From Lama guanicoe (taxonomy: Eukaryota): a DNA stretch of 64,000 nt. This document shows, piece by piece, positions 1-64,000 of this stretch. The notes beneath the pieces are model-generated. The model searched no databases. It was not told the origin of the DNA and saw only the letters and a program-made list of their open reading frames with translations. The stretch covers positions 1 to 64,000 of the forward strand of contig MU053085.1 in the NCBI GenBank assembly GCA_013239625.1, given 5' to 3'. The translations under genes were made by a program, and so were the position numbers. Numbering within the stretch: position 1 is the first letter of the stretch; each line of letters opens with the position of its first letter.

Positions 1-249
1 CTTTATTTTTAAATAGGCTAGTTTTATAAATGTCATCTAACTAGTCCTTTCTAATGAATTTTAAGGATGTTTCTACTCTATTTTTACTACAAAACTGCAG
101 TGAATTTCCTTATACATATATATTTGCACAGGTATACAATGTATATGTGATGAATGTGTGTAAATACTGTGCAATTGTGGGGTTAAGGATATATATGCTT
201 TTAACATTTTCGTGTATTTTCTAATAGAACTCTATAATCAACTTACCAA

Positions 250-2300
250 AAATACCCTTTGAGGATTGTGCCTGGAAACATTTCTTGGAAGGCAAATCTA
301 GTGCTGATGGACTCCCTCAGCTTTTGTTTGTGTGGGAAATTCTCTCTCCTTCATTTCTAACGGACAGCTTTGTCAGGCAGAATGTTCTTGGTTGGCCATT
401 TTCTCTCGGCACTTTGAAACTACCATTCTGCTCTCTCCTGGCCTGTGAAGTTTCTGCTGAGGAGTCTGCTAGTTACAGTATAGGGGTTCCCCTGTAATTC
501 ACAAACTTCTTTTCTCTTGCTGCTTTTAAGATTCTTTGTCTTTGATTTCTGATAGTTTTATTACAGCGTATTTTGAAGAAGATCTCTTTGAATGATAGAT
601 GAACTTGGATATCCAAATTTGTCCTCAGATTTGGGAATTTCTCAGCCATTATTTCTTTAAATAAGCTTTCTGCCCCCTTCTCCCTCTGGAATGCTAATAC
701 TTTGCAAGTTGTTTCTTTTGATTGTATCCCATAGGTCTTATAGGCTTTCATCATTCTTTTTTGTTTTCCTGACTGAATAATCTCAAAGTTCCCATCTTCT
801 ACCTCATAGATTCTTTATTCTGTGTGATCAGTTCTGATAGGAATGCTATTATATTCTTCACCTCATTTTATTTTTCTACTTCAGAATTTCTGGTCCTTAA
901 TATCTCTGTTAAACTGCTCATTTTGTTCATGTATTTTCCTGATTTCATCAAATTGTCTTTGTGTATTCCTATAGCTCACGGAGTTTCCATTGATCGCCAG
1001 GTCATCCAAATCTGGGTGACAGTTGGGTTTCCTCAGGGGCACCCAATTCACAGTGGGTGATCAACACGTTAAAAACACTTATTTAAATTCTTTATCAGGT
1101 AAATCACAGCTCTCCATGACTTTGGGATCATTTACTAGAAGATTATCATAATCCTGTGGTCATATTTCCTTGATGTTTTGCTTTGTTGTCTTTGTATCTG
1201 AAGTAGCAGTCACCTCCTCTAGTGTTTACTAACTGCTTCAGGAGAGAAGTAATTTTAGTAAGCCCGGCTAGAGATTCTGAGGCTTTCTCAGATCGGTTAT
1301 GGATAAGCCTGCTCCACACTTCTTGCTGTCTTGTGGTATGCCTTCTCTTGATTCGGCAATGCAGAAGGCTGGGTGCTGACACCCTCCCTTCCACCTCCCA
1401 AAAAGTGGGGCTAAAGCTTACGCTGTGGTCTCTCCCTGTCCTGTAGATTCAGGCTGGCTTTGTTTGCAATGCTCACTAGCCAGCTGCCAAAGCTTCCTCT
1501 CGATGCTGTCAGGAGCACACAGAGGAGCCAGCCAGAGGGTGGGGGGGTGTTGTGTAGGTGAGGCATTGCTGGTTCCATGGGCCAGTCAGGAGATCTACCG
1601 GTAAAGTGTCCCCAGCGGTGTGGGGCTAGCTTCTTGATGGGACCATAACAGTAGGCTCTGTGACCCTTCAATGCCCTCCAAAGGTTCTGTCTGCTGGTTC
1701 TAGCAACTTCCACCCTCTGGTCATGCAGCTCATGATTCAGTAGTCTGGATGAGAAAAAGGGGTCTCTTTGGCAGCATCCAATATAGTTGAAAAAGCTTGG
1801 TACTCAGTCTTTCCTTCCCCTCCAGGAGAAATCACAGGTTGAGGTCTCTCTTGATACTGAACTGTGCCACCTTAGGGGAGGGGTGATGAGAGTAAAATCA
1901 AACTGCTCCTCTTCAAAGCATCTAAACTCATTAAACTTTATTGCTTCAACAGCACGCTGAAAATTCTCCACTGGAAACCCAGACTTTCACAGAAGCCTTC
2001 TTGTCCACGGTGACTATCTAAGATAAAACTTTCCAGGGATTTCCAGAGTGTAGCTGAGTGGGACTGGAGCTGGTTCACAGACCACTGCAGGGTCCAAGCA
2101 GGGACCTAGGTCTGTATGTCTATTACCCAATGCCCAGGTGGATGAGATTCCTACCAGATTGCTTGGTACATGGTGTTGGCTCACAAAGCTCCCACAAAGG
2201 CATTTTTGTCTGTAAGTGGATGCCAAATTGTTGGGGGTGGGGGACACAAATGAGGGATGGCTTACTCAGCCATGTTGATGTTACTTCTGAAGTTGGTTGT
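250..2300 (-). mobile_element. Old LINE-1 5' portion (degenerate ORF1 plus 5'UTR)
   Basis: Minus-strand translation 473-754 (EKGAESLFKEIMAEKFPNL..DIQVH..RILKAAREKKFVNYRGTPI) matches L1 ORF1p. It is frameshifted, and GC-richer 5'UTR-like sequence extends to ~2300. Boundaries are approximate. Confidence 0.85.
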
Positions 2301-2389
2301 CTTTGAGGATAAATGGATGGCTGGGGCGAAATGAGTATTCAGTAGTCTCTTCTTAGTGATCAGATTTCCTTGCTTTGCCCTCTTTCTTT

Positions 2390-2550
2390 AGGTACAATTC
2401 TTTTCAGTTCTGAAGGCTAGAAGTTCAAAATCAAGCTGTTGGCAAGTATGATTTTTTTCCTGAGGGCCTAAAGGGAGAGAATCTGTTCTAGGCATTTCTC
2501 TGGCTTGCAGATGGTCGCCCTGTTGCTTCCTCTGCATATGCTTTTCACTC
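2390..2550. mobile_element. MaLR (MLT1-type) LTR fragment
   Basis: cagttctgaaggctagaagttcaaaatcaagctgttggc...tcctgagggcc...ggagagaatctgttctaggc resembles the MLT1 LTR consensus. Confidence 0.6.
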
Positions 2551-3379
2551 TGAGTACTTGAAATTCCACATATTCTTAAAGCTAGTGAACAAATGTTGGT
2601 ATGCCACGATGTGGAATACCAAGTTTCAAGATATTAATTCTTTCAGCCATTGGAATCAGAGTGAACAAAAGTGAATGAACTCATAGCCAGCTAACAAGGC
2701 TTTCACAAGTGCCATAAAGGTTTGAATTCAAAGACCAAGACAATTAAAGATAAAGTGTTGACTCTTTTGGGCACTTGCTGACAGCCTCAACGGCTTCCTC
2801 CAGGCCTCTGACGACCCCAGCCACTGTGTTCCCGGTCTATTCCTTCCCCTGGGCTAAAGCTGCTCAGGCTCCGAACCTGCGCCCTGCAAAATATAGTAAA
2901 GAAAGAACATTGTGAACATTCACTACTTTGCAAGTGATCTTTCTCTCTGTGCTTCAAACACATGAGCAGGTCCATTCACTGTGGTTTACAGTCTTTTGGT
3001 GACACTTCCCGGGTGTGGGACTGGCAGTGCTGTAACCCGGGTCTGTGCCACTCTTCCTCACAGTTGTCTTCCTCATCAAAGGACCTCTGACACTCAGCAC
3101 AGATCCTGGCCCTCAAGAGGTTCTGCATGACTCTTGACTCAATAAACAGGGTAGTAAATTAAGACAGAATTTTCCCTATGCCACTTGAGAATATAAGCCA
3201 AATTAATTAGGGGAAAGGTAGAGTGTGGCAAATTGAATATTTCTCTCTCCTATAAATAAGAACGCTAGAAGACAAACATTGTCTTTTCAATAATAACCAC
3301 AATAAAAAACCAGAAACACCACGATAAAAGTATTGTTCTGGCAAAACAGAAGTTTGCATGCGTATATATCCACATAGTT

Positions 3380-5834
3380 CATTTGAGAACCTCAGGGCTC
3401 TTTATTTCTGTTACAGCTAGACACAAAATGCTCAGATATATAAAACAAATGATAACAAACTGTAAACACTTACAAAGGTGAAAATATAAAGAAATGAAGA
3501 TGATGGATTTATGTTTGCAAACAATTTTACTTTGAATCTGTCTGGTGTGAAAACCTACCAGTTTATCAAAATTTGTATGTGATACAACTGTACGTTAGAA
3601 TTACAGTGGACAAAATGCATGAGATCCCAATCATCATGAGATCCCAAAATACCCTACAGCAATTAATGATTATAATTAAAACTAATATGACCTCCAACTA
3701 TTTTCCTAAGCACTGCTGTTATGATTTTCTATTTAAAATTTTCATTTTGGGGAACAAAACTGACCTTTATTCTCTTTCTTGAAATAGTATAAACATTAAT
3801 TAAACCTTCAATCTCAAATTTTAAAACTTAGAGCTCTTTAAGTATTTCTGCCGGTCTTCGACTATTTTTGGTACATTGCGAACTTTAGGAATACCTTGAT
3901 CAATGTGACTTAAGGTCATTTTTTTTTTTTGGTCTCGATAGTGCTCATGCTTTTTGTCTTTATACCAAAGCAGTAAGGCAAGAAAACTTTTCCTTTTTCG
4001 TATCACATAAACAGAGAATATCTATTCATTTGAAAATTCAGGGACTAGGAGCAGTGCAGATAATCCTACCCACAGGAAATTAAGGCTGCTGTGAGTTTCC
4101 TTTCTATTTAAACCATAACATAAGATGAGCAGTGTCACTGCCTATAAATGTTGTTTATAAGCATTTGGGCTTAAGTCACAGGAGATAAATATTGCCATTT
4201 CTGTTTGTATTTCAATACTAGTTAATAAGACACCGTTTTCACAATTACCTTTGATAAGTTTAAAGGTGAAGTCAGAAAACACTACACGAAGCTGAAGCTG
4301 GATGACTTTGCTACAAGGAAATAATGGTTGAGGGAACAAGAATGGTTTTCCAGTGTCTGGCACTGTGCCCCTAGCTCTGCAGAGACATGCAGGCCACACT
4401 CCAGCCAGCATGGCACAGGTGTGGGCACCTTCCCTGCTCCAAAGGGCCTGACCTGCTATTGCCAAAGGCCCAATGCACAGCTGTGCATGAACCACCAGGT
4501 GCCAGTTAGAGTATATCCTGTTTGCTGAAGTGTATCAGTCTTTTCTGAGGCAAGCCTTTCTAGATATGTGAAAGAGAAAAATCACAGCCTAGTCTTACTG
4601 TAAGAGTTCCCAAAATCATTTCCTAATATGAACATGAACTCGGCTTTGCAGTACGCATCCATCAGCGTTAGCACCATATTTAAGCCTGAATTGAGGTAAA
4701 GATAAACTCTCAGACTTTGGGTAGAAATTACAGCAGCAATTTTGAATGGGGTGTTAACATCGGTATTCTTTCTGATCATTAAAATAAGTTGTTTGAAAAC
4801 TACTTGATCCCAGGTATACAAGCCCAAGTATATATTGAAACTGATAAATTATAAAGCTGGGTGTATGAGCTTTTTAGCCAGAAATGTAGCAAAGCAGAAT
4901 TCACATTTCTGGAGTTCAAAAAATGTTATTATTGGCTTGATGAAGATTTTGTAAAAACACTGTGAGCCAATATCACAAGGCTGGCTGATCAAATGGCAAT
5001 GCCTGAGACTGTTTCTCAGAGCACAGTCAAGTTTCCTGTGAATGCCACCCAGTCAACACCAGTTCCTGCACGAATCATCCCCTGCTTGTTGCTCATTAAT
5101 AAGAAGGTAAGTAGGTTTTCTTTTCCCCAGTTATTTGAATTTATGTAGAAAAACTTAGGGAGGAAAGACCACTTAGTTAAAATTTTGAAGGGGTAAGAGT
5201 GAAAGGATAACTGGACTAAACAAGGGAATTCTCTACTTAGTTCCTGTAAACTGATAAGGTGAAACAACGTATAAAATAAAATACTAGGAAAAACTTTACA
5301 AATTGCTTTTCCCTCCCTTTAACAGTACTTAACATATAAGAGAAATAATAAATCTTAAATATAGCTTTTGGGGGCATAACACAAACTAATTTTTCAAAGG
5401 AGAACAATTACGATTATTTATTAAATAAAATAGAACCTTGGAGTTTGAGCAACAGTGGAATTCCATCTCTAGTCACAGCTGGTCTTGGTGCGCAGGCAGG
5501 GGCACTGAGACCAGTGCTGACTGCTCAGGCAGAAGCTTCTCACTCAGTTTGACCAATATTCCTCAATATTCATCAAAAACACTCATCAGCAGTATTTTCA
5601 TCTGACTCTGAGATTTAGATGAAGATACAAGTAACTTCCCTGCAGACAAAGAAACATTTTAGGGAAACAGTACAAGGTTTGTTCGTAACCTCAGTATTCA
5701 GCTGAAGACTGCAGATCATTCTTCACAAAACCCATGTAAACAGTCATTCTTCTTTATAAATCTGCTGGTGCTAACTGCACCTAACTGCTAATAGACATGG
5801 AGGTACAGCTTTGCTAAGTTTGCAAGAATGCTAG
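3380..5834 (-). other. Probable co-duplicated 3'UTR of KIAA0895
   Basis: AT-rich sequence with no repeat I recognise, contiguous with the pseudo-exon stop. There is a minus-strand AATAAA at 3406-3401. The extent is inferred. Confidence 0.55.
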
Positions 5835-5996
5835 TTAATATATAAGAACTCTCAGTTCCCTATCGGTCAGTTCATTCACTTCCATGATCTTCTCTAAGTG
5901 TTCCATGCATCGACCATGGTCCTACAAAAAGTAAGGGACTCTCATATTTTCAGTAACTGCCAATCCTTTTAAGCGATCCACGTCTTCTTAAGAGAC
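5835..5996 (-). pseudogene. KIAA0895: Duplicated, disabled terminal coding exon of KIAA0895 (MATCAP2, microtubule-associated tyrosine carboxypeptidase family)
   Basis: After the acceptor cttccttttttcag| (AG at 5998-5997) the minus strand reads VS*EDVDRLKGLAVTENMRVPYFL*DHGRCMEHLEKIMEVNELTDRELRVLIY*. This matches my recollection of the KIAA0895 C-terminus (VSYEDVDRLKGLAVTENMRVPHFLQDHGRYMEHLEKIMEVNELTDRELKDLI). In-frame stops are at 5990-5988 and 5924-5922. Confidence 0.85.
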
Positions 5997-6034
5997 CTGA
6001 AAAAAGGAAGGTGGGTTACTCTTTAAATGCAACT

Positions 6035-6224
6035 GGGGCTGAGCCCCCTCTGTGCCCACCTGCACCTTCTTCTAAAAAATCCCACTATGAATCCCCTCCA
6101 GCACCCAACCTAGACTTCCATTCCCCTGGAGTGATTTGTGTTTCGTTTTTCTTCACTTTCCTCTGTTTGTTTCATATCGGTTATGGCATCCTTTATTTTG
6201 CCTTTTTAAGATACTTTTAATAAA
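6035..6224 (+). pseudogene. 3' tip of terminal exon, copy 1
   Basis: Reads GAEPPLCPPAPSSKKSHYESPPAPNLDFHSPGVICVSFFFTFLCLFHIGYGILYFAFLRYF* in the same frame as the other copies. TAA 6218-6220 overlaps AATAAA 6219-6224. It is truncated 5' by the junction to the KIAA0895 intron. Confidence 0.65.
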
Positions 6225-6244
6225 ATATAGACTTTGTCCCTCTG

Positions 6245-6495
6245 AAATTGTGCAATTCAGGAGCACTAGGTGCCTTCACGATGCCATGCGACCATCACTA
6301 CCACGCAGGCTCACACCATTCCTTTCTTCAAAGCAAAACCCTGGATCCAGAGCACGCACTCCCCACCACCACCCCAGCCCCTGACAGCCCAGAGTCCTCT
6401 TCCCCTCTGGGTGTCTTTACCTCTCCTGGGTGTTCCCTGTCAATGAAGCCACAGGAAAGGTGGCTTTGCATGCCTGCCCTTGTGGCTTAAGTGGG
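6245..6495 (-). mobile_element. Highly degenerate L1M 3'-end relic (also 15478-15725 and 28962-29215)
   Basis: tgtgcaattcaggagcactaggtgccttcacgatgccatgcgaccatcactac...ccccagcccctgacagc aligns by eye with the L1MB-type tgtacaattcagtggcattaagtacattcacaatgttgtgcaaccatcacc...ccccagcccctggcaacc. Confidence 0.55.
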
Positions 6496-8099
6496 GGCTG
6501 GAGATGTTTTCTTTTGTTTTCACTTGAAATCGCATTTTGATCATTTGAAAGGGAAATCCAGGTGGGCTAAAGATGTCATGTGCAAAATGAAGCCCTTTCA
6601 GTAACTGTGCATAACCTCAGGAGAGGTACTGCTCTTCCCCCTGTCACACCAAAGCCACAAGACAGAAGGGAGATGCTTAGCTCTTCCTGGGGAAAAAACA
6701 AAACCTAGCAAATCAAGAAACCAGCAAAAGCCCAGAAATATAGCCAGAAAGACACTCCACGACCCGTAAGATGCGTTCCTCAGAACCCAACGTTGGAGAA
6801 AGGCTACACATCCCTGGGGTCCAAAAACCTCTCGAAACCCAGTGCTCTAAACAAACACAACACACACGGGCAGTTCCAACGAGAGGCACAGCAGATGGCC
6901 AGTGTGCCTTAGAGGTGCTCGACCTCTCGGGGGAGGACACAGGCAGATGGACACACTGTGGAGACAGCACTGGTCACCATGACGCTGGCAGGTCTTTAGC
7001 CTGGTGACAGCCAGCCCTGGTGACAACGTGAGGAGGCAGAGGCCCCAGCAGATCCCCCGGAGGGACGAGAGAACAGACACTCCTCTCCAGGGAAACAGTG
7101 TGCAGGACACATCAAAGGGCCACAGGCGCAGCAGCCCTTCCCCGGCAGTGCCGATCCTTAGAGCTGACCCCACCAAAGTGCTCACACAACTTGCAAAGAA
7201 GTTTTACTTCAGCAACATGAAAAGAATCAGTATGTCATCAAGACATTTTCAGAAGTGACCTGCCCTGGGCCCTAATGATACAAACACGTAAATACACAGA
7301 TATGCACATGCATCCAGGAAAAGAGACACAGAGACTGAAACACAGACAGGCAGAGGGAGAGAGAAACAAAGAGAGAGAGAGACAAGACAGGCCCTGAGAG
7401 ACACAGAGGGGTAGAAGGAACAGCGAAGCTGGGAACAAGCGGAAGTCACGCCCATTTTCAAAGCAAATATACTGAGGATGAAAAGCTTATTTCATTTATT
7501 CCAGAAAGAAAGCTACTCATAGGCTATCTTTATTTCAGAAACTAATTCTCTCCTGGTCATTTATTGCGATGATATATTGAATGGATAATAGACATGTTCC
7601 ATTCAACATATACACATTTATATGCAACAAAATATATATTATACATAAATATATATATTTACATGCTCAATTTTATATTTTATAAAAGCAACCTGAAAGA
7701 ATTTGAAGGGCAGAGTATACAGTTGTACAAAAAGCCACCTTTCAGAACACATTAGGCGATGTCTTTCCTATTTCTCTGTAACTCCTATGCTAGCCAAACG
7801 AGCCGCTAAGCAGCCTAAAGATCTGCAATGAAGGGTGCCTCTCTTTGCAACTTTTATGCTTTTCATGTCCACAGCATAATCGGTGATAGGAAGAAACTGA
7901 TTGTTTTGGCCTTGGACCTAAATGTCACTATGCATTTGGTTGGCTTAGACTTTCCAAAGGATAAAATCATCCCTTTGTCACGTCAAAGAAAGTACCAGAA
8001 AACAAAATTGTCAAAGGAGAGTTATAATTTCCTATAATGGAAAAAGAACCTACCTTGTGAGAATGGAAGATTTCCAAATTATAAAGGAGTCAGATCAGT

Positions 8100-9250
8100 T
8101 GGGCAGGAGCGGGAGGCAAGGGCACCAGCCCGCTCTGGCCAGGCAGGCCGCGGGCGACTCTGAGAGTCCAGGCGCGGGGCGGGCTTGGCGGCGGCCCGAG
8201 CTCCACGGAGGCTTCCGCGCCCGTCAGCAGAGCGCCCAAGCGGAGGGGGCACAGCTTTGGGGCCAGGGGAGGGATAGGGAGCAACAAGGGCTCCAGGGTG
8301 CTCAGCGTGGGGACCGACCAGGGCTCCGTGGTGCTCAGGGTGGGGAGCGACAAGGGCTCCGGGTTGCTGAGTGTGGGGACGAAAAGGGCTCCGCGGTGCT
8401 CATGGTGGGGAGCGACAAGGGCTCCGGGGTGCTCAGGGTGGGGAGCGACAAGGGCTCCTGGGTGCTCATGGTGGGGAGCGACAAGGGCTCCAGGGTGCTC
8501 CCCGCGCCCTCAGCCGTGGCCCCCGGCGCCCAGACTGCCGGCGACCGCCCTCCCCGCCCCGCAGAGGCCCGGGGGCCTCCCTCCGTACGCGGGGACCCGG
8601 GGCGGCAACCACCGCATCCTCCCTCCTTCCGGCGCCCCGCGCCCCGCCGCCGTCGCCGTACTCACCTCAAGGGCGCAAACGGCACAGCCGGCCGTCGGCC
8701 TCGTTCCCGCCGAAGCGTCTCGCTGCGGTACTCCCTGCGTGGGCGGGCTGTTCCCCGGCGGTCGCACGGGGTTCCGGGGTGGGGGAGCGGGGAGCAACGA
8801 ACAGAAGCGCAGCCTGCTGGCATTTTCCACAGGCCGGCGCCACCGCAGCCGCCTTGGGTCGCACAGCCCCCTGCCGGCCGCAGCTCTTGCTGTCCCGCGG
8901 AGCCGACAAGCCTTCGCGGACAGAGGATGGAGCCGCGGCGAGAGACGGAGTTCCGGCGGCGGTGTGCGCAGACTCTTTCCTGTGGGGATTGCGCGCATGC
9001 TCACCAGCGGGGCGGGACCCGCGGCCGTTGCGTGGGGGCCGGCCCCGCCCAGGGGCGCTGGTCCGGCTCAGCCAATCGCGAGCGCCGGGTATCCCGTCGC
9101 GGGCGCTTTGAATGCTTCGTGGGCCGCCTGAGGCAGGGGCAGGCTGGCCACGCCGCTGCCGTTTTGGGAGATCTTCTGAGATCGGGAGGGGAACCCGCCC
9201 CTCATGCTTTCGCTGGAGCCCCACCCTCGCCTGGCCGCGGGACTGGCGGA
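8100..9250. promoter_or_regulatory. CpG-island promoter, apparently bidirectional (copy 1)
   Basis: Dense CpG. NRF1-like gcgcgcatgctca at ~8991-9003, GC boxes at ~9010 and ~9041, CCAAT at 9072-9076, CDE cgcgg at 9098-9102, a 4-nt spacer, then CHR TTTGAA at 9107-9112. Minus-strand donor GAG|gtgagt at 8666/8665 and plus-strand donor CAG|gtaagt at 9290/9291. Confidence 0.8.
8277..8500. repeat. 33-bp G-rich minisatellite, ~7 copies
   Basis: Unit aagggctccggggtgctcagggtggggagcgac, with agggctcc recurring every 32-33 nt. The paralog at 17525-17585 has only ~2 copies. Confidence 0.9.
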
Positions 9251-12200
9251 AAAAAAAACAGCTGGGAAAGTAAAACAACACTGACTTCAGGTAAGTTACC
9301 TCTTTGGATGGAAGGAAGGGAATGGGATAAAGGAAAGGTGAAAAAGAAACTTCAAGCATTTGTATATTATTTGATTTCTTAAAAGAAAGATTTTTAAATG
9401 CTAACATTTTGCCAGAATGCTTAAATTTTTTAAAGAAATAAAATGTTTATAATTTTGTTACAAAAATACCCAAAATATATTCATGCATATGCACACAGAT
9501 ATGCATATTGTATATCTAAACGTAAAAAACATTATTTAATGAATAAAAGTATAGAAATTTTCTTTATCATTGAACTTTATTCTTTTCCTTAACTTACTAT
9601 TATTTCAGGTACTTCAGGGCTCCAGTGCTTGCCAGGAGATGCACATATCCAAGAAGGCCAGTCCCCAGCAGGGAAGCAGGATGGAGCCCCAGGTGCAGGT
9701 AGGTCAAGGGAGGATGGGGATGCTGGGGATGGTCGGAGGCAGGCAGGCAGGCTCGAGGTTGGGCAATGGGGAGGGAAGCATCGGGGTCTATGTGGGGCAC
9801 AGGTAGGCCAAGGCAGGATGGAGTGAGGGCTGCTGTGTGGGACCCAAGTAGGAAGGGAGGGAGGGGTGCTTCAGGAGCCAGGGTCGGGGTATCCCCCCCA
9901 ACCTCCTGCCACCTCCCAGAGCAGCAGCTGAATCCCTCCTGAGCTCCCTGTCGGACAGGCCAAGCTTTGGTATCTGCATCCTTGCTGCAAGTTGCTACAC
10001 AGCTCCCCTCATCTGGATCCCCCTGCCCGCTTTTCTTCCCCGCCAGCGACCTGTGCTCAAAGGCCCCGCTGGCTGGGACACCAGACCCAGTGCACCGTCC
10101 AAGGGACACCAGGGGGATTCCCTTGTTCTGTGAGCCAGTGTTCTCCAGGTGGACAGTTTTCCATGCCTCTCCTCCCGATGTGCAAGGCCTTCTCTCTAGG
10201 TGCTAAGGCCCTACACATTGACCTGTTTGGGTTTGTTTCTCGGCCTCCAATTTTACCCCGTCAGATGACTGTCCATAAGTTTATAAGAAGCCTTATAGGG
10301 CTAGGAGGGCAATGTACACTTCTTGTTCTTGTTCCATTTTATCTTGGCTCTTCTTAGAAATTCCTCATCCCCCACCCGTGATGTCCAAGTCCTTGGCTGC
10401 CCTGAAGCAAGAATCCTGGTGCTCGATACCTGACCAAGCTCCTCTTGGTACCTCTCCATCCACAGAGCCGCATACTCTGCCCGGTGGCCAAGAACCCTCA
10501 GCTGTCTTTGCTGTATCTGGAGTGGAGTCTGATCTCTCTCCCTTTTGGCACTAGCCTTGAATAAACTCTTTCCTACCATTTTTAACAAGTGTCCGGTGAA
10601 TACTTTCTACTCACCAGCAGCACCATGGAGCCTGCCGCGTGGCGGTCACAGCTCAAGCACACCCAGGCTTACACCCTCAGTTACTAGGTTTCCCGCACAC
10701 GCCCGCACGACACAGAACCTGAGAAAAGTCTGAGCGCTTCCAGAGCGTGGAACCCGCACACCCCACCTCTCCTCCAGTGCGTTCTCCTGGGGTCTCATCC
10801 TGCGCCTCCCTCTGCCCATGGCTTCCTAGTGGTCCAGGCTCCCCACTGGGAGTTCTCAGATCTCCATGGTGACCGTGCTCCTCTCCTGGCCATGCTTCAC
10901 ACCACCCCACAGGCTCATTGGGCAGGAAGCTTTGGAAGTTCCAGGGCAGGGATACAACTTAACCTGCTCTAAAGGGGGACAGAGGCACCCACTGACATTC
11001 TCTGAGGATGCAGGAGAATTAGCATCTGCCACAATTAGGGCCCACACTCCACTCTGGGCTGGGATGGATTTTTTTCCCTAAATCACAATAACAGCCATCA
11101 CTCACACAATCAGAAGGGGAGCAAACCCCACGCCAGGGCCCCGAAGGAGAACAGGTGACTGCATTGTAGAAAATGACAGGGTACGTGAAACACACAGGAG
11201 TGTCTTTAAAACATCCACACAGTCGTCTGTTTTTCAATTAAATTGGCCACGGAGTTTAGTCAAGCATTTTTTTTCAATTATTTTTGTTAAATAAGATTCC
11301 AGAGAGTATAGTGCAAACACTCAGTACAAAAGTTGCAATTAAGAAATGTACATTCACATTTAACATTTCAGTCCACTTTGTTTTTAAATAAAAATAGGAC
11401 AAATTATTCAATGACTTGTCTCAATTTAACAATCTTGGAAAAGACTGGAAGCTGCTCTAGGGTGTCCAGTGGACGTAAAAATAGACCCGTATTGATTATA
11501 CAAATCTATCATGAGAAGTTACCCAGTGATATTGAGTTGTGGTCCTTCTGATACAGACATCTCATTTCCACGTCTACAGAAGCGTTCTCAGTGAGCTCTA
11601 CTGGTGGGAGGATGTGTCACCCGGGCCACTCTGTGCCCAGGAAGGGACACGGAAGGGCTGAAGGGTTCCCACAACCCTTCTCAGTGCGTAAAGAGAACCC
11701 AAGAGTGGGCTTTGGGTTTACCTTAAATGAATCTGCTGCTGTGGCCATGATCACCTTACATCATCTCCGCGTGTGCAGGGTGGTGTGCAGTCAGTGTGCA
11801 CGAGAGACGGGGAGGGTGCCGGGGCCAAGTGGGAGCGCTGCAGGAGGGGTGCGGGAGCCACTGAGGCGTGGGGGCCAGGACCCGCCGGTGCGGGACGCAC
11901 TGCAGCCAGCCGGTGGACGACCCGTGGTGACCGGGGCCTGTCCCTTTGCGCATGCTGCGTGTCTTGGAATCCACACTAAGTGACACACAATTAGGAACTT
12001 TACAGCATGCAATGCTGAGTGCAAAGGGCTTGTGCAGCCAAGGTTTCGCCAGGGCCAAAGGCAGAACTGCGGGCCTGTCTGGGACTGATGCCTGGGTGGG
12101 GAGAGCCGGCGCTCCAGGCCGGCAGAAGAGGCCACGGTATATTCATCAGGAGTCCCAGGACGTGGGGGTGGTCCCCTGAGACGTGTGCTTTGTGCCCGGG

Positions 12201-13745
12201 CCTCAGGGGGCATGGGAGTTGCTGGTGGGAGGCAAGAAACAAGTTCTGGCTGCTGGTGGGCCCACTGCCCAATGCACATGCCCCGGGGAGGGAGAGCCCG
12301 CGGACGGGACGCTGCGTGGCTATGCCTGCAGGCGGCCCTGCGCAAGTTTACAAAGCCCGAGCAGTGGACAGATCTCTTGGGGGTTGGTCTGGGACTTCCT
12401 CGCTGTTTAAACGCCAATTCTTAGTCAACGACTGCCAGCTGTTTTGGAATCCAACCCATCCAAAGTCTGATCTGCCTGGAACCACAGAAGTCAGTGCCTG
12501 GGGGAGCCCAGGACACCCATGCTCCAGCAGCTGCCAACTGCTCACCATCCATAATGATCCCCATCTCGCCTCCCGAACATTTTCAGTGAAATCTGTTCTT
12601 GTATGTCCTCTCATCCCCAGGAATGAACAGTGACCACCTACATCGCTGCACAGCATGACGGGGACACGGGAGGGCTCTGATCAGGCATTGGGGGCTGGGT
12701 TGGCTCCACATAAGTGGAGAAGCGTGTGGAGTATGAGGGCATCTGGGGGCCCGCGTTCTCCCCCTGGCTGATGTCAAAGAGGCCTTACGGAAAGAGACAG
12801 GACAAGTGTCCTCACTGAGGGAAGAGTCTGTGTTTTCTAAGACGCGCTGGCAGGTGGCGCTGCCGGATACAGTTTTAGGATAGAACGTATGCTAAGATAA
12901 GGCAGGGAGTTTTCAGGCCAACGCTGTGTGACTTTGCTAGAGATCCTTCATTAAAGCACAGGCAGGGCTCAGCTCACAGCCCATGTGCTATCCCAAACTC
13001 ACAGCATGAGGCCTAAGTGAGGGTGACTCTGTGCCTGGGCACATCCGGGGATGGGCGGTGGGGCAAAGCCGATGCCTGGGGACCTCCATGGCTGTTCCAA
13101 ACCAGCCGACCAGGCACCACAAGCACCGTGCACGCATGAGCTAAGGGCTCCATCAACACCAGGACAACTTTGCAGGTGTCACTGTTAGCTGAGAGGTGCT
13201 GAACGTGAGTGGCTCTCTGGGTAACTGGGAGGGAGGTGGGCGGGGGGCTGCTGGCTCTTCCCTCCAGAATCCCTGCACCAACACACACCTGTGCCTCTCC
13301 CCTAAGGCCATCACATATACTCAAAACCAAAACACAACAAAATGAAACAAAGGACGAACTAGGGAGAATGGGACCAATTCAGTGCCTTGATGCTGCAGGA
13401 CTGCAGTAAAAGAAAAGTGAAAAGAGGCTTTCTTCCTCTCTAGGAGATATTGGAGACAGACACCCAGGCACCACTGGGAACTTGGTGGGAGTCAAGGCCA
13501 CCACTGTGTCCCAGAGCTGCTGCCCTCCCACAACCGGGGTCAGGATTTCTGGGGGAAATCAAGTCATGGCCGTCAGAGAATACCCTGAGTGTGGCAGCTT
13601 GGGGAAGGGGACCCTGGGAAGTGACCTCACTTCCCTGGCAACCGAACCCAACAGAATTAAGACCCGAGGTCACCGGGCACCCACTCTGTCGAGAAGCCCC
13701 TACTCAGCTCACCCGGTTGGTGAACTCAGCTCAACTCAGTCACCC

Positions 13746-13880
13746 ATGTTCTGCTGCATCCCAACACACCGAGGCCGCGGTGCCCAGAAGGACCGCAGCC
13801 AGGGGCTGGGCCAGTGGTGCCGGTGCTGGCTCAGCTCTCACCCCAGGCGCCTCTGGCCTTTTGGCCACAGGGACCCAAAG
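13746..13880 (+). CDS. Coding exon 1 of predicted spliced gene: MFCCIPTHRGRGAQKDRSQGLGQWCRCWLSSHPRRLWPFGHRDPK
   Basis: ATG at 13746, 45 codons, phase-0 donor AAG|gtaacc at 13880/13881. The MF(S)CC...W.R.W....RRLWPF pattern is one I recall from N-termini of multicopy mammalian 'RalGDS-like' predicted proteins. Confidence 0.7.
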
Positions 13881-14296
13881 GTAACCCAGGGAGGCCCGGG
13901 GCAGGCCCGACCAGCCCAGGCCACCACTCAGGCCCCACCTGGGTATAGCCCCACATCCCCTTCCCTTTGCTGGTGGAGGTGGGCTGTCATGTTGGGCTGG
14001 GTTGGGGGGCCTGCCTCAAGCACGAGCAGGTCAGAGGCCTGGGGGGCCTGTCACGTCCGCACCCCGGGTCCCAGCTGGCGGGCTGGGCTGTGGCCAGCCG
14101 GGCAGGGCCCTGCCGCCCGAGTCGAAGCCCGTGCCCTCTGGCTGTATCTCTTCCCTCCCGGGTGGCTGTCTCAGCTGACCAAGGTCCCGTCTGATCGGGC
14201 AGCAGAGGGTCGAGCGGGCAGAAGCGGGAGTGGCCCTGGCCGGGCAGGGCTCTGAGACCTCCAGGCCGGGCCCGCTGCCACTCACTGTCATTGCAG

Positions 14297-14392
14297 AGCC
14301 GGAGACTGCAGGAGACGCTGGATCGGGACACCCACGCCGCCTCCCCGAGCGAGGGGCCGCTGCACGCTTCTCAGGGCCAGCACCAGCTCCGG
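14297..14392 (+). CDS. Coding exon 2: SRRLQETLDRDTHAASPSEGPLHASQGQHQLR
   Basis: Acceptor ctcactgtcattgcag|, donor CGG|gtgagt. 96 nt, phase 0-0, open in frame with exon 1. Confidence 0.65.
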
Positions 14393-14514
14393 GTGAGTCT
14401 GCACACGGAAGGGTCCTCACCACCACGACGGCCTCCTCCCCAGAAACCGCCCAGGCGGCACGCCAGGGCCCTGCCCGCGGCTGACAGGCAGCTCAGCAGA
14501 CCCAGCTCTGACCA

Positions 14515-14544
14515 TAACCCTAACCCTAACCCTAACCCTAACCC
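14515..14544. repeat. Short interstitial telomeric repeat (TAACCC)5
   Basis: Five perfect TAACCC units (TTAGGG on the minus strand) inside predicted intron 2. Confidence 0.95.
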
Positions 14545-14577
14545 ACATGTCCCAGGGAGCAGCTCCCTGGGAGTCAG

Positions 14578-14614
14578 GTGGAGGACCAGGAGACCACCGA
14601 GGCACAGCCCCAAG
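14578..14614 (+). CDS. Coding exon 3: VEDQETTEAQPQ(V)
   Basis: Acceptor gagtcag| (an alternative in-frame acceptor at 14563 adds LPGSQ), donor AAG|gtgaga. 37 nt, phase 0-1. The acceptor choice is uncertain: the first AG after the branch region (exon start 14556) would shift the frame. Confidence 0.5.
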
Positions 14615-14924
14615 GTGAGAAGGGCGGGGCTGGTGAACGTGCGCAGGCGAGGGAGGGCCGAGGGCTGGGCCACACAGGGAGGCGTCCCCGGAGGCTGCTG
14701 CTGGCACCAGAGCAAACATTGGTCTCAGACCACCTGCCTACAAGAGTTCAGTCACAAAACACATCCTGTGGGCACTTGCTGGGTGGGAGCTGTCCGCAAA
14801 GCTCTGGGAAGATGTCCGCCCTTGAAGAGGCCCACGGAAAGGGAGGCACGTGGCTCAAGTTTTCCTCTCTCAAAGCACGAGCGAGCGCATCCACGAGACT
14901 CAAAGCTCTCTCCACTTCCAACAG

Positions 14925-15448
14925 TCACAGATCCAGAGCAGGCGCGGGCAGGGGAAGATGCCACAGACCAAAACCAGGACCATCAGGATCCAGCAGGAGA
15001 CCCCGAGCTCCCTCCTGCTGCTCCTGCAGCTTCTGTAGCTCCAGCAGCTAACGCTGCTCCTGAAGATCCTGCCGCTCCTGCCCCTCCAGCAGCTCCTACT
15101 GCTCCTGACGATTTCGCAGCTCCTGCTCCTCCAGAAGTTCCCGCAGTTCCTGCTGATCCTGAAGGTCCCACAGCTCCTGCTGCTTCCAAAGGTCCTGAAG
15201 ATGCTGCACCTGCAGCTGGACCGCTGGGCCACTGAGAACCATTTCAGGCATCATCAGCCCCTGGGGCTGAGCCCCCTCTGCGCCCACCCGCACCTTCTTC
15301 TTCAAAATCCCACCATGAATCCCCTCCCGCACCCAACCTTGACTTCCATTCCCCTGAAGTGATTTGCGTTAGGTTTTTCTTCACTTTCCTCTGTTTGTTT
15401 CATATTGGCTATGGCATCCTTTATTTTGCCCTTTTAAGTTTCTTTTAA
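14925..15448 (+). pseudogene. Terminal exon: Pro/Ala-rich repeat region, premature TGA at 15233-15235, then an in-frame hydrophobic tail to TAA 15446-15448
   Basis: Acceptor ctctctccacttccaacag| is phase 1 and matches exon 3. It reads TDPEQARAGEDATDQNQDHQDPAGDPELPPAAPAA...AAGPLGH*EPFQASSAPGAEPPLRPPAPSSSKSHHESPPAPNLDFHSPEVICVRFFFTFLCLFHIGYGILYFALLSFF*. The homologous codon in copy 3 is GGA. Confidence 0.65.
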
Positions 15449-18400
15449 AAAAATATTGACTTTGTCCCTCTGGAATTGTGCAATTCAGGAGCACTAGGTG
15501 CCTTCACGATGATGTACGACCATCACTACCTGCAGGCTCACACCATTCCTTTCTTCAAAGTAAAAACTTGGATCCACATCACGCTCTGCCCGCAACACCT
15601 CATCCCCCAGCCCCTGACAGCCCCGAGTCCTCTTCCCCTCTGGGTGTCTTTACCTCTCCTGGGTGTTCCCTGTCAATGAAGCCACAGGAAAGCTGGCTTT
15701 GCGTGCCTGCCCACGTGCCTTAAGCGGGGACTGGTGATGTTTTCTTTTGTTTTCACTTGAAATCGCATTTTGATTATTGGAAAGGGAAATCCAGGTGGGC
15801 TAAAGATGTCATGTGCAAAATGAAGCCCTTTCGGTAACTCTCTGCATAACCTCGGGGGAGGCGCTGCTCTTCCCCCTGGGACGCCACAGCCACAAGACAG
15901 AAGGGAGATGCTTAGCTCTTCCTGGGGCAAAAACAAAAGCACACAAACCAAGAAACCAGCAAAAGCCCAGAAATATACCCGGAAAGAGACTCCACGACCC
16001 GCGAGGTCCCAAGCTTGGAGAAAGGCTACACATCCCCGGGGTCCAAAAACCTCTCGAGACCCAGCGCTCTAAACAAACAAAACAAACACGCAGATCCAAG
16101 GAGAGGCACAGCAGGTGGCCAGTGTGCGTTAGACGTGCTCGACCTCTCGGGAGGACACAGGCAGTCCGACACACTGTGGGGACAGCACTGGTCACCATGA
16201 CGATGGCAGGGCTTTAGCCTGGTGACAGCCAGCCCTGGTGACAACGTGAGGAGGCAGAGGCCCCAGCAGATACCCCAGAGGGATGAGAGAACAGACACAC
16301 CTCTCCAGGGAAACAGTGTGCAGGAAGCATCACAGGGCCACAGGCGCAGCCCTTTCCCGTCAGTGCCGATCCATAGAGCTGACCCCACCAAAGTGCTCTC
16401 ACAACTTGCAAAGAAGTTTTAACTTCAGCAACATGAAAAGAATCAGTATGTCATCAAGGCATTTTCAGAAGTGACCTGCCCTGGGCCCGAACGATACAAA
16501 CACGTAAATACACAGATACGCACGTAAATGTACACGCACATGCATCCAGGAAAAGGGACAGAGAGACTGAAACACAGACAGGTAGATACAGATAGAAACA
16601 GAGAGAGCGAGAGAAAAGACAGGCGCTGAGAGACACAGATGAGGAGAAGGAACACTGGAGCTGGGAACGAGCGGAAGTCACGCCCATTTTTAAAGGAAAG
16701 ATACTGAGGATGAAAAGCTTATTTCATTTATTCCAGAAAGAAAGCTACTCATAGGCTATCTTTATTTCAGAAATGTAATTCTCTCCTGGTCTTTTATTAC
16801 GATGATACATTGAGTGGATAATAGACATATTCCATTCAACATATACACATTTATATGCAACAAAATAAATATTATACATAAATGTATATATTTACATCCT
16901 CAATTTTATATGTTATAAAAACAACTTGAAAGAATTTGAAGGGCAGAGTATACAGTTGTACTAAAAGCCACCTTTCAGAACACATTAGGCGATGTCTTTC
17001 CTATTTCTCTGTAACTCCTATGCTAGCCAAAGGAGCCACTAAGCAGCCTAAAGATCTGCAATGAAGTGTGCCTCTCTTTGCAACTTTTATGCTTTTCATG
17101 TCCACAGCATAATCGGTGATAGGAAGAAACTGATTGTTTTGGCCTTGGACCTAAATGTCACTATGCATTTGGTTGGCTTAGACTTTCCAAAGGATAAAAT
17201 CATCCCTTTGTCACGTCAAAGAAAGTACCAAAAACCAAAATTGTCAAAGGAGAGTTATAATTTCCTATAATGGAAAAAGAACCTACCTTGTGAGAATGGA
17301 AGATTTCCAAATTATAAAGGAGTCAGATCAGTTGGGCAGGAGCGGGAGGCAAGGGCACCAGCCCGCTCTGGCCAGGCAGGCCGCGGGCGACTCTGAGAGT
17401 CCAGGCGCGGGGCGGGCTTGGCGCGGGGCGGGCTTGGCGGCGGCCCGAGCTCCACGGAGGCTTCCGCGCCCGTCAGCAGAGCGCCCAAGCGGAGGGGGCA
17501 CAGCTTTGGGCCCAGGGGAGGGATAGGGAGCAACATAGGCTCCAGGGTGCTCAGGGTGGGGAGCGACAAGGGTTCCGGGGTGCTCCCCGCGCCCCCAGCC
17601 GTGGCCCCCGGCGCGCAGACTGCCGGCGACCGCCCTCCCCGCCCTGCAGAGGCCCGCGCGGCCTCCCTCCGTCCGCGGGGACCCTGGGCGGCAACCGCAG
17701 CATCCCCCCTCCTTCCGGCGCCCCGCGCCCCGCCGACGCCGCCTTACTCACCTGAGGTGCGCAACCGGCACAGCCGGCCGTTGGCCTCCTTCCCGCCGAA
17801 GCGTCTCGCTGCGGTTCTCCCTTCGTGGGCGGGCTGTTCCCCGGCGGTGGCAGGGGGTTCAGGGGTGGGGGGGCGGGGAGCAATAAACCGAAAGGCTGCC
17901 TGTTTGCATTTTCCACAGGCCGGCGCCACCGCAGCCGCCTTGGATCCTCACAGCCCCCTGCCGGCCGCAGCTCTTGGCTGTCTCGCTGAGCCGACAAGCC
18001 TTCGCGGACAGGGGACGGAGCCGCGGCGCGAGACGGAGGTCGGGCGGCGGTGTGCGCAGACTCTTTCCTGTGGGGACTGCGCGCATGCTCACCAGCGGGG
18101 CGGGACCTGCGGCCGCCGTGTGGGGGCGGGACACGCGGCCGCTGCGTGTGGCCGGCCCCGCCCAGGGGCGCTGGTCCGGCTCAGCCAATCGGGAGCGCCG
18201 GGTACCTCGGCGCGGGCGCTTTGAATGCTTCCTGGGCCGCGTGAGGCAGCGGCAGGGTGGCCACGCCACTGCCGTTTTGGGAGATCTTTTGAGATCGGGA
18301 GGGGATCCCGCCCCTCATGCTTTCGCTGGACCCCCACACTCGCCCTGCCGCGGGACTGGCGAAAAAAAAAACAGCTGGGAAAGTAAAATAACACTGACTT

Positions 18401-21400
18401 CAGGTAACAGTTACCTCTTTGGATGGAAGGAAGGGAATGGGATAAAGGAAAGGTGAAAAAGAAACTTCAAGCATTTGCATATTATTTGATTTCTTAAAAG
18501 AAAGATTTTTAAATGCTAACATTTTGCCAGAATGCTTAAATTTTTTAAAGAAATAAAATGTTAATATGTAATTTTGTTACAAAAATACCCAAAATATATT
18601 CATGCATATGCACACAGATATGCATATTTTATATCTAAATGTAAAAAACTTTAGTCAATGAATAAAATTATAGAAATTTTCTTTATCATTGAACTTTATT
18701 CTTTTCCTTAACTTACGGTTATTTCAGGTACTTCAGGGCTCCAGAGCCTGCCAGGAGATGCACATATCCAAGAAGGCCAGTCCCCAGCAGGGAAGCAGGA
18801 TGGAACCCCAGGTGCAGGTAGGTCAAGGGAGGATGGGGATGCTGGGGATGGTCAAAGGCAGGCAGCGAGGCTCGAGGTCAGGCAATGGGGAGGGAAGCAT
18901 CGGGGTCTATGTGGGGCACAGGTAGGCCAAGGCAGGATTGAATGAGGGGCGCTGTGCGGGACCGAAGTAGGAAGGGAGGGGAGGGGTGCTTCAGGAGCCA
19001 GGGTCGGGGTATCTCCCCCTACCTCCTGCCACCTCCCAGAGCAGCAGCTGAATCCCTCCTGAGCTCCCTGTCAGACAGGCCCAGCTTTGGTATCTGCATC
19101 CTTGCCCCAAGTTGCTACACTGCTCCTCTCATCTGGATCCCACTGCCCGCTTTTCTTCCCCGCCAGTGACCTGTGCTCAAACGCCCCGCTGGCTGGGACA
19201 CCAGACCCAGTGCACCGTCCAAGGGACACCAGGGGGATTCCCTTGTTCTGTGAGCCAGTGTTCTCCAGGTGGACAGGTTTCTCTGCCTCTCCTCCCAATG
19301 TGTAAGGCCTTCTCTCTAGGTGCTAAAGCCCTACACATTGACCTGTTTGGGTTTGTTTCTCGGCCTCCAATTTTACCCCGTCAGATGACTGTCCATAAGT
19401 TTATAAGAAGCCTTANNNNNNNNNNNNNNNNNNNNNNNNNNNNNNNNNNNNNNNNNNNNNNNNNNNNNNNNNNNNNNNNNNNNNNNNNNNNNNNNNNNNN
19501 NNNNNNNNNNNNGACCTGAAGCTCCTGGTGCTCGATACCTGACCAAGCTCCTCTTGGTACCTCTCCATCCACAGAGCCGCATACTCTGCCCGGTGGCCAA
19601 GAACCCTCAGATGTCTTTGCTGTATCTGGAGTGGAGTCCGATCTCTCTCCCTTTTGGCACTAGCCTTGAATAAATTCTTTCCTACCATTTTTAACAAGTG
19701 TCCGGTGAATACTTTCTCCTCACCAGCAGCACCGTGGAGCCTGCCGCATGGCGGTCACAGCTCAAGCACACCCAGGCTTACACCCTCAGTTACTAGGTTC
19801 CCCCCACACGCCCGCATGACACAGAACCTGAAAAAAGTCTGAGCGCTTCCAGAGCATGGAACCCGCGCACCCCACCTTTCCTCCTGTGCGATCTCCTGGG
19901 GTCTCATCCTGCGCCTCCCTCTGTCCACGGCTTCCCAGTGGTCCAGGCTCCCCACTGGCAGTTCTCAGGTCTCTATGGTGACCGCGCTCCTTTCCTGACC
20001 ATGCTTCACACCACCCCACAGGGTCATCAGGCAGGAAGCTTTGGAAGGTCCAGGGCAGGGATACAACTTAACCTGTTCTCAAGGGGGACAGAGGCACCCA
20101 CTGACTTTCTCTGAGGATGCAGGAGATTTAGCATCTGCCACAATGAGAGCCCACACTCCACTCTGGGCTGGGATGGGTTTTTTTCCCTAAATCACAATGA
20201 CAGCCATCACTCACTCTACTAAATGCTGTTCCCAGCAGCCCTGGATTGTGCTGTTTCACCGAGGCCTCTGCCTGGAGGTGGCTATCCCCATCTGCCCAAA
20301 GGGCCCAGGACTCCCTAGGTCTGCATGGGGCACAGACCAACAGTGAGGCTGGACCCTAACTTCCATATTTCATTTCAGTCAGGCAAGTTTTTTTCCTATT
20401 GTTTTATAAAAGATTAAAATAGCGGGAAGACACTGGTTAGAGAGACTAGTCATGAGGAATTACAAATAATTCAAATCTTCTTCCCTGGAATCTCACATTT
20501 AGGTGCAAAAATTGAGCACCAAAGTATGCCCATCCACTGCTCCCACCTGTCACGAGATGGGGCTGCTCATCAGAAGGGGAGCAGACCCCACGCCAGGGCC
20601 CCGAAGGAGGACAGGGTGACTGCATTGTAGAAAATGACAGGGTACATGAAACACACAGGAGTGTCTTTAAAACATGCACACACTGATCTGTTTTTCAATT
20701 AAATTGGCCACGGAGTTTAGTCAAGCAATTTTTTTCCTTTATTTTTGTTAAATACAACTCCAGAAAGTATAGTGCAAACACTCAGTAGAAAAGTTGCAAT
20801 TAAGAAATGTACATTCACATTTAACATTTCAGTCCATTCACTTTGTTTCTAAATAAAAATAGGACAAATTATTCAATGACTTGTCTCAATTTAACAATCT
20901 TGGAAAAGACTGGAAGGTGCTCTACAGTGTCCAGTGGACGTAAAAATAGACCCGTATTGATTATACAAATCTATCATGAAAAGTTACCCAGTGATATTGA
21001 GTTGTTGTCCTGATTCAGACATCTCGTTTCCATGTCTTCAGAAGCGTTCTCAGTGAGCTCTACTGGTGGGAGGATGTGTCACCCGGGCCACTCTGTGCCC
21101 AGGAAGGGACACGGAAGGGCTGAAGGGTTCCCAAAACCCTTCTCAGTGCGTAAAGAGAACCCAAGAGTGGGCTTTGGGTTTACCTTAAATGAGAGTGGAA
21201 TCTGCTGCTAAGAGGTGGCCATGATCACCTTACATCATCTCCGCGTGTGCAGGGTGGTGTGCGGTCAGTGTGCACGAGAGATGGGGAGGGTGCCGAGGCC
21301 AAGTGGGGGTGCTGCAGGAGGGGTGCGGGAGCCACTGAGGCGTGGGGGCCAGGACCCGCCATGGCGGGACGCTCTGCGGCCAGCCGGCGGACAACCCGTG

Positions 21401-23230
21401 GTGACCGGGGCCTATCCCTTTGCTCATGCTGCGTGTCTTGGAAACCAAAGGAAGTGACACACAATTAGGAACATCACGGCATGTGATGCTGGATGCAAAG
21501 GGCTTGTGCAGCCACGGTTTCGCCAGGGCCAAAGGCAGAACTACAGGCCTCTATGGGACTGATGCCTGGGCGGGGAGTGCCGGTGCTCCAGGCCAGCAGG
21601 AGAGATCGTGGTCTATTCATCAGGAGTCCCAGGACGTGGGGGTGATCCCCTGAGACGTGTGCTTTGTGCCCGGGCCTCAGGGGGCGTGGGAGTTGCTGGT
21701 GGGAGGCAAGAAACATGTTGTGACTGCTGGTGGGCCCACTGCCCAATGCACATGCCCCGGGGAGTGAGAACCCGCGGACTGGACGCTACGTGGCTGTGCC
21801 TGCAGGCGGCCCTGCACATGTTTTAAAAGCCCAAGAGGTGGCGAGATCTCCTGGGGGTTGGTCTGGGACTTCCTCGCTGTTTAAACGCCAATTCTTAGTC
21901 AACGACTGCCAGCTGTTTTGGAATCCAACCCATCCAAAGTCTGATCTGCCTGGAACCACAGAAGTCAGTGCCTGGGGGAGCCCAGGACACCCGTGCTCCA
22001 GCGGCTGCCAACTGCTCACCAACCATCACGATCCCCATCTCGCCTCCCGCACATTTTCAATGAAATCTGTTCTTGTATGTCTTCTCATCCCCAGGAAGGA
22101 GCAGTGACCACCTACATCGCTGCACAGCATGACGGGGACACGGGAGGGCTCTGATCAGGCATTGGGGGCTGGGTTGGCTCCACATAAGTGGAGAAGCGTG
22201 TGGAGTATGAGGGCATCTGGGGGCCCGCGTTCTCCCCCTGGCTGATGTCAAAGAGGCCTTACGGAAAGAGACAGGACAAGTGTCCTCACTGAGGGAAGAG
22301 TCTGTGTTTTCTAAGACGTGCTGGCAGGTGGCGCTGCCGGATACAGTTTTAGGATAGAACGTACGCTAAAATAAGGCAGAGAGTTTTCAGGCCAATGCTG
22401 TATGACTTTGCTAGAGATCCATTGTTAAAGCACAGGCAGGGCTCAGCTGACAGTCCATGTGCTGTTCCAATCTCACAGCATGAGGCCTAAATGAGGGTGA
22501 CTCTGTGCCTGGGCACATCCGGGGATGGGCGGTGAGGCAAACCCGATGCCTGGGGACCTGCCTGGCTGTTCCGTACCAGCGGCCAGGCACCGCCACCTCC
22601 GTGCGCACTTTAGCTAAGGGCTCCAACAACACCAGCACAACTTTGCTGGTGTCACATGGGAGGGAGGAGGGGCTACCGACTCTTCCCTCCAGAATCCCTG
22701 CACCAACACCCACCTGTATCTCTCCCCTCAGGCCTCCACGTATACACAAATCCCAAACACAACAAAATGAAACAAAGCAAAGGNNNNNNNNNNNNNNNNN
22801 NNNNNNNNNNNNNNNNNNNNNNNNNNNNNNNNNNNNNNNNNNNNNNNNNNNNNNNNNNNNNNNNNNNNNNNNNNNNNNNNNNNNNNNNNNNNNNNNNNNN
22901 NNNNNNNNNNNNNNNNNNNNNNNNNNNNNNNNNNNNNNNNNNNNNNNNNNNNNNNNNNNNNNNNNNNNNNNNNNNNNNNNNNNNNNNNNNNNNNNNNNNN
23001 NNNNNNNNNNNNNNNNNNNNNNNNNNNNNNNNNNNNNNNNNNNAGGAAAAAATAAAAGAGACTTTCTTCCTCTCTAGCAGATGTTGGAGACAGATGCCCA
23101 GGCACAACTGGGACCTTGGTGGAAGTCAAGGCCACCTCTGTGTCCCAGAGCTGCTGCCCCCTCTCCTCCCAGGGTCAGGATTTATAGGGGAAATCAAGTC
23201 ATGTCCGTCAGGGAATGCCCTGGGTGTGGC
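15261..23230. repeat. Segmental-duplication unit, copy 2 (diverged, gapped; colinearity with copy 1 ends at ~23230)
   Basis: Colinear with 6033-13595, with many substitutions and small indels. It has an extra ~350 bp at 20215-20566. It diverges after gaatgccctgggtgtggc, before the MFCC exon would be reached. Confidence 0.9.
17335..18360. promoter_or_regulatory. CpG-island promoter (copy 2)
   Basis: Paralog of 8100-9250. CCAAT (~18185) and gcgcgg-gcgc-TTTGAA (~18210-18225) are retained. The plus-strand donor is altered to gtaaca. Confidence 0.8.
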
Positions 23231-26200
23231 CGTCATTTGTTCATGTTCCAAATTAATTTGTTCTTTATATGCATCCATCTTAATCCCAGGAACAAATAAG
23301 TGGTTTTAATTTTGCCTAAGCCATGCCATTCACACACACACCACACACACACTTGCATTAAGCATGACCTCTGGCAGAATAATTTCTTTTTATCTTAGAA
23401 AACAGATTTGATATGGAACAGATTATATTTTCAGGGTAATTAAGGAATACAAATGTCTGAGTCGTTAACACAATGTCAAGTCGTGTAAGGAGGTCTAGCC
23501 CCAATGTAGGACCCTCGAAATTCGGTTTGTTATGAAACAGATGATGGAGGAGACAAATTCCGCTTCACCATCACAGGACCTGCCTCCACGACGTGTGCGC
23601 GCACACGAGAGACAAAGGGAAACTCCCCGAATCCTTTCCAAAGCATCCTGTGGCCTCCCAGACGTGAAAGTTCACCAGGCGCTCCCCGTCTGGGGTGCCG
23701 GCCCCTGACCACGAGAGGGAAAATCTAGGTCAGATTCCAGTTGCTAGGGCTGGTCCCATGGTCCATGCTGGTCTCACTGGCCGCCCTGCTGGCCACGCCA
23801 ACCCCAGTCCCAGCCACTCGAGTGCCCCCTGCACCCCACGCTCCTACATGCATCCCTATGTTCAGCTGCCCCGCCCACACTGCATCCCTCCCAGGCACAG
23901 GGCCTGCCTGTGGCTCTTGCCCATCAGGTCACACAGAATCAAGGGTGCCCTCCCACCACTGAGGGACTGGGCGGTGGTGGACAACTGTCTGTCAGTGCTC
24001 CCTGGGGCCAGCTACCCCTGCCTTGGACGGGATTCACTCGAGCTCCTGAGTCCATCCTGGGAAAACTCACAACACTATTCCCCCCACCGCCCACTTTGCC
24101 AACCACTGGGCACCTGGCCTGGATATTTNNNNNNNNNNNNNNNNNNNNNNNNNNNNNNNNNNNNNNNNNNNNNNNNNNNNNNNNNNNNNNNNNNNNNNNN
24201 NNNNNNNNNNNNNNNNNNNNNNNNNNNNNNNNNNNNNNNNNNNNNNNNNNNNNNNNNNNNNNNNNNNNNNNNNNNNNNNNNNNNNNNNNNNNNNNNNNNN
24301 NNNNNNNNNNNNNNNNNNNNNNNNNNNNNNNNNNNNNNNNNNNNNNNNNNNNNNNNNNNNNNNNNNNNNNNNNNNNNNNNNNNNNNNNNNNNNNNNNNNN
24401 NNNNNNNNNNNNNNNNNNNNNNNNNNNNNNNNNNNNNNNNNNNNNNNNNNNNNNNNNNNNNNNNNNNNNNNNNNNNNNNNNNNNNNNNNNNNNNNNNNNN
24501 NNNNNNNNNNNNNNNNNNNNNNNNNNNNNNNNNNNNNNNNNNNNNNNNNNNNNNNNNNNNNNNNNNNNNNNNNNNNNNNNNNNNNNNNNNNNNNNNNNNN
24601 NNNNNNNATAAGTCAGTGGGAGTTAGTCACACATAACTAATGGGGCTGCATACTGAGAATGACAAGTGTACCAGCAGATCTGTGACCCCTCCCAAGAGAG
24701 CTACTCAATACAGGGCACAGTGTGACCTGACCTTNNNNNNNNNNNNNNNNNNNNNNNNNNNNNNNNNNNNNNNNNNNNNNNNNNNNNNNNNNNNNNNNNN
24801 NNNNNNNNNNNNNNNNNNNNNNNNNNNNNNNNNNNNNNNNNNNNNNNNNNNNNNNNNNNNNNNNNNNNNNNNNNNNNNNNNNNNNNNNNNNNNNNNNNNN
24901 NNNNNNNNNNNNNNNNNNNNNNNNNNNNNNNNNNNNNNNNNNNNNNNNNNNNNNNNNNNNNNNNNNNNNNNNNNNNNNNNNNNNNNNNNNNNNNNNNNNN
25001 NNNNNNNNNNNNNNNNNNNNNNNNNNNNNNNNNNNNNNNNNNNNNNNNNNNNNNNNNNNNNNNNNNNNNNNNNNNNNNNNNNNNNNNNNNNNNNNNNNNN
25101 NNNNNNNNNNNNNNNNNNNNNNNNNNNNNNNNNNNNNNNNNNNNNNNNNNNNNNNNNNNNNNNNNNNNNNNNNNNNNNNNNNNNNNNNNNNNNNNNNNNN
25201 NNNNNNNNNNNNNNNNNNNNNNNNNNNAGGAAAAAATAAAAGAGACTTTCTTCCTCTCTAGCAGATGTTGGAGACAGATGCCCAGGCACAACTGGGACCT
25301 TGGTGGAAGTCAAGGCCACCTCTGTGTCCCAGAGCTGCTGCCCCCTCTCCTCCCAGGGTCAGGATTTATAGGGGAAATCAAGTCATGTCCGTCAGGGAAT
25401 GCCCTGGGTGTGGCCGTCATTTGTTCATGTTCCAAATTAATTTGTTCTTTATATGCATCCATCTTAATCCCAGGAACAAATAAGTGGTTTTAATTTTGCC
25501 TAAGCCATGCCATTCACACACACACCACACACACACTTGCATTAAGCATGACCTCTGGCAGAATAATTTCTTTTTATCTTAGAAAACAGATTTGATATGG
25601 AACAGATTATATTTTCAGGGTAATTAAGGAATACAAATGTTTGAGTCGTTAACACAATGTCAAGTCGTGTAAGGAGGTCTAGCCCCAATGTAGGACCCTC
25701 GAAATTCGGTTTGTTATGAAACAGATGATGGAGGAGACAAATTCCGCTTCACCATCACAGGACCTGCCTCCACGACGTGTGCGCGCACACGAGAGACAAA
25801 GGGAAACTCCCCGAATCCTTTCCAAAGCATCCTGTGGCCTCCCAGACGTGAAAGTTCACCAGGCGCTCCCCGTCTGGGGTGCCGGCCCCTGACCACGAGA
25901 GGGAAAATCTAGGTCAGATTCCAGTTGCTAGGGCTGGTCCCATGGTCCATGCTGGTCTCACTGGCCGCCCTGCTGGCCACGCCAACCCCAGTCCCAGCCA
26001 CTCGAGTGCCCCCTGCACCCCACGCTCCTACATGCATCCCTATGTTCAGCTGCCCCGCCCACACTGCATCCCTCCCAGGCACAGGGCCTGCCTGTGGCTC
26101 TTGCCCATCAGGTCACACAGAATCAAGGGTGCCCTCCCACCACTGAGGGACTGGGCGGTGGTGGACAACTGTCTGTCAGCGCTCCCTGGGGCCAGCTACC

Positions 26201-27030
26201 CCTGCCTTGGACGGGACGCCCTCGAGCTCCTGAGTCCATCCCGGGAAAAGTCACAACACTATTCCCCCCACCGCCCACTTTGCCAACCACTGGGCACCTG
26301 GCCTGGACTTTTCTTGCCACATATGTCGCTGGACGATGCGTACTGTGGAATCGGAGCCCTTCAAATCTCTTTGCCGTACCCCAAAGTCAACTTGGAGGCC
26401 TGACCCATCATGACCGGCCTCCTGACACCCAGGTGGGGGTTCCCGTCCTGCCTGCTGACCTCTGGGCCTGGCGACACAGCTCCCAGCAGACCTTGAACCT
26501 CCTGATTTAGACCCACCCACAGCCTCACAGCCTAAGGACTTCTGAAGCCAGATGAAACCCAACGCGCCGTATGGAGAAACGTCACGTCTTTCGTCATCCA
26601 CTGCAGTACCTGGAGTATTACATGAAAATGAGAGGCTGCTAGTGCAAATTCGACTTTCAAAGCAAACCGCAGCTGGGGAGGCGGGATGTTAAATTTGACT
26701 TTCAAAGCAAACTGCAGCTGGGGAGGCAGGATGGTCAGGCCCAGGGACACTGCCGAGGCCGCCAACTGTCAGCTGGCCACAGCTCACCCCTCATTTATTT
26801 CACCAAACCAAAATATTTTGAAACTCATGGTCTCTACGGAGTTTGGATTTTTGGTTTTTGCTTTGTTGCTCTTTTGTTCATTGAAGCCATTACAAAACCA
26901 AGGATAAGTCAGTTTCTGGGGAGTTAGTTACACATAACTAATGGGGCTGCATACTGAGAATGACAAGTGTACCAGCAGATCTGTGACCCCTCCCAAGAGA
27001 GCTACTCAATACAGGGCACAGTGTGACCTT
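23044..27030. repeat. Near-identical gap-flanked duplication (23044-24734 vs 25228-27030)
   Basis: Both copies start with aggaaaaaataaaagagac immediately after an N-gap, offset 2184. They are almost identical except near the 3' ends. Confidence 0.9.
26646..26735. repeat. 45-bp tandem duplication
   Basis: aaatt(c/t)gactttcaaagcaaac(c/t)gcagctggggaggc(g/a)ggatg at 26646 and 26691. Confidence 0.85.
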
Positions 27031-28558
27031 GCATTTCCTGCGCGGGCGACACACACGGAGGCAGCGGTTTCCTTACAAGTCATGTGTGCGGGTCAGGGGC
27101 AGGGCTGGCCACGCGGGGAGTCCAGCAGGATCCCAACTCAGGCGATCACAGAACACACCATGCAGAGGGGTGGGCGCACCCTGGAACCTAGATGGTTCAC
27201 CCCCTGCCAGGGGGTGAACCTGGACATGGTGACAGGCAAACCCAGCCCTTCCTTCTCGAGAGAGAGGTGAAAGCAGGAATCTAAGCACTCTATCCAGCTC
27301 GCTCCTGGGACGATGGTGCAGGATTTCTATCAGCTGCAGACAGAGCATCGCGTCTCTGAAGGCTGGCTGGATCCTGCCTGAGCCCAGAGCCCACCCATCA
27401 GCCAGGGTTTGGGGGTGTCAGCCCCCATGGTGCCCTGCAATCTGGGGAAACTTGTACACATGGCTTGTCTCTGAATCACCAATCTGCTTTGGACCAGACC
27501 TGTCTCTACAGTTTAGAATTAGTTATTGCTTCAAGTGACAGAAGATATTGGAAGCCCTGGTGGCTTTGGAGTCAGATAAACATGGCAGGCTCAGGGTGGC
27601 TGGGTTTGGGGGTCCACCCTGAAGACACAGACCCTGGAGTGGACTGGCCCAGGGTCAGGGTACATGGAAGCATTTGGAAGTTCGAGGCTGTCCTCTACTG
27701 AGGCTGGGGCACAGGAGGCATGCAAGGGTCTCAAGGGGACACACGGAAGGGGTCGTTCCAAAGGGCAGCAGACTCGCCAAGCAGGGTGTGATGCATTGGG
27801 AACCTCACACACCGGCTACGGCGGGCTGTCCACACAGGCGGTCATGCCTGTCTTCATTTTGGTCAGAAGGAAACAGGCAGCACCTGCAAGGGGTGCACTA
27901 TTTACAGAGCATCCTAAATAACTTAGAGAGACTCCTATTAAGAAGGCGCTAACATTTGGACACGAGTATTGTACAAGGTTAAAAATAACTAAGGCAGTAT
28001 CATACAGTGTAATCACAAATAAAAAGGAAGTTGTTGACGAAACCCCAAGGAACGTTATGGCCGAACGGGGCCCCTGTGCCCGCAGGAAGCAGGTAGGGTT
28101 AGGAACTGCTGATGATGGAGGAGGTGCTGCTCACAAAGGGGAACATCACTGTCTCAGCACAGCCGAGGCCCTGATGGCTTCCCACGGCAGCAGTGACAGC
28201 TGGCCACATGTTCCATGGCTTTGCCAACACTCGTAGGGGGTCCCACGGCTCTGCGGACCTGAGGTCCCGACACGGCCAGACTGGACTCTCGCCCAGAGGC
28301 CCAGGGTCCATCTCACTCAGGTCGACGTGAATTCAGCGCCCATGGGAGTGGGTTGTGGGAGTGCCGATCACTTCCTCACAGGCTGACGGCTGGGGCGTCC
28401 TAACATTAGACTGGCTGTGGCCTCTGAGCTTTAAACAGCAGCCTCATGATTTGAATCTTACTGACCACCCCGCCTGCCTCGTCCACTTCTAAGGGGCCAC
28501 ATGGTCACACTGAGCCGACCCACATGGCCCAGGATCCCCTCCCCAGCTTGTGGCCTGA

Positions 28559-28933
28559 GCTAATGCTCCTCCTGAAGATCCTGCAGCTCCTGCCGCTCCC
28601 GCAGCTCCTGCTGCTCCTGACGGTCCCGCAGCTCCTGCTGGTCCTGAAGGTCCCGCAGCTCCCACTGCTTCCGAATGTCCTGAAGATGCTGCAACTGCAG
28701 CTGGACCACTGGGTTACGGAGAAACATTTCCGGCATCACCAGCCCGTGGGGCTGAGACCCCTCTGCGCCCACCCACACCTTCTTCTTCAAAATCCCACCA
28801 TGAATCCCCTCCCGCACCCAACCTTGACTTCCATTCCCCTGAAGTGATTTGTGTTTGGTTTTTCTTCACTTGCCTCTGTTTTTTTCATATTGGTTATGGC
28901 ATCCTTTCTTTTGCCTTTTTAACTTTCTTTTAA
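28559..28933 (+). pseudogene. 3' part of terminal exon, copy 3 (open through the hydrophobic tail; 5' exons absent)
   Basis: Reads ANAPPEDPAAPAAPAAPAAPDGPAAPAGPEGPAAPTASECPEDAATAAGPLGYGETFPASPARGAETPLRPPTPSSSKSHHESPPAPNLDFHSPEVICVWFFFTCLCFFHIGYGILSFAFLTFF*. TAA 28931-28933 overlaps AATAAA 28932-28937. An in-frame TGA at 28556-28558 marks the junction. Confidence 0.7.
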
Positions 28934-29825
28934 TAAAATACAGACTTTGTCCCTCTGAAATTATGCAATTCAGGAGCACTAGGTGCCTTCACGATGCCGT
29001 GCGACAATCACTACCATGCAGGCTCACACCATTCCTTTCTTCAAAGTAAAACCCTGGATCCAGAGCATGCACTACCCCCCTCCCCCACCCCACCACCGAG
29101 CCCCTGACAGCCCCGAGTCCTCTTCCCCTCTGGGTGTCTTTACCTCTCCTGGCTGTTCCCTGTCAATGAAGCCACAGGAAAGGTGGCTTTGCGTGCCTGC
29201 CCACATGGCTCTAGCGGGGGCTGGTGATGTTTTGTTTTGTTTTCACTTGAAATACCATTTTGAATATTTGAAAGGGAAATCCAGGTGGGCTAAAGATGTC
29301 ATGTACACAATTAAGCCCTTTCGGTAACTCTGTGCATAACCTCGGGTGAGGCACTGCACTTCGCCCTGAGACACCACAGTCACAAGACAGAAGGGAGATG
29401 CTTAGCACTTCCTGGGGCAAAAACAAAACCAAGCAAATCAAGAAACCAGCAAAAGCCCAGAAATATAGCCGGAAAGACATTCCACAACCCGCAAGAAGTG
29501 TTCCTCAGAACCCAAGTTTGGAGAAAGGCTATACATCCACGGGGTCTAAAAACCTCTCGAAACCCAGTGCTCTAAACAAACACAACACACACAGGCAGTT
29601 CCAACTAGAGGCACAGCAGGTGGCCAGTGTGTGTTAGACGTGCTCGACCTCTCGGGGGAGGACACAGGCGGACGGACACACTGTGGAGACAGCACTAGAA
29701 ACCATGACACTGGCAGGTCTTTAGCCTAGTGAGAGCCAGCCCTGGTGACAACGTGACGAGGCAGAGGCCCCAGCCAATCCATTGGAGGGACGAGAGAACA
29801 GACATTCCTCTCCAAGGAAACAGTG
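28559..29825. repeat. Partial third copy of the duplication unit
   Basis: Matches 15047-16320, and 6033-7100 from ~28748 onward. It ends at ggaaacagtg, where the macrosatellite begins. Confidence 0.9.
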
Positions 29826-31245
29826 CCGCCACCGCCCCGCCCCCTCCCCGCCCCCTGACCAACCCGCATCCGCCTCCCTGGAGCAGGCCAACACAGAGAG
29901 CTGAACCTCTTGTACCTAGGGAACCAGAGACCGACACCAGGACCGGCCAAGGAGGAGATGGGAGCAAATATATGGGCTGGGAGGGGCAGACCTGCACCCT
30001 CACTGCAGCCTCTGACCGCAGAACGCCCACTTCCGGGGAGCAGGTGGACCTGGAAACATGCATGCTGTGAACCTGGGGCAGGAGATGCCGCCCCCAGGCC
30101 AGGCCCCTGTAGAGATGGGAGCAAACTGATCGGTTCAGCCTGGTCAGTCCACTGCCTGCTTACGTAACTGTTCCCTGAAATCACCGGAACATCATCCCAG
30201 ACATGGCTGACAAGGAGACTTAAATCCCGGAAACCTGGGTTGTAGATGCTGCCCAGAGCCCAGGAGAAGGGGAGATGGGAGCAAAATGACCAAGTCGTCG
30301 AGGCATTCCTTTGAGCTGCTGTGCTGCCCCTCCTCTGCCCCCAACCTCTTCCCTGGCCCTCACCAAGCCTTCGCCTGGGGGCAGGCGGGCTTCAAATGCT
30401 TGAGTCCTGCGAATCTGGGGAAGCGGAGGCCGCCTCCTGGAAAAGCAGCTGCGGACAAGGGAGCAAATCCTCTTGCTGGCCAGTGGCATCCTCGTTCCCC
30501 GTCGCCGCCGCCGACCCCAACTCAGACCGCAATCAGCCCCTAGTGATTCTGTGTGTCTGACTTCCAGCCTGACTGCCTATCCATTGGAGGATGGGAAGGG
30601 CTAGTCTACGAGTGTGTCTGTCTGTTTATGAAACGAAGGGGAAGACGACTAGCATGTCTATCTCCTTGCCTTCATATCTATCTATGTATCTCTCTATTTA
30701 TCTATCTATCTATCTATCTATCTATCGATCTATCGATCTATCTATCTATCAAGGTGAGGTATAGGAGTAGGCTAGTGTGTCTTTTATTTTTTTGTCTGTT
30801 GAAGGAGGAGGTTAGTGTGTCTATCTACCTATCTACCTATTTGAGCAAGCGGATGGGGGCAGTATGTGCGTGTGCGTGTTTGCATGCTGGTCTGTCAATC
30901 TATGTATCTGTAAGTAAAGCGGGAGGAGGCTACTGTGTCTATCAGTCGATATATGCATCTAATGGAGGAGGAGAAGGATAGTATGTCTGTGTGTGTGTCT
31001 GTCTATGTATAAGCTATCCATGTATGAACTTATATCTAATCGAGAAGAAGGAGGAGGCCCGTGTGTCTGTCTATCAGTGTGTCAATCTAGCAAGTGTAAG
31101 TAGAGGCTTGTGTGTGTATCCATCAATCTCACTATGTATCTAATGGAGGAAGATAAAATTCTATTAAGATTGTGTAAGTATTATCTAATGGAGGAGGAGA
31201 TTAGTGTGTCTATGAACCTGCGTAATTTATGAACAGGTGGAGGTT

Positions 31246-31276
<31 letters not shown>

Positions 31277-32991
31277 CTGACTAGGTATGTATCTGTCTAC
31301 CTATCTAATGGATGAAGAGCAAGAGGTTAGGATATATGGCTGTTTCTAAGTGGAGGAAGAGGCTAGTCTGTCTGACTGTCTGTTTATTTGTATGTGTGTC
31401 TGTCTGTCTGTCTGTCTGTCTAACAGGGGAACCCTCCCAGGACTCGAGCGACCTGGAGGGATGCCAATTGCCACCCTGAGGAAGCAGAGGGCGCCCCAGA
31501 GCAGGCTGAGGGGGCCACAGGGTGGAAATTCACAGGCTTGCCTGGCCACCACGAGCGCCCATCTTCTGACTTCCCTGTAGCCGCCACCATCCCGCCCACT
31601 CCCTGCCCCCTGACCACACCGCATCCGACTCCCTGTAGCAGGCCAACACAGAGAGCTGAACCTCTTGTACCTAGGGTACCAGAGACCGACCCCAGGACCG
31701 GCCATGGAGGAGATGGGAGCAAATACACGGGCTGGGTGGGGCAGCCCCGCCTCCTCACTGCAGCCTCTGACCGCAGAACGCCCACCTCCGGGTGGCAGGT
31801 GGACCTGGAAACGTGCCTGCTGTTAACCTGGTGCAGGGGATGCCGCCCCCAGGCCAGGCCCCTGTAGATATGGGAGCAAACTGATTGGCTCATCCTTGTC
31901 AGTCCACTGCCCGCTTACGTAACTGTCCCCTGAACTCACCTCACCATCATCCCATGGCCTGGATGACAAGGACACTAAACTCCCACAAACGTGGCGAGTA
32001 GATGCTGCCCAGAGCCTAGGAGAAGGGGAGATGGGAGGAAAATGACCAAATCGCCGAGGAATGCCCCTTAGCTGCTGTGCTGCCCCTCCTCTGCCCCCAA
32101 CATCCTCCCTGGCCCACACCACGCCTTCGCCCGAGGGCAGGCCGACTTCAAAGGCTTGAGTCCCTCGAATCTGGGGGAGCTGAGGCCGCCCCCAGGCAAG
32201 GCAGCTAGGGACAAGGGAGCAAATCCTCTGGCTCTCCAGGGACATCCTAGTTCCCTGTTGCTGCTGCCGACCCCAACCTGGACCGCACCCCACCCCAGTG
32301 AGTCTGTGTCTTACTTGCATCCTGACTGCCTATCTATTGGAGGATGGGAGAGGCTAGTCTATGAGTGTGTCTGTCTGTTTATCTAACAGAGGAGAAGATG
32401 ATTAGCATGTCTATCTCCTTGCCTTCATATCTAGCTATGTATCTCCCTATCTATCTATCTCCCTATCTATCTATCTATCTATCTAGGTGAGGCATCGGAG
32501 TAGGACAGTGCGTCTTTTATATTTTTGTGTTTTGAAGGAGGAGGTTAGTGTGTCGGTCTACCCATCTACCTGTTTTAGCAAGCAGGGGAGGGCAGTGTAT
32601 GTGCGTGTGCGTGTTTGCGTGCGGGTCTGTCAATCTTTGTATCTGTAAGTTAAGGGGGAGGAAGCTACTATGTTTATCAGTCGATATATGCATCTAATGG
32701 AGGAGTAGAGGGCTAGTATGTGTGTGTGTGTGTGTCTGTCTATATATAAGATATCCATGTATGAACTTATACCTAATTGAGATGAAGGAGGAGGCCCATG
32801 TGTCTGGCTATCAGTGTGTCAATCTAGCAAGTGTAGGTAGAGGCTTGTGTGTGTATCCATCAACCTCACTGACTATGTATCTAATGGAGGAAGATAAAAA
32901 GTCTATTAAGTTTGTCTAAGTATTATCTAATGGAGGAGGAGATTAGTGTGTCTATGTACCTGCATAATTTATGACCAGGCGGAGGCTAGAT

Positions 32992-33022
<31 letters not shown>

Positions 33023-34900
33023 CTGTGTGTGTGTCTGACTAGGTATGTATCTGTCTACCTATCTAATGGATGAAGAGCAGGAGGTTAGGATATATGGGTG
33101 TTTCTAAATGGAGGAAGAGTCTAGTCTGTCTGTCTGTCTATTTATTTGTCTGTCTGTCTGTCTTTCTGTCTAACGGAAGAAACCTCCCAAGACTCAACCG
33201 ACCTGGAGGGATGCCAATTGCCACCCTGAGGCATCAGAGGTCGCCCCCAGAGCATGCTGTTGGGGCACTGGGTGGAAATCCACAAGCTTGCCTTGGCAGC
33301 CGGCGCCCCCTGCATCCGCCCCCTGAACACCCGGCGCCCGCCTTCCGGGAGCAGGACTACCCGGAGATGTGCACCTCCTGTACCGAGCATAGCAGAGACT
33401 GACCGCAGGACCGACCAAGGGGGAGATGGGAGCAAATACACGGGCTCTGTGGGGCAGCCTCGCCTCCTCACCACAGCCCTTGACGGCACCACGCCCGCCT
33501 CCTGGGCCAGGCTGACATGCGAACAAGCATGCTGTGAACCTGGGGCAGGAGAGGCCGCCCCCAGGCCAGGCCTTTGTGGAGATGGGTGCAAACTGATCGG
33601 CTCATCTAAGGCAGTCTGCTCCCCACGACGTCCGTTTACCCTGAACTCACCTCGTCAGCCTCCCACGACCCGGCTGACATGGAGAATTAAATCTCGCACA
33701 TCTGGGGTCGTAGATCCTGCCCTGAGGTCAGGAGAGGGGCAGATGGGAGGAAAATGAGCAAGTCGGTGAGGCATCCCCCTTAGCTCCTTTGCCGCCTCTT
33801 GTCTGCCCCCGACCTCCCCACGCCCGCTCCCAGGAACAGGCTGCCTTCAAAGGCTTGAGTCCTGCAAGCTTGATGGAGTGGAGGCCACCACCAGGCAAGG
33901 CAGCTAGGGACATGTGAGAAAATCCTCTGGCTCACCAGGGGCATCCGTATCCCCGGTCGCCGCCTCCGACCCCGACCCAGACCGCACCCCACCTCTAGTA
34001 TGTCTGTCTGTCTGACTGTCTGCCTGCCTCCTTATCTACTGGAGGTGGGGAGAGGCTGCTCTATGTGGGTGTCTGTCTGTTTATCTAACGGAGGAGAAGA
34101 CGAGTAGTATGTGTCTATCTTTCCCCACCGATCTATCTATCTATCTATCTACCTATCTGTCTATTTATCAATGTAGTGGAGGCATAGGAGCCGTCTAGTG
34201 TGTCTTTTTCTCTGTCTGTCTGTCTGTCAGTTGGTAGAGGACATTAGTGTGTCTATCTACCTACCTTCTTAATTGAGGAGTAGGAGGAGGCTAGTGTGTG
34301 TGTGTGTGTGTTGTGTGTGTGTGTCTGTCTATGTATGTAACTGTCTAATGGATGAGGAGGAGTAATTTAGGATATATGTCTGTTTCCAAATGGAGGAAGA
34401 GGGTAGAGTTTCTGTCTATTTATCTGTCTGTCTGTCTGTCCAATGGAGGAATCCTCCCAGGACTCGACCGATCTGGAGGGATGCCAATTGCCACCCTGAG
34501 GCAGCAGAGGGCGCCCCAGAGCACGCTGAGGGGGCCACTGGGTGGAAATTCACAGGCTTGCCTGGCCACCCCGAGCCCCCAGCTTCTGCCTTCCCTGTAG
34601 CTGCCACCGCCCCGCCCCCTCCCCGCCCCCTGACCACCCCGCATCCGTCTCCCGGGAGCAGGTCAACACAGAGAACTGAACCTCTTGTACCTAGGGTACC
34701 AGAGACCGACCCCAGGACCGGCCAAGGAGGAGATGGGAGCAAATACTCGTGCTTGGTGGGGCAGCCCTGCCTCCTCACTGCAGCTTCAGGGGGGAATTCT
34801 GACCTTGAGACTTGCATATTGTGAATCTGGGGCTGGAGAATTCGCTCCCAGGCCAGGCCGTTGTGGAGATGGGAGCAAATTCCCCACCTCACCTGGGCAG
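29826..34900. repeat. Composite macrosatellite, ~3.2 units (periods ~1750, ~1720 and ~1300 bp): GC-rich core plus TCTA/TCTG/TG microsatellite-rich spacer
   Basis: Core starts recur at ~29826, 31580, 33300 and 34601. atgccaattgccaccctgagg occurs at 31461, 33211 and 34481. (TCTA)n at ~30677-30750 and (TG)n at ~31249-31276. Confidence 0.9.
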
Positions 34901-34934
34901 ACCCCTTGCTCCCTGCGCTACTGGCTGTTTTTGA

Positions 34935-35145
34935 TTTTGTACATTATTAATAGTTTCTATGGGTCAAGTATCCAGGCATTGCTTAGAGTCCTGCTTCAGG
35001 GTTTGTCATAAGTTTGTAAGTAAGGCGTCATTTAGGGCTGGGGTCTTGTGTGAGCACTCAACTTGGGACGTATACATCTCCAAGCTGACATCAGTGTTGA
35101 CAGAGTTTAATTCCTCTAGGCCTGTTGGACTGAGGGCCCAAAACA
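34935..35145. mobile_element. MaLR (MLT1-type) LTR fragment
   Basis: agtttctatgggtcaagtatccaggc...cagggtttgtcataag...aaggcgtcatttagggctg...ctgttggactgagggcc resembles the MLT1 consensus. Confidence 0.55.
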
Positions 35146-37399
35146 GCTTCTGGCTTTGTCAAAGTGTGCAAGTCAAGAATGCATTAGAATGTTTTATAGT
35201 GAGATGGAACACACGGTTTTATGATATACAATCATGAAAGTGATAACCTCTCCCTTTTAGTTACACCAAGAATGTCAGAAGGCAAGAGTAATTGGTGGTT
35301 ATTTTTAAACTTGTAACTACAACTGCCCTTCCCACCTGTGTTTCTCCCACATCTGGGTTAGGAACTACCTTTGTATGCGATGCGTTAAAATAGTCTATCT
35401 CATTTCTTTATGTTACTTCACGTAAATAAACTTTTATTGACTGTTTATTTGTTCCTTTGAATAGGAATCATTTATCTCTATTTTCAGTGCTTAGTACATT
35501 AGCTATTACATGGTAGACATTCAACTCAGGTTTGTCAAAAGACTGCTTAGAAAAAAAGAATTTCACTGTAAATTTAACATTCAGAGTCACTCTTTAAAAT
35601 AGCAGTAACCAGGGCTACAAATCTCCACATGTAAAGATAATAGCACAGACAGCATTAGACTGCAGGGGCTGAAAGGGACTTCCCGAAGAACAAGAGCTGT
35701 TCTGTGAATCCCACGTCTCCTGCTTCTCTGCTACAGCTGCGCAGATTCTGGATTATGGCGAGGGAAGTTGTACACTTCAAACCCCGGGCTTAACTTCTCA
35801 GTATAGACCAAGGCCAAGCAGCCATGCCCCGTGAAGCAGAAACCAAAGCCATTGCTGGCATTCTGCTCTCCATTCCCTCCCATTTACCAGGCAGGTTGCA
35901 TGGCTGCAGCTTGGGCGCCGTCACTTCTGGAGTGGTTATGTTCCTTTGTCCCTAAAAACTGAAGATGGTACTTTCCTATAGAAATAATAGTATACATTTT
36001 GACTGGCTTCCTGGGCCAGCCTACAGTACAGATCTAACTCAATAAATGGCCATATTACCCTTTTTGCATTCAAAGTTCTAGAATTCAACATTTGGCAAAT
36101 TTATCTGACCTACCATATTCTGTCTACATTATAGGTTAAATAGACTAGGTTGGAACCTGAGCAACAATCGTAAACCTCCATCTGAAATATGGTTCTCTCT
36201 GATATCCATTAATTAATTCATTAATTTAATGAACTTTTATGAGGACATTCCCATGCACAGCTAGAGCATCATCACCTTGCGTTTGTTAGAGCCCCAGGTA
36301 GATGGCAGCCCCAGAATGAGACACACTTATACAAACTGATAATTATGATTTAATGTAGAGTTTGTGGGAGAGGAGAGGTGAGCATGCAGTGCTCTGGGGC
36401 ACCAAAGAGGGAGTCTGCCTTATGGAGACTTGACCCTATCTTGAAGAATTAGGAAGCATTTATCCTATATAGAAAGATGCGCGTGGCATTTTAAGTCAGA
36501 GGAATGCCACATGCAAAAGCCACAAAGTTCTGAAAGGCATGGTGTTATTTAAAAATGACCAGAAAAAATCCAGTGGTGATAGATAATGAGAAATGATGGG
36601 AGATGCAGAAAACGGTTGTCAGAGCCTTGACTGAAAAGGTTCTATGATCAAGAGTGAAAATATTTCTAGAAGAGCTTCAGTGAAGTTTATGTGGAAGAGT
36701 GACTGGGTATGATTTGTTTTGTAGGAACTTTGGGAGCAGAAATATCCATTAGAAAGCTCCTGAAAATGTCCAAATGTGAAACAATGATAGTCTTATTTTG
36801 GCAATGGCAGCAGCAGAGTTGAAAAGGAGGATGTTCATGCAAGAGACAGTCCTGAAGTAGACATATCAGAATCTGATGGCCAACTAGGGAGGCAGTGGCA
36901 GAGGACAGGAAGGATAACAGTGTTGGAAGAAATGGGAAAAAAGAGTAGAGGATACTGCAGAGATTTGTGTTTGAGGAGCTAAGGATATGTGCTCGTGAAA
37001 TATGAGAATGAGCTGAATTGGAGTGATAAAAAATGAATAGATGATGCTTGGATTAGAATTACAGTTTTAAAACTTAGGAGCCTACATGATTTTCTGAAAA
37101 TCTCTTCCAAGTTTCAGTATCTCCTTTTACTTTTTTCATATCTTGGGGCCCAAAGGAGTGACTGATTTTCATTTTATTCTCAAATGTGCCTTCTAGACAA
37201 TAGACACCAATCTCAATTCAGTGTTCCTTTGGAATCTAAGCGAGGCAGAATGACCATCCCTGCCTTGGGCCCCCACTCTACTCCATGCAGACAGTTTTAT
37301 TTTTGTTTGTTTTAATGAAAAGTTGTCAAGACCTGTATCTTATATGATGTATGATTTTGTCACCCAGAATAAATGGATAAATGAATGAATAAGTTGGGT

Positions 37400-40300
37400 T
37401 CTGGTTCAAGATGATGGTATAGGAAAACCTTGAACTAACCTCCTCCCAGAGACATACACAATTACACCTATGTAAAGAGTAATTCCTCCTGAGGAATAAC
37501 TGAGGGCTGATTGAAAAGCTTCTGCACAAGGAAAGATAGAGGGACCACACAGAGATGGGTAGGAGGGAAAGAGACATGGTGTCAATGGGAACCCCACCCT
37601 GAGGCTGCAACTTGTAGTGGGAAGGGATATCACTGAGGGGCCAGCATGCAGACGCATCCACCATGAGAAATAGTGGAAAAAACAGTCATTTAAAGGGCAC
37701 CTAGACTATGTGTGAAGGAAATCCATTTACTAGCCCTAGAATATCTGCCAAACAGGCAGGGAACTGCTAGAAGTCTCTTTGGGCTCGGAGGTGCTCAGGA
37801 GTACTGTTTTGCATTCTTCCAAAACCTTGATTGTGCCAGGGGAACATGGTCCAGGCACTCTAGCCAGCTTGCCAAGGTTACCGCAGAGTGCCCCAGGGCC
37901 CTGGCACACACCGGGTACAGACATTCTCCCAAGGCAGCCCTGGTACAACATGCCCTTGTCTCCCCTGCCCATACCCATTCCAGCTCCATCTGTCTCACCA
38001 AGGTTGCCCCATCACAGCACACCCCAGGACCCCAGGTCCATATCTTTTCTAACTCGAGCCGTTCCACCAAGGCAGCCCTGTTGCAGTATGCCTGGGACCT
38101 CTGTACAGGTTTGCACACACTCCATCTCCAGCCAGCCAAAGCTGCCCAGAACATGCAGTCTACACCAGGAATGTGCCTACATATACATCGCCATGCTTTC
38201 AAAACCATGTGAAGTAACTATTTTCCCTAATTCATAGAAACAAACACAGAATGTCAAACAAAATGAGGAGACAGAGGAATATGTTCTGGGAAAAGAACAA
38301 GCTAAAACCCCAGAAAAACCCTGAAGAAATGGAGATAAGCAATTTACCTGATAAAGAGTTTAAAATAATGTTCATAAAAATGCTCACCAAACTTGGGAGA
38401 ATGAAGGAGAAAAGATCTTCAACAGAGTTAGAAAATATAAGAAAGAACCAATCAGACCTGAAGAATATACTAACTGAAATTAAAAACTTGCTATAGAGAA
38501 TCAACAGCAGAAGAGATGGCACGGAAGAACAGATCAGAGAGCTGGAAGATGGGAGACAATTTTAAAAAGATAAGAGTAGTTTAAGGGACTTCTGGGCCAA
38601 CAATAAGTATACTAACATTCTCATTATAGGGGTCCCAGAAAAAGAAGAGAAAGAAATGGATAGAAAACTTATTTGAAGAATAATTCTGAAAATTTTCCTA
38701 ACCTGGGGAAGGAGACAGATATTCAGGTCAGAAGTTCAGAGTCTCAGATAAAATGAATTAAAAGGGATCAACACCAAGGCATATAATAAAAATGGCAAAA
38801 GTTAAAGAGACAATTTTAAAGGCAGCAAGAGAAAAGGAGAGAGTCACATATAGGGGGCCCTCATTAAGTTAGCATCTAATTTTTTAGCAGAAATTTTGCA
38901 AGACAGAAGGGAGTGACATGGTGTGTTTAAAGTGCTGAAAGGAAAACACAGTCAAGAATACTGTACCAGGTAAGACTGTCATTCAGAACTGAAGGAGAGA
39001 GAGAGCACTTCCCAGACAAGCAAAAAGTAGAGGAGTTCATCACCACTAAAGCAGCCTTATAAGAAAAGTTAAAGGATCTTAAGTGGAAAAGAAAAGGCCA
39101 TAACTAGAAATAAGAAAATATATGAAAAAAAAANNNNNNNNNNNNNNNNNNNNNNNNNNNNNAGGCAGTGATCACCACATTCAGCATGAAGACTAAAAGA
39201 CAAAAGCAATAAAATCACTGATACCTACAATAAGTAGCTAAGGGATGCACAAAACAAAAGATGTAAAATATAACATCAAGAACATAAGATCTGGGGAAGG
39301 AGGTAAAAATGTAGTACTTCTAGAAGGCATTTGACTTAAGCGACTATCAGCTTATTAAATTAAGTGCTATATGAATAGGTTGATATTCATGGACCTCATG
39401 GTAACCACAAACTGAAATGTACAATAGATACATGACAAATAACACTAAAGGGATTTGTCAAACCATAAGGGAAGAGATCAAGAAAAAAGAGAGTGGACCC
39501 AAATGAAATCAGAAGTGAAAGAGAAGTTACAACTGAGAACAGAAATGCAAACAATCATAGGAAACTACTGTGAACAATTATACACCAATTTTTCCAAAGA
39601 AGACATACTGATGGCCAGTAGGCACATGAAAAGATGCTCAATGTCACTTCAACAGGGAAATGCAAATCAAAACCATAATGAGATGCTACCTTACATCTGT
39701 CAGACTGGCTTGTATCAAAAAAAAAACAAGAAATAAAAGGTATTGGTGTGGATGTGGTGAAAAGGGAACACTTGTGCATAGTTGGTGGGAAGATAAATTG
39801 GTATAGCCCCTACGGAAAATTATATGGAGGTTCCTCCAAAAATTAAAAGTAGGACAACCATACATTCAGCAATTTCACTCCCAGGTTTTTCCCAAAAGGA
39901 ATAGAAACACAAACTTGAAAAGATACATCCACTTCATTGTTCATTGCAGCATTATTTACAATAGCCAAGATATGGAAGCAGCCCAAGTGCTCATTGATAG
40001 ATGAGTAAAGAAGATGTGGTGTATAAATCTACAATAGACTATTACTCAGCTCTAAAAAGAATGAAGTCTTGCCTTGGCAACATCATGGATGAACCTAGAG
40101 GATATTATGCTAAGTGAAATCAGACAGACAAAGACAAATACTTTATGATTTCACTCATATGTGAAACCTAAATAACAAATGAACAAATATGACAAAACAG
40201 AAACAGATTCATAGACTCAGAGAAAAAACTGGTGACTGCTAGAAGGTGGGGCATGTGGTGGATGAAATCGATGAAAAGAATTAAGAGGTACAAATTTTCA

Positions 40301-40505
40301 GTTATAAAATTAGTCAACAGGATATAATGCATAGCACAGAGAGTATAGCCAGTAATATTGCAGTAATTTTGTACGGTGACCAATGGTAATTACACTTACT
40401 GCCATGATCATTCCATAATGTGTAAAAATATCCAGTCACTGTGTTGTGCCTTGATGCTTATATATATTGTAAGTCAATTATACTTCAGTTAACAAAAAAG
40501 AAGAA
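37400..40505 (+). mobile_element. LINE-1 with 5'UTR, decayed ORF1, largely deleted ORF2 and complete 3'UTR
   Basis: ORF1 at 38251 (MRRQRNMF..EMEISNLPDKEFKIMFIKMLT). ORF2 remnant EMQTIIGNYCEQLYTN|FSKEDILMASRHMKRCS. L1 3'UTR and an A-rich tail at ~40490-40505. Confidence 0.9.
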
Positions 40506-41854
40506 ATAAACTGCAGTGTTTGCCATCATTCCTAGTCTTTTAATTCAGTATCAGTAAGGAATAAACTGGAGAAGTAGAAACAGTAGCAATATAGATGTAT
40601 TTTTTGTTTTTATATTACAAATCAAAGGCTTGCTTACAGGGAGTTAGCTTGTGGGGCTGGATAAGCAGTTCCTGCCTGGCCATCTCTGCGCCTGGTGCTG
40701 GCCTGATGTTCAGAGGGTGGGCAGTTGGGAAGCAACAGTCACCAAGCAGACTAGAATCACATGAGGATGCGCTGGAAGCTCATAAGGATGGATGGAAATC
40801 CATGTTCATTCTTGCTGCTTCTGACTTGGTGATGTGGGTAATCTGCAGAAGCTGAGACCCTTCATCACAGAGCCAAACACATACACCTGACCCAGGCACT
40901 GTTTCATGCAAGTGAGGTCCGATCCCAGACTGGCTTTGAAAGCTTTTTTAAATACAACTTGGACATCGTGTTCTACGGTTTTTGTTACTTTCACACAAGC
41001 TAGAGAAGCAACCCCATGTCCTTCAATCACACTTACTTGGTTCTTTCCTAATCTTGGGTAAGCCTCAGAAAGCTTAGCTCTGTCGGTGACAGGACATCAC
41101 TGTGTCAGCTGTGCTCCTGAGTATTTATGCTGCCCAAAATGCACTGGCTCTTCACTGCTCGTTTCCTACTTGTTTATTACTTCACACTGATGACTTGCAA
41201 CTCTGTCTTTTCTGAGCCTTTTTCATACTTCTCAAGCTCTCAAATTTAGCCTCAATCTTCTAACATGGACTATAACCTTATCTCTTCTATCTCAGAGAAT
41301 ATAAGAAATAAAATCATGTGAAATTCCTGAATTTCTTTTCCTTCTCGGTGGCCTCAGAGAAAAAGTATCTGCATCCTCTCCTAGGCAAAGTTACTTTCCT
41401 AAAACTGGTGATAGGACTTCACTACCTCAACAATCTCTTCTTCCTTTTGAATCTTTTTTCACTTCCCATCCACTAAACTTATATACATGTTCACATCATC
41501 CATTTTCTTAAAAATGTATCTTGAGTCCCACCCCTATTCCTTTTTTAAACCAGCTTCCATCACAACCACTCTATGAAAAGTCCTAAAAACAAATAACTTC
41601 CTAACTGGTAAGTGTAACAGCCTCTTTCCTGTTGTCATTCTCCCTGGCCTTTCTGCAACCTGTGGCCAAGTTTCCATCTTAATGCTGTCATCTTCGATCA
41701 CTCCCCAGTCTCCTTTGTCATCTCCTCCTTTTCTTCCTGGCTCCTAAATGTAGGATTCTCTCAAGATGATCACTATTCTTTCCTTGGCCTACTTACTCTA
41801 AGCTGTTCCATTTGTGATCCCTTAAGAATTCAAAGGGTTCTTTTATGTGAATAA

Positions 41855-42150
41855 TTGTCCAACAAAGATATAATTCAAGCCACATATGTGACTTTAATTT
41901 TCCTAGTAGCCACCACAGAAAAAGTAAAAGAAACATTAATTTATCATACTTTAATTGAATATACCCATGATACATTTTAACATGTAATCAATTAAAAATT
42001 ACTAATGAAATATTTTACATCCTTTATTTGTAGCATGTCTGTCAATATCCATTTTGTACTTTACACTTAGGGCACATCTCAGTTGGTACTAGTCTTATTT
42101 CAAGCACTCACTAGTCTCATGAAGCTAGTAGCCACTGTCTTGGGCATTCC
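41855..42150. mobile_element. MER3-like hAT-Charlie DNA transposon relic
   Basis: tgtccaacaaagatataattcaagccacatatgtgactttaattttcctagtagccac...tacacttagggcacatctcag...atttcaagcactca...gctagtagccactgtcttgg. Confidence 0.75.
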
Positions 42151-42339
42151 AACTCTGGAATCTACAAACCTGTCCTGAATTCTGAGTTCCACAGCTGGAA
42201 TCCAACTGCTACTAAGATCTAACATTCATCCTCTTGTATAATCTGTCACTCATAGTGGTAGCAATTATTTGTAAAAATATGAGACAAAGGTTTTACCCCA
42301 TTACTGACATATCTTTATGGCTTTCTACTTGCCAAATGA

Positions 42340-42575
42340 AAGGCAGCATGATGAGCATAAATCTTGAAGTCACAGATAATTAGACTTGAATCCAGGCTTC
42401 ATGGCTAATTTGTATGCAATTTGGGACGAGTTACTTAACCTTCATGAGAGTCTGTTTTCTCTTCTAAAATGGGGAACACAGTCTTTCCTTCTGGGTTTGT
42501 TATAGGAAGACGTTGCTATTATTTCTCGCACAGTGCATGACCCATAGTAATGTCACAATAAATGGTAACTGGGCC
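42340..42575 (+). mobile_element. MIR SINE
   Basis: Core acttgaatccaggcttc...ttgggacgagttacttaaccttcatgagagtctgttttctcttctaaaatgggg. Confidence 0.7.
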
Positions 42576-42741
42576 ATTAGCATGACATTCAAGATTCTCC
42601 ACGACCTGTTTCTAATATACCTTCCCAACTTTGTGTCCCACTCTGATTTGTACTCTCATTCATCTATGCCTTCATACTTTCATTCTTCAAAAAACACATA
42701 CTGTGAGCTGGGCCCCATCACTAAAACTTTACTTAAAGAGT

Positions 42742-42772
<31 letters not shown>

Positions 42773-44942
42773 TTTGCTTGTTTGTTTGTTTCTTCGAGAC
42801 GAATTGATTAAACATTGACTTTGTGCTGACTTCTTTTTAGAATCTTGAGATAAATTACTGAATAAAACAGAAAACATTTGCTCTTGAGAAATGGACATTT
42901 TAGTTGGGAAGACAGAAAACAAAGAGTAAACATAATTAATTAGAAAATGATAAAGCATAGGAGAAGCCTACAGTGCTGTGAGGGAAAAACAAAAACAGAA
43001 CAGAGTCAGTGAGCCTGAGGTGGGGAGGAGTCTCTTACCCACTGTTAGCATCCTGGATACAACAGTTTCTCTTATGCATTCACAATAGTACGTAACTAGT
43101 GCTTTGAACGTAATAAGGACTAAACAGAGATCTAATGAAGTCAGTGGGAATGCATGGGGAAATGAAATCTAACTTCTATCTAAACAGTTTAGACATGCAC
43201 TTTATGAACACTTTCTTTGTTAAATTGGAGCCTTTTTGATATTCTCTAGCAGAGTTCTTGGAGCTGGCATTTTAACAGGTACCTTTGTTTCCCCACAATT
43301 TTAGTCCTTCTGAAGAGGTGCAAGGAAATAATTATAGGGGTGGGGTATGGATCCTGTGCTAATTGGAACTGAGCGCTTATGTAACTATGGATAGTTATAG
43401 TTCAATACAAACAACACGGTGGGGCTGGTAGTTACCCCCCGAATTTTGGAGCAAAGTCAAGCAGCCTTAAACATGTGAATGTATCTTAGACTCTCCAAGA
43501 AGACTACTGCATATAACACACAGCATTTCTTAAAATTAATTAACCATAGAACTCCTGGTGTATAGAGAAATTAGAGTTTAGGTAAATGTACATTTGGAAA
43601 TGATATTCTAAAAAACAAATGGTAATGTAGTCAGAAGTATTTAGAATATAAAGAGGAAGGTCTTATAATTTATCATTTAAGACAGACATTTTTGAGAATG
43701 AAATGGCACTGTTAATAATTATGCCAGGAAAGTGGGAATCAAACAAGTTTATCCCAGTAAATTAGAACATGTGGTCGCTGTAGTAACAGTTTACTGCACA
43801 TTCGTATCTTTCCCCCAAATACACTTTCTAGTTTCTCCTGCTCCCTTGGGAGGTGGGTCCAGGGGAAGCCCTGTGTGAAAGGAGGCAGAATAGCTGCACT
43901 CCTTTTGGAGGGAGGTCTTTTGAAATCCTCAGCAATGCAGTGCACCATAAAAAAGAAAACTAAAAATGAAAACTTCGAGGAAATACGTGTTTAGCCTTTT
44001 CAAGCAAAATAAGGAATTAGGTCTCCCTGAAGATGCTAATTTACTGAGACCTTTCAGCTTAAGGAATTATTTTGGATACCTTTCCAGAGATATTATAAAA
44101 AAGATCATCTTAGATATATTGATAAATTTGTGGCTGTGTTTGATATGGGGATCACTATCAATACCTATGGAGTAAGGTTGAAAAAAACCTTTTTAATGGG
44201 TTTGTCATTTTATAATAAAAAGTAAATAATAAGAATATAATGTTCATTAAACAACAAAATAAATTTTGATTTTAGTAAATACATGAGCGCTCACTTGTAT
44301 ACTTATATTTTGTGCATCTCACTGTAAAAACCTACACTAAACTACGGAATATATCAAACTACAGTCTTCTGCAACAAGTTCTATTTTTGTTCTTCATGTA
44401 AATAGTCAACCAATAACTTGCCATTCTCAAAGTGGAATTCAGTATTCCTTATATTAATTATAGCCTTCCTTCAGCAAACAGTTTTTAAACACAGCATCTA
44501 AATTCAGGATCATTGGGAACTAAAACAAAGAACCTATTCAGAAATGCTCCATAAGCTAAATGGGGTAATATTTTTATAGAGTTTTGGATAAATGTTGTAT
44601 GACTCTCAGAAGAGAGAAGTTCTAATTTTATTAAAGAACATTTTGTCCTCAAATCTCCTTTCCAATTTCAATAAATAGAGAAAGCCCCCAGTGCAAAAGC
44701 ATGAAGTGCCTACATATCCACCAGAAAATAATTATGTTAAGGAGACAGTAATATTTGTAACATTTAAAGAAATTCATTATTAAAGAGAAAACTTCTCTGA
44801 GTTGGGGTGCAGGACAATCACATTGTAGTTTTTCTGAAACAGCATGAACATCATGATTTGCATTTTCTGTTTCTTTTGACCTGATAGTCTGATTGTCTCT
44901 AAATGAAATAACTAGCCTTGATGTGTATAGACAGAGGACATG

Positions 44943-44956
44943 GTTACCCTGGCAAC
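44943..44956. promoter_or_regulatory. RFX X-box motif
   Basis: GTTACC-CT-GGCAAC fits GTNRCC(N0-3)RGYAAC. Confidence 0.5.
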
Positions 44957-45343
44957 GGGTACCATGGACCACATGTGACCCTTCTCCAAAGAAAATCTAT
45001 GCCTCTTTTTTAAAACATAAAACAAAACAAAACAAAGTCTACTGTCTCCTACTTAAAACAGAACAAAATAAAATCCCAGTTTTTTAATACTAACAGAAGA
45101 ACATTCCCAACTAATTTCAGCTTCTTTATTTAGCAAACTGTTTTCCTGTGGATTTTGAAATGGATCAACATCACTTCTTTGTGTTAATCTCATCACCATG
45201 AGTAATCCAATTGGTTGGGTAAATGTAAAGTACTGAAAACTCTTTCTGGCATTCACAGTCTGAAGATCCAGCAGAGGGAGCCCATACATTACTGCTGTTT
45301 TTTAAATGTCAGTCTAAAATGATGATACAATTTTAAAAGTTCC

Positions 45344-45791
45344 TACTCAGCCATAAAAACCGACAACATAATGCCATTTGCAGCAACATGGATGATCCTA
45401 GAGAATGTCATTCTAAGTGAAGTAAGCCAGAAAGAGAAAGAAAAATACTATATGAGATCGCTCATATGTGGAATCTAAAAAACAAAAACAAACAAAAACA
45501 AAGCATAAATACAGGACAGAAATAGACTCATGGACAGAGAATACAGACTTGTGGTTACCGGGGGGTGGGGGGTAGAGGGTGGGAAGGGATAAACTGGGAT
45601 TTCAAAATTGTAGAATAGATAAACAAGATTATACTGTATAGCACAGGGAAATATACACAAAATGTTATGATAAATCACAGAGAAAAAAATGTGACAATGA
45701 GTGTGTATATGTCCATGAATGACTGAAAAATTGTGCTGAACACTGGAATTTGACACAACACTGTAAAATGATTATGAATCAATAAAAAAAA
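45344..45791 (+). mobile_element. Young 5'-truncated L1 3' end (camelid-type) with poly(A) and target-site duplication
   Basis: ORF2 tail gccatttgcagcaacatggatg, 3'UTR and aataaaaaaaaaa. Flanked by aattttaaaagttcc (45329-45343) and aattttaaagttcc (45792-45805). Confidence 0.9.
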
Positions 45792-46754
45792 AATTTTAAA
45801 GTTCCAGTAACAGAACTTTCGATATTTTGGGACTCTAGAGATAACTACCTGGCAAAGTGTAAATCCTCTAATGTCATTTTGTTATTGTTGATGTTTAAAT
45901 CTAATGAAGTGCCATTATTTTTTAACTTATGTTTATGTAAGTAAAGAGTTTTTAGATCTATTTATGCAACCAATTCAAGGCTACCTAATGGGACCGATCT
46001 AACCTTTATTTCAGATTTCCCAAAAGTTTTTAGTCATATCCACCTCTCCATAAACACGCATCTCCTAAAATGTTGGCTCCAGACAACCAGGGCACACCCA
46101 TGAAAAATGTCATGGAATAGTATTTTAACTGAGAATAAAAAGCATGAGGAATCCCTAGCTGGTTCCGTAAAAAAGAACACAAGTAGTTTTCATGGCATTG
46201 TTTTCATGTCAGGAAAGATGTCTTTGAAAATGACATGCCTTCCATGGGAAGCTGTGGGGCCCCAGGGCCATCCTTGCTCCTAAAAGACACACAGACATGC
46301 TAGGTGATGCTCATCATCAGCCAAGGAACAGTCACTTGTCCAATCTTTTCCTTAAAAAATGTCACTTGATTTCCTTCTCTCTTCTGGTTACTGTTTCAAG
46401 TTTGGAGAACAGAAGCGTAATAAAAATATCTACCACATATTGTGTTGTAATGATGATGTAGACACTGTGATGCATTCTCTCAACCTAAGGGTTACAATAG
46501 CTAATTTACTGATGAAAAACTGTATGTATCTCAGAGAATTTAAATAAATTGCCTACAGTCCCAAAGGTAGTAATTGACAGTTTGCATTTGAATGCAAGTC
46601 TCTAAGACCCTGCAGTGCCCACTGGTAACCACTGTGAAACACTGCCTTACTAGACTCAGGAGATTCACAGCCTATCAATTTCACTCTTGTTTCTACTGAA
46701 ACAAGAATTTCTTGTCCTTAGTGCAAAGACTTCTAGAAAGGAAAATGAAAAGTG

Positions 46755-46960
46755 GAAAATATTTGAGTGTTTATCATGAGCCAGTCACCACATTAGATGC
46801 CTTATATGTCTTATTTAATCTTTACAGCAGCCCTAGGAGGTACATATTATCCACACTTTACAGGTGAAGAAATGGAGGCCCAGGAGATTATACAATATAC
46901 CCAAGATATAACATGAACTCTGGATTTGAATCTAGATTTTTCTGATTTTCAAATCTTCAT
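46755..46960 (-). mobile_element. MIR SINE (further MIR relics at ~46440-46640, 47290-47400, 48570-48775, 55800-56000 and 59070-59245)
   Basis: atttaatctttacagcagccctaggaggtac...tttacaggtgaagaaatggaggcccagg is the MIR core. Confidence 0.75.
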
Positions 46961-49900
46961 GGTCATCCTGTTTCTAATTACACAATTATTTCTTTTAACA
47001 GCGTCTCAAAAATAAAAAGTGTCTCAAGTAGTTATTTGGAGTTAGCTCAGTAAGAAGAACTTTTAAGGAAATTTTCTAACCTTCAACTCAAATATTCATT
47101 CACAATTAAGTTTCTTTGTTTGTTTGTTTCTTTCTTTCTTTCTATGTAAATTTATATTAATTTTTAAATAGAAACATGGTTAATTTTTACATAGAAACCA
47201 TGTTTCTCATCATATAATCTAAACAGAACCTGTTAACTGAAACAATCATAGGGTTTAAAAACCACAGTCAGAGGCCTTAGTACTCATTAAGTCTGATTCT
47301 CTTAGTTTATTAGTGAGAAAACTGAGGCCCAGAGAACTTGACTTGGTTGAGTTCCTATCATTACTAAGTAACAGCACAGAACTACCATTCTAACCCAGGA
47401 AAGCAACATTCCCCTTACCCTGCTTCAAAAAGGATTTAAGATGACTTGTATTAGAAACAGATCTAATCCTCGAGTAGTGACATGGGTCATAACCTGACAT
47501 TGAGTTTGGAAAACTTATAGGCAGTTTTATGAGGCCAGTGCTGGATTGTACTCATGGCATGAAAATAAAAGCTAAGACAAGTTTTATTCAAAGGTAAAAA
47601 AATAAAATGGACTTACTACTCAAAATTTAATAAAATTAGTTTCAAAATTCTTTTAAGATCAAACTAATGACCAAAGATAAAATTTATAGAGTTTTTAATT
47701 TGGGTAAAACAGCAAGTTGGACCATATAATGAATATTGCAGTATCAAGTTCAGAAGATGTGATTATGTCATTGATTTACTATGCCACACCACTAATTTTA
47801 GCTACACATGTATATTGTACATTTTAATTCAGCATCGCATACAATTTTTGTGGCTCCCTTCTGTTATTTGCAGATGGACAGTTTCCACAGGTAAGTTTCA
47901 AAACACACACACTTGTACAAGCACACACATGAACACACACAGGTTTTAAAGCAATCCATGACACCTGCCATGTGTTTAGTCACAGCAGAAAATTTGGGTG
48001 TGTGAGGACAGGACAGCAGCTAAATCCTGTTGAGATCCTGACCCCTAATATCTTGAACAGTTCTGAAAAAGTCCAGTCTGTTGGGGTGACAACATCTGAG
48101 AAGACAAGTTAGTTTTTAGAGGCCTTGCTTTCATAAAAGTCCCCTAACCCAGTCAGTTTATACAGATGTCCATAATATGATCTCAGCAGTGATAAGACTC
48201 ATGTATAAGAAAGTCTGACTGAGCCTTAACTACATTATTGGTTGAGTATGTACCCCCTAAACTATCAGTACTGGCCTGTGGCAGAGAAAAATTAGTCAAC
48301 CACAAAGTAATTGTATGCTAGCAGTGACTCAAAGGGAACTGCAGATGTGGTGTAAAGTTTTAGAGGAGCTCATAAGCCACTGGCGGAAATAGGGCCAATG
48401 GAAAAATGCTCAAGTTCACAAAAATTTAAAAAACAAAATAAAACTTAAAAATAATATTTTAACCATATTATCATCCTTCTTTTAGTCATTTTTTATTTAC
48501 TACCCGTAGCTTAGTATCTGGTAATTGTAGGCATTCCGTAATTGTTGGTTGAATGGGTAAAACATGGCAGCCAAGATGTATTGAGCACTTCCTGTGTGCT
48601 AAACACTAAGAACTTCTAACTGCATTATCAACTTAAATCCATGATAATTCTATGAGGTCTGGTTGTGGAAACGTGACTTCTGTTACATATCCAAGGTCAC
48701 CCAGTGAGTGTGGGAGGCAGGATTTGAAGCAAGGTCTGGTGCTCCAAGGGGGTGCTTTTGATAACTAGGATACAAATCCTTAATACAGATTAAAGTTGGA
48801 GTGTTTCTATCAGGAGCTAAACTGTTGGTGAACTCTTGTTCTGTTCACACAAACTTTGTTATTTTTTTAATGGTAATGATTATAGCATCGTCATGTTGTT
48901 GCCACAAGTTTTACTGGCTTATGTAAGGTATTTTATTTGGTTTTCTATAAATGCCTCTTTAAGAAACATAGGGACACTGGACTTAAATGTAACTTCAGGT
49001 CACTGGTTGACCCAGCTCCAAAAATTCCTGTGAAAATTTTGCTTCCCATGGGTAAAAGATAAATTCAGGATATAGGAATTGATGCACATTTTAATTCTTG
49101 CTACAAAGCCCAGGCTTCTGCGCAGAAATGGGCTTTAGATCATGTCATGTTATAGCAGTCTACCACTGTGTCACCTGAGTGTCACCTTACTGACATTCAA
49201 ATTCCAGGAGAGCTAGAAAAATTTCTTTTCCAATTAAACAGTACTTTAAACAAAACTGAAACCCAAAGTGGGATTTGGAGCTCACCTCTGAGCTCACGAA
49301 AATGTGAAGACGGTCTAAGTCCAGGTCAAAGTGGTCAAATTGCTTGGAATTCGGTCTGATATTTTTTCCTTGTTAATTAAAAAAGGGATTATTTTCTCCT
49401 GCCAGTGAGTGGCCTTTGGGTTGGGAATATTGTATAACCCAAGAAACCATCTTGATAAATTAGTCAGGAAATACGTTGTTCAAGCAATATTGTTTTTTGG
49501 TCTTTGGGGAGAATATACGGCTAAGTGATCCAGGGGGGAGGGTGGGGCAGGAAATCTGCAAGATGAATGTTGGAGAACTGTGTTCTTTGTGCATTCAGGA
49601 TCCACCATAATTCATTGTACTGGTCAGATGCTTATAAAACAACTTCTAGTATGTTGGATCCATAAAAGACACTTATCACTCTTTTAGAACAGCTTACTGC
49701 CTAAGAAAATCATTTGTTACATAATTGAATAGATTAATACTTCTTCCTATACATCCTTCCATGATGCCATAAAACAAATTAGCTCTATTTTTTAATCTTG
49801 AGTTCCTTTTTCTCACGGGATGCAAGTTGAGACAAAATATGTCCTAACTGGCCATTCCTCTGCAGATGACCTCTTTCATTTGGTATAAATATGGATAAGT

Positions 49901-50318
49901 GTTTTGCTTAGCCCAAGTCATTCCTTTGAAAATAGCTTGAGTTAAATGTGCTTTTCAAGGGACAGTCTTGAGATGGAATCTAGAAACAACTAGATTAAGC
50001 TACCTCTTTAATCACAGAATCTCTTATTTGAAAGGTACCTCAAAAGGTCACACAGTATAACCACATTAACTAGAGTTTACCATTAACTACAATCGGTCAA
50101 TATTCATGGAATACTTGCCAGCACCTATGCTCCAAAGTTGTTTAATTAAAAAATAAAGAATTTAATTTGATTCCCTGTGCCTTTATTGTCACTTCAGGAC
50201 CCTCTAAACAGTTCCTGCTCAATGCTATTTAAGATACAGCGTGATAGTGGTCAGGCAAGGAACATGTCTGTGGAAATTTTGATGGCAGAGTGGTCTTGTG
50301 TGACCACTGACAGGCTGT

Positions 50319-50331
50319 GTTGCCCGGTAAC
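50319..50331. promoter_or_regulatory. RFX X-box motif
   Basis: GTTGCC-C-GGTAAC fits the X-box consensus. Confidence 0.45.
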
Positions 50332-53300
50332 TGCACAAAGGGGCTTCTCAGGAGAAGGCTGTCTGTGTTCAAATGTGGCTCTGATGTTTGCTAGCTCTGC
50401 AATCTCTGGTGTTGTATGAGTCTCTAAGTCTCTCAGTTTCCTACTGTATCAAAAGGGACAGTGATGCACTGGCCTCCCAAGCTTGTGTAAAGGTCAAATG
50501 CAAAAGCACACATGCACAGCTTAGCATGGCTCTTTGCCCATGGTGTGCGCTCAGTTCATGCAGCTGTTACATAGAACACGATTATGTGATTATCATACTG
50601 TGGTCCTTGTGACAGCGTAGTGTCTGCCACATAATGGGTGCTCAGCCCACATTTATCAAGTGAGTGAATGGATAAATGAGGGAGACAGCTCCTCTACTGT
50701 GAGAAAAGTCAATCAGAATGAGTGCAGTCAGCTCAGATGTTTGCTATACAACACCTCTGGGCACAACCTTTATTCCCAAGTAAGTTGATAAAGTTGTCAA
50801 ACTCAGTCAGTAATCTCTACTTTTTTCTGGAATTCTAGACCTTGACTACAAGGTAGTTGAGGTTTAGGGGCAAACGCAGCACACGGTAATTTTACCCAGA
50901 AGAAAAGCTGTCATTTTTATGTACAGCTAAACATAGGAATCTTGCCTAAGACCAGCTTCATGGTCCAAAGAGGTTTGGTAGGTTCGAAGCAAATAAAATG
51001 AAGAACTGCTGCTGTTTAAATCAGGCCATACGGAGACGTGGATTCAGTGTCCTTACGTTGATTTTAGGTGGTGTTTACATTTGAAGATACAAAGTGGTGT
51101 TGGCTAATTTCCACAGTAGAAAGTTGCCCTAGTGAATGTTTTCAGTAACTTCTTTTTCTTCCTCATTCTTAATAAAGAAAAAATATTTGAATATCTGATA
51201 TGGGTGATTGAAGCAGGCAAATGCAAATAAGAAAGACAATTTTATTGCAAATCACTAATAACATTAATAAAAAGACATTAATTAAAAAGAAATAAGACAT
51301 TGTAAATTTTTGAAAAAGAAGTTTTTCACATATATTTTTGAAATATTGAGGGATTATGGTATCTTCCATTCTTAAATTAACAAATTCTTAAAAGCTTTAC
51401 TATATTATCATCTATCACTTTTATCGTGGGTTGGTTTATTTCAGCACAACAGCTATTTTTTGAGCACTTACTCTGTACTAATGATTTGGTCCCTGAAGGG
51501 ATTGCAAAAATGGGGGAATAAAGCTAGTTTTAGTTAGAAGACAGTAAGTGCTGTGATGAGTAGGAGGACGTTATAAGAGAAACCAAGCATAGGTCACAGC
51601 GGTCAGAAAAAGCTTCCTAAAGGAGGTGAAACTTGAAAGATGAATAGGAGTTAGTCAGAAGGGGGAACAGGGCGTTTCAGGTAAAGGGAGCCAGAGACAC
51701 GTGGGAAGGAACATGCCGCTCGTGAGGAGCTGCAAGTCACGGGACCCTCAGGAGATGCGCTGTAGGGGGGAGAGGGCAGGAAATATGAGGGCAGTGGGCT
51801 GGGTCAGTCCATTTACTTTACTTCATTAGTGTGATCAAGTCACAATGTGCCAGCATTTTCAAACTGTGTTCCACTGCTTGTTAGTAGCTGTTACTTTGGG
51901 GAAAACAAGAGATCATGAGTCAAATGCTTACGGGCCATGTTTTGTTATACAATATTGTGTGTTTCTTTACTTCAAGTCTTTTTGGAACCTTTATTATGTC
52001 AATGGCCTTTGTGATCTTGCAAGAGGAGGACACAGCATGAAGCATTTTCTAAACTTACTTGGACATAGATCTTCTTGCAGCTTTTGTGTTTCATCTTGCA
52101 GGATTTGAAGCATTTTCTGAACTTATTTCAGCAGGTCATCTTGCAGGATTTGCATTTCATGGAAAACCCTTTTGGCAAAAGTGCATTCTAGTAGAAAAGT
52201 AGAGGAAGACTGTGAAAGGGGAAAATTAGATGGAGGCAGATTAATTATGATCTCATTGACATAGTCCTGGAGTGGCCTAGAGAGGGATGGGGCAGAACCA
52301 ACCTTCATTAGTAGACAACAAAGACGGAGAGCAGGTGATTGATTGAAAGAGTTTTGGAATCTATGGGAAACACGGATCTGGTGATTGCCTTCTCCCATTA
52401 AATTAGGAGGTTAAAGTCAGCAGGACTAGGCAACTGATGGCCTATGAAGGGTGAGGAGAGGATGAGTGAATCAATACTGGCTCAGGTTCCTGATCTGGGA
52501 AAGTGGGTGACAAGTGGTACTTTCAGTGAGACCTGAAATACTAGTGGAACAACGTGGAGCTAAGAGTGCTGGGAAGCAGGCTTTTAGGCATATAAATGTT
52601 AATGTGTCCAGGGAACAAGTTGAATATTTAAGTGGATATGGGAGACAGAAGCACACAGCGGTAGTTCAGTCCATGTGAGTGGATGAGATTACTCATCCAG
52701 GGAGGAATATGGGTCATTTTACCGAAAAGCAATTTGCAAAAAGCTGTCCTTCTCAGGGAATTTCTTTCAGAGAATTATCCATTTAGGAAATTGCCTTTTG
52801 GCTAATTGTACACTGGCAAACCATCTGTAGGCAAATTGACCTAGAGCCACCAGGAAAGCTGTAGGGCATGAGAGAATTCAGGACAAAGATGAACCTTTGA
52901 ATTAAGACATGGCAGATTCAAAGAAAAAACTCAGAAAAAAGAAATGAAGGACTATAGAATGAAAGGATATATTTTCACTAGTATAATTTGTTCTGCCAAA
53001 CAATTATTTATTTATATGAAAATGTCTGACTCAACAGAAGAATTAATACCAAACTCTTTAAGTTGCGAGATAGGTGGGAAGCTGTGTTTGTTCTGAAATG
53101 TGCTTGAATAAATGGCCCAAGGTCAGGATTAACTGAACTTCTTTATCTCTAACTACAGTACCCTGTTACCAGAGTTACCCATTCCTACTGTATATTTTTA
53201 ACATAGCTCAGACTAAGCCTAGATCTTCTTGGCTGTAATAGTGATGACTGTACACAGCTAGACACATTACATGCACATAATAGCAGCCAGCGTGCTTCAA

Positions 53301-53589
53301 GATAGAAATAATATGACTATTTTATTTTTGAGATCTCTTGCTTAAATAAGAAATGATGATGATTCTTGGATTCTAATTTTGTACTCTTTAGTGAACTCAT
53401 GGGTTTCTTCAGCAATGATCTGTCATCTTCAGAATTAACTGTGCCTTGTATAGCTGCTGCTGGGCTAAGACCTGTGCCTAAGATCACAGATTATCACCAA
53501 GGAGTAAGTGTGTGGCCTTGTGTGGGGGGACTGTGTGGCCATTAGAATGAGCAGAAGACAGGGTTTCTAGCCCCAAGTTTTGCTTATTT

Positions 53590-53920
53590 ATTTTTATTTT
53601 AGTAAGAACACTTAACAAGATATCTATCTTTGTAACAAATTTTTAAGTGTACAATACAGGATTGTTGATTACAGGGACAATATTGTAGAGCAAATCTCTA
53701 GAACTCAGTCATCTCACATAGTTGAGATTTTATGCCTGTTGCTTAGAAACTCCCCACTTCCCTTCCCTTCCATCCTCTGACCATTCTAGTCTCATTCTAT
53801 GAGTTAGGCTATTTTAGATACCATGGATAAGTGAAATCATGCAGTATTTGTTTTGCCACAACCGTCTTATTATATTTAGCAAAATGTCCTCATGGTTTGG
53901 CCATGTTGTCACATACTGCC
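53590..53920 (-). mobile_element. L1MA-type 3' end fragment
   Basis: gtaagaacacttaacaagatatctatc...aaattttaagtgtacaatac...ctctagaact...ataagtgaaatcatgcagtatttg. Confidence 0.75.
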
Positions 53921-56900
53921 ACACACTAGATTCCTTTTTAGCAAAAAGAGAGGAAAGGAGTATATATCGAGTTCTACTGCAAGTGGCTGTAAAGCAGGGA
54001 AGATAAGCTAGATCAGAGGCTTAGCAGGAAAGCAGAAGACAAGCTAGGTGTTGACAGTAGCTGCTCATTCTCTGAACTCCCTGAAGTCTGAGTTTCAATT
54101 ATTCAGATAGGCAATGATGATCCATTCCTTAAATGAAAGCCTTGGGTTGCAAACTTCTAAAAAGAGAAGACAAATACTGGGAAACCATGTTTGAATGACA
54201 TCAACATCCACGAATTAAAGAAATGTTCTAATGCTTTATCCACCTAAAGCCAGGCAGCCAGACATTGGTGTCCTGCATGTTCTTTAGAGATGAAGTATTT
54301 CCTCCACATTGTCTGTGCTGGGCCAGTCCAGCCTGGCATCTAAGGGCATGCTGTGCCCGTCCTCTTAGCCATACAGATTCTATCTGTCCTTTATGATTTA
54401 GCTGAAGATGCCTTTTGTCCATGAAGATTCTCCTGACTTCTTTTGTTAATATCTCATTGCTCTATATCACTAGTTCATTCCAAATATATTTATTGAGTGT
54501 CCATTATGTGTCAGACTCAATTCTTGGTCCAGGATTATAGCAGTGAACAAAACCAAGCCCCCTTTCTCAAAGAGCTTACATTCTCAAAGGAGAAATTTAC
54601 TAAGAAAATAAATCATCTCTTTGTCTCTAGATAGATAGAGAGAGATAGAAATGGATAGATGGCTGGAAGGACAGGTGGATAGATGGAGATAAAGTTGATA
54701 AAGGCTATAAGAAAAAATAGGAAACAAATAAACAATAATAGTAGCAGATAAAGAAAATGCGAGTGAGTGATCAGCGTGTGTGGTGAAGGTGGGCTGACAA
54801 GCAGGACTTACTATTATTAGCGTTTGCTGCCATATTGTGAACTGCTTGAAGAGAAGTGCTCTGTTCTATTTCTCTTATGCTCTCATCAGTGCCTGAGCAC
54901 AGGGCTGGATATAGGCAATAGGCTTAACAGATGTTTGCTTATTGACACAGTTTTTCACATTTCATCCAGATATTTTGGCATGACAGAGGTGCAGCTTTAG
55001 TTTCCATTGAAATATCAAATTGGTCTAAATTGGCTGGGCTAGAGGTTTGGTTTCATGTTTGTATGCAGAGCAATATGCTCTAAATAAATCCAAGGGGATT
55101 TAGTGGCAATTTTTGGCAGCAGTTTCTCCTCTGTGCTTCTGTTTTTCCTTTCTTGGTTTTCCCTGATGTCCTTCCATTACTGAGAGATTTCTGAGTGCAA
55201 TTAGTGTGGCTCCACACAGTGACCTTTCACCTTTGCCCTGAACAGATGATAAAGCTGAACCAAAGGAAAGGAGGATCACAACAGAGGCCACTGAAGAGCA
55301 CCCTTTGGTCCTGGGAGGAGTGGGAGGATGTAGGGGTGATGTTCTCTCGTCCATTTATACCTCACCCCCTTTGGATCTCACTGAACCAGCTGAAGAAGGG
55401 CACAGGCTAACAACAAGAAAGACTTTTACCTCAGGAGTTACCAGGGGCAGTGCCAGGAAGGAGAAAAGCAGATTGAGAGAGAATGGAGGAGGGAGGGGGG
55501 AAAAGGATCTCAGGATAGGGGGTCAAAAACAAACCAGGCCAGAAAAATGCTTTTCCTAGCTTTTGTATGAGACATGGCATCCCCAGAGAGAATTTCTTAA
55601 ACTCAGTGAACTTTCAAATGGCATTAGAAAGGCTTCCACCTGGAGTCTGGGGAGAATTTATAGTATTCTTGGAAAGGGTTTTTAAACATCTCTAGCCTGC
55701 AAAGAAACTAAAACAACAATCTCCTTTGCTCTGTGCTGTTTGTATTTCCCCTCCTGTTTATCGACGCAGTCTTACTTTATCAACACAAACGAGAACTGCA
55801 CGAACTGGGCCTCCGTGAACACAGGCCTTCTGCCCGTGCTGTCTAACTTCACCTCACCGTGACCCCTGGGAGGGAGGCATGGTTACTTCTCTGTCACAGA
55901 GGAAGAAACCCAAGTCTGAAGAGATTAAGAGCCTTCCCCCAAGCACCCAGCAGCTGTGTCAGAATGGAGATTGGAACCCAGGTCTCTGGGGTCACAGTCA
56001 GAGTCCATGAATTCTTTATGTCTTTTAACAGGCATCAAATTGTTCAGGTGAGAAATTACAAGTATAGTGCTGATGGCTGAAAATAGAGTCACCATTCTCC
56101 CCATCACACACACACGCACACACACACACATAGCCTGGACGTAGAGGGATGTAAATAGAATAACTGGTCATGTTACTGTCCGTCCTTGCCTGGCTCCATA
56201 TGGATCTTCTGCCTCATTTCTTTTTCCTGCTTGGATTCCTCTCAGGCCATGGGCACGCAGGCTGGCTTTTATAGCCGTGATGATTTATAGTCATGTTTTA
56301 CTTGGTTTGCCATGTAGGAACTTATCCTGAAGACCTCCAACCCCCTGAAGGTGTCAAACAACCCTACCATGGGATTGGAAGGTAATTTTTATGAAAATCA
56401 GGTAAGACGGTGAAGGAAAGGAAGTGAGAGAAGGTTCTATTAAATAGACTTCAGCGGTAAAGATTAAAAGTGAAAAATAAAATTTGCTTTTCGTGCTCGG
56501 CTACTGAAATCCTGATTTGGAGCTTGCCCTTTAACATACAAATTATAAAAGTACAGTGAAAATATTATGAGAGCGTGTCAGCTGACTTCTAGTTAAAAGT
56601 CACTGTGACCTGGGGAAATCCTTGAGTTATAGTTTCCTCATCTGCAGAATAAAGGGATTTATTTTAGATCATTCTGTGTCAAAATTTTACATTCTTTTAA
56701 AATTTCCCTTGTGTAAAGTTATGTTTTTTGAGCCACTAAAATGACTCAAATAATATTCTAAATATTCTTTTTAAATATTTTATTTTTAAAATAACTATCT
56801 GAAGATTAGACTAAGTGTACAAGGGGACCTAACCTGTATTTTGTGTTCATAGTTCACCTAGAATCACATGGATAGAATTACCCTCACTGCCATGGCTATT

Positions 56901-59900
56901 TGTAGAAAATGGATCCACTTGGGGGTCATGAGCATGAACTCTGGTGGCTCAGGGCAGTGACACCTGCTCTCTTGCTGAGGAGGTTTCAGAAGCATCGTGC
57001 AGCCTAGGAAAGTGGCCCTCAGGACCTGTCACCTAGTGACACTGACAGAGCAGCCTGTGGGGAGGCCGCCAGCCAGGGCCACGGGCACACAGCAAGTGAG
57101 GGGCACCAACAGTCCACTGCTTTTGGTGAGCAAGTGCAACAGCCTCAGCCGACAGCCACCAGAATGGCTGTCATGCTGAGGTCACGGCACAAGGTTACAG
57201 GACACGGCATCTGGGAAGCATTATAAGGACAGACAGGTAACACTTCAGCAATGGCTAAAGATCAGAAAGAAAAGAGATCTTTTCAGCTGAGTGGAAGATA
57301 GAGACATAAGGAAATATTTATAGCAAATGATTTCCAGTGTAATCTAGAAATATTCTGTGGCAGTCATTGAAACTTTGTAGTGAAACCACAGTAATTCTTT
57401 GGTCTCAGTTCTTAGTGGGGACTTTGGGTGTACATGAAAAACAGAGACTTTGACCAAACTGAGCTCCAGACAAGCAAAAAGTAATTCAGCAGATGGCTGT
57501 GCATTTCTGAATTCTCAAGTATCACTGAGCCTTGTACCCTTGGATCGCACGTCGTATCCCATTGGTATTAGAGATGGTGGCTTTTCCTTTCTTTGTTGTG
57601 TGGCCGTCTGGTGTGGTGTATATCTGTCCTTTTCCTCTTTTTAATACAGGATTTGTCAAAGTAATGTGTATATTTCTTTAAATTCTGCTGTTTAGAAATG
57701 TGTTTTTCTTATGGGTTTTATGATCTTTCCTTTTAGAAATTGACTTGAATAATTTTGATGTTAAAACCTTTATTAGTTTGATTTTTAAAATGTTTTATTA
57801 ACATTCTTTCTCACTTCTGACTGACCCCATAACTGCAAGATACATAATAGTACCCGTGTGGGATTTGAGGGACATTGTCGCTTTGCTTATAGTGGGTCTT
57901 AGGGTGTCATGTGACAGTCATCCTTAAAATGAATGAAAACATATTCTTAGAGGGAATTTTGGTCAATTTGAGGCTGTTGTCTTTTGGGAAATCTGATACT
58001 CATCAACCAAGGCTGGGGATTACTGTTCTGAAATTGTAATTTTGCATAGCAATGATCTTAGAAAATGCCTACAGTGTTTGTAGCTGCCCCAGAATCATTC
58101 TTTTTAAATGAAGAATTGGCCAGAATTGAGAGCTGTGTCTGTAGAGGAAACTTCCACAGGCTGGTGATACTTGCAGGAGGGAAATAGGGAGGTCTGTTTC
58201 CATCGACTGTGAAATTAGACAGAACACAGGTGAAAGGACAGGGAGGGAGTGAGGCTGGGGGTATGATGAATGGGGACACCAAGCCCGCTCACTGCTAACC
58301 AAAGATAAGGTGGGGGTTGATAGACATTTCTTCCTTATGTGAAGTGCGGTTCCTTTGCGGGAACAGATGCAGGAGATCTGAAGGGAAAAATCCCACTCTT
58401 CAGGCTATGGCAAGAGATAATCACTGGTGTGTCTGGGCCCTACGAGCCCCAGGCCCTCCCCAGTAGGGGGAGTTCCCACTCTATATGGTGGAGACCAATG
58501 GAAGCAGGAGAGGCCTCAGCATGCGGGAGGCCAATCTGAGGAGCTGTTACCGTGGCTCATTCCTGACCCCTGCACCTGGCTGCCTTCCTCACAGGTGGGT
58601 GCCTGGAAGTAGCAAATTTGGTTGGGGAGGGGACAGCAGAGATGGCAAAAGTTGTAGACAGAAATAAGAATCTGGTGCTACAGCGGGTAGCAGGGGATTC
58701 TCTGCGTGGCAGCAGGACAGGAGGCCAGAGGCATCTCCATGAGCACCTAGCCGCCACGAGAAGCGAGGCAACTGAGGGGCACCCCAGAGGGGAGAATGTG
58801 GAGGGGCTGTTGTTCCAGGGGCTCCACTCTGTTGTCCCTGTTTTGTTCTGTAACTGCATCTCAGCCTCGAGAAAAGCTTTTATGAGTGAAACAGAATTTT
58901 GGAAGAATGAATGACGAGTGAGAAGAATGAGTAAAGAACTTACGCTGAATATTAGAGGGCTCTGTGTCCATTGACTTGTTAGATTATGCCTTGTTTTGTA
59001 TGTTTGCTAGCAACTCATTTTAAGAAAACTGAAAATAAAAAATAATGTGTCTTCCTTTCATGCCATTCCATGGTTCAAAAGCATTTTCACATGTTTTACA
59101 TCATTTATAAAAAGAAAAAATTATGAGATAGAAAAGGTTTGTTTTTCCAATTTTGTGGATTAAGAAACCAAGCTCAGGATGATGGTTAAGTTACTGTTCA
59201 AGGTTACATAGTCTATAAGTGAATCAAGGTTTGATTCCAGTTCTTCTTTGTTTTTATTCTATTATGTTTCTTTCTGGTTTGGATAGTTTACACATTCACA
59301 TGATTAAAAAATCCAACTGTAACAGCATTAAGAAGTCCCTCTCCAACCCCTGTCCATGTCTACTATAGTCACACCCCCTTTTATAAATAAAAGATATCAT
59401 ACTATGTACTCTTTTTTATGACTTTTTTTTGACACATTTAGTAATTTATCCTGGAGCGCTTCCCAGGGCCACGCACAAAGCGCCCCCTCCTTGCTTTGTG
59501 TCGCTGTGTGCTGCTACCTTGGGTGGAGGGTTCACAGGGTATAAGTTTGAGTTTGATAACATTTGGGGTTTTTTTTCTATTACAAACAAGGTTTTAGTGA
59601 ATAGTTGCACAAAACATCATTTCATTTTATACATATGCTTCTGTAGGATAATTTCTCAAAACAAAGTCTTGGGTCAGAGGATAAATGCATTTATAATTAA
59701 ATAAAAATTGCCAAGTTTCTCTTCATAGGAATTACACTATTTTTCACTTTTACCTGTAATATGTAAGACTGTCAGTTTTTTTCATAAAATTGCCTGCAAA
59801 TTGGTATTGTCTAACTTTGAATTTATGCCATTATGATTGTTTAGGCTGATTGCTTGTTGTAATCTTAATTTGCCTTTTTGGGGAAATTTCTCCTTTTGAT

Positions 59901-59904
59901 TTTA

Positions 59905-61440
59905 ATTTTTTGTTGAAATATATGTGATTTACAATATTACATTAATTTCAGGTGCACAACAGTGATTCTAAATTTTTATAGTTTATGCTCCATTTAAAGT
60001 TATCATAAAGTGTTGGCTATATTACCTGTGCTGCACAATATACCCTTGTAGCTTATTTATTTTATACATAGTAGTTGTACCTCTTAGTTCCCTACCTCTG
60101 AATTTCCCCTCCCCCTTCTCTCTACCCACCGGTAACCACCAGTTTGTTCTCTTTATCTATGAGTCAGTTTCTATTTTGTTATATTCATGCTTGTTTTATT
60201 TTTTTAGATTCCACATATAAGTGATAGCATACAATATTTGTCTTTCTCTGTTTGATTTATTTCACTAAGTATAATACTCTCCAGGTCCATCCATGTTGTT
60301 GCAAATGGCAAAATTTCATTCTTTTTTATGACTGAGTAGCATTCCATTATATATGTATAAATCACATCCTTCTTTATCCATTCATCTATTGTTGGACACT
60401 TACATTGCTGCCATATCTTGGCTATTATAAATAATGCTGCTATAAACATTGGGGTGCATGTATCTTTTCCAATTAGTGTTTTTGTTTTCTTTACTGATAT
60501 ACCCAGGAGTAGAATTTCTGGATCAAATGGCAGTTCTATTTTTAGTTTTTTGAGGAAACTCCGTACTGTTTTCCACAGTGGCTGCACCAGTTTACATTCC
60601 CACCACCAGTGTACAAGGGTTCCCTTTTCTCAACATCCTCACCAACATCTGCTGTTTGTGGTCTCTTTTGATGATAATCATTCTGACAGTTGTGAGGTGA
60701 TATCTCATTATGGTTTTGATTTACTTTTCTCTGATTAGCAACGTTGAGCATCATTTCATGTGTCTGTTGGCTATCTGTGTGTCTTCTTTGGAAATATGTT
60801 CAGATCTTCTGTCCAATTTTTAATTATCTGTTTTTTTAAATATTGATTTGTGTGAGCTGTTTATATGTTTTGGATACTAACCCCTTGTTGGTCATATCGT
60901 TTGCAAATATTGTCTCCCATTTAGTAGGTTGACTTATCATTTTGTTGATGGTTTCCTTTGCTGTGCAAAAATTTTAAAGTTTACTTAGGTCCCATTTGTT
61001 TATTTTTGATTTGTTTCCTTTTCCTGGGGAGACATATCCAAAAAAGTATTGCTATGATTTATATCAGAGTGTTCTGCCCATGTTTTCTTTTAGTAGTTTT
61101 ATGGTGAATGGTCTTTAATCCATTTTGAGTTTCGTTGTGTACGTGCTGTCAGAGAATGTTTTAATTTCAGTCTTTTACAGGTAGCTGTCCAGTTTTCCCA
61201 GCACCACTTACTGAAGAGACTATCTTTTCCCCATTGCATATTCTTGCCTCCTTTGTAATAGATTAGTTGACCATAAATATGTGGGTTAATATCTAAGCTT
61301 TCTATTTTCTTCCATTGATCTATGTGTCTGTTTTTGTGCTGATACCATACTGTTTTGATTACTGTAGCTTTGTAATACATTATGTAGTCAGAGATTATGA
61401 TACCTCCTGCTCTGTTCTTCTTTCTCAAGATTGTTTTGAC
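59905..61440 (-). mobile_element. 5'-truncated LINE-1 (ORF2 C-terminus plus 3'UTR)
   Basis: Minus ORFs 61099-61428 ([34 protein letters not shown]) and 60204-60587 ([27 protein letters not shown]) are L1 ORF2p. Confidence 0.95.
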
Positions 61441-61534
61441 ATTTGTCTTTTACACTATGAATTGAGGTTAATTTTTTCCTCTATCATTTCTCTTTTGATT
61501 TTGCTACTTGTTTCTTTCTTTTCTTTTTCAGTAC

Positions 61535-61755
61535 TGTTTTCATTGAGTTATAATCAGTTTACAATGTTGTGTCATTTTCCAGTGTAGAGCACAATTTTTC
61601 AGTTATGCATTAACATACATATATTCATTGTTGCATTCTTTTTCACTGTGAGCTACCACAAAATCTTGTATATATTTCCCTGTGCTGTACAGTATAATTT
61701 TATCTATTCTATATATACTTGTCAGTATCTACAAATTTTGAGTTCCAGTCTGTCA
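61535..61755 (-). mobile_element. Short camelid-type L1 3'UTR fragment
   Basis: Reverse-complement similarity to 45590-45785 (cagtttacaatgttgtgtca..ttttcagttat..atatttccctgtgctgtacagtataat). Confidence 0.75.
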
Positions 61756-62129
61756 CCTTGTTTCTTTTTAATTTGGTATTTAGACATATTTTTTGGTAGA
61801 CAAAATGATTATTATTTTTTTTACAATTTAAAAATGATTCTAGGTTTTAAATTCGAAAGGCTTTCTCTAACCTAAGCATATGTTTTCTTCTATTGGCATA
61901 ACAAGGTATAAAAATAAGATCAAAGCCAATATCTAAAATTTCAATGTCTCCAGGTTAGCATGTTTCATACCAACACTGGTGGAGGGCTAAATTTGTGTCC
62001 TCATTTTCCCATGACACTAGCAGAAACTGGAGGGCAAGACCTTTTCAAATACTTTTATGGATTTTTCCTTTTTGAAACTTATGTAGATATTTGCAGCATA
62101 TCTTCTTGCGAAGGTCATCATCATTTGCT

Positions 62130-63150
62130 AATGCCAGTTCCTCACTTGCCAATCTTTCTTAAATCAACTCTTTTTCAAATCAGCAGCCTACATTCCCACT
62201 ATTCTTCTGAAATTGCTCTTTTCAAGGGCATCTATCACCTTCATGTTGCTTAAACCACTGGTCAATTTGTAGTCCTCATATTAGTTGATCTGAAAGCTAC
62301 ATTTGTCATTGATCATCCTTCTCCTTGAAACATACTTCATTGGTTTCCAGGACACACACTTGCCTGCTTCTTTCCTACTTCATTGGCTACTTCTTCTCTT
62401 TAGGCTGCTTTGCTGACTCCTCCTCATATTCCTAATCTCTTGACACTAGGGCCCCTCAGAGTCCAATCTTTTCTCTTCCCTAGCTACCCTCACTCCCTTG
62501 GTGGTTACTTCTGTTCTCAAAGTTTCTGCTTCTCACATCTCTCACCTCCTGAACCTCCCAGATGATACCCAGATTTACATTTCCATTATGGGTCATTCCA
62601 CTAACTCTAGGGTCATCTATTCGGATGCTTACCAACTGTCTCTTCAGTAAGTTCCTCAAATTTAACGTATTTGAATCTAAGCTCCTATTCTTTCTCTTTC
62701 CTAAGTTTGTTCATAGTTTTCTCCATCTCATTTAACAAACTTAACTTCTCATTTGCTCAGACCTCTCTCACACCCAACATTCAAGCCCCAAGGAAATCCT
62801 TCTGAACTCAGCTTCAGAATATTTGCCTGAGTACTCATCCCCATAGCCTTTGCCCTCATCAAAGCCGCCATCACTTGGGTCACTGAAAGAGCCTACTCAG
62901 TGGGCTCCAGGCTTTTATCCTTGCCCTCCTGCAAAGTAGTTATCCCTTTAAGATGTAAGACATCACATTCCTCTGATTAAAAATTCACAATGGCTTCCCA
63001 CCTCAGAGTAAAAACCAATGTTATTACACAAGCCGCCAAGGCCATTCATAATCTTCTACCTCCACCCTTTCACTCTGACCTCATCTTCTAATACTGCACT
63101 TCTCCGGACTCACAGACCTCCCCACTGCTCCTTGTTTAATAAGCAAGACA
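62130..63150. mobile_element. L2 LINE relic (others at ~41530-41800, 42650-43020, 51440-51800, 52400-52710 and 54470-54620)
   Basis: tgaaattgctcttttcaagggcatctatcaccttcatgttgcttaaaccactggtcaatt...ggtttccaggacacacact...gatgataccca match L2 motifs. Confidence 0.7.
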
Positions 63151-63159
63151 CTCCCTCAC

Positions 63160-63660
63160 TGTATTAATTTTCTACTGCAGCTGTAAAATATTATCACAAA
63201 ATTAGTGATTTAAAGCAACACAAATTTATTATCTTATATTTTTGTAGGTCACAAGTCTGACACAGGTCTCACTGGTCTAAAATTAAGATGTTGGGATGTC
63301 TGTGTTCTCTTCTGGAGGCTGTAGAGGCAAATCCATTTCCTTTCCTTTTCCAGCTTTTAGAGGTCACCCACATTCATTGGCTTTTGGTGCTTTTTCTCCA
63401 ACTTCAAACAAAAATGATTACATCTCTCTGATCCATCTTCCATAGTCGCATATCCCTGTGACCATAGCCGGGAAAGGTGCTTTGATTTTAAGAACCCAGT
63501 GTGGTTAAATTGGACCCACTTGGATAATCTCTTCATCTCAAGGTTGGTAACCTTATTAATATCTGCAAATTCCCTTTTGCTATGTAAGTGAAACACACTT
63601 AAGGTTCCAGGAATTAGGATGTGGATATCTTTGGGAGGAGGGCCATTATTTTACTTAGCA
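63160..63660. mobile_element. MLT1 (MaLR) solo LTR
   Basis: tgtatt...gctgtaaaatattatcacaaattagtgatttaaagcaacacaaatttattatctta...aggttccaggaattaggatgtggatatctttggg...gccattatt. Confidence 0.85.
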
Positions 63661-63742
63661 TGCTCATCTCTTTTAATATTTGCTCATAGATCACTTTTCC
63701 TATTTAGATCCACCACTACCACAGTATTCCTTCCCTTACATT

Positions 63743-64000
63743 ATACATATATTCATTGTTGCATTCTTTTTCACTGTGAGCTACCACAAAATCTTGTATA
63801 TATTTCCCTGTGCTGTACAGTATAATTTTATCTATTCTATATATACTTGTCAGTATCTACAAATTTTGAGTTCCAGTCTGTCACCTTGTTTCTTTTTAAT
63901 TTGGTATTTAGACATATTTTTTGGTAGACAAAATGATTATTATTTTTTTTACAATTTAAAAATGATTCTAGGTTTTAAATTCGAAAGGCTTTCTCTAACC
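63743..64000. repeat. Exact repeat of 61615-61872 (offset 2128)
   Basis: Identical by eye, including non-L1 flank, and runs to the window end. Confidence 0.9.

Follow-up and report, generated by a model that had tools for sequence, protein, structure and literature searches.

The segment at 13746–15448 of the 64,000-nt stretch of Lama guanicoe DNA analysed here (the window) is best explained, with somewhat better than even probability, as one damaged copy of a RALGDS-like gene remnant that has been amplified in camelids. It is probably a pseudogenised member of that amplified family, as we infer from its anatomy, its homology, its lesions, the spread of differences over codon positions and the multiplicity of variants. 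The initial annotation of this DNA had described a hidden four-exon gene, present in three copies, whose product could bridge two membranes as a dual-anchored tether. Our result is mainly corrective, in that the proposed hidden gene appears to be a damaged member of a family already annotated automatically and its neighbours are fragments.

Exon anatomy and lesions of the window copy

The four exons that had been proposed (Table 1) proved to have the AG/GT borders claimed for them, with phases 0, 0 and 1, and splicing from 13746 onward followed by translation gave 192 codons and then the TGA at 15233–15235. Introns 1 and 3 also lie at the same places as junctions in alpaca models, which pass from ..AQPQ straight to VTDPEQ at the exon 3 donor (14614). 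The second intron fared less well: its homologue is coding in all alpaca models, in which, as in the Camelus ferus model, 144 nt are read as 48 codons (VSLHTEGSPPPRR..PGSDLE..SQ). The window copy differs from the alpaca models in carrying a 41-nt insertion and the TGA.

Table 1. Features of the window copy, its fragments and the surrounding array.
Feature	Position	Strand	Description
Exon 1	13746–13880	+	45-aa head MFCC..RGRG..W..RRLWPFGHRDPK; donor AAG/GTAACC
Exon 2	14297–14392	+	32 aa, SRRLQETLD..GQHQLR; acceptor ..cattgcag/; donor CGG/GTGAGT
Proposed intron 2	14393–14577	+	185 nt here; out of frame if kept in transcript
Insertion	14514–14554	+	41 nt, mostly (CCCTAA)n; borders ± a base or two
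Exon 3	14578–14614	+	VEDQETTEAQPQ; acceptor ..ctgggagtcag/ with weak pyrimidine tract; donor AAG/GTGAGA
Exon 4 to stop	14925–15235	+	acidic stretch, then Pro/Ala repeats; TGA 15233–15235
Frame behind TGA	15236–15448	+	41-codon Pro/Ser-rich stretch, 29-codon hydrophobic tail (15359–15445), TAA
Core stretch	13503–16675		very many variant contigs in X14 and X15; borders to 167-nt bins
Tandem units	6033–22777		two of about 9.2–9.4 kb; 6033–13352 versus 15261–22777 ∼91% alike
Copy 1	6033–6224	+	3' fragment, equivalent to 15261–15448; TAA 6218–6220; no head
Copy 3	28559–28937	+	3' fragment, equivalent to 15079–15448; GGA for TGA; TAA 28931–28933

The insertion overlaps a telomere-type repeat (14511–14544; period 6, 5.7 copies by TRF). 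It is missing from the alpaca models (..RPGSDLEQLPASQ..) and from one contig of run X1, which has 11 letters between 14503 and 14556 where the window has 52. Because of this insertion the frame is broken in the middle part of the copy, unless the optional intron 2 is removed. At the position of the TGA a Gly is encoded in copy 3 and in the alpaca models; the stop removes the last 71 codons relative to full-length alpaca models. The head-to-tail frame of the window copy is therefore interrupted by both lesions, the frame behind the TGA is untranslatable without readthrough, and the translated product lacks a C-terminal hydrophobic helix, the corresponding segment sitting behind the stop. Window letters 14325 G, 14593 A and 15036 T differ from all or nearly all of the run contigs aligned there, and each of them replaces the residue found in alpaca by another. 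No CpG island was found (observed/expected CpG 0.14–0.67), and neither AATAAA nor ATTAAA occurs at 15230–16800 of this copy, within 1.5 kb downstream; AATAAA is present in copies 1 and 3.

Exon 4 is repetitive, with 9-, 27- and 45-nt periodicity at 15012–15195 (TRF), and ORFs of at least 110 aa occur in three of the six frames across it. Coding on the minus strand was considered for these repeats and rejected, as the 9-nt periodicity by itself gives several open frames and the matches were to low-complexity sequence only.

If the window copy were expressed and spliced as proposed, its product would be a 192-aa protein of head and spacer without a tail, soluble or lipid-anchored. All six splice sites are canonical with compatible phases, two of the three introns coincide with alpaca model junctions, and removal of intron 2, which has a strong donor (CGG/GTGAGT), mends the frame that the insertion had broken. 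Nevertheless, expression of this kind is quite unlikely, given that the pyrimidine tract in front of exon 3 is poor, that alpaca models do not use this intron, and that the downstream AATAAA or ATTAAA, the CpG island and the alpaca residues at the three letters above are all missing. Among the contigs of four runs (X14, X15 and X19, of unrecorded kind, and X1, an RNA library) no spliced one was seen and no exon joint; as contigs can demonstrate that a sequence is present but not that it is absent, this is no argument against splicing. One X1 contig is colinear through exon 2, ‘intron 2’ minus 41 nt, exon 3 and 58 nt of intron 3, although RNA libraries such as X1 can hold DNA.

Camelid models of the family

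The family turned out not to be hidden, since seven Vicugna pacos NCBI models (P0001–P0007, named ‘uncharacterized protein’ or ‘skin secretory protein xP2-like’) and one Camelus ferus model (P0008, ‘predicted GPI-anchored protein 58’) match it. A search with exon 1 gave seven candidates, every one a V. pacos model, on records of five different sizes (18–97 Mb), and over their first 45 residues P0001–P0007 agree with the exon 1 head at 78–87% identity and 100% coverage (E = 4e-15 to 5e-18). The alpaca proteins have the same head and exon order, an acidic and Pro/Ala part and a hydrophobic end. When compared with the window by tblastn, they were colinear with exon 2 (alpaca residues 46–77), the middle part, exon 3 and the Pro/Ala exon with its hydrophobic end; exon 4 plus tail was 70–71% identical to P0002 and P0006, with a ‘*’ at the TGA. 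The uninterrupted head-to-tail frame that the initial annotation had reconstructed does exist in P0002 and P0006, and also in P0007, part of whose tail is disturbed. In P0004 and P0005 the tail frame is lost, and P0001 is a chimaera with a shifted frame.

The names xP2-like and GPI-anchored protein 58 appear to reflect only Pro/Ala composition. A GPI protein needs a signal peptide, and the head of this family is basic and, by inspection, has no hydrophobic stretch fit to be one; GPI anchoring, as the source name would have it, was rejected for this reason. Pfam found no domain in three alpaca proteins, three window translations or the bat and anteater short forms (see below). A metagenome scan with the family alignment returned 601 pattern matches and no relatives, and no paper on a camelid head–spacer–tail family was found in the open-access literature.

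Descent from RALGDS-like genes

The initial annotation's description of an amplified family, in which a Pro/Ala spacer joins a basic head bearing a Cys pair to a hydrophobic end, is upheld. The family is not an orphan, because homology leads to RALGDS-like genes. Alpaca P0006 matches horse ‘RALGDS-like’ P0042 over head and exon 2 (BLASTP, E = 4e-11), with a weak colinear second match, ..PGS(D/E)LEH.., behind the horse RasGEF_N domain. In profile–profile comparison with RALGDS-like proteins the probability was 98.5% (E = 3.7e-15), exon 2 falling within the match, and rabbit P0019 joins the same head to a RasGEF domain. When the alignment of RALGDS-like heads was searched against PDB sequences, there were no matches.

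The horse and rabbit RALGDS-like proteins share homologous first two exons with the camelid family and also form multicopy families. They differ from it in having no hydrophobic tail, while the camelid form is without both domains of the catalytic core: by Pfam, neither RasGEF_N (REM; PF00618), which the horse relatives have, nor RasGEF (CDC25; PF00617), which rabbit P0019 has, is present in three alpaca proteins and three window translations. Exchange-factor activity is therefore not to be expected. On this homology, the camelid family is a cut-down offshoot of RALGDS-like genes. It keeps the parent's exon 1, which encodes the basic head and its Cys pair, and exon 2, as well as a short piece left over from just after RasGEF_N (..PGSDLEH..) and a Pro/Ala-rich exon finishing in T-rich DNA; the RasGEF_N (REM) and RasGEF (CDC25) domains are lost. 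No paper that we found in open-access text reports RALGDS-like descent through loss of both catalytic-core domains; in the rat T2T paper, Ralgdsl11 is listed along with a ‘RALGDS-like’ gene that has Iso-Seq support (PMC13477028).

Fragments and tandem units in the window

Exons 1–3 are present only once in the window, so that the three copies of the gene originally proposed reduce to one copy and two 3' fragments, copies 1 and 3. Copy 3 starts at about 28559 with an in-frame stop just upstream. Its codon homologous to the TGA is, as had been claimed, GGA (28718–28720). AATAAA overlaps the TAA in both fragments, at 6219–6224 in copy 1 and at 28932–28937 in copy 3. Beyond the two tandem units, a third is rearranged, with 25415–28563 taking the place of 13596–15078.

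Differences among the window copies were spread evenly over codon positions, as under neutral change (first, second and third positions: 9, 8 and 8; 7, 5 and 3; 5, 4 and 7; 5, 7 and 6), and nonsynonymous to synonymous codon counts were 17:6, 13:2, 8:6 and 12:4. There is hence no sign of purifying selection among these copies, in a comparison where two of the sequences are headless fragments, expected to drift whether or not the parent gene works.

Copies are carried inside long tandem units, of about 9.3 kb in the window, and we suggest that they multiplied as DNA, whether through unequal exchange or through segmental duplication. Relative to full-length alpaca models, the window copy is disabled by the telomere-repeat insertion of 41 nt and the TGA. 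Retrotransposition was considered as the mechanism of spread but is not supported, since introns are kept and the points at which copies 1 and 3 are truncated are borders of the array or of rearrangements.

Hydrophobic tail and conserved head

Two claims made for the region behind the TGA were borne out. In each of the three copies the frame runs on past the TGA position without a stop as far as a homologous TAA (15446–15448, 28931–28933 and 6218–6220). The tail is also hydrophobic, with a best Kyte–Doolittle mean over 19 residues of 1.85–2.9 in related proteins. An open frame is, however, expected from the C/T-rich composition alone in 14% of cases when the 70 codons are shuffled and in 43% when only the 29 tail codons are. 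Furthermore, the three copies are not independent, as they are about 90% alike, and the 75 nt 3' of the TAA are likewise free of indels among them. The open tail is therefore weak evidence for coding. The youth of the copies and their C/T-rich DNA are the probable reasons why the frame behind the TGA has no stop.

In a search confined to the tail region, 4 of 37 candidates passed, all of them from alpaca. An unnamed ORF, P0048, matched the camelid pre-tail and tail (45% over 83 aa, E = 1e-12) with whole-codon gaps only. The frames of P0002, P0006 and P0007 and the P0048 match may mean that some members of the family are under coding constraint.

The head is conserved much more widely. The consensus MF.CC.P..RG.G...R.W...LWPF.RR is common to 33 sequences, and the head is kept across placental orders, in camelids, bats, horse, rabbit and anteater. 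Cys3 and Cys4 of the window head lie beside basic residues, and 12 of the 45 residues in the alpaca head are K or R, which at the level of sequence pattern is like N-terminally S-palmitoylated proteins. Two bat models named ‘fibrous sheath CABYR-binding protein-like’ (Eptesicus P0017 and Saccopteryx P0046) and the anteater model LOC143648094 (P0026) combine the same head with a long disordered, acidic, Pro/Ala-rich middle and a hydrophobic C-terminus; their significant alignment with the camelid proteins is limited to the head and first part.

These features raise the question of whether intact camelid members make a disordered protein of ∼310 aa, attached to membrane by a palmitoylated Cys pair and by a C-terminal tail anchor, the window copy being a damaged or truncated member. 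The head-to-tail frames of P0002, P0006 and P0007, the conserved head, the hydrophobic ends of P0017, P0046 and P0026 and the P0048 match are consistent with such a protein. For alpaca P0006, whose tail has a hydropathy of 1.85 at the lower end of the range above, AlphaFold2 gave one confident helix, coinciding with the tail (283–312; block pLDDT 81–93), in a chain that is otherwise disordered and below 50, so that a single terminal hydrophobic helix is found by prediction only. In the opposite direction, the models are automatic predictions, of which P0001 is chimaeric and P0004 and P0005 have lost the tail frame; homology between bat and camelid tails is not significant; T-rich DNA would encode hydrophobic residues anyway, and with such a composition open frames are likely. 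The ORFs found are also a selected sample of very many copies, and by eye the visible part of the VpaSat05-8550 satellite consensus (see below) has stops in the tail frame (PMC13751797). We regard a working membrane-anchored family as possible but doubtful.

A broader form of this proposal would recognise an uncharacterised placental class of short, non-catalytic RALGDS-like offshoots. Each would join a basic head bearing a Cys pair, through a long disordered linker that is acidic and rich in Pro and Ala, to a membrane helix at the C-terminus, as models from camelids, bats and an anteater do. Among camelids the class would have reached very high copy number within satellite-like arrays of long monomers, only a minority of the copies still coding, and the shared head would place it at the membrane sites of the exchange factors. 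We consider this unlikely as a whole.

Contig multiplicity and possible relation to camelid satellites

Contigs aligned to the 5 kb around the window copy numbered 1995 in X14 and 1116 in X15. In X14 the summed depth rose from 46 to 28,038 at about 13503 and fell from 38,417 to 3,639 at about 16675, values that are not copy numbers and that come from a run taken, like X15, as DNA by inference, its kind being unrecorded. Introns and downstream DNA were as deep as exons in both runs.

The local unit resembles a published alpaca satellite in some respects. The first 400 of the 8,550 letters of the VpaSat05-8550 consensus, read in reverse complement, resemble 15206–15535 by eye, from the last part of exon 4 through the tail to AATAAA and the DNA beyond it (PMC13751797). 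One 13-mer of it occurs at 15517–15529(−) and 6289–6301(−), with 0 expected by chance. Over those 400 letters VpaSat05-8550 (8,550 bp) and the local unit (about 9.3 kb, GC-rich) appear to have a common 3' module, and they are similar in size. The alpaca genome is described as containing long-monomer satellites and pseudogene-rich repeat blocks, which resemble the window array; it is also reported that VpaSat05 was found by PCR in South American camelids only, according to its authors, and that its probe labelled all centromeres, with mention of a possible artefact (PMC13751797). Two published VpaSat05 primers had no match with up to 3 mismatches in the window.

It could be argued from these data that the unit acts as DNA or as non-coding RNA, through satellite-like heterochromatin or repeat transcripts, and that its frames are relics. 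The very many variants, the equal depth of exons, introns and downstream DNA, the 3' module apparently in common with a satellite whose probe is reported to have marked all centromeres (PMC13751797) and the X1 contigs colinear with the genome over exon–intron borders fit this view. Nevertheless, X1, though an RNA library, can contain DNA and the VpaSat05 primers are without a match in the window, and we judge such a role to be very improbable. Under the reading that we favour, of a damaged copy of an amplified RALGDS-like remnant, the results that may interest specialists are the RALGDS-like descent and the apparent link to the camelid long-monomer tandem arrays recently described (PMC13751797). 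If some copies are translated, a satellite-amplified gene remnant would still be giving a membrane-bound disordered protein.

Genes embedded in macrosatellite units are familiar from DUX4 in D4Z4 and USP17 in RS447. There, as in the window, each kilobase-scale tandem unit carries an ORF; unlike in those systems, most copies of the window family that we have seen are fragments or damaged.

Structure of the four-exon copy and its camelid counterparts

The initial annotation had proposed a hidden four-exon gene present in three copies. In the window sequence the proposed exons, which belong to copy 2, are as described: all three introns have GT-AG borders, with phases 0, 0 and 1, and the joined frame of 192 codons ends at a TGA, behind which a further 70 codons stay open in that frame up to a TAA, the final 29 codons (the tail) being strongly hydrophobic. 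Pro/Ala-coding repeats in exon 4 have periods of 9, 27 and 45 nt.

The family is not hidden. All seven candidates found with exon 1 were Vicugna pacos NCBI models; these proteins of 267–381 aa, annotated as 'uncharacterized protein' or 'skin secretory protein xP2-like', lie on records of five different lengths, and a full-length alpaca query added a Camelus ferus model, 'predicted GPI-anchored protein 58'. The alpaca models confirm introns 1 and 3, with junctions HRDPK/SR.. and ..AQPQ/VTDPEQ at the same places. Three of them (P0002, P0006, P0007) include the hydrophobic tail and stop where the earlier reconstruction does; P0001 is a frame-shifted chimaera, and P0004 and P0005 depart from the tail frame. 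Intron 2 is read as 48 codons in the alpaca models.

Relative to these models copy 2 carries an insertion of 41 nt, mostly CCCTAA repeats, which shifts the frame if intron 2 is kept. The alpaca counterpart of intron 2 is 144 nt, so that both the retained and the spliced readings are in frame in alpaca; in the window only the spliced one is. A contig from X1, an RNA library, is shorter by exactly 41 letters at the insertion site. At three exonic positions (14325, 14593 and 15036) all or nearly all contigs differ from the window, and with their letter the codon specifies the same residue as in alpaca (Q, P and A). A single loose contig end at 15234 reads ..GGCAGTG, specifying Gly and not a stop. 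The AATAAA of copy 2 is mutated, and neither AATAAA nor ATTAAA was found in the next 1.3 kb; a search at the locus yielded no CpG island.

Features of the window, with side observations
Feature	Position	Remarks
Copy 2, exons 1–4	13746–13880; 14297–14392; 14578–14614; 14925 onward	exons 1–3 present once in the window
Copy 2, 41-nt insertion	14514–14554	
Interstitial telomere-type repeat	14511–14554	(CCCTAA) ~5x, within the insertion of the gene remnant; not in the alpaca models or one X1 contig; may mark a repaired break
Copy 2, TGA	15233–15235	homologous codon GGA in copy 3
Copy 2, TAA	15446–15448	
Copy 1, start	6033	equivalent 15261, already 3' of the TGA
Copy 3, start	~28559	equivalent 15079; in-frame stop directly upstream
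Unrelated DNA, third unit	25415–28563	3.1 kb; replaces equivalent of 13596–15078
GC-rich parts of the 9.3-kb units	8000–9400; 17300–18300	very GC-rich; long open frames on both strands; short internal repeats (..GSDKGSGVL..)
Near-identical pair	23044–24123; 25228–26307	99.4% identical; each adjoins N runs (22784–23043, 24129–24607, 24735–25227); possibly duplicated in the assembly around gaps
Shorter tandem units	29825–34900	~4 of ~1.75 kb each, 61–91% alike; begin where copy 3 homology to the core stops; first part resembles 16144–16350
Direct repeat, 258 nt	61615–61872; 63743–64000	100% identity, 2128 nt apart, reaches window end
ORF (-)	473–814	translation resembles a LINE-1 ORF1 fragment, which would fit a mammalian origin of the window

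Tandem units and abundance

Self-comparison revealed tandem units of ~9.2–9.4 kb, 6033–13352 and 15261–22777 being ~91% alike. Exons 1–3 turned up a single time, also in a search with the alpaca proteins; with the late starts of copies 1 and 3, the claim of three gene copies is not supported. As had been noted, all three copies are open up to the homologous TAA, which AATAAA overlaps in copies 1 and 3. This open frame is weak evidence, because 14% of shuffles of the C/T-rich sequence have no stop over the 70 codons and 43% have none over the tail alone, the copies are ~90% alike and hence not independent, the 75 nt 3' of the TAA are also without indels between copies, and the three codon positions contribute evenly to the differences between copies (9, 8, 8; 7, 5, 3; 5, 4, 7; 5, 7, 6). 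The ratios of nonsynonymous to synonymous codons were 17:6, 13:2, 8:6 and 12:4.

Contigs of four runs were placed on 12000–17000 (X14, n = 1995; X15, n = 1116; both of a kind not on record). Summed contig depth in X14, which is not a copy number, rose from 46 (13336–13502) to 28,038 (13503–13669) and fell from 38,417 (16509–16675) to 3,639 (16676–16842); depth over the introns and 1.2 kb downstream matched that of the exons. We infer that X14 and X15 are genomic DNA and that variant copies of the 3.2-kb core are very numerous. No splice joint was listed for the contigs of the four runs on 12000–17000, which, for contigs, is no argument against splicing.

Alpaca has long-monomer satellites and pseudogene-rich repeat blocks, according to a 2026 paper on its satellites (PMC13751797). 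Compared by eye, the first 400 letters of one consensus given there, VpaSat05-8550 (8,550 bp), resemble in reverse complement the last part of exon 4 followed by pre-tail, tail, TTTAATAAAAT and the DNA downstream, at an estimated identity to the window of roughly 70–85%; stops interrupt the tail frame within these 400 letters. One 13-mer of the consensus lies at 15517–15529(-) and 6289–6301(-), where chance predicts 0; the published VpaSat05 primers had no match in the window at ≤3 mismatches. On balance, copy 2 is most likely a pseudogenised member of a camelid family that derives from RALGDS-like genes, is amplified and sits in long tandem units.

Coding potential of the family

An AlphaFold2 model of alpaca P0006, based on six aligned sequences, had a mean pLDDT of 50.9; its sole helix, 283–312, had block values of 81–93 and the remainder was mostly below 50. 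Tail hydropathy exceeds the usual membrane threshold. An unnamed ORF, P0048, matches the camelid pre-tail and tail (45% over 83 aa, E 1e-12) with whole-codon gaps; the bat tail has no significant match to the camelid tail. The ORFs found were selected from among very many copies and so cannot settle constraint. Palmitoylation at Cys3/Cys4, a tail anchor and the bridging of two membranes are putative. On the boldest reading, which is unlikely, a minority of copies would encode a real head-linker-tail membrane protein. The earlier observation is partly confirmed; its interpretation is partly supported for family architecture, and the predicted function is not supported.

Origin from RALGDS-like genes

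A search of 1.84 billion representative proteins with a profile built from the camelid ones retrieved 44 at E ≤ 0.001, most having in common only the head, the 45-aa exon 1 product (consensus MF.CC.P..RG.G...R.W...LWPF.RR). Named relatives include rabbit 'RALGDS isoform X2', bat 'fibrous sheath CABYR-binding protein-like', anteater LOC models and Molossus bat proteins. By Pfam, the horse proteins have a RasGEF_N domain and the rabbit protein has a RasGEF domain; the camelid proteins and window exons have no hit. P0006 aligns with the horse RALGDS-like protein P0042 over the head and exon 2 (E 4e-11), and a second, weak match (E 0.037) is colinear, at ..PGSDLEH..EDQEP.., C-terminal to the horse RasGEF_N domain. 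Compared profile to profile, the camelid and RALGDS-like families match over the first 69 columns (probability 98.5%, E 3.7e-15). By these alignments and the lack of Pfam domains in the camelid forms, the camelid family is a RALGDS-like gene with both exchange-factor core domains lost. Since 9 of 32 related ORFs read on into 'VT..' where the window has the exon 1 donor, that donor looks widely conserved.

The head exon seems to have been reused as a first exon. It stands in other contexts in Molossus molossus (P0024, P0066, P0067) and Molossus nigricans (P0013): in one of these bats it is fused to a PACS-type C2 domain (Pfam PF25332, E 1.4e-30), and in another a part of it is repeated five times in tandem.
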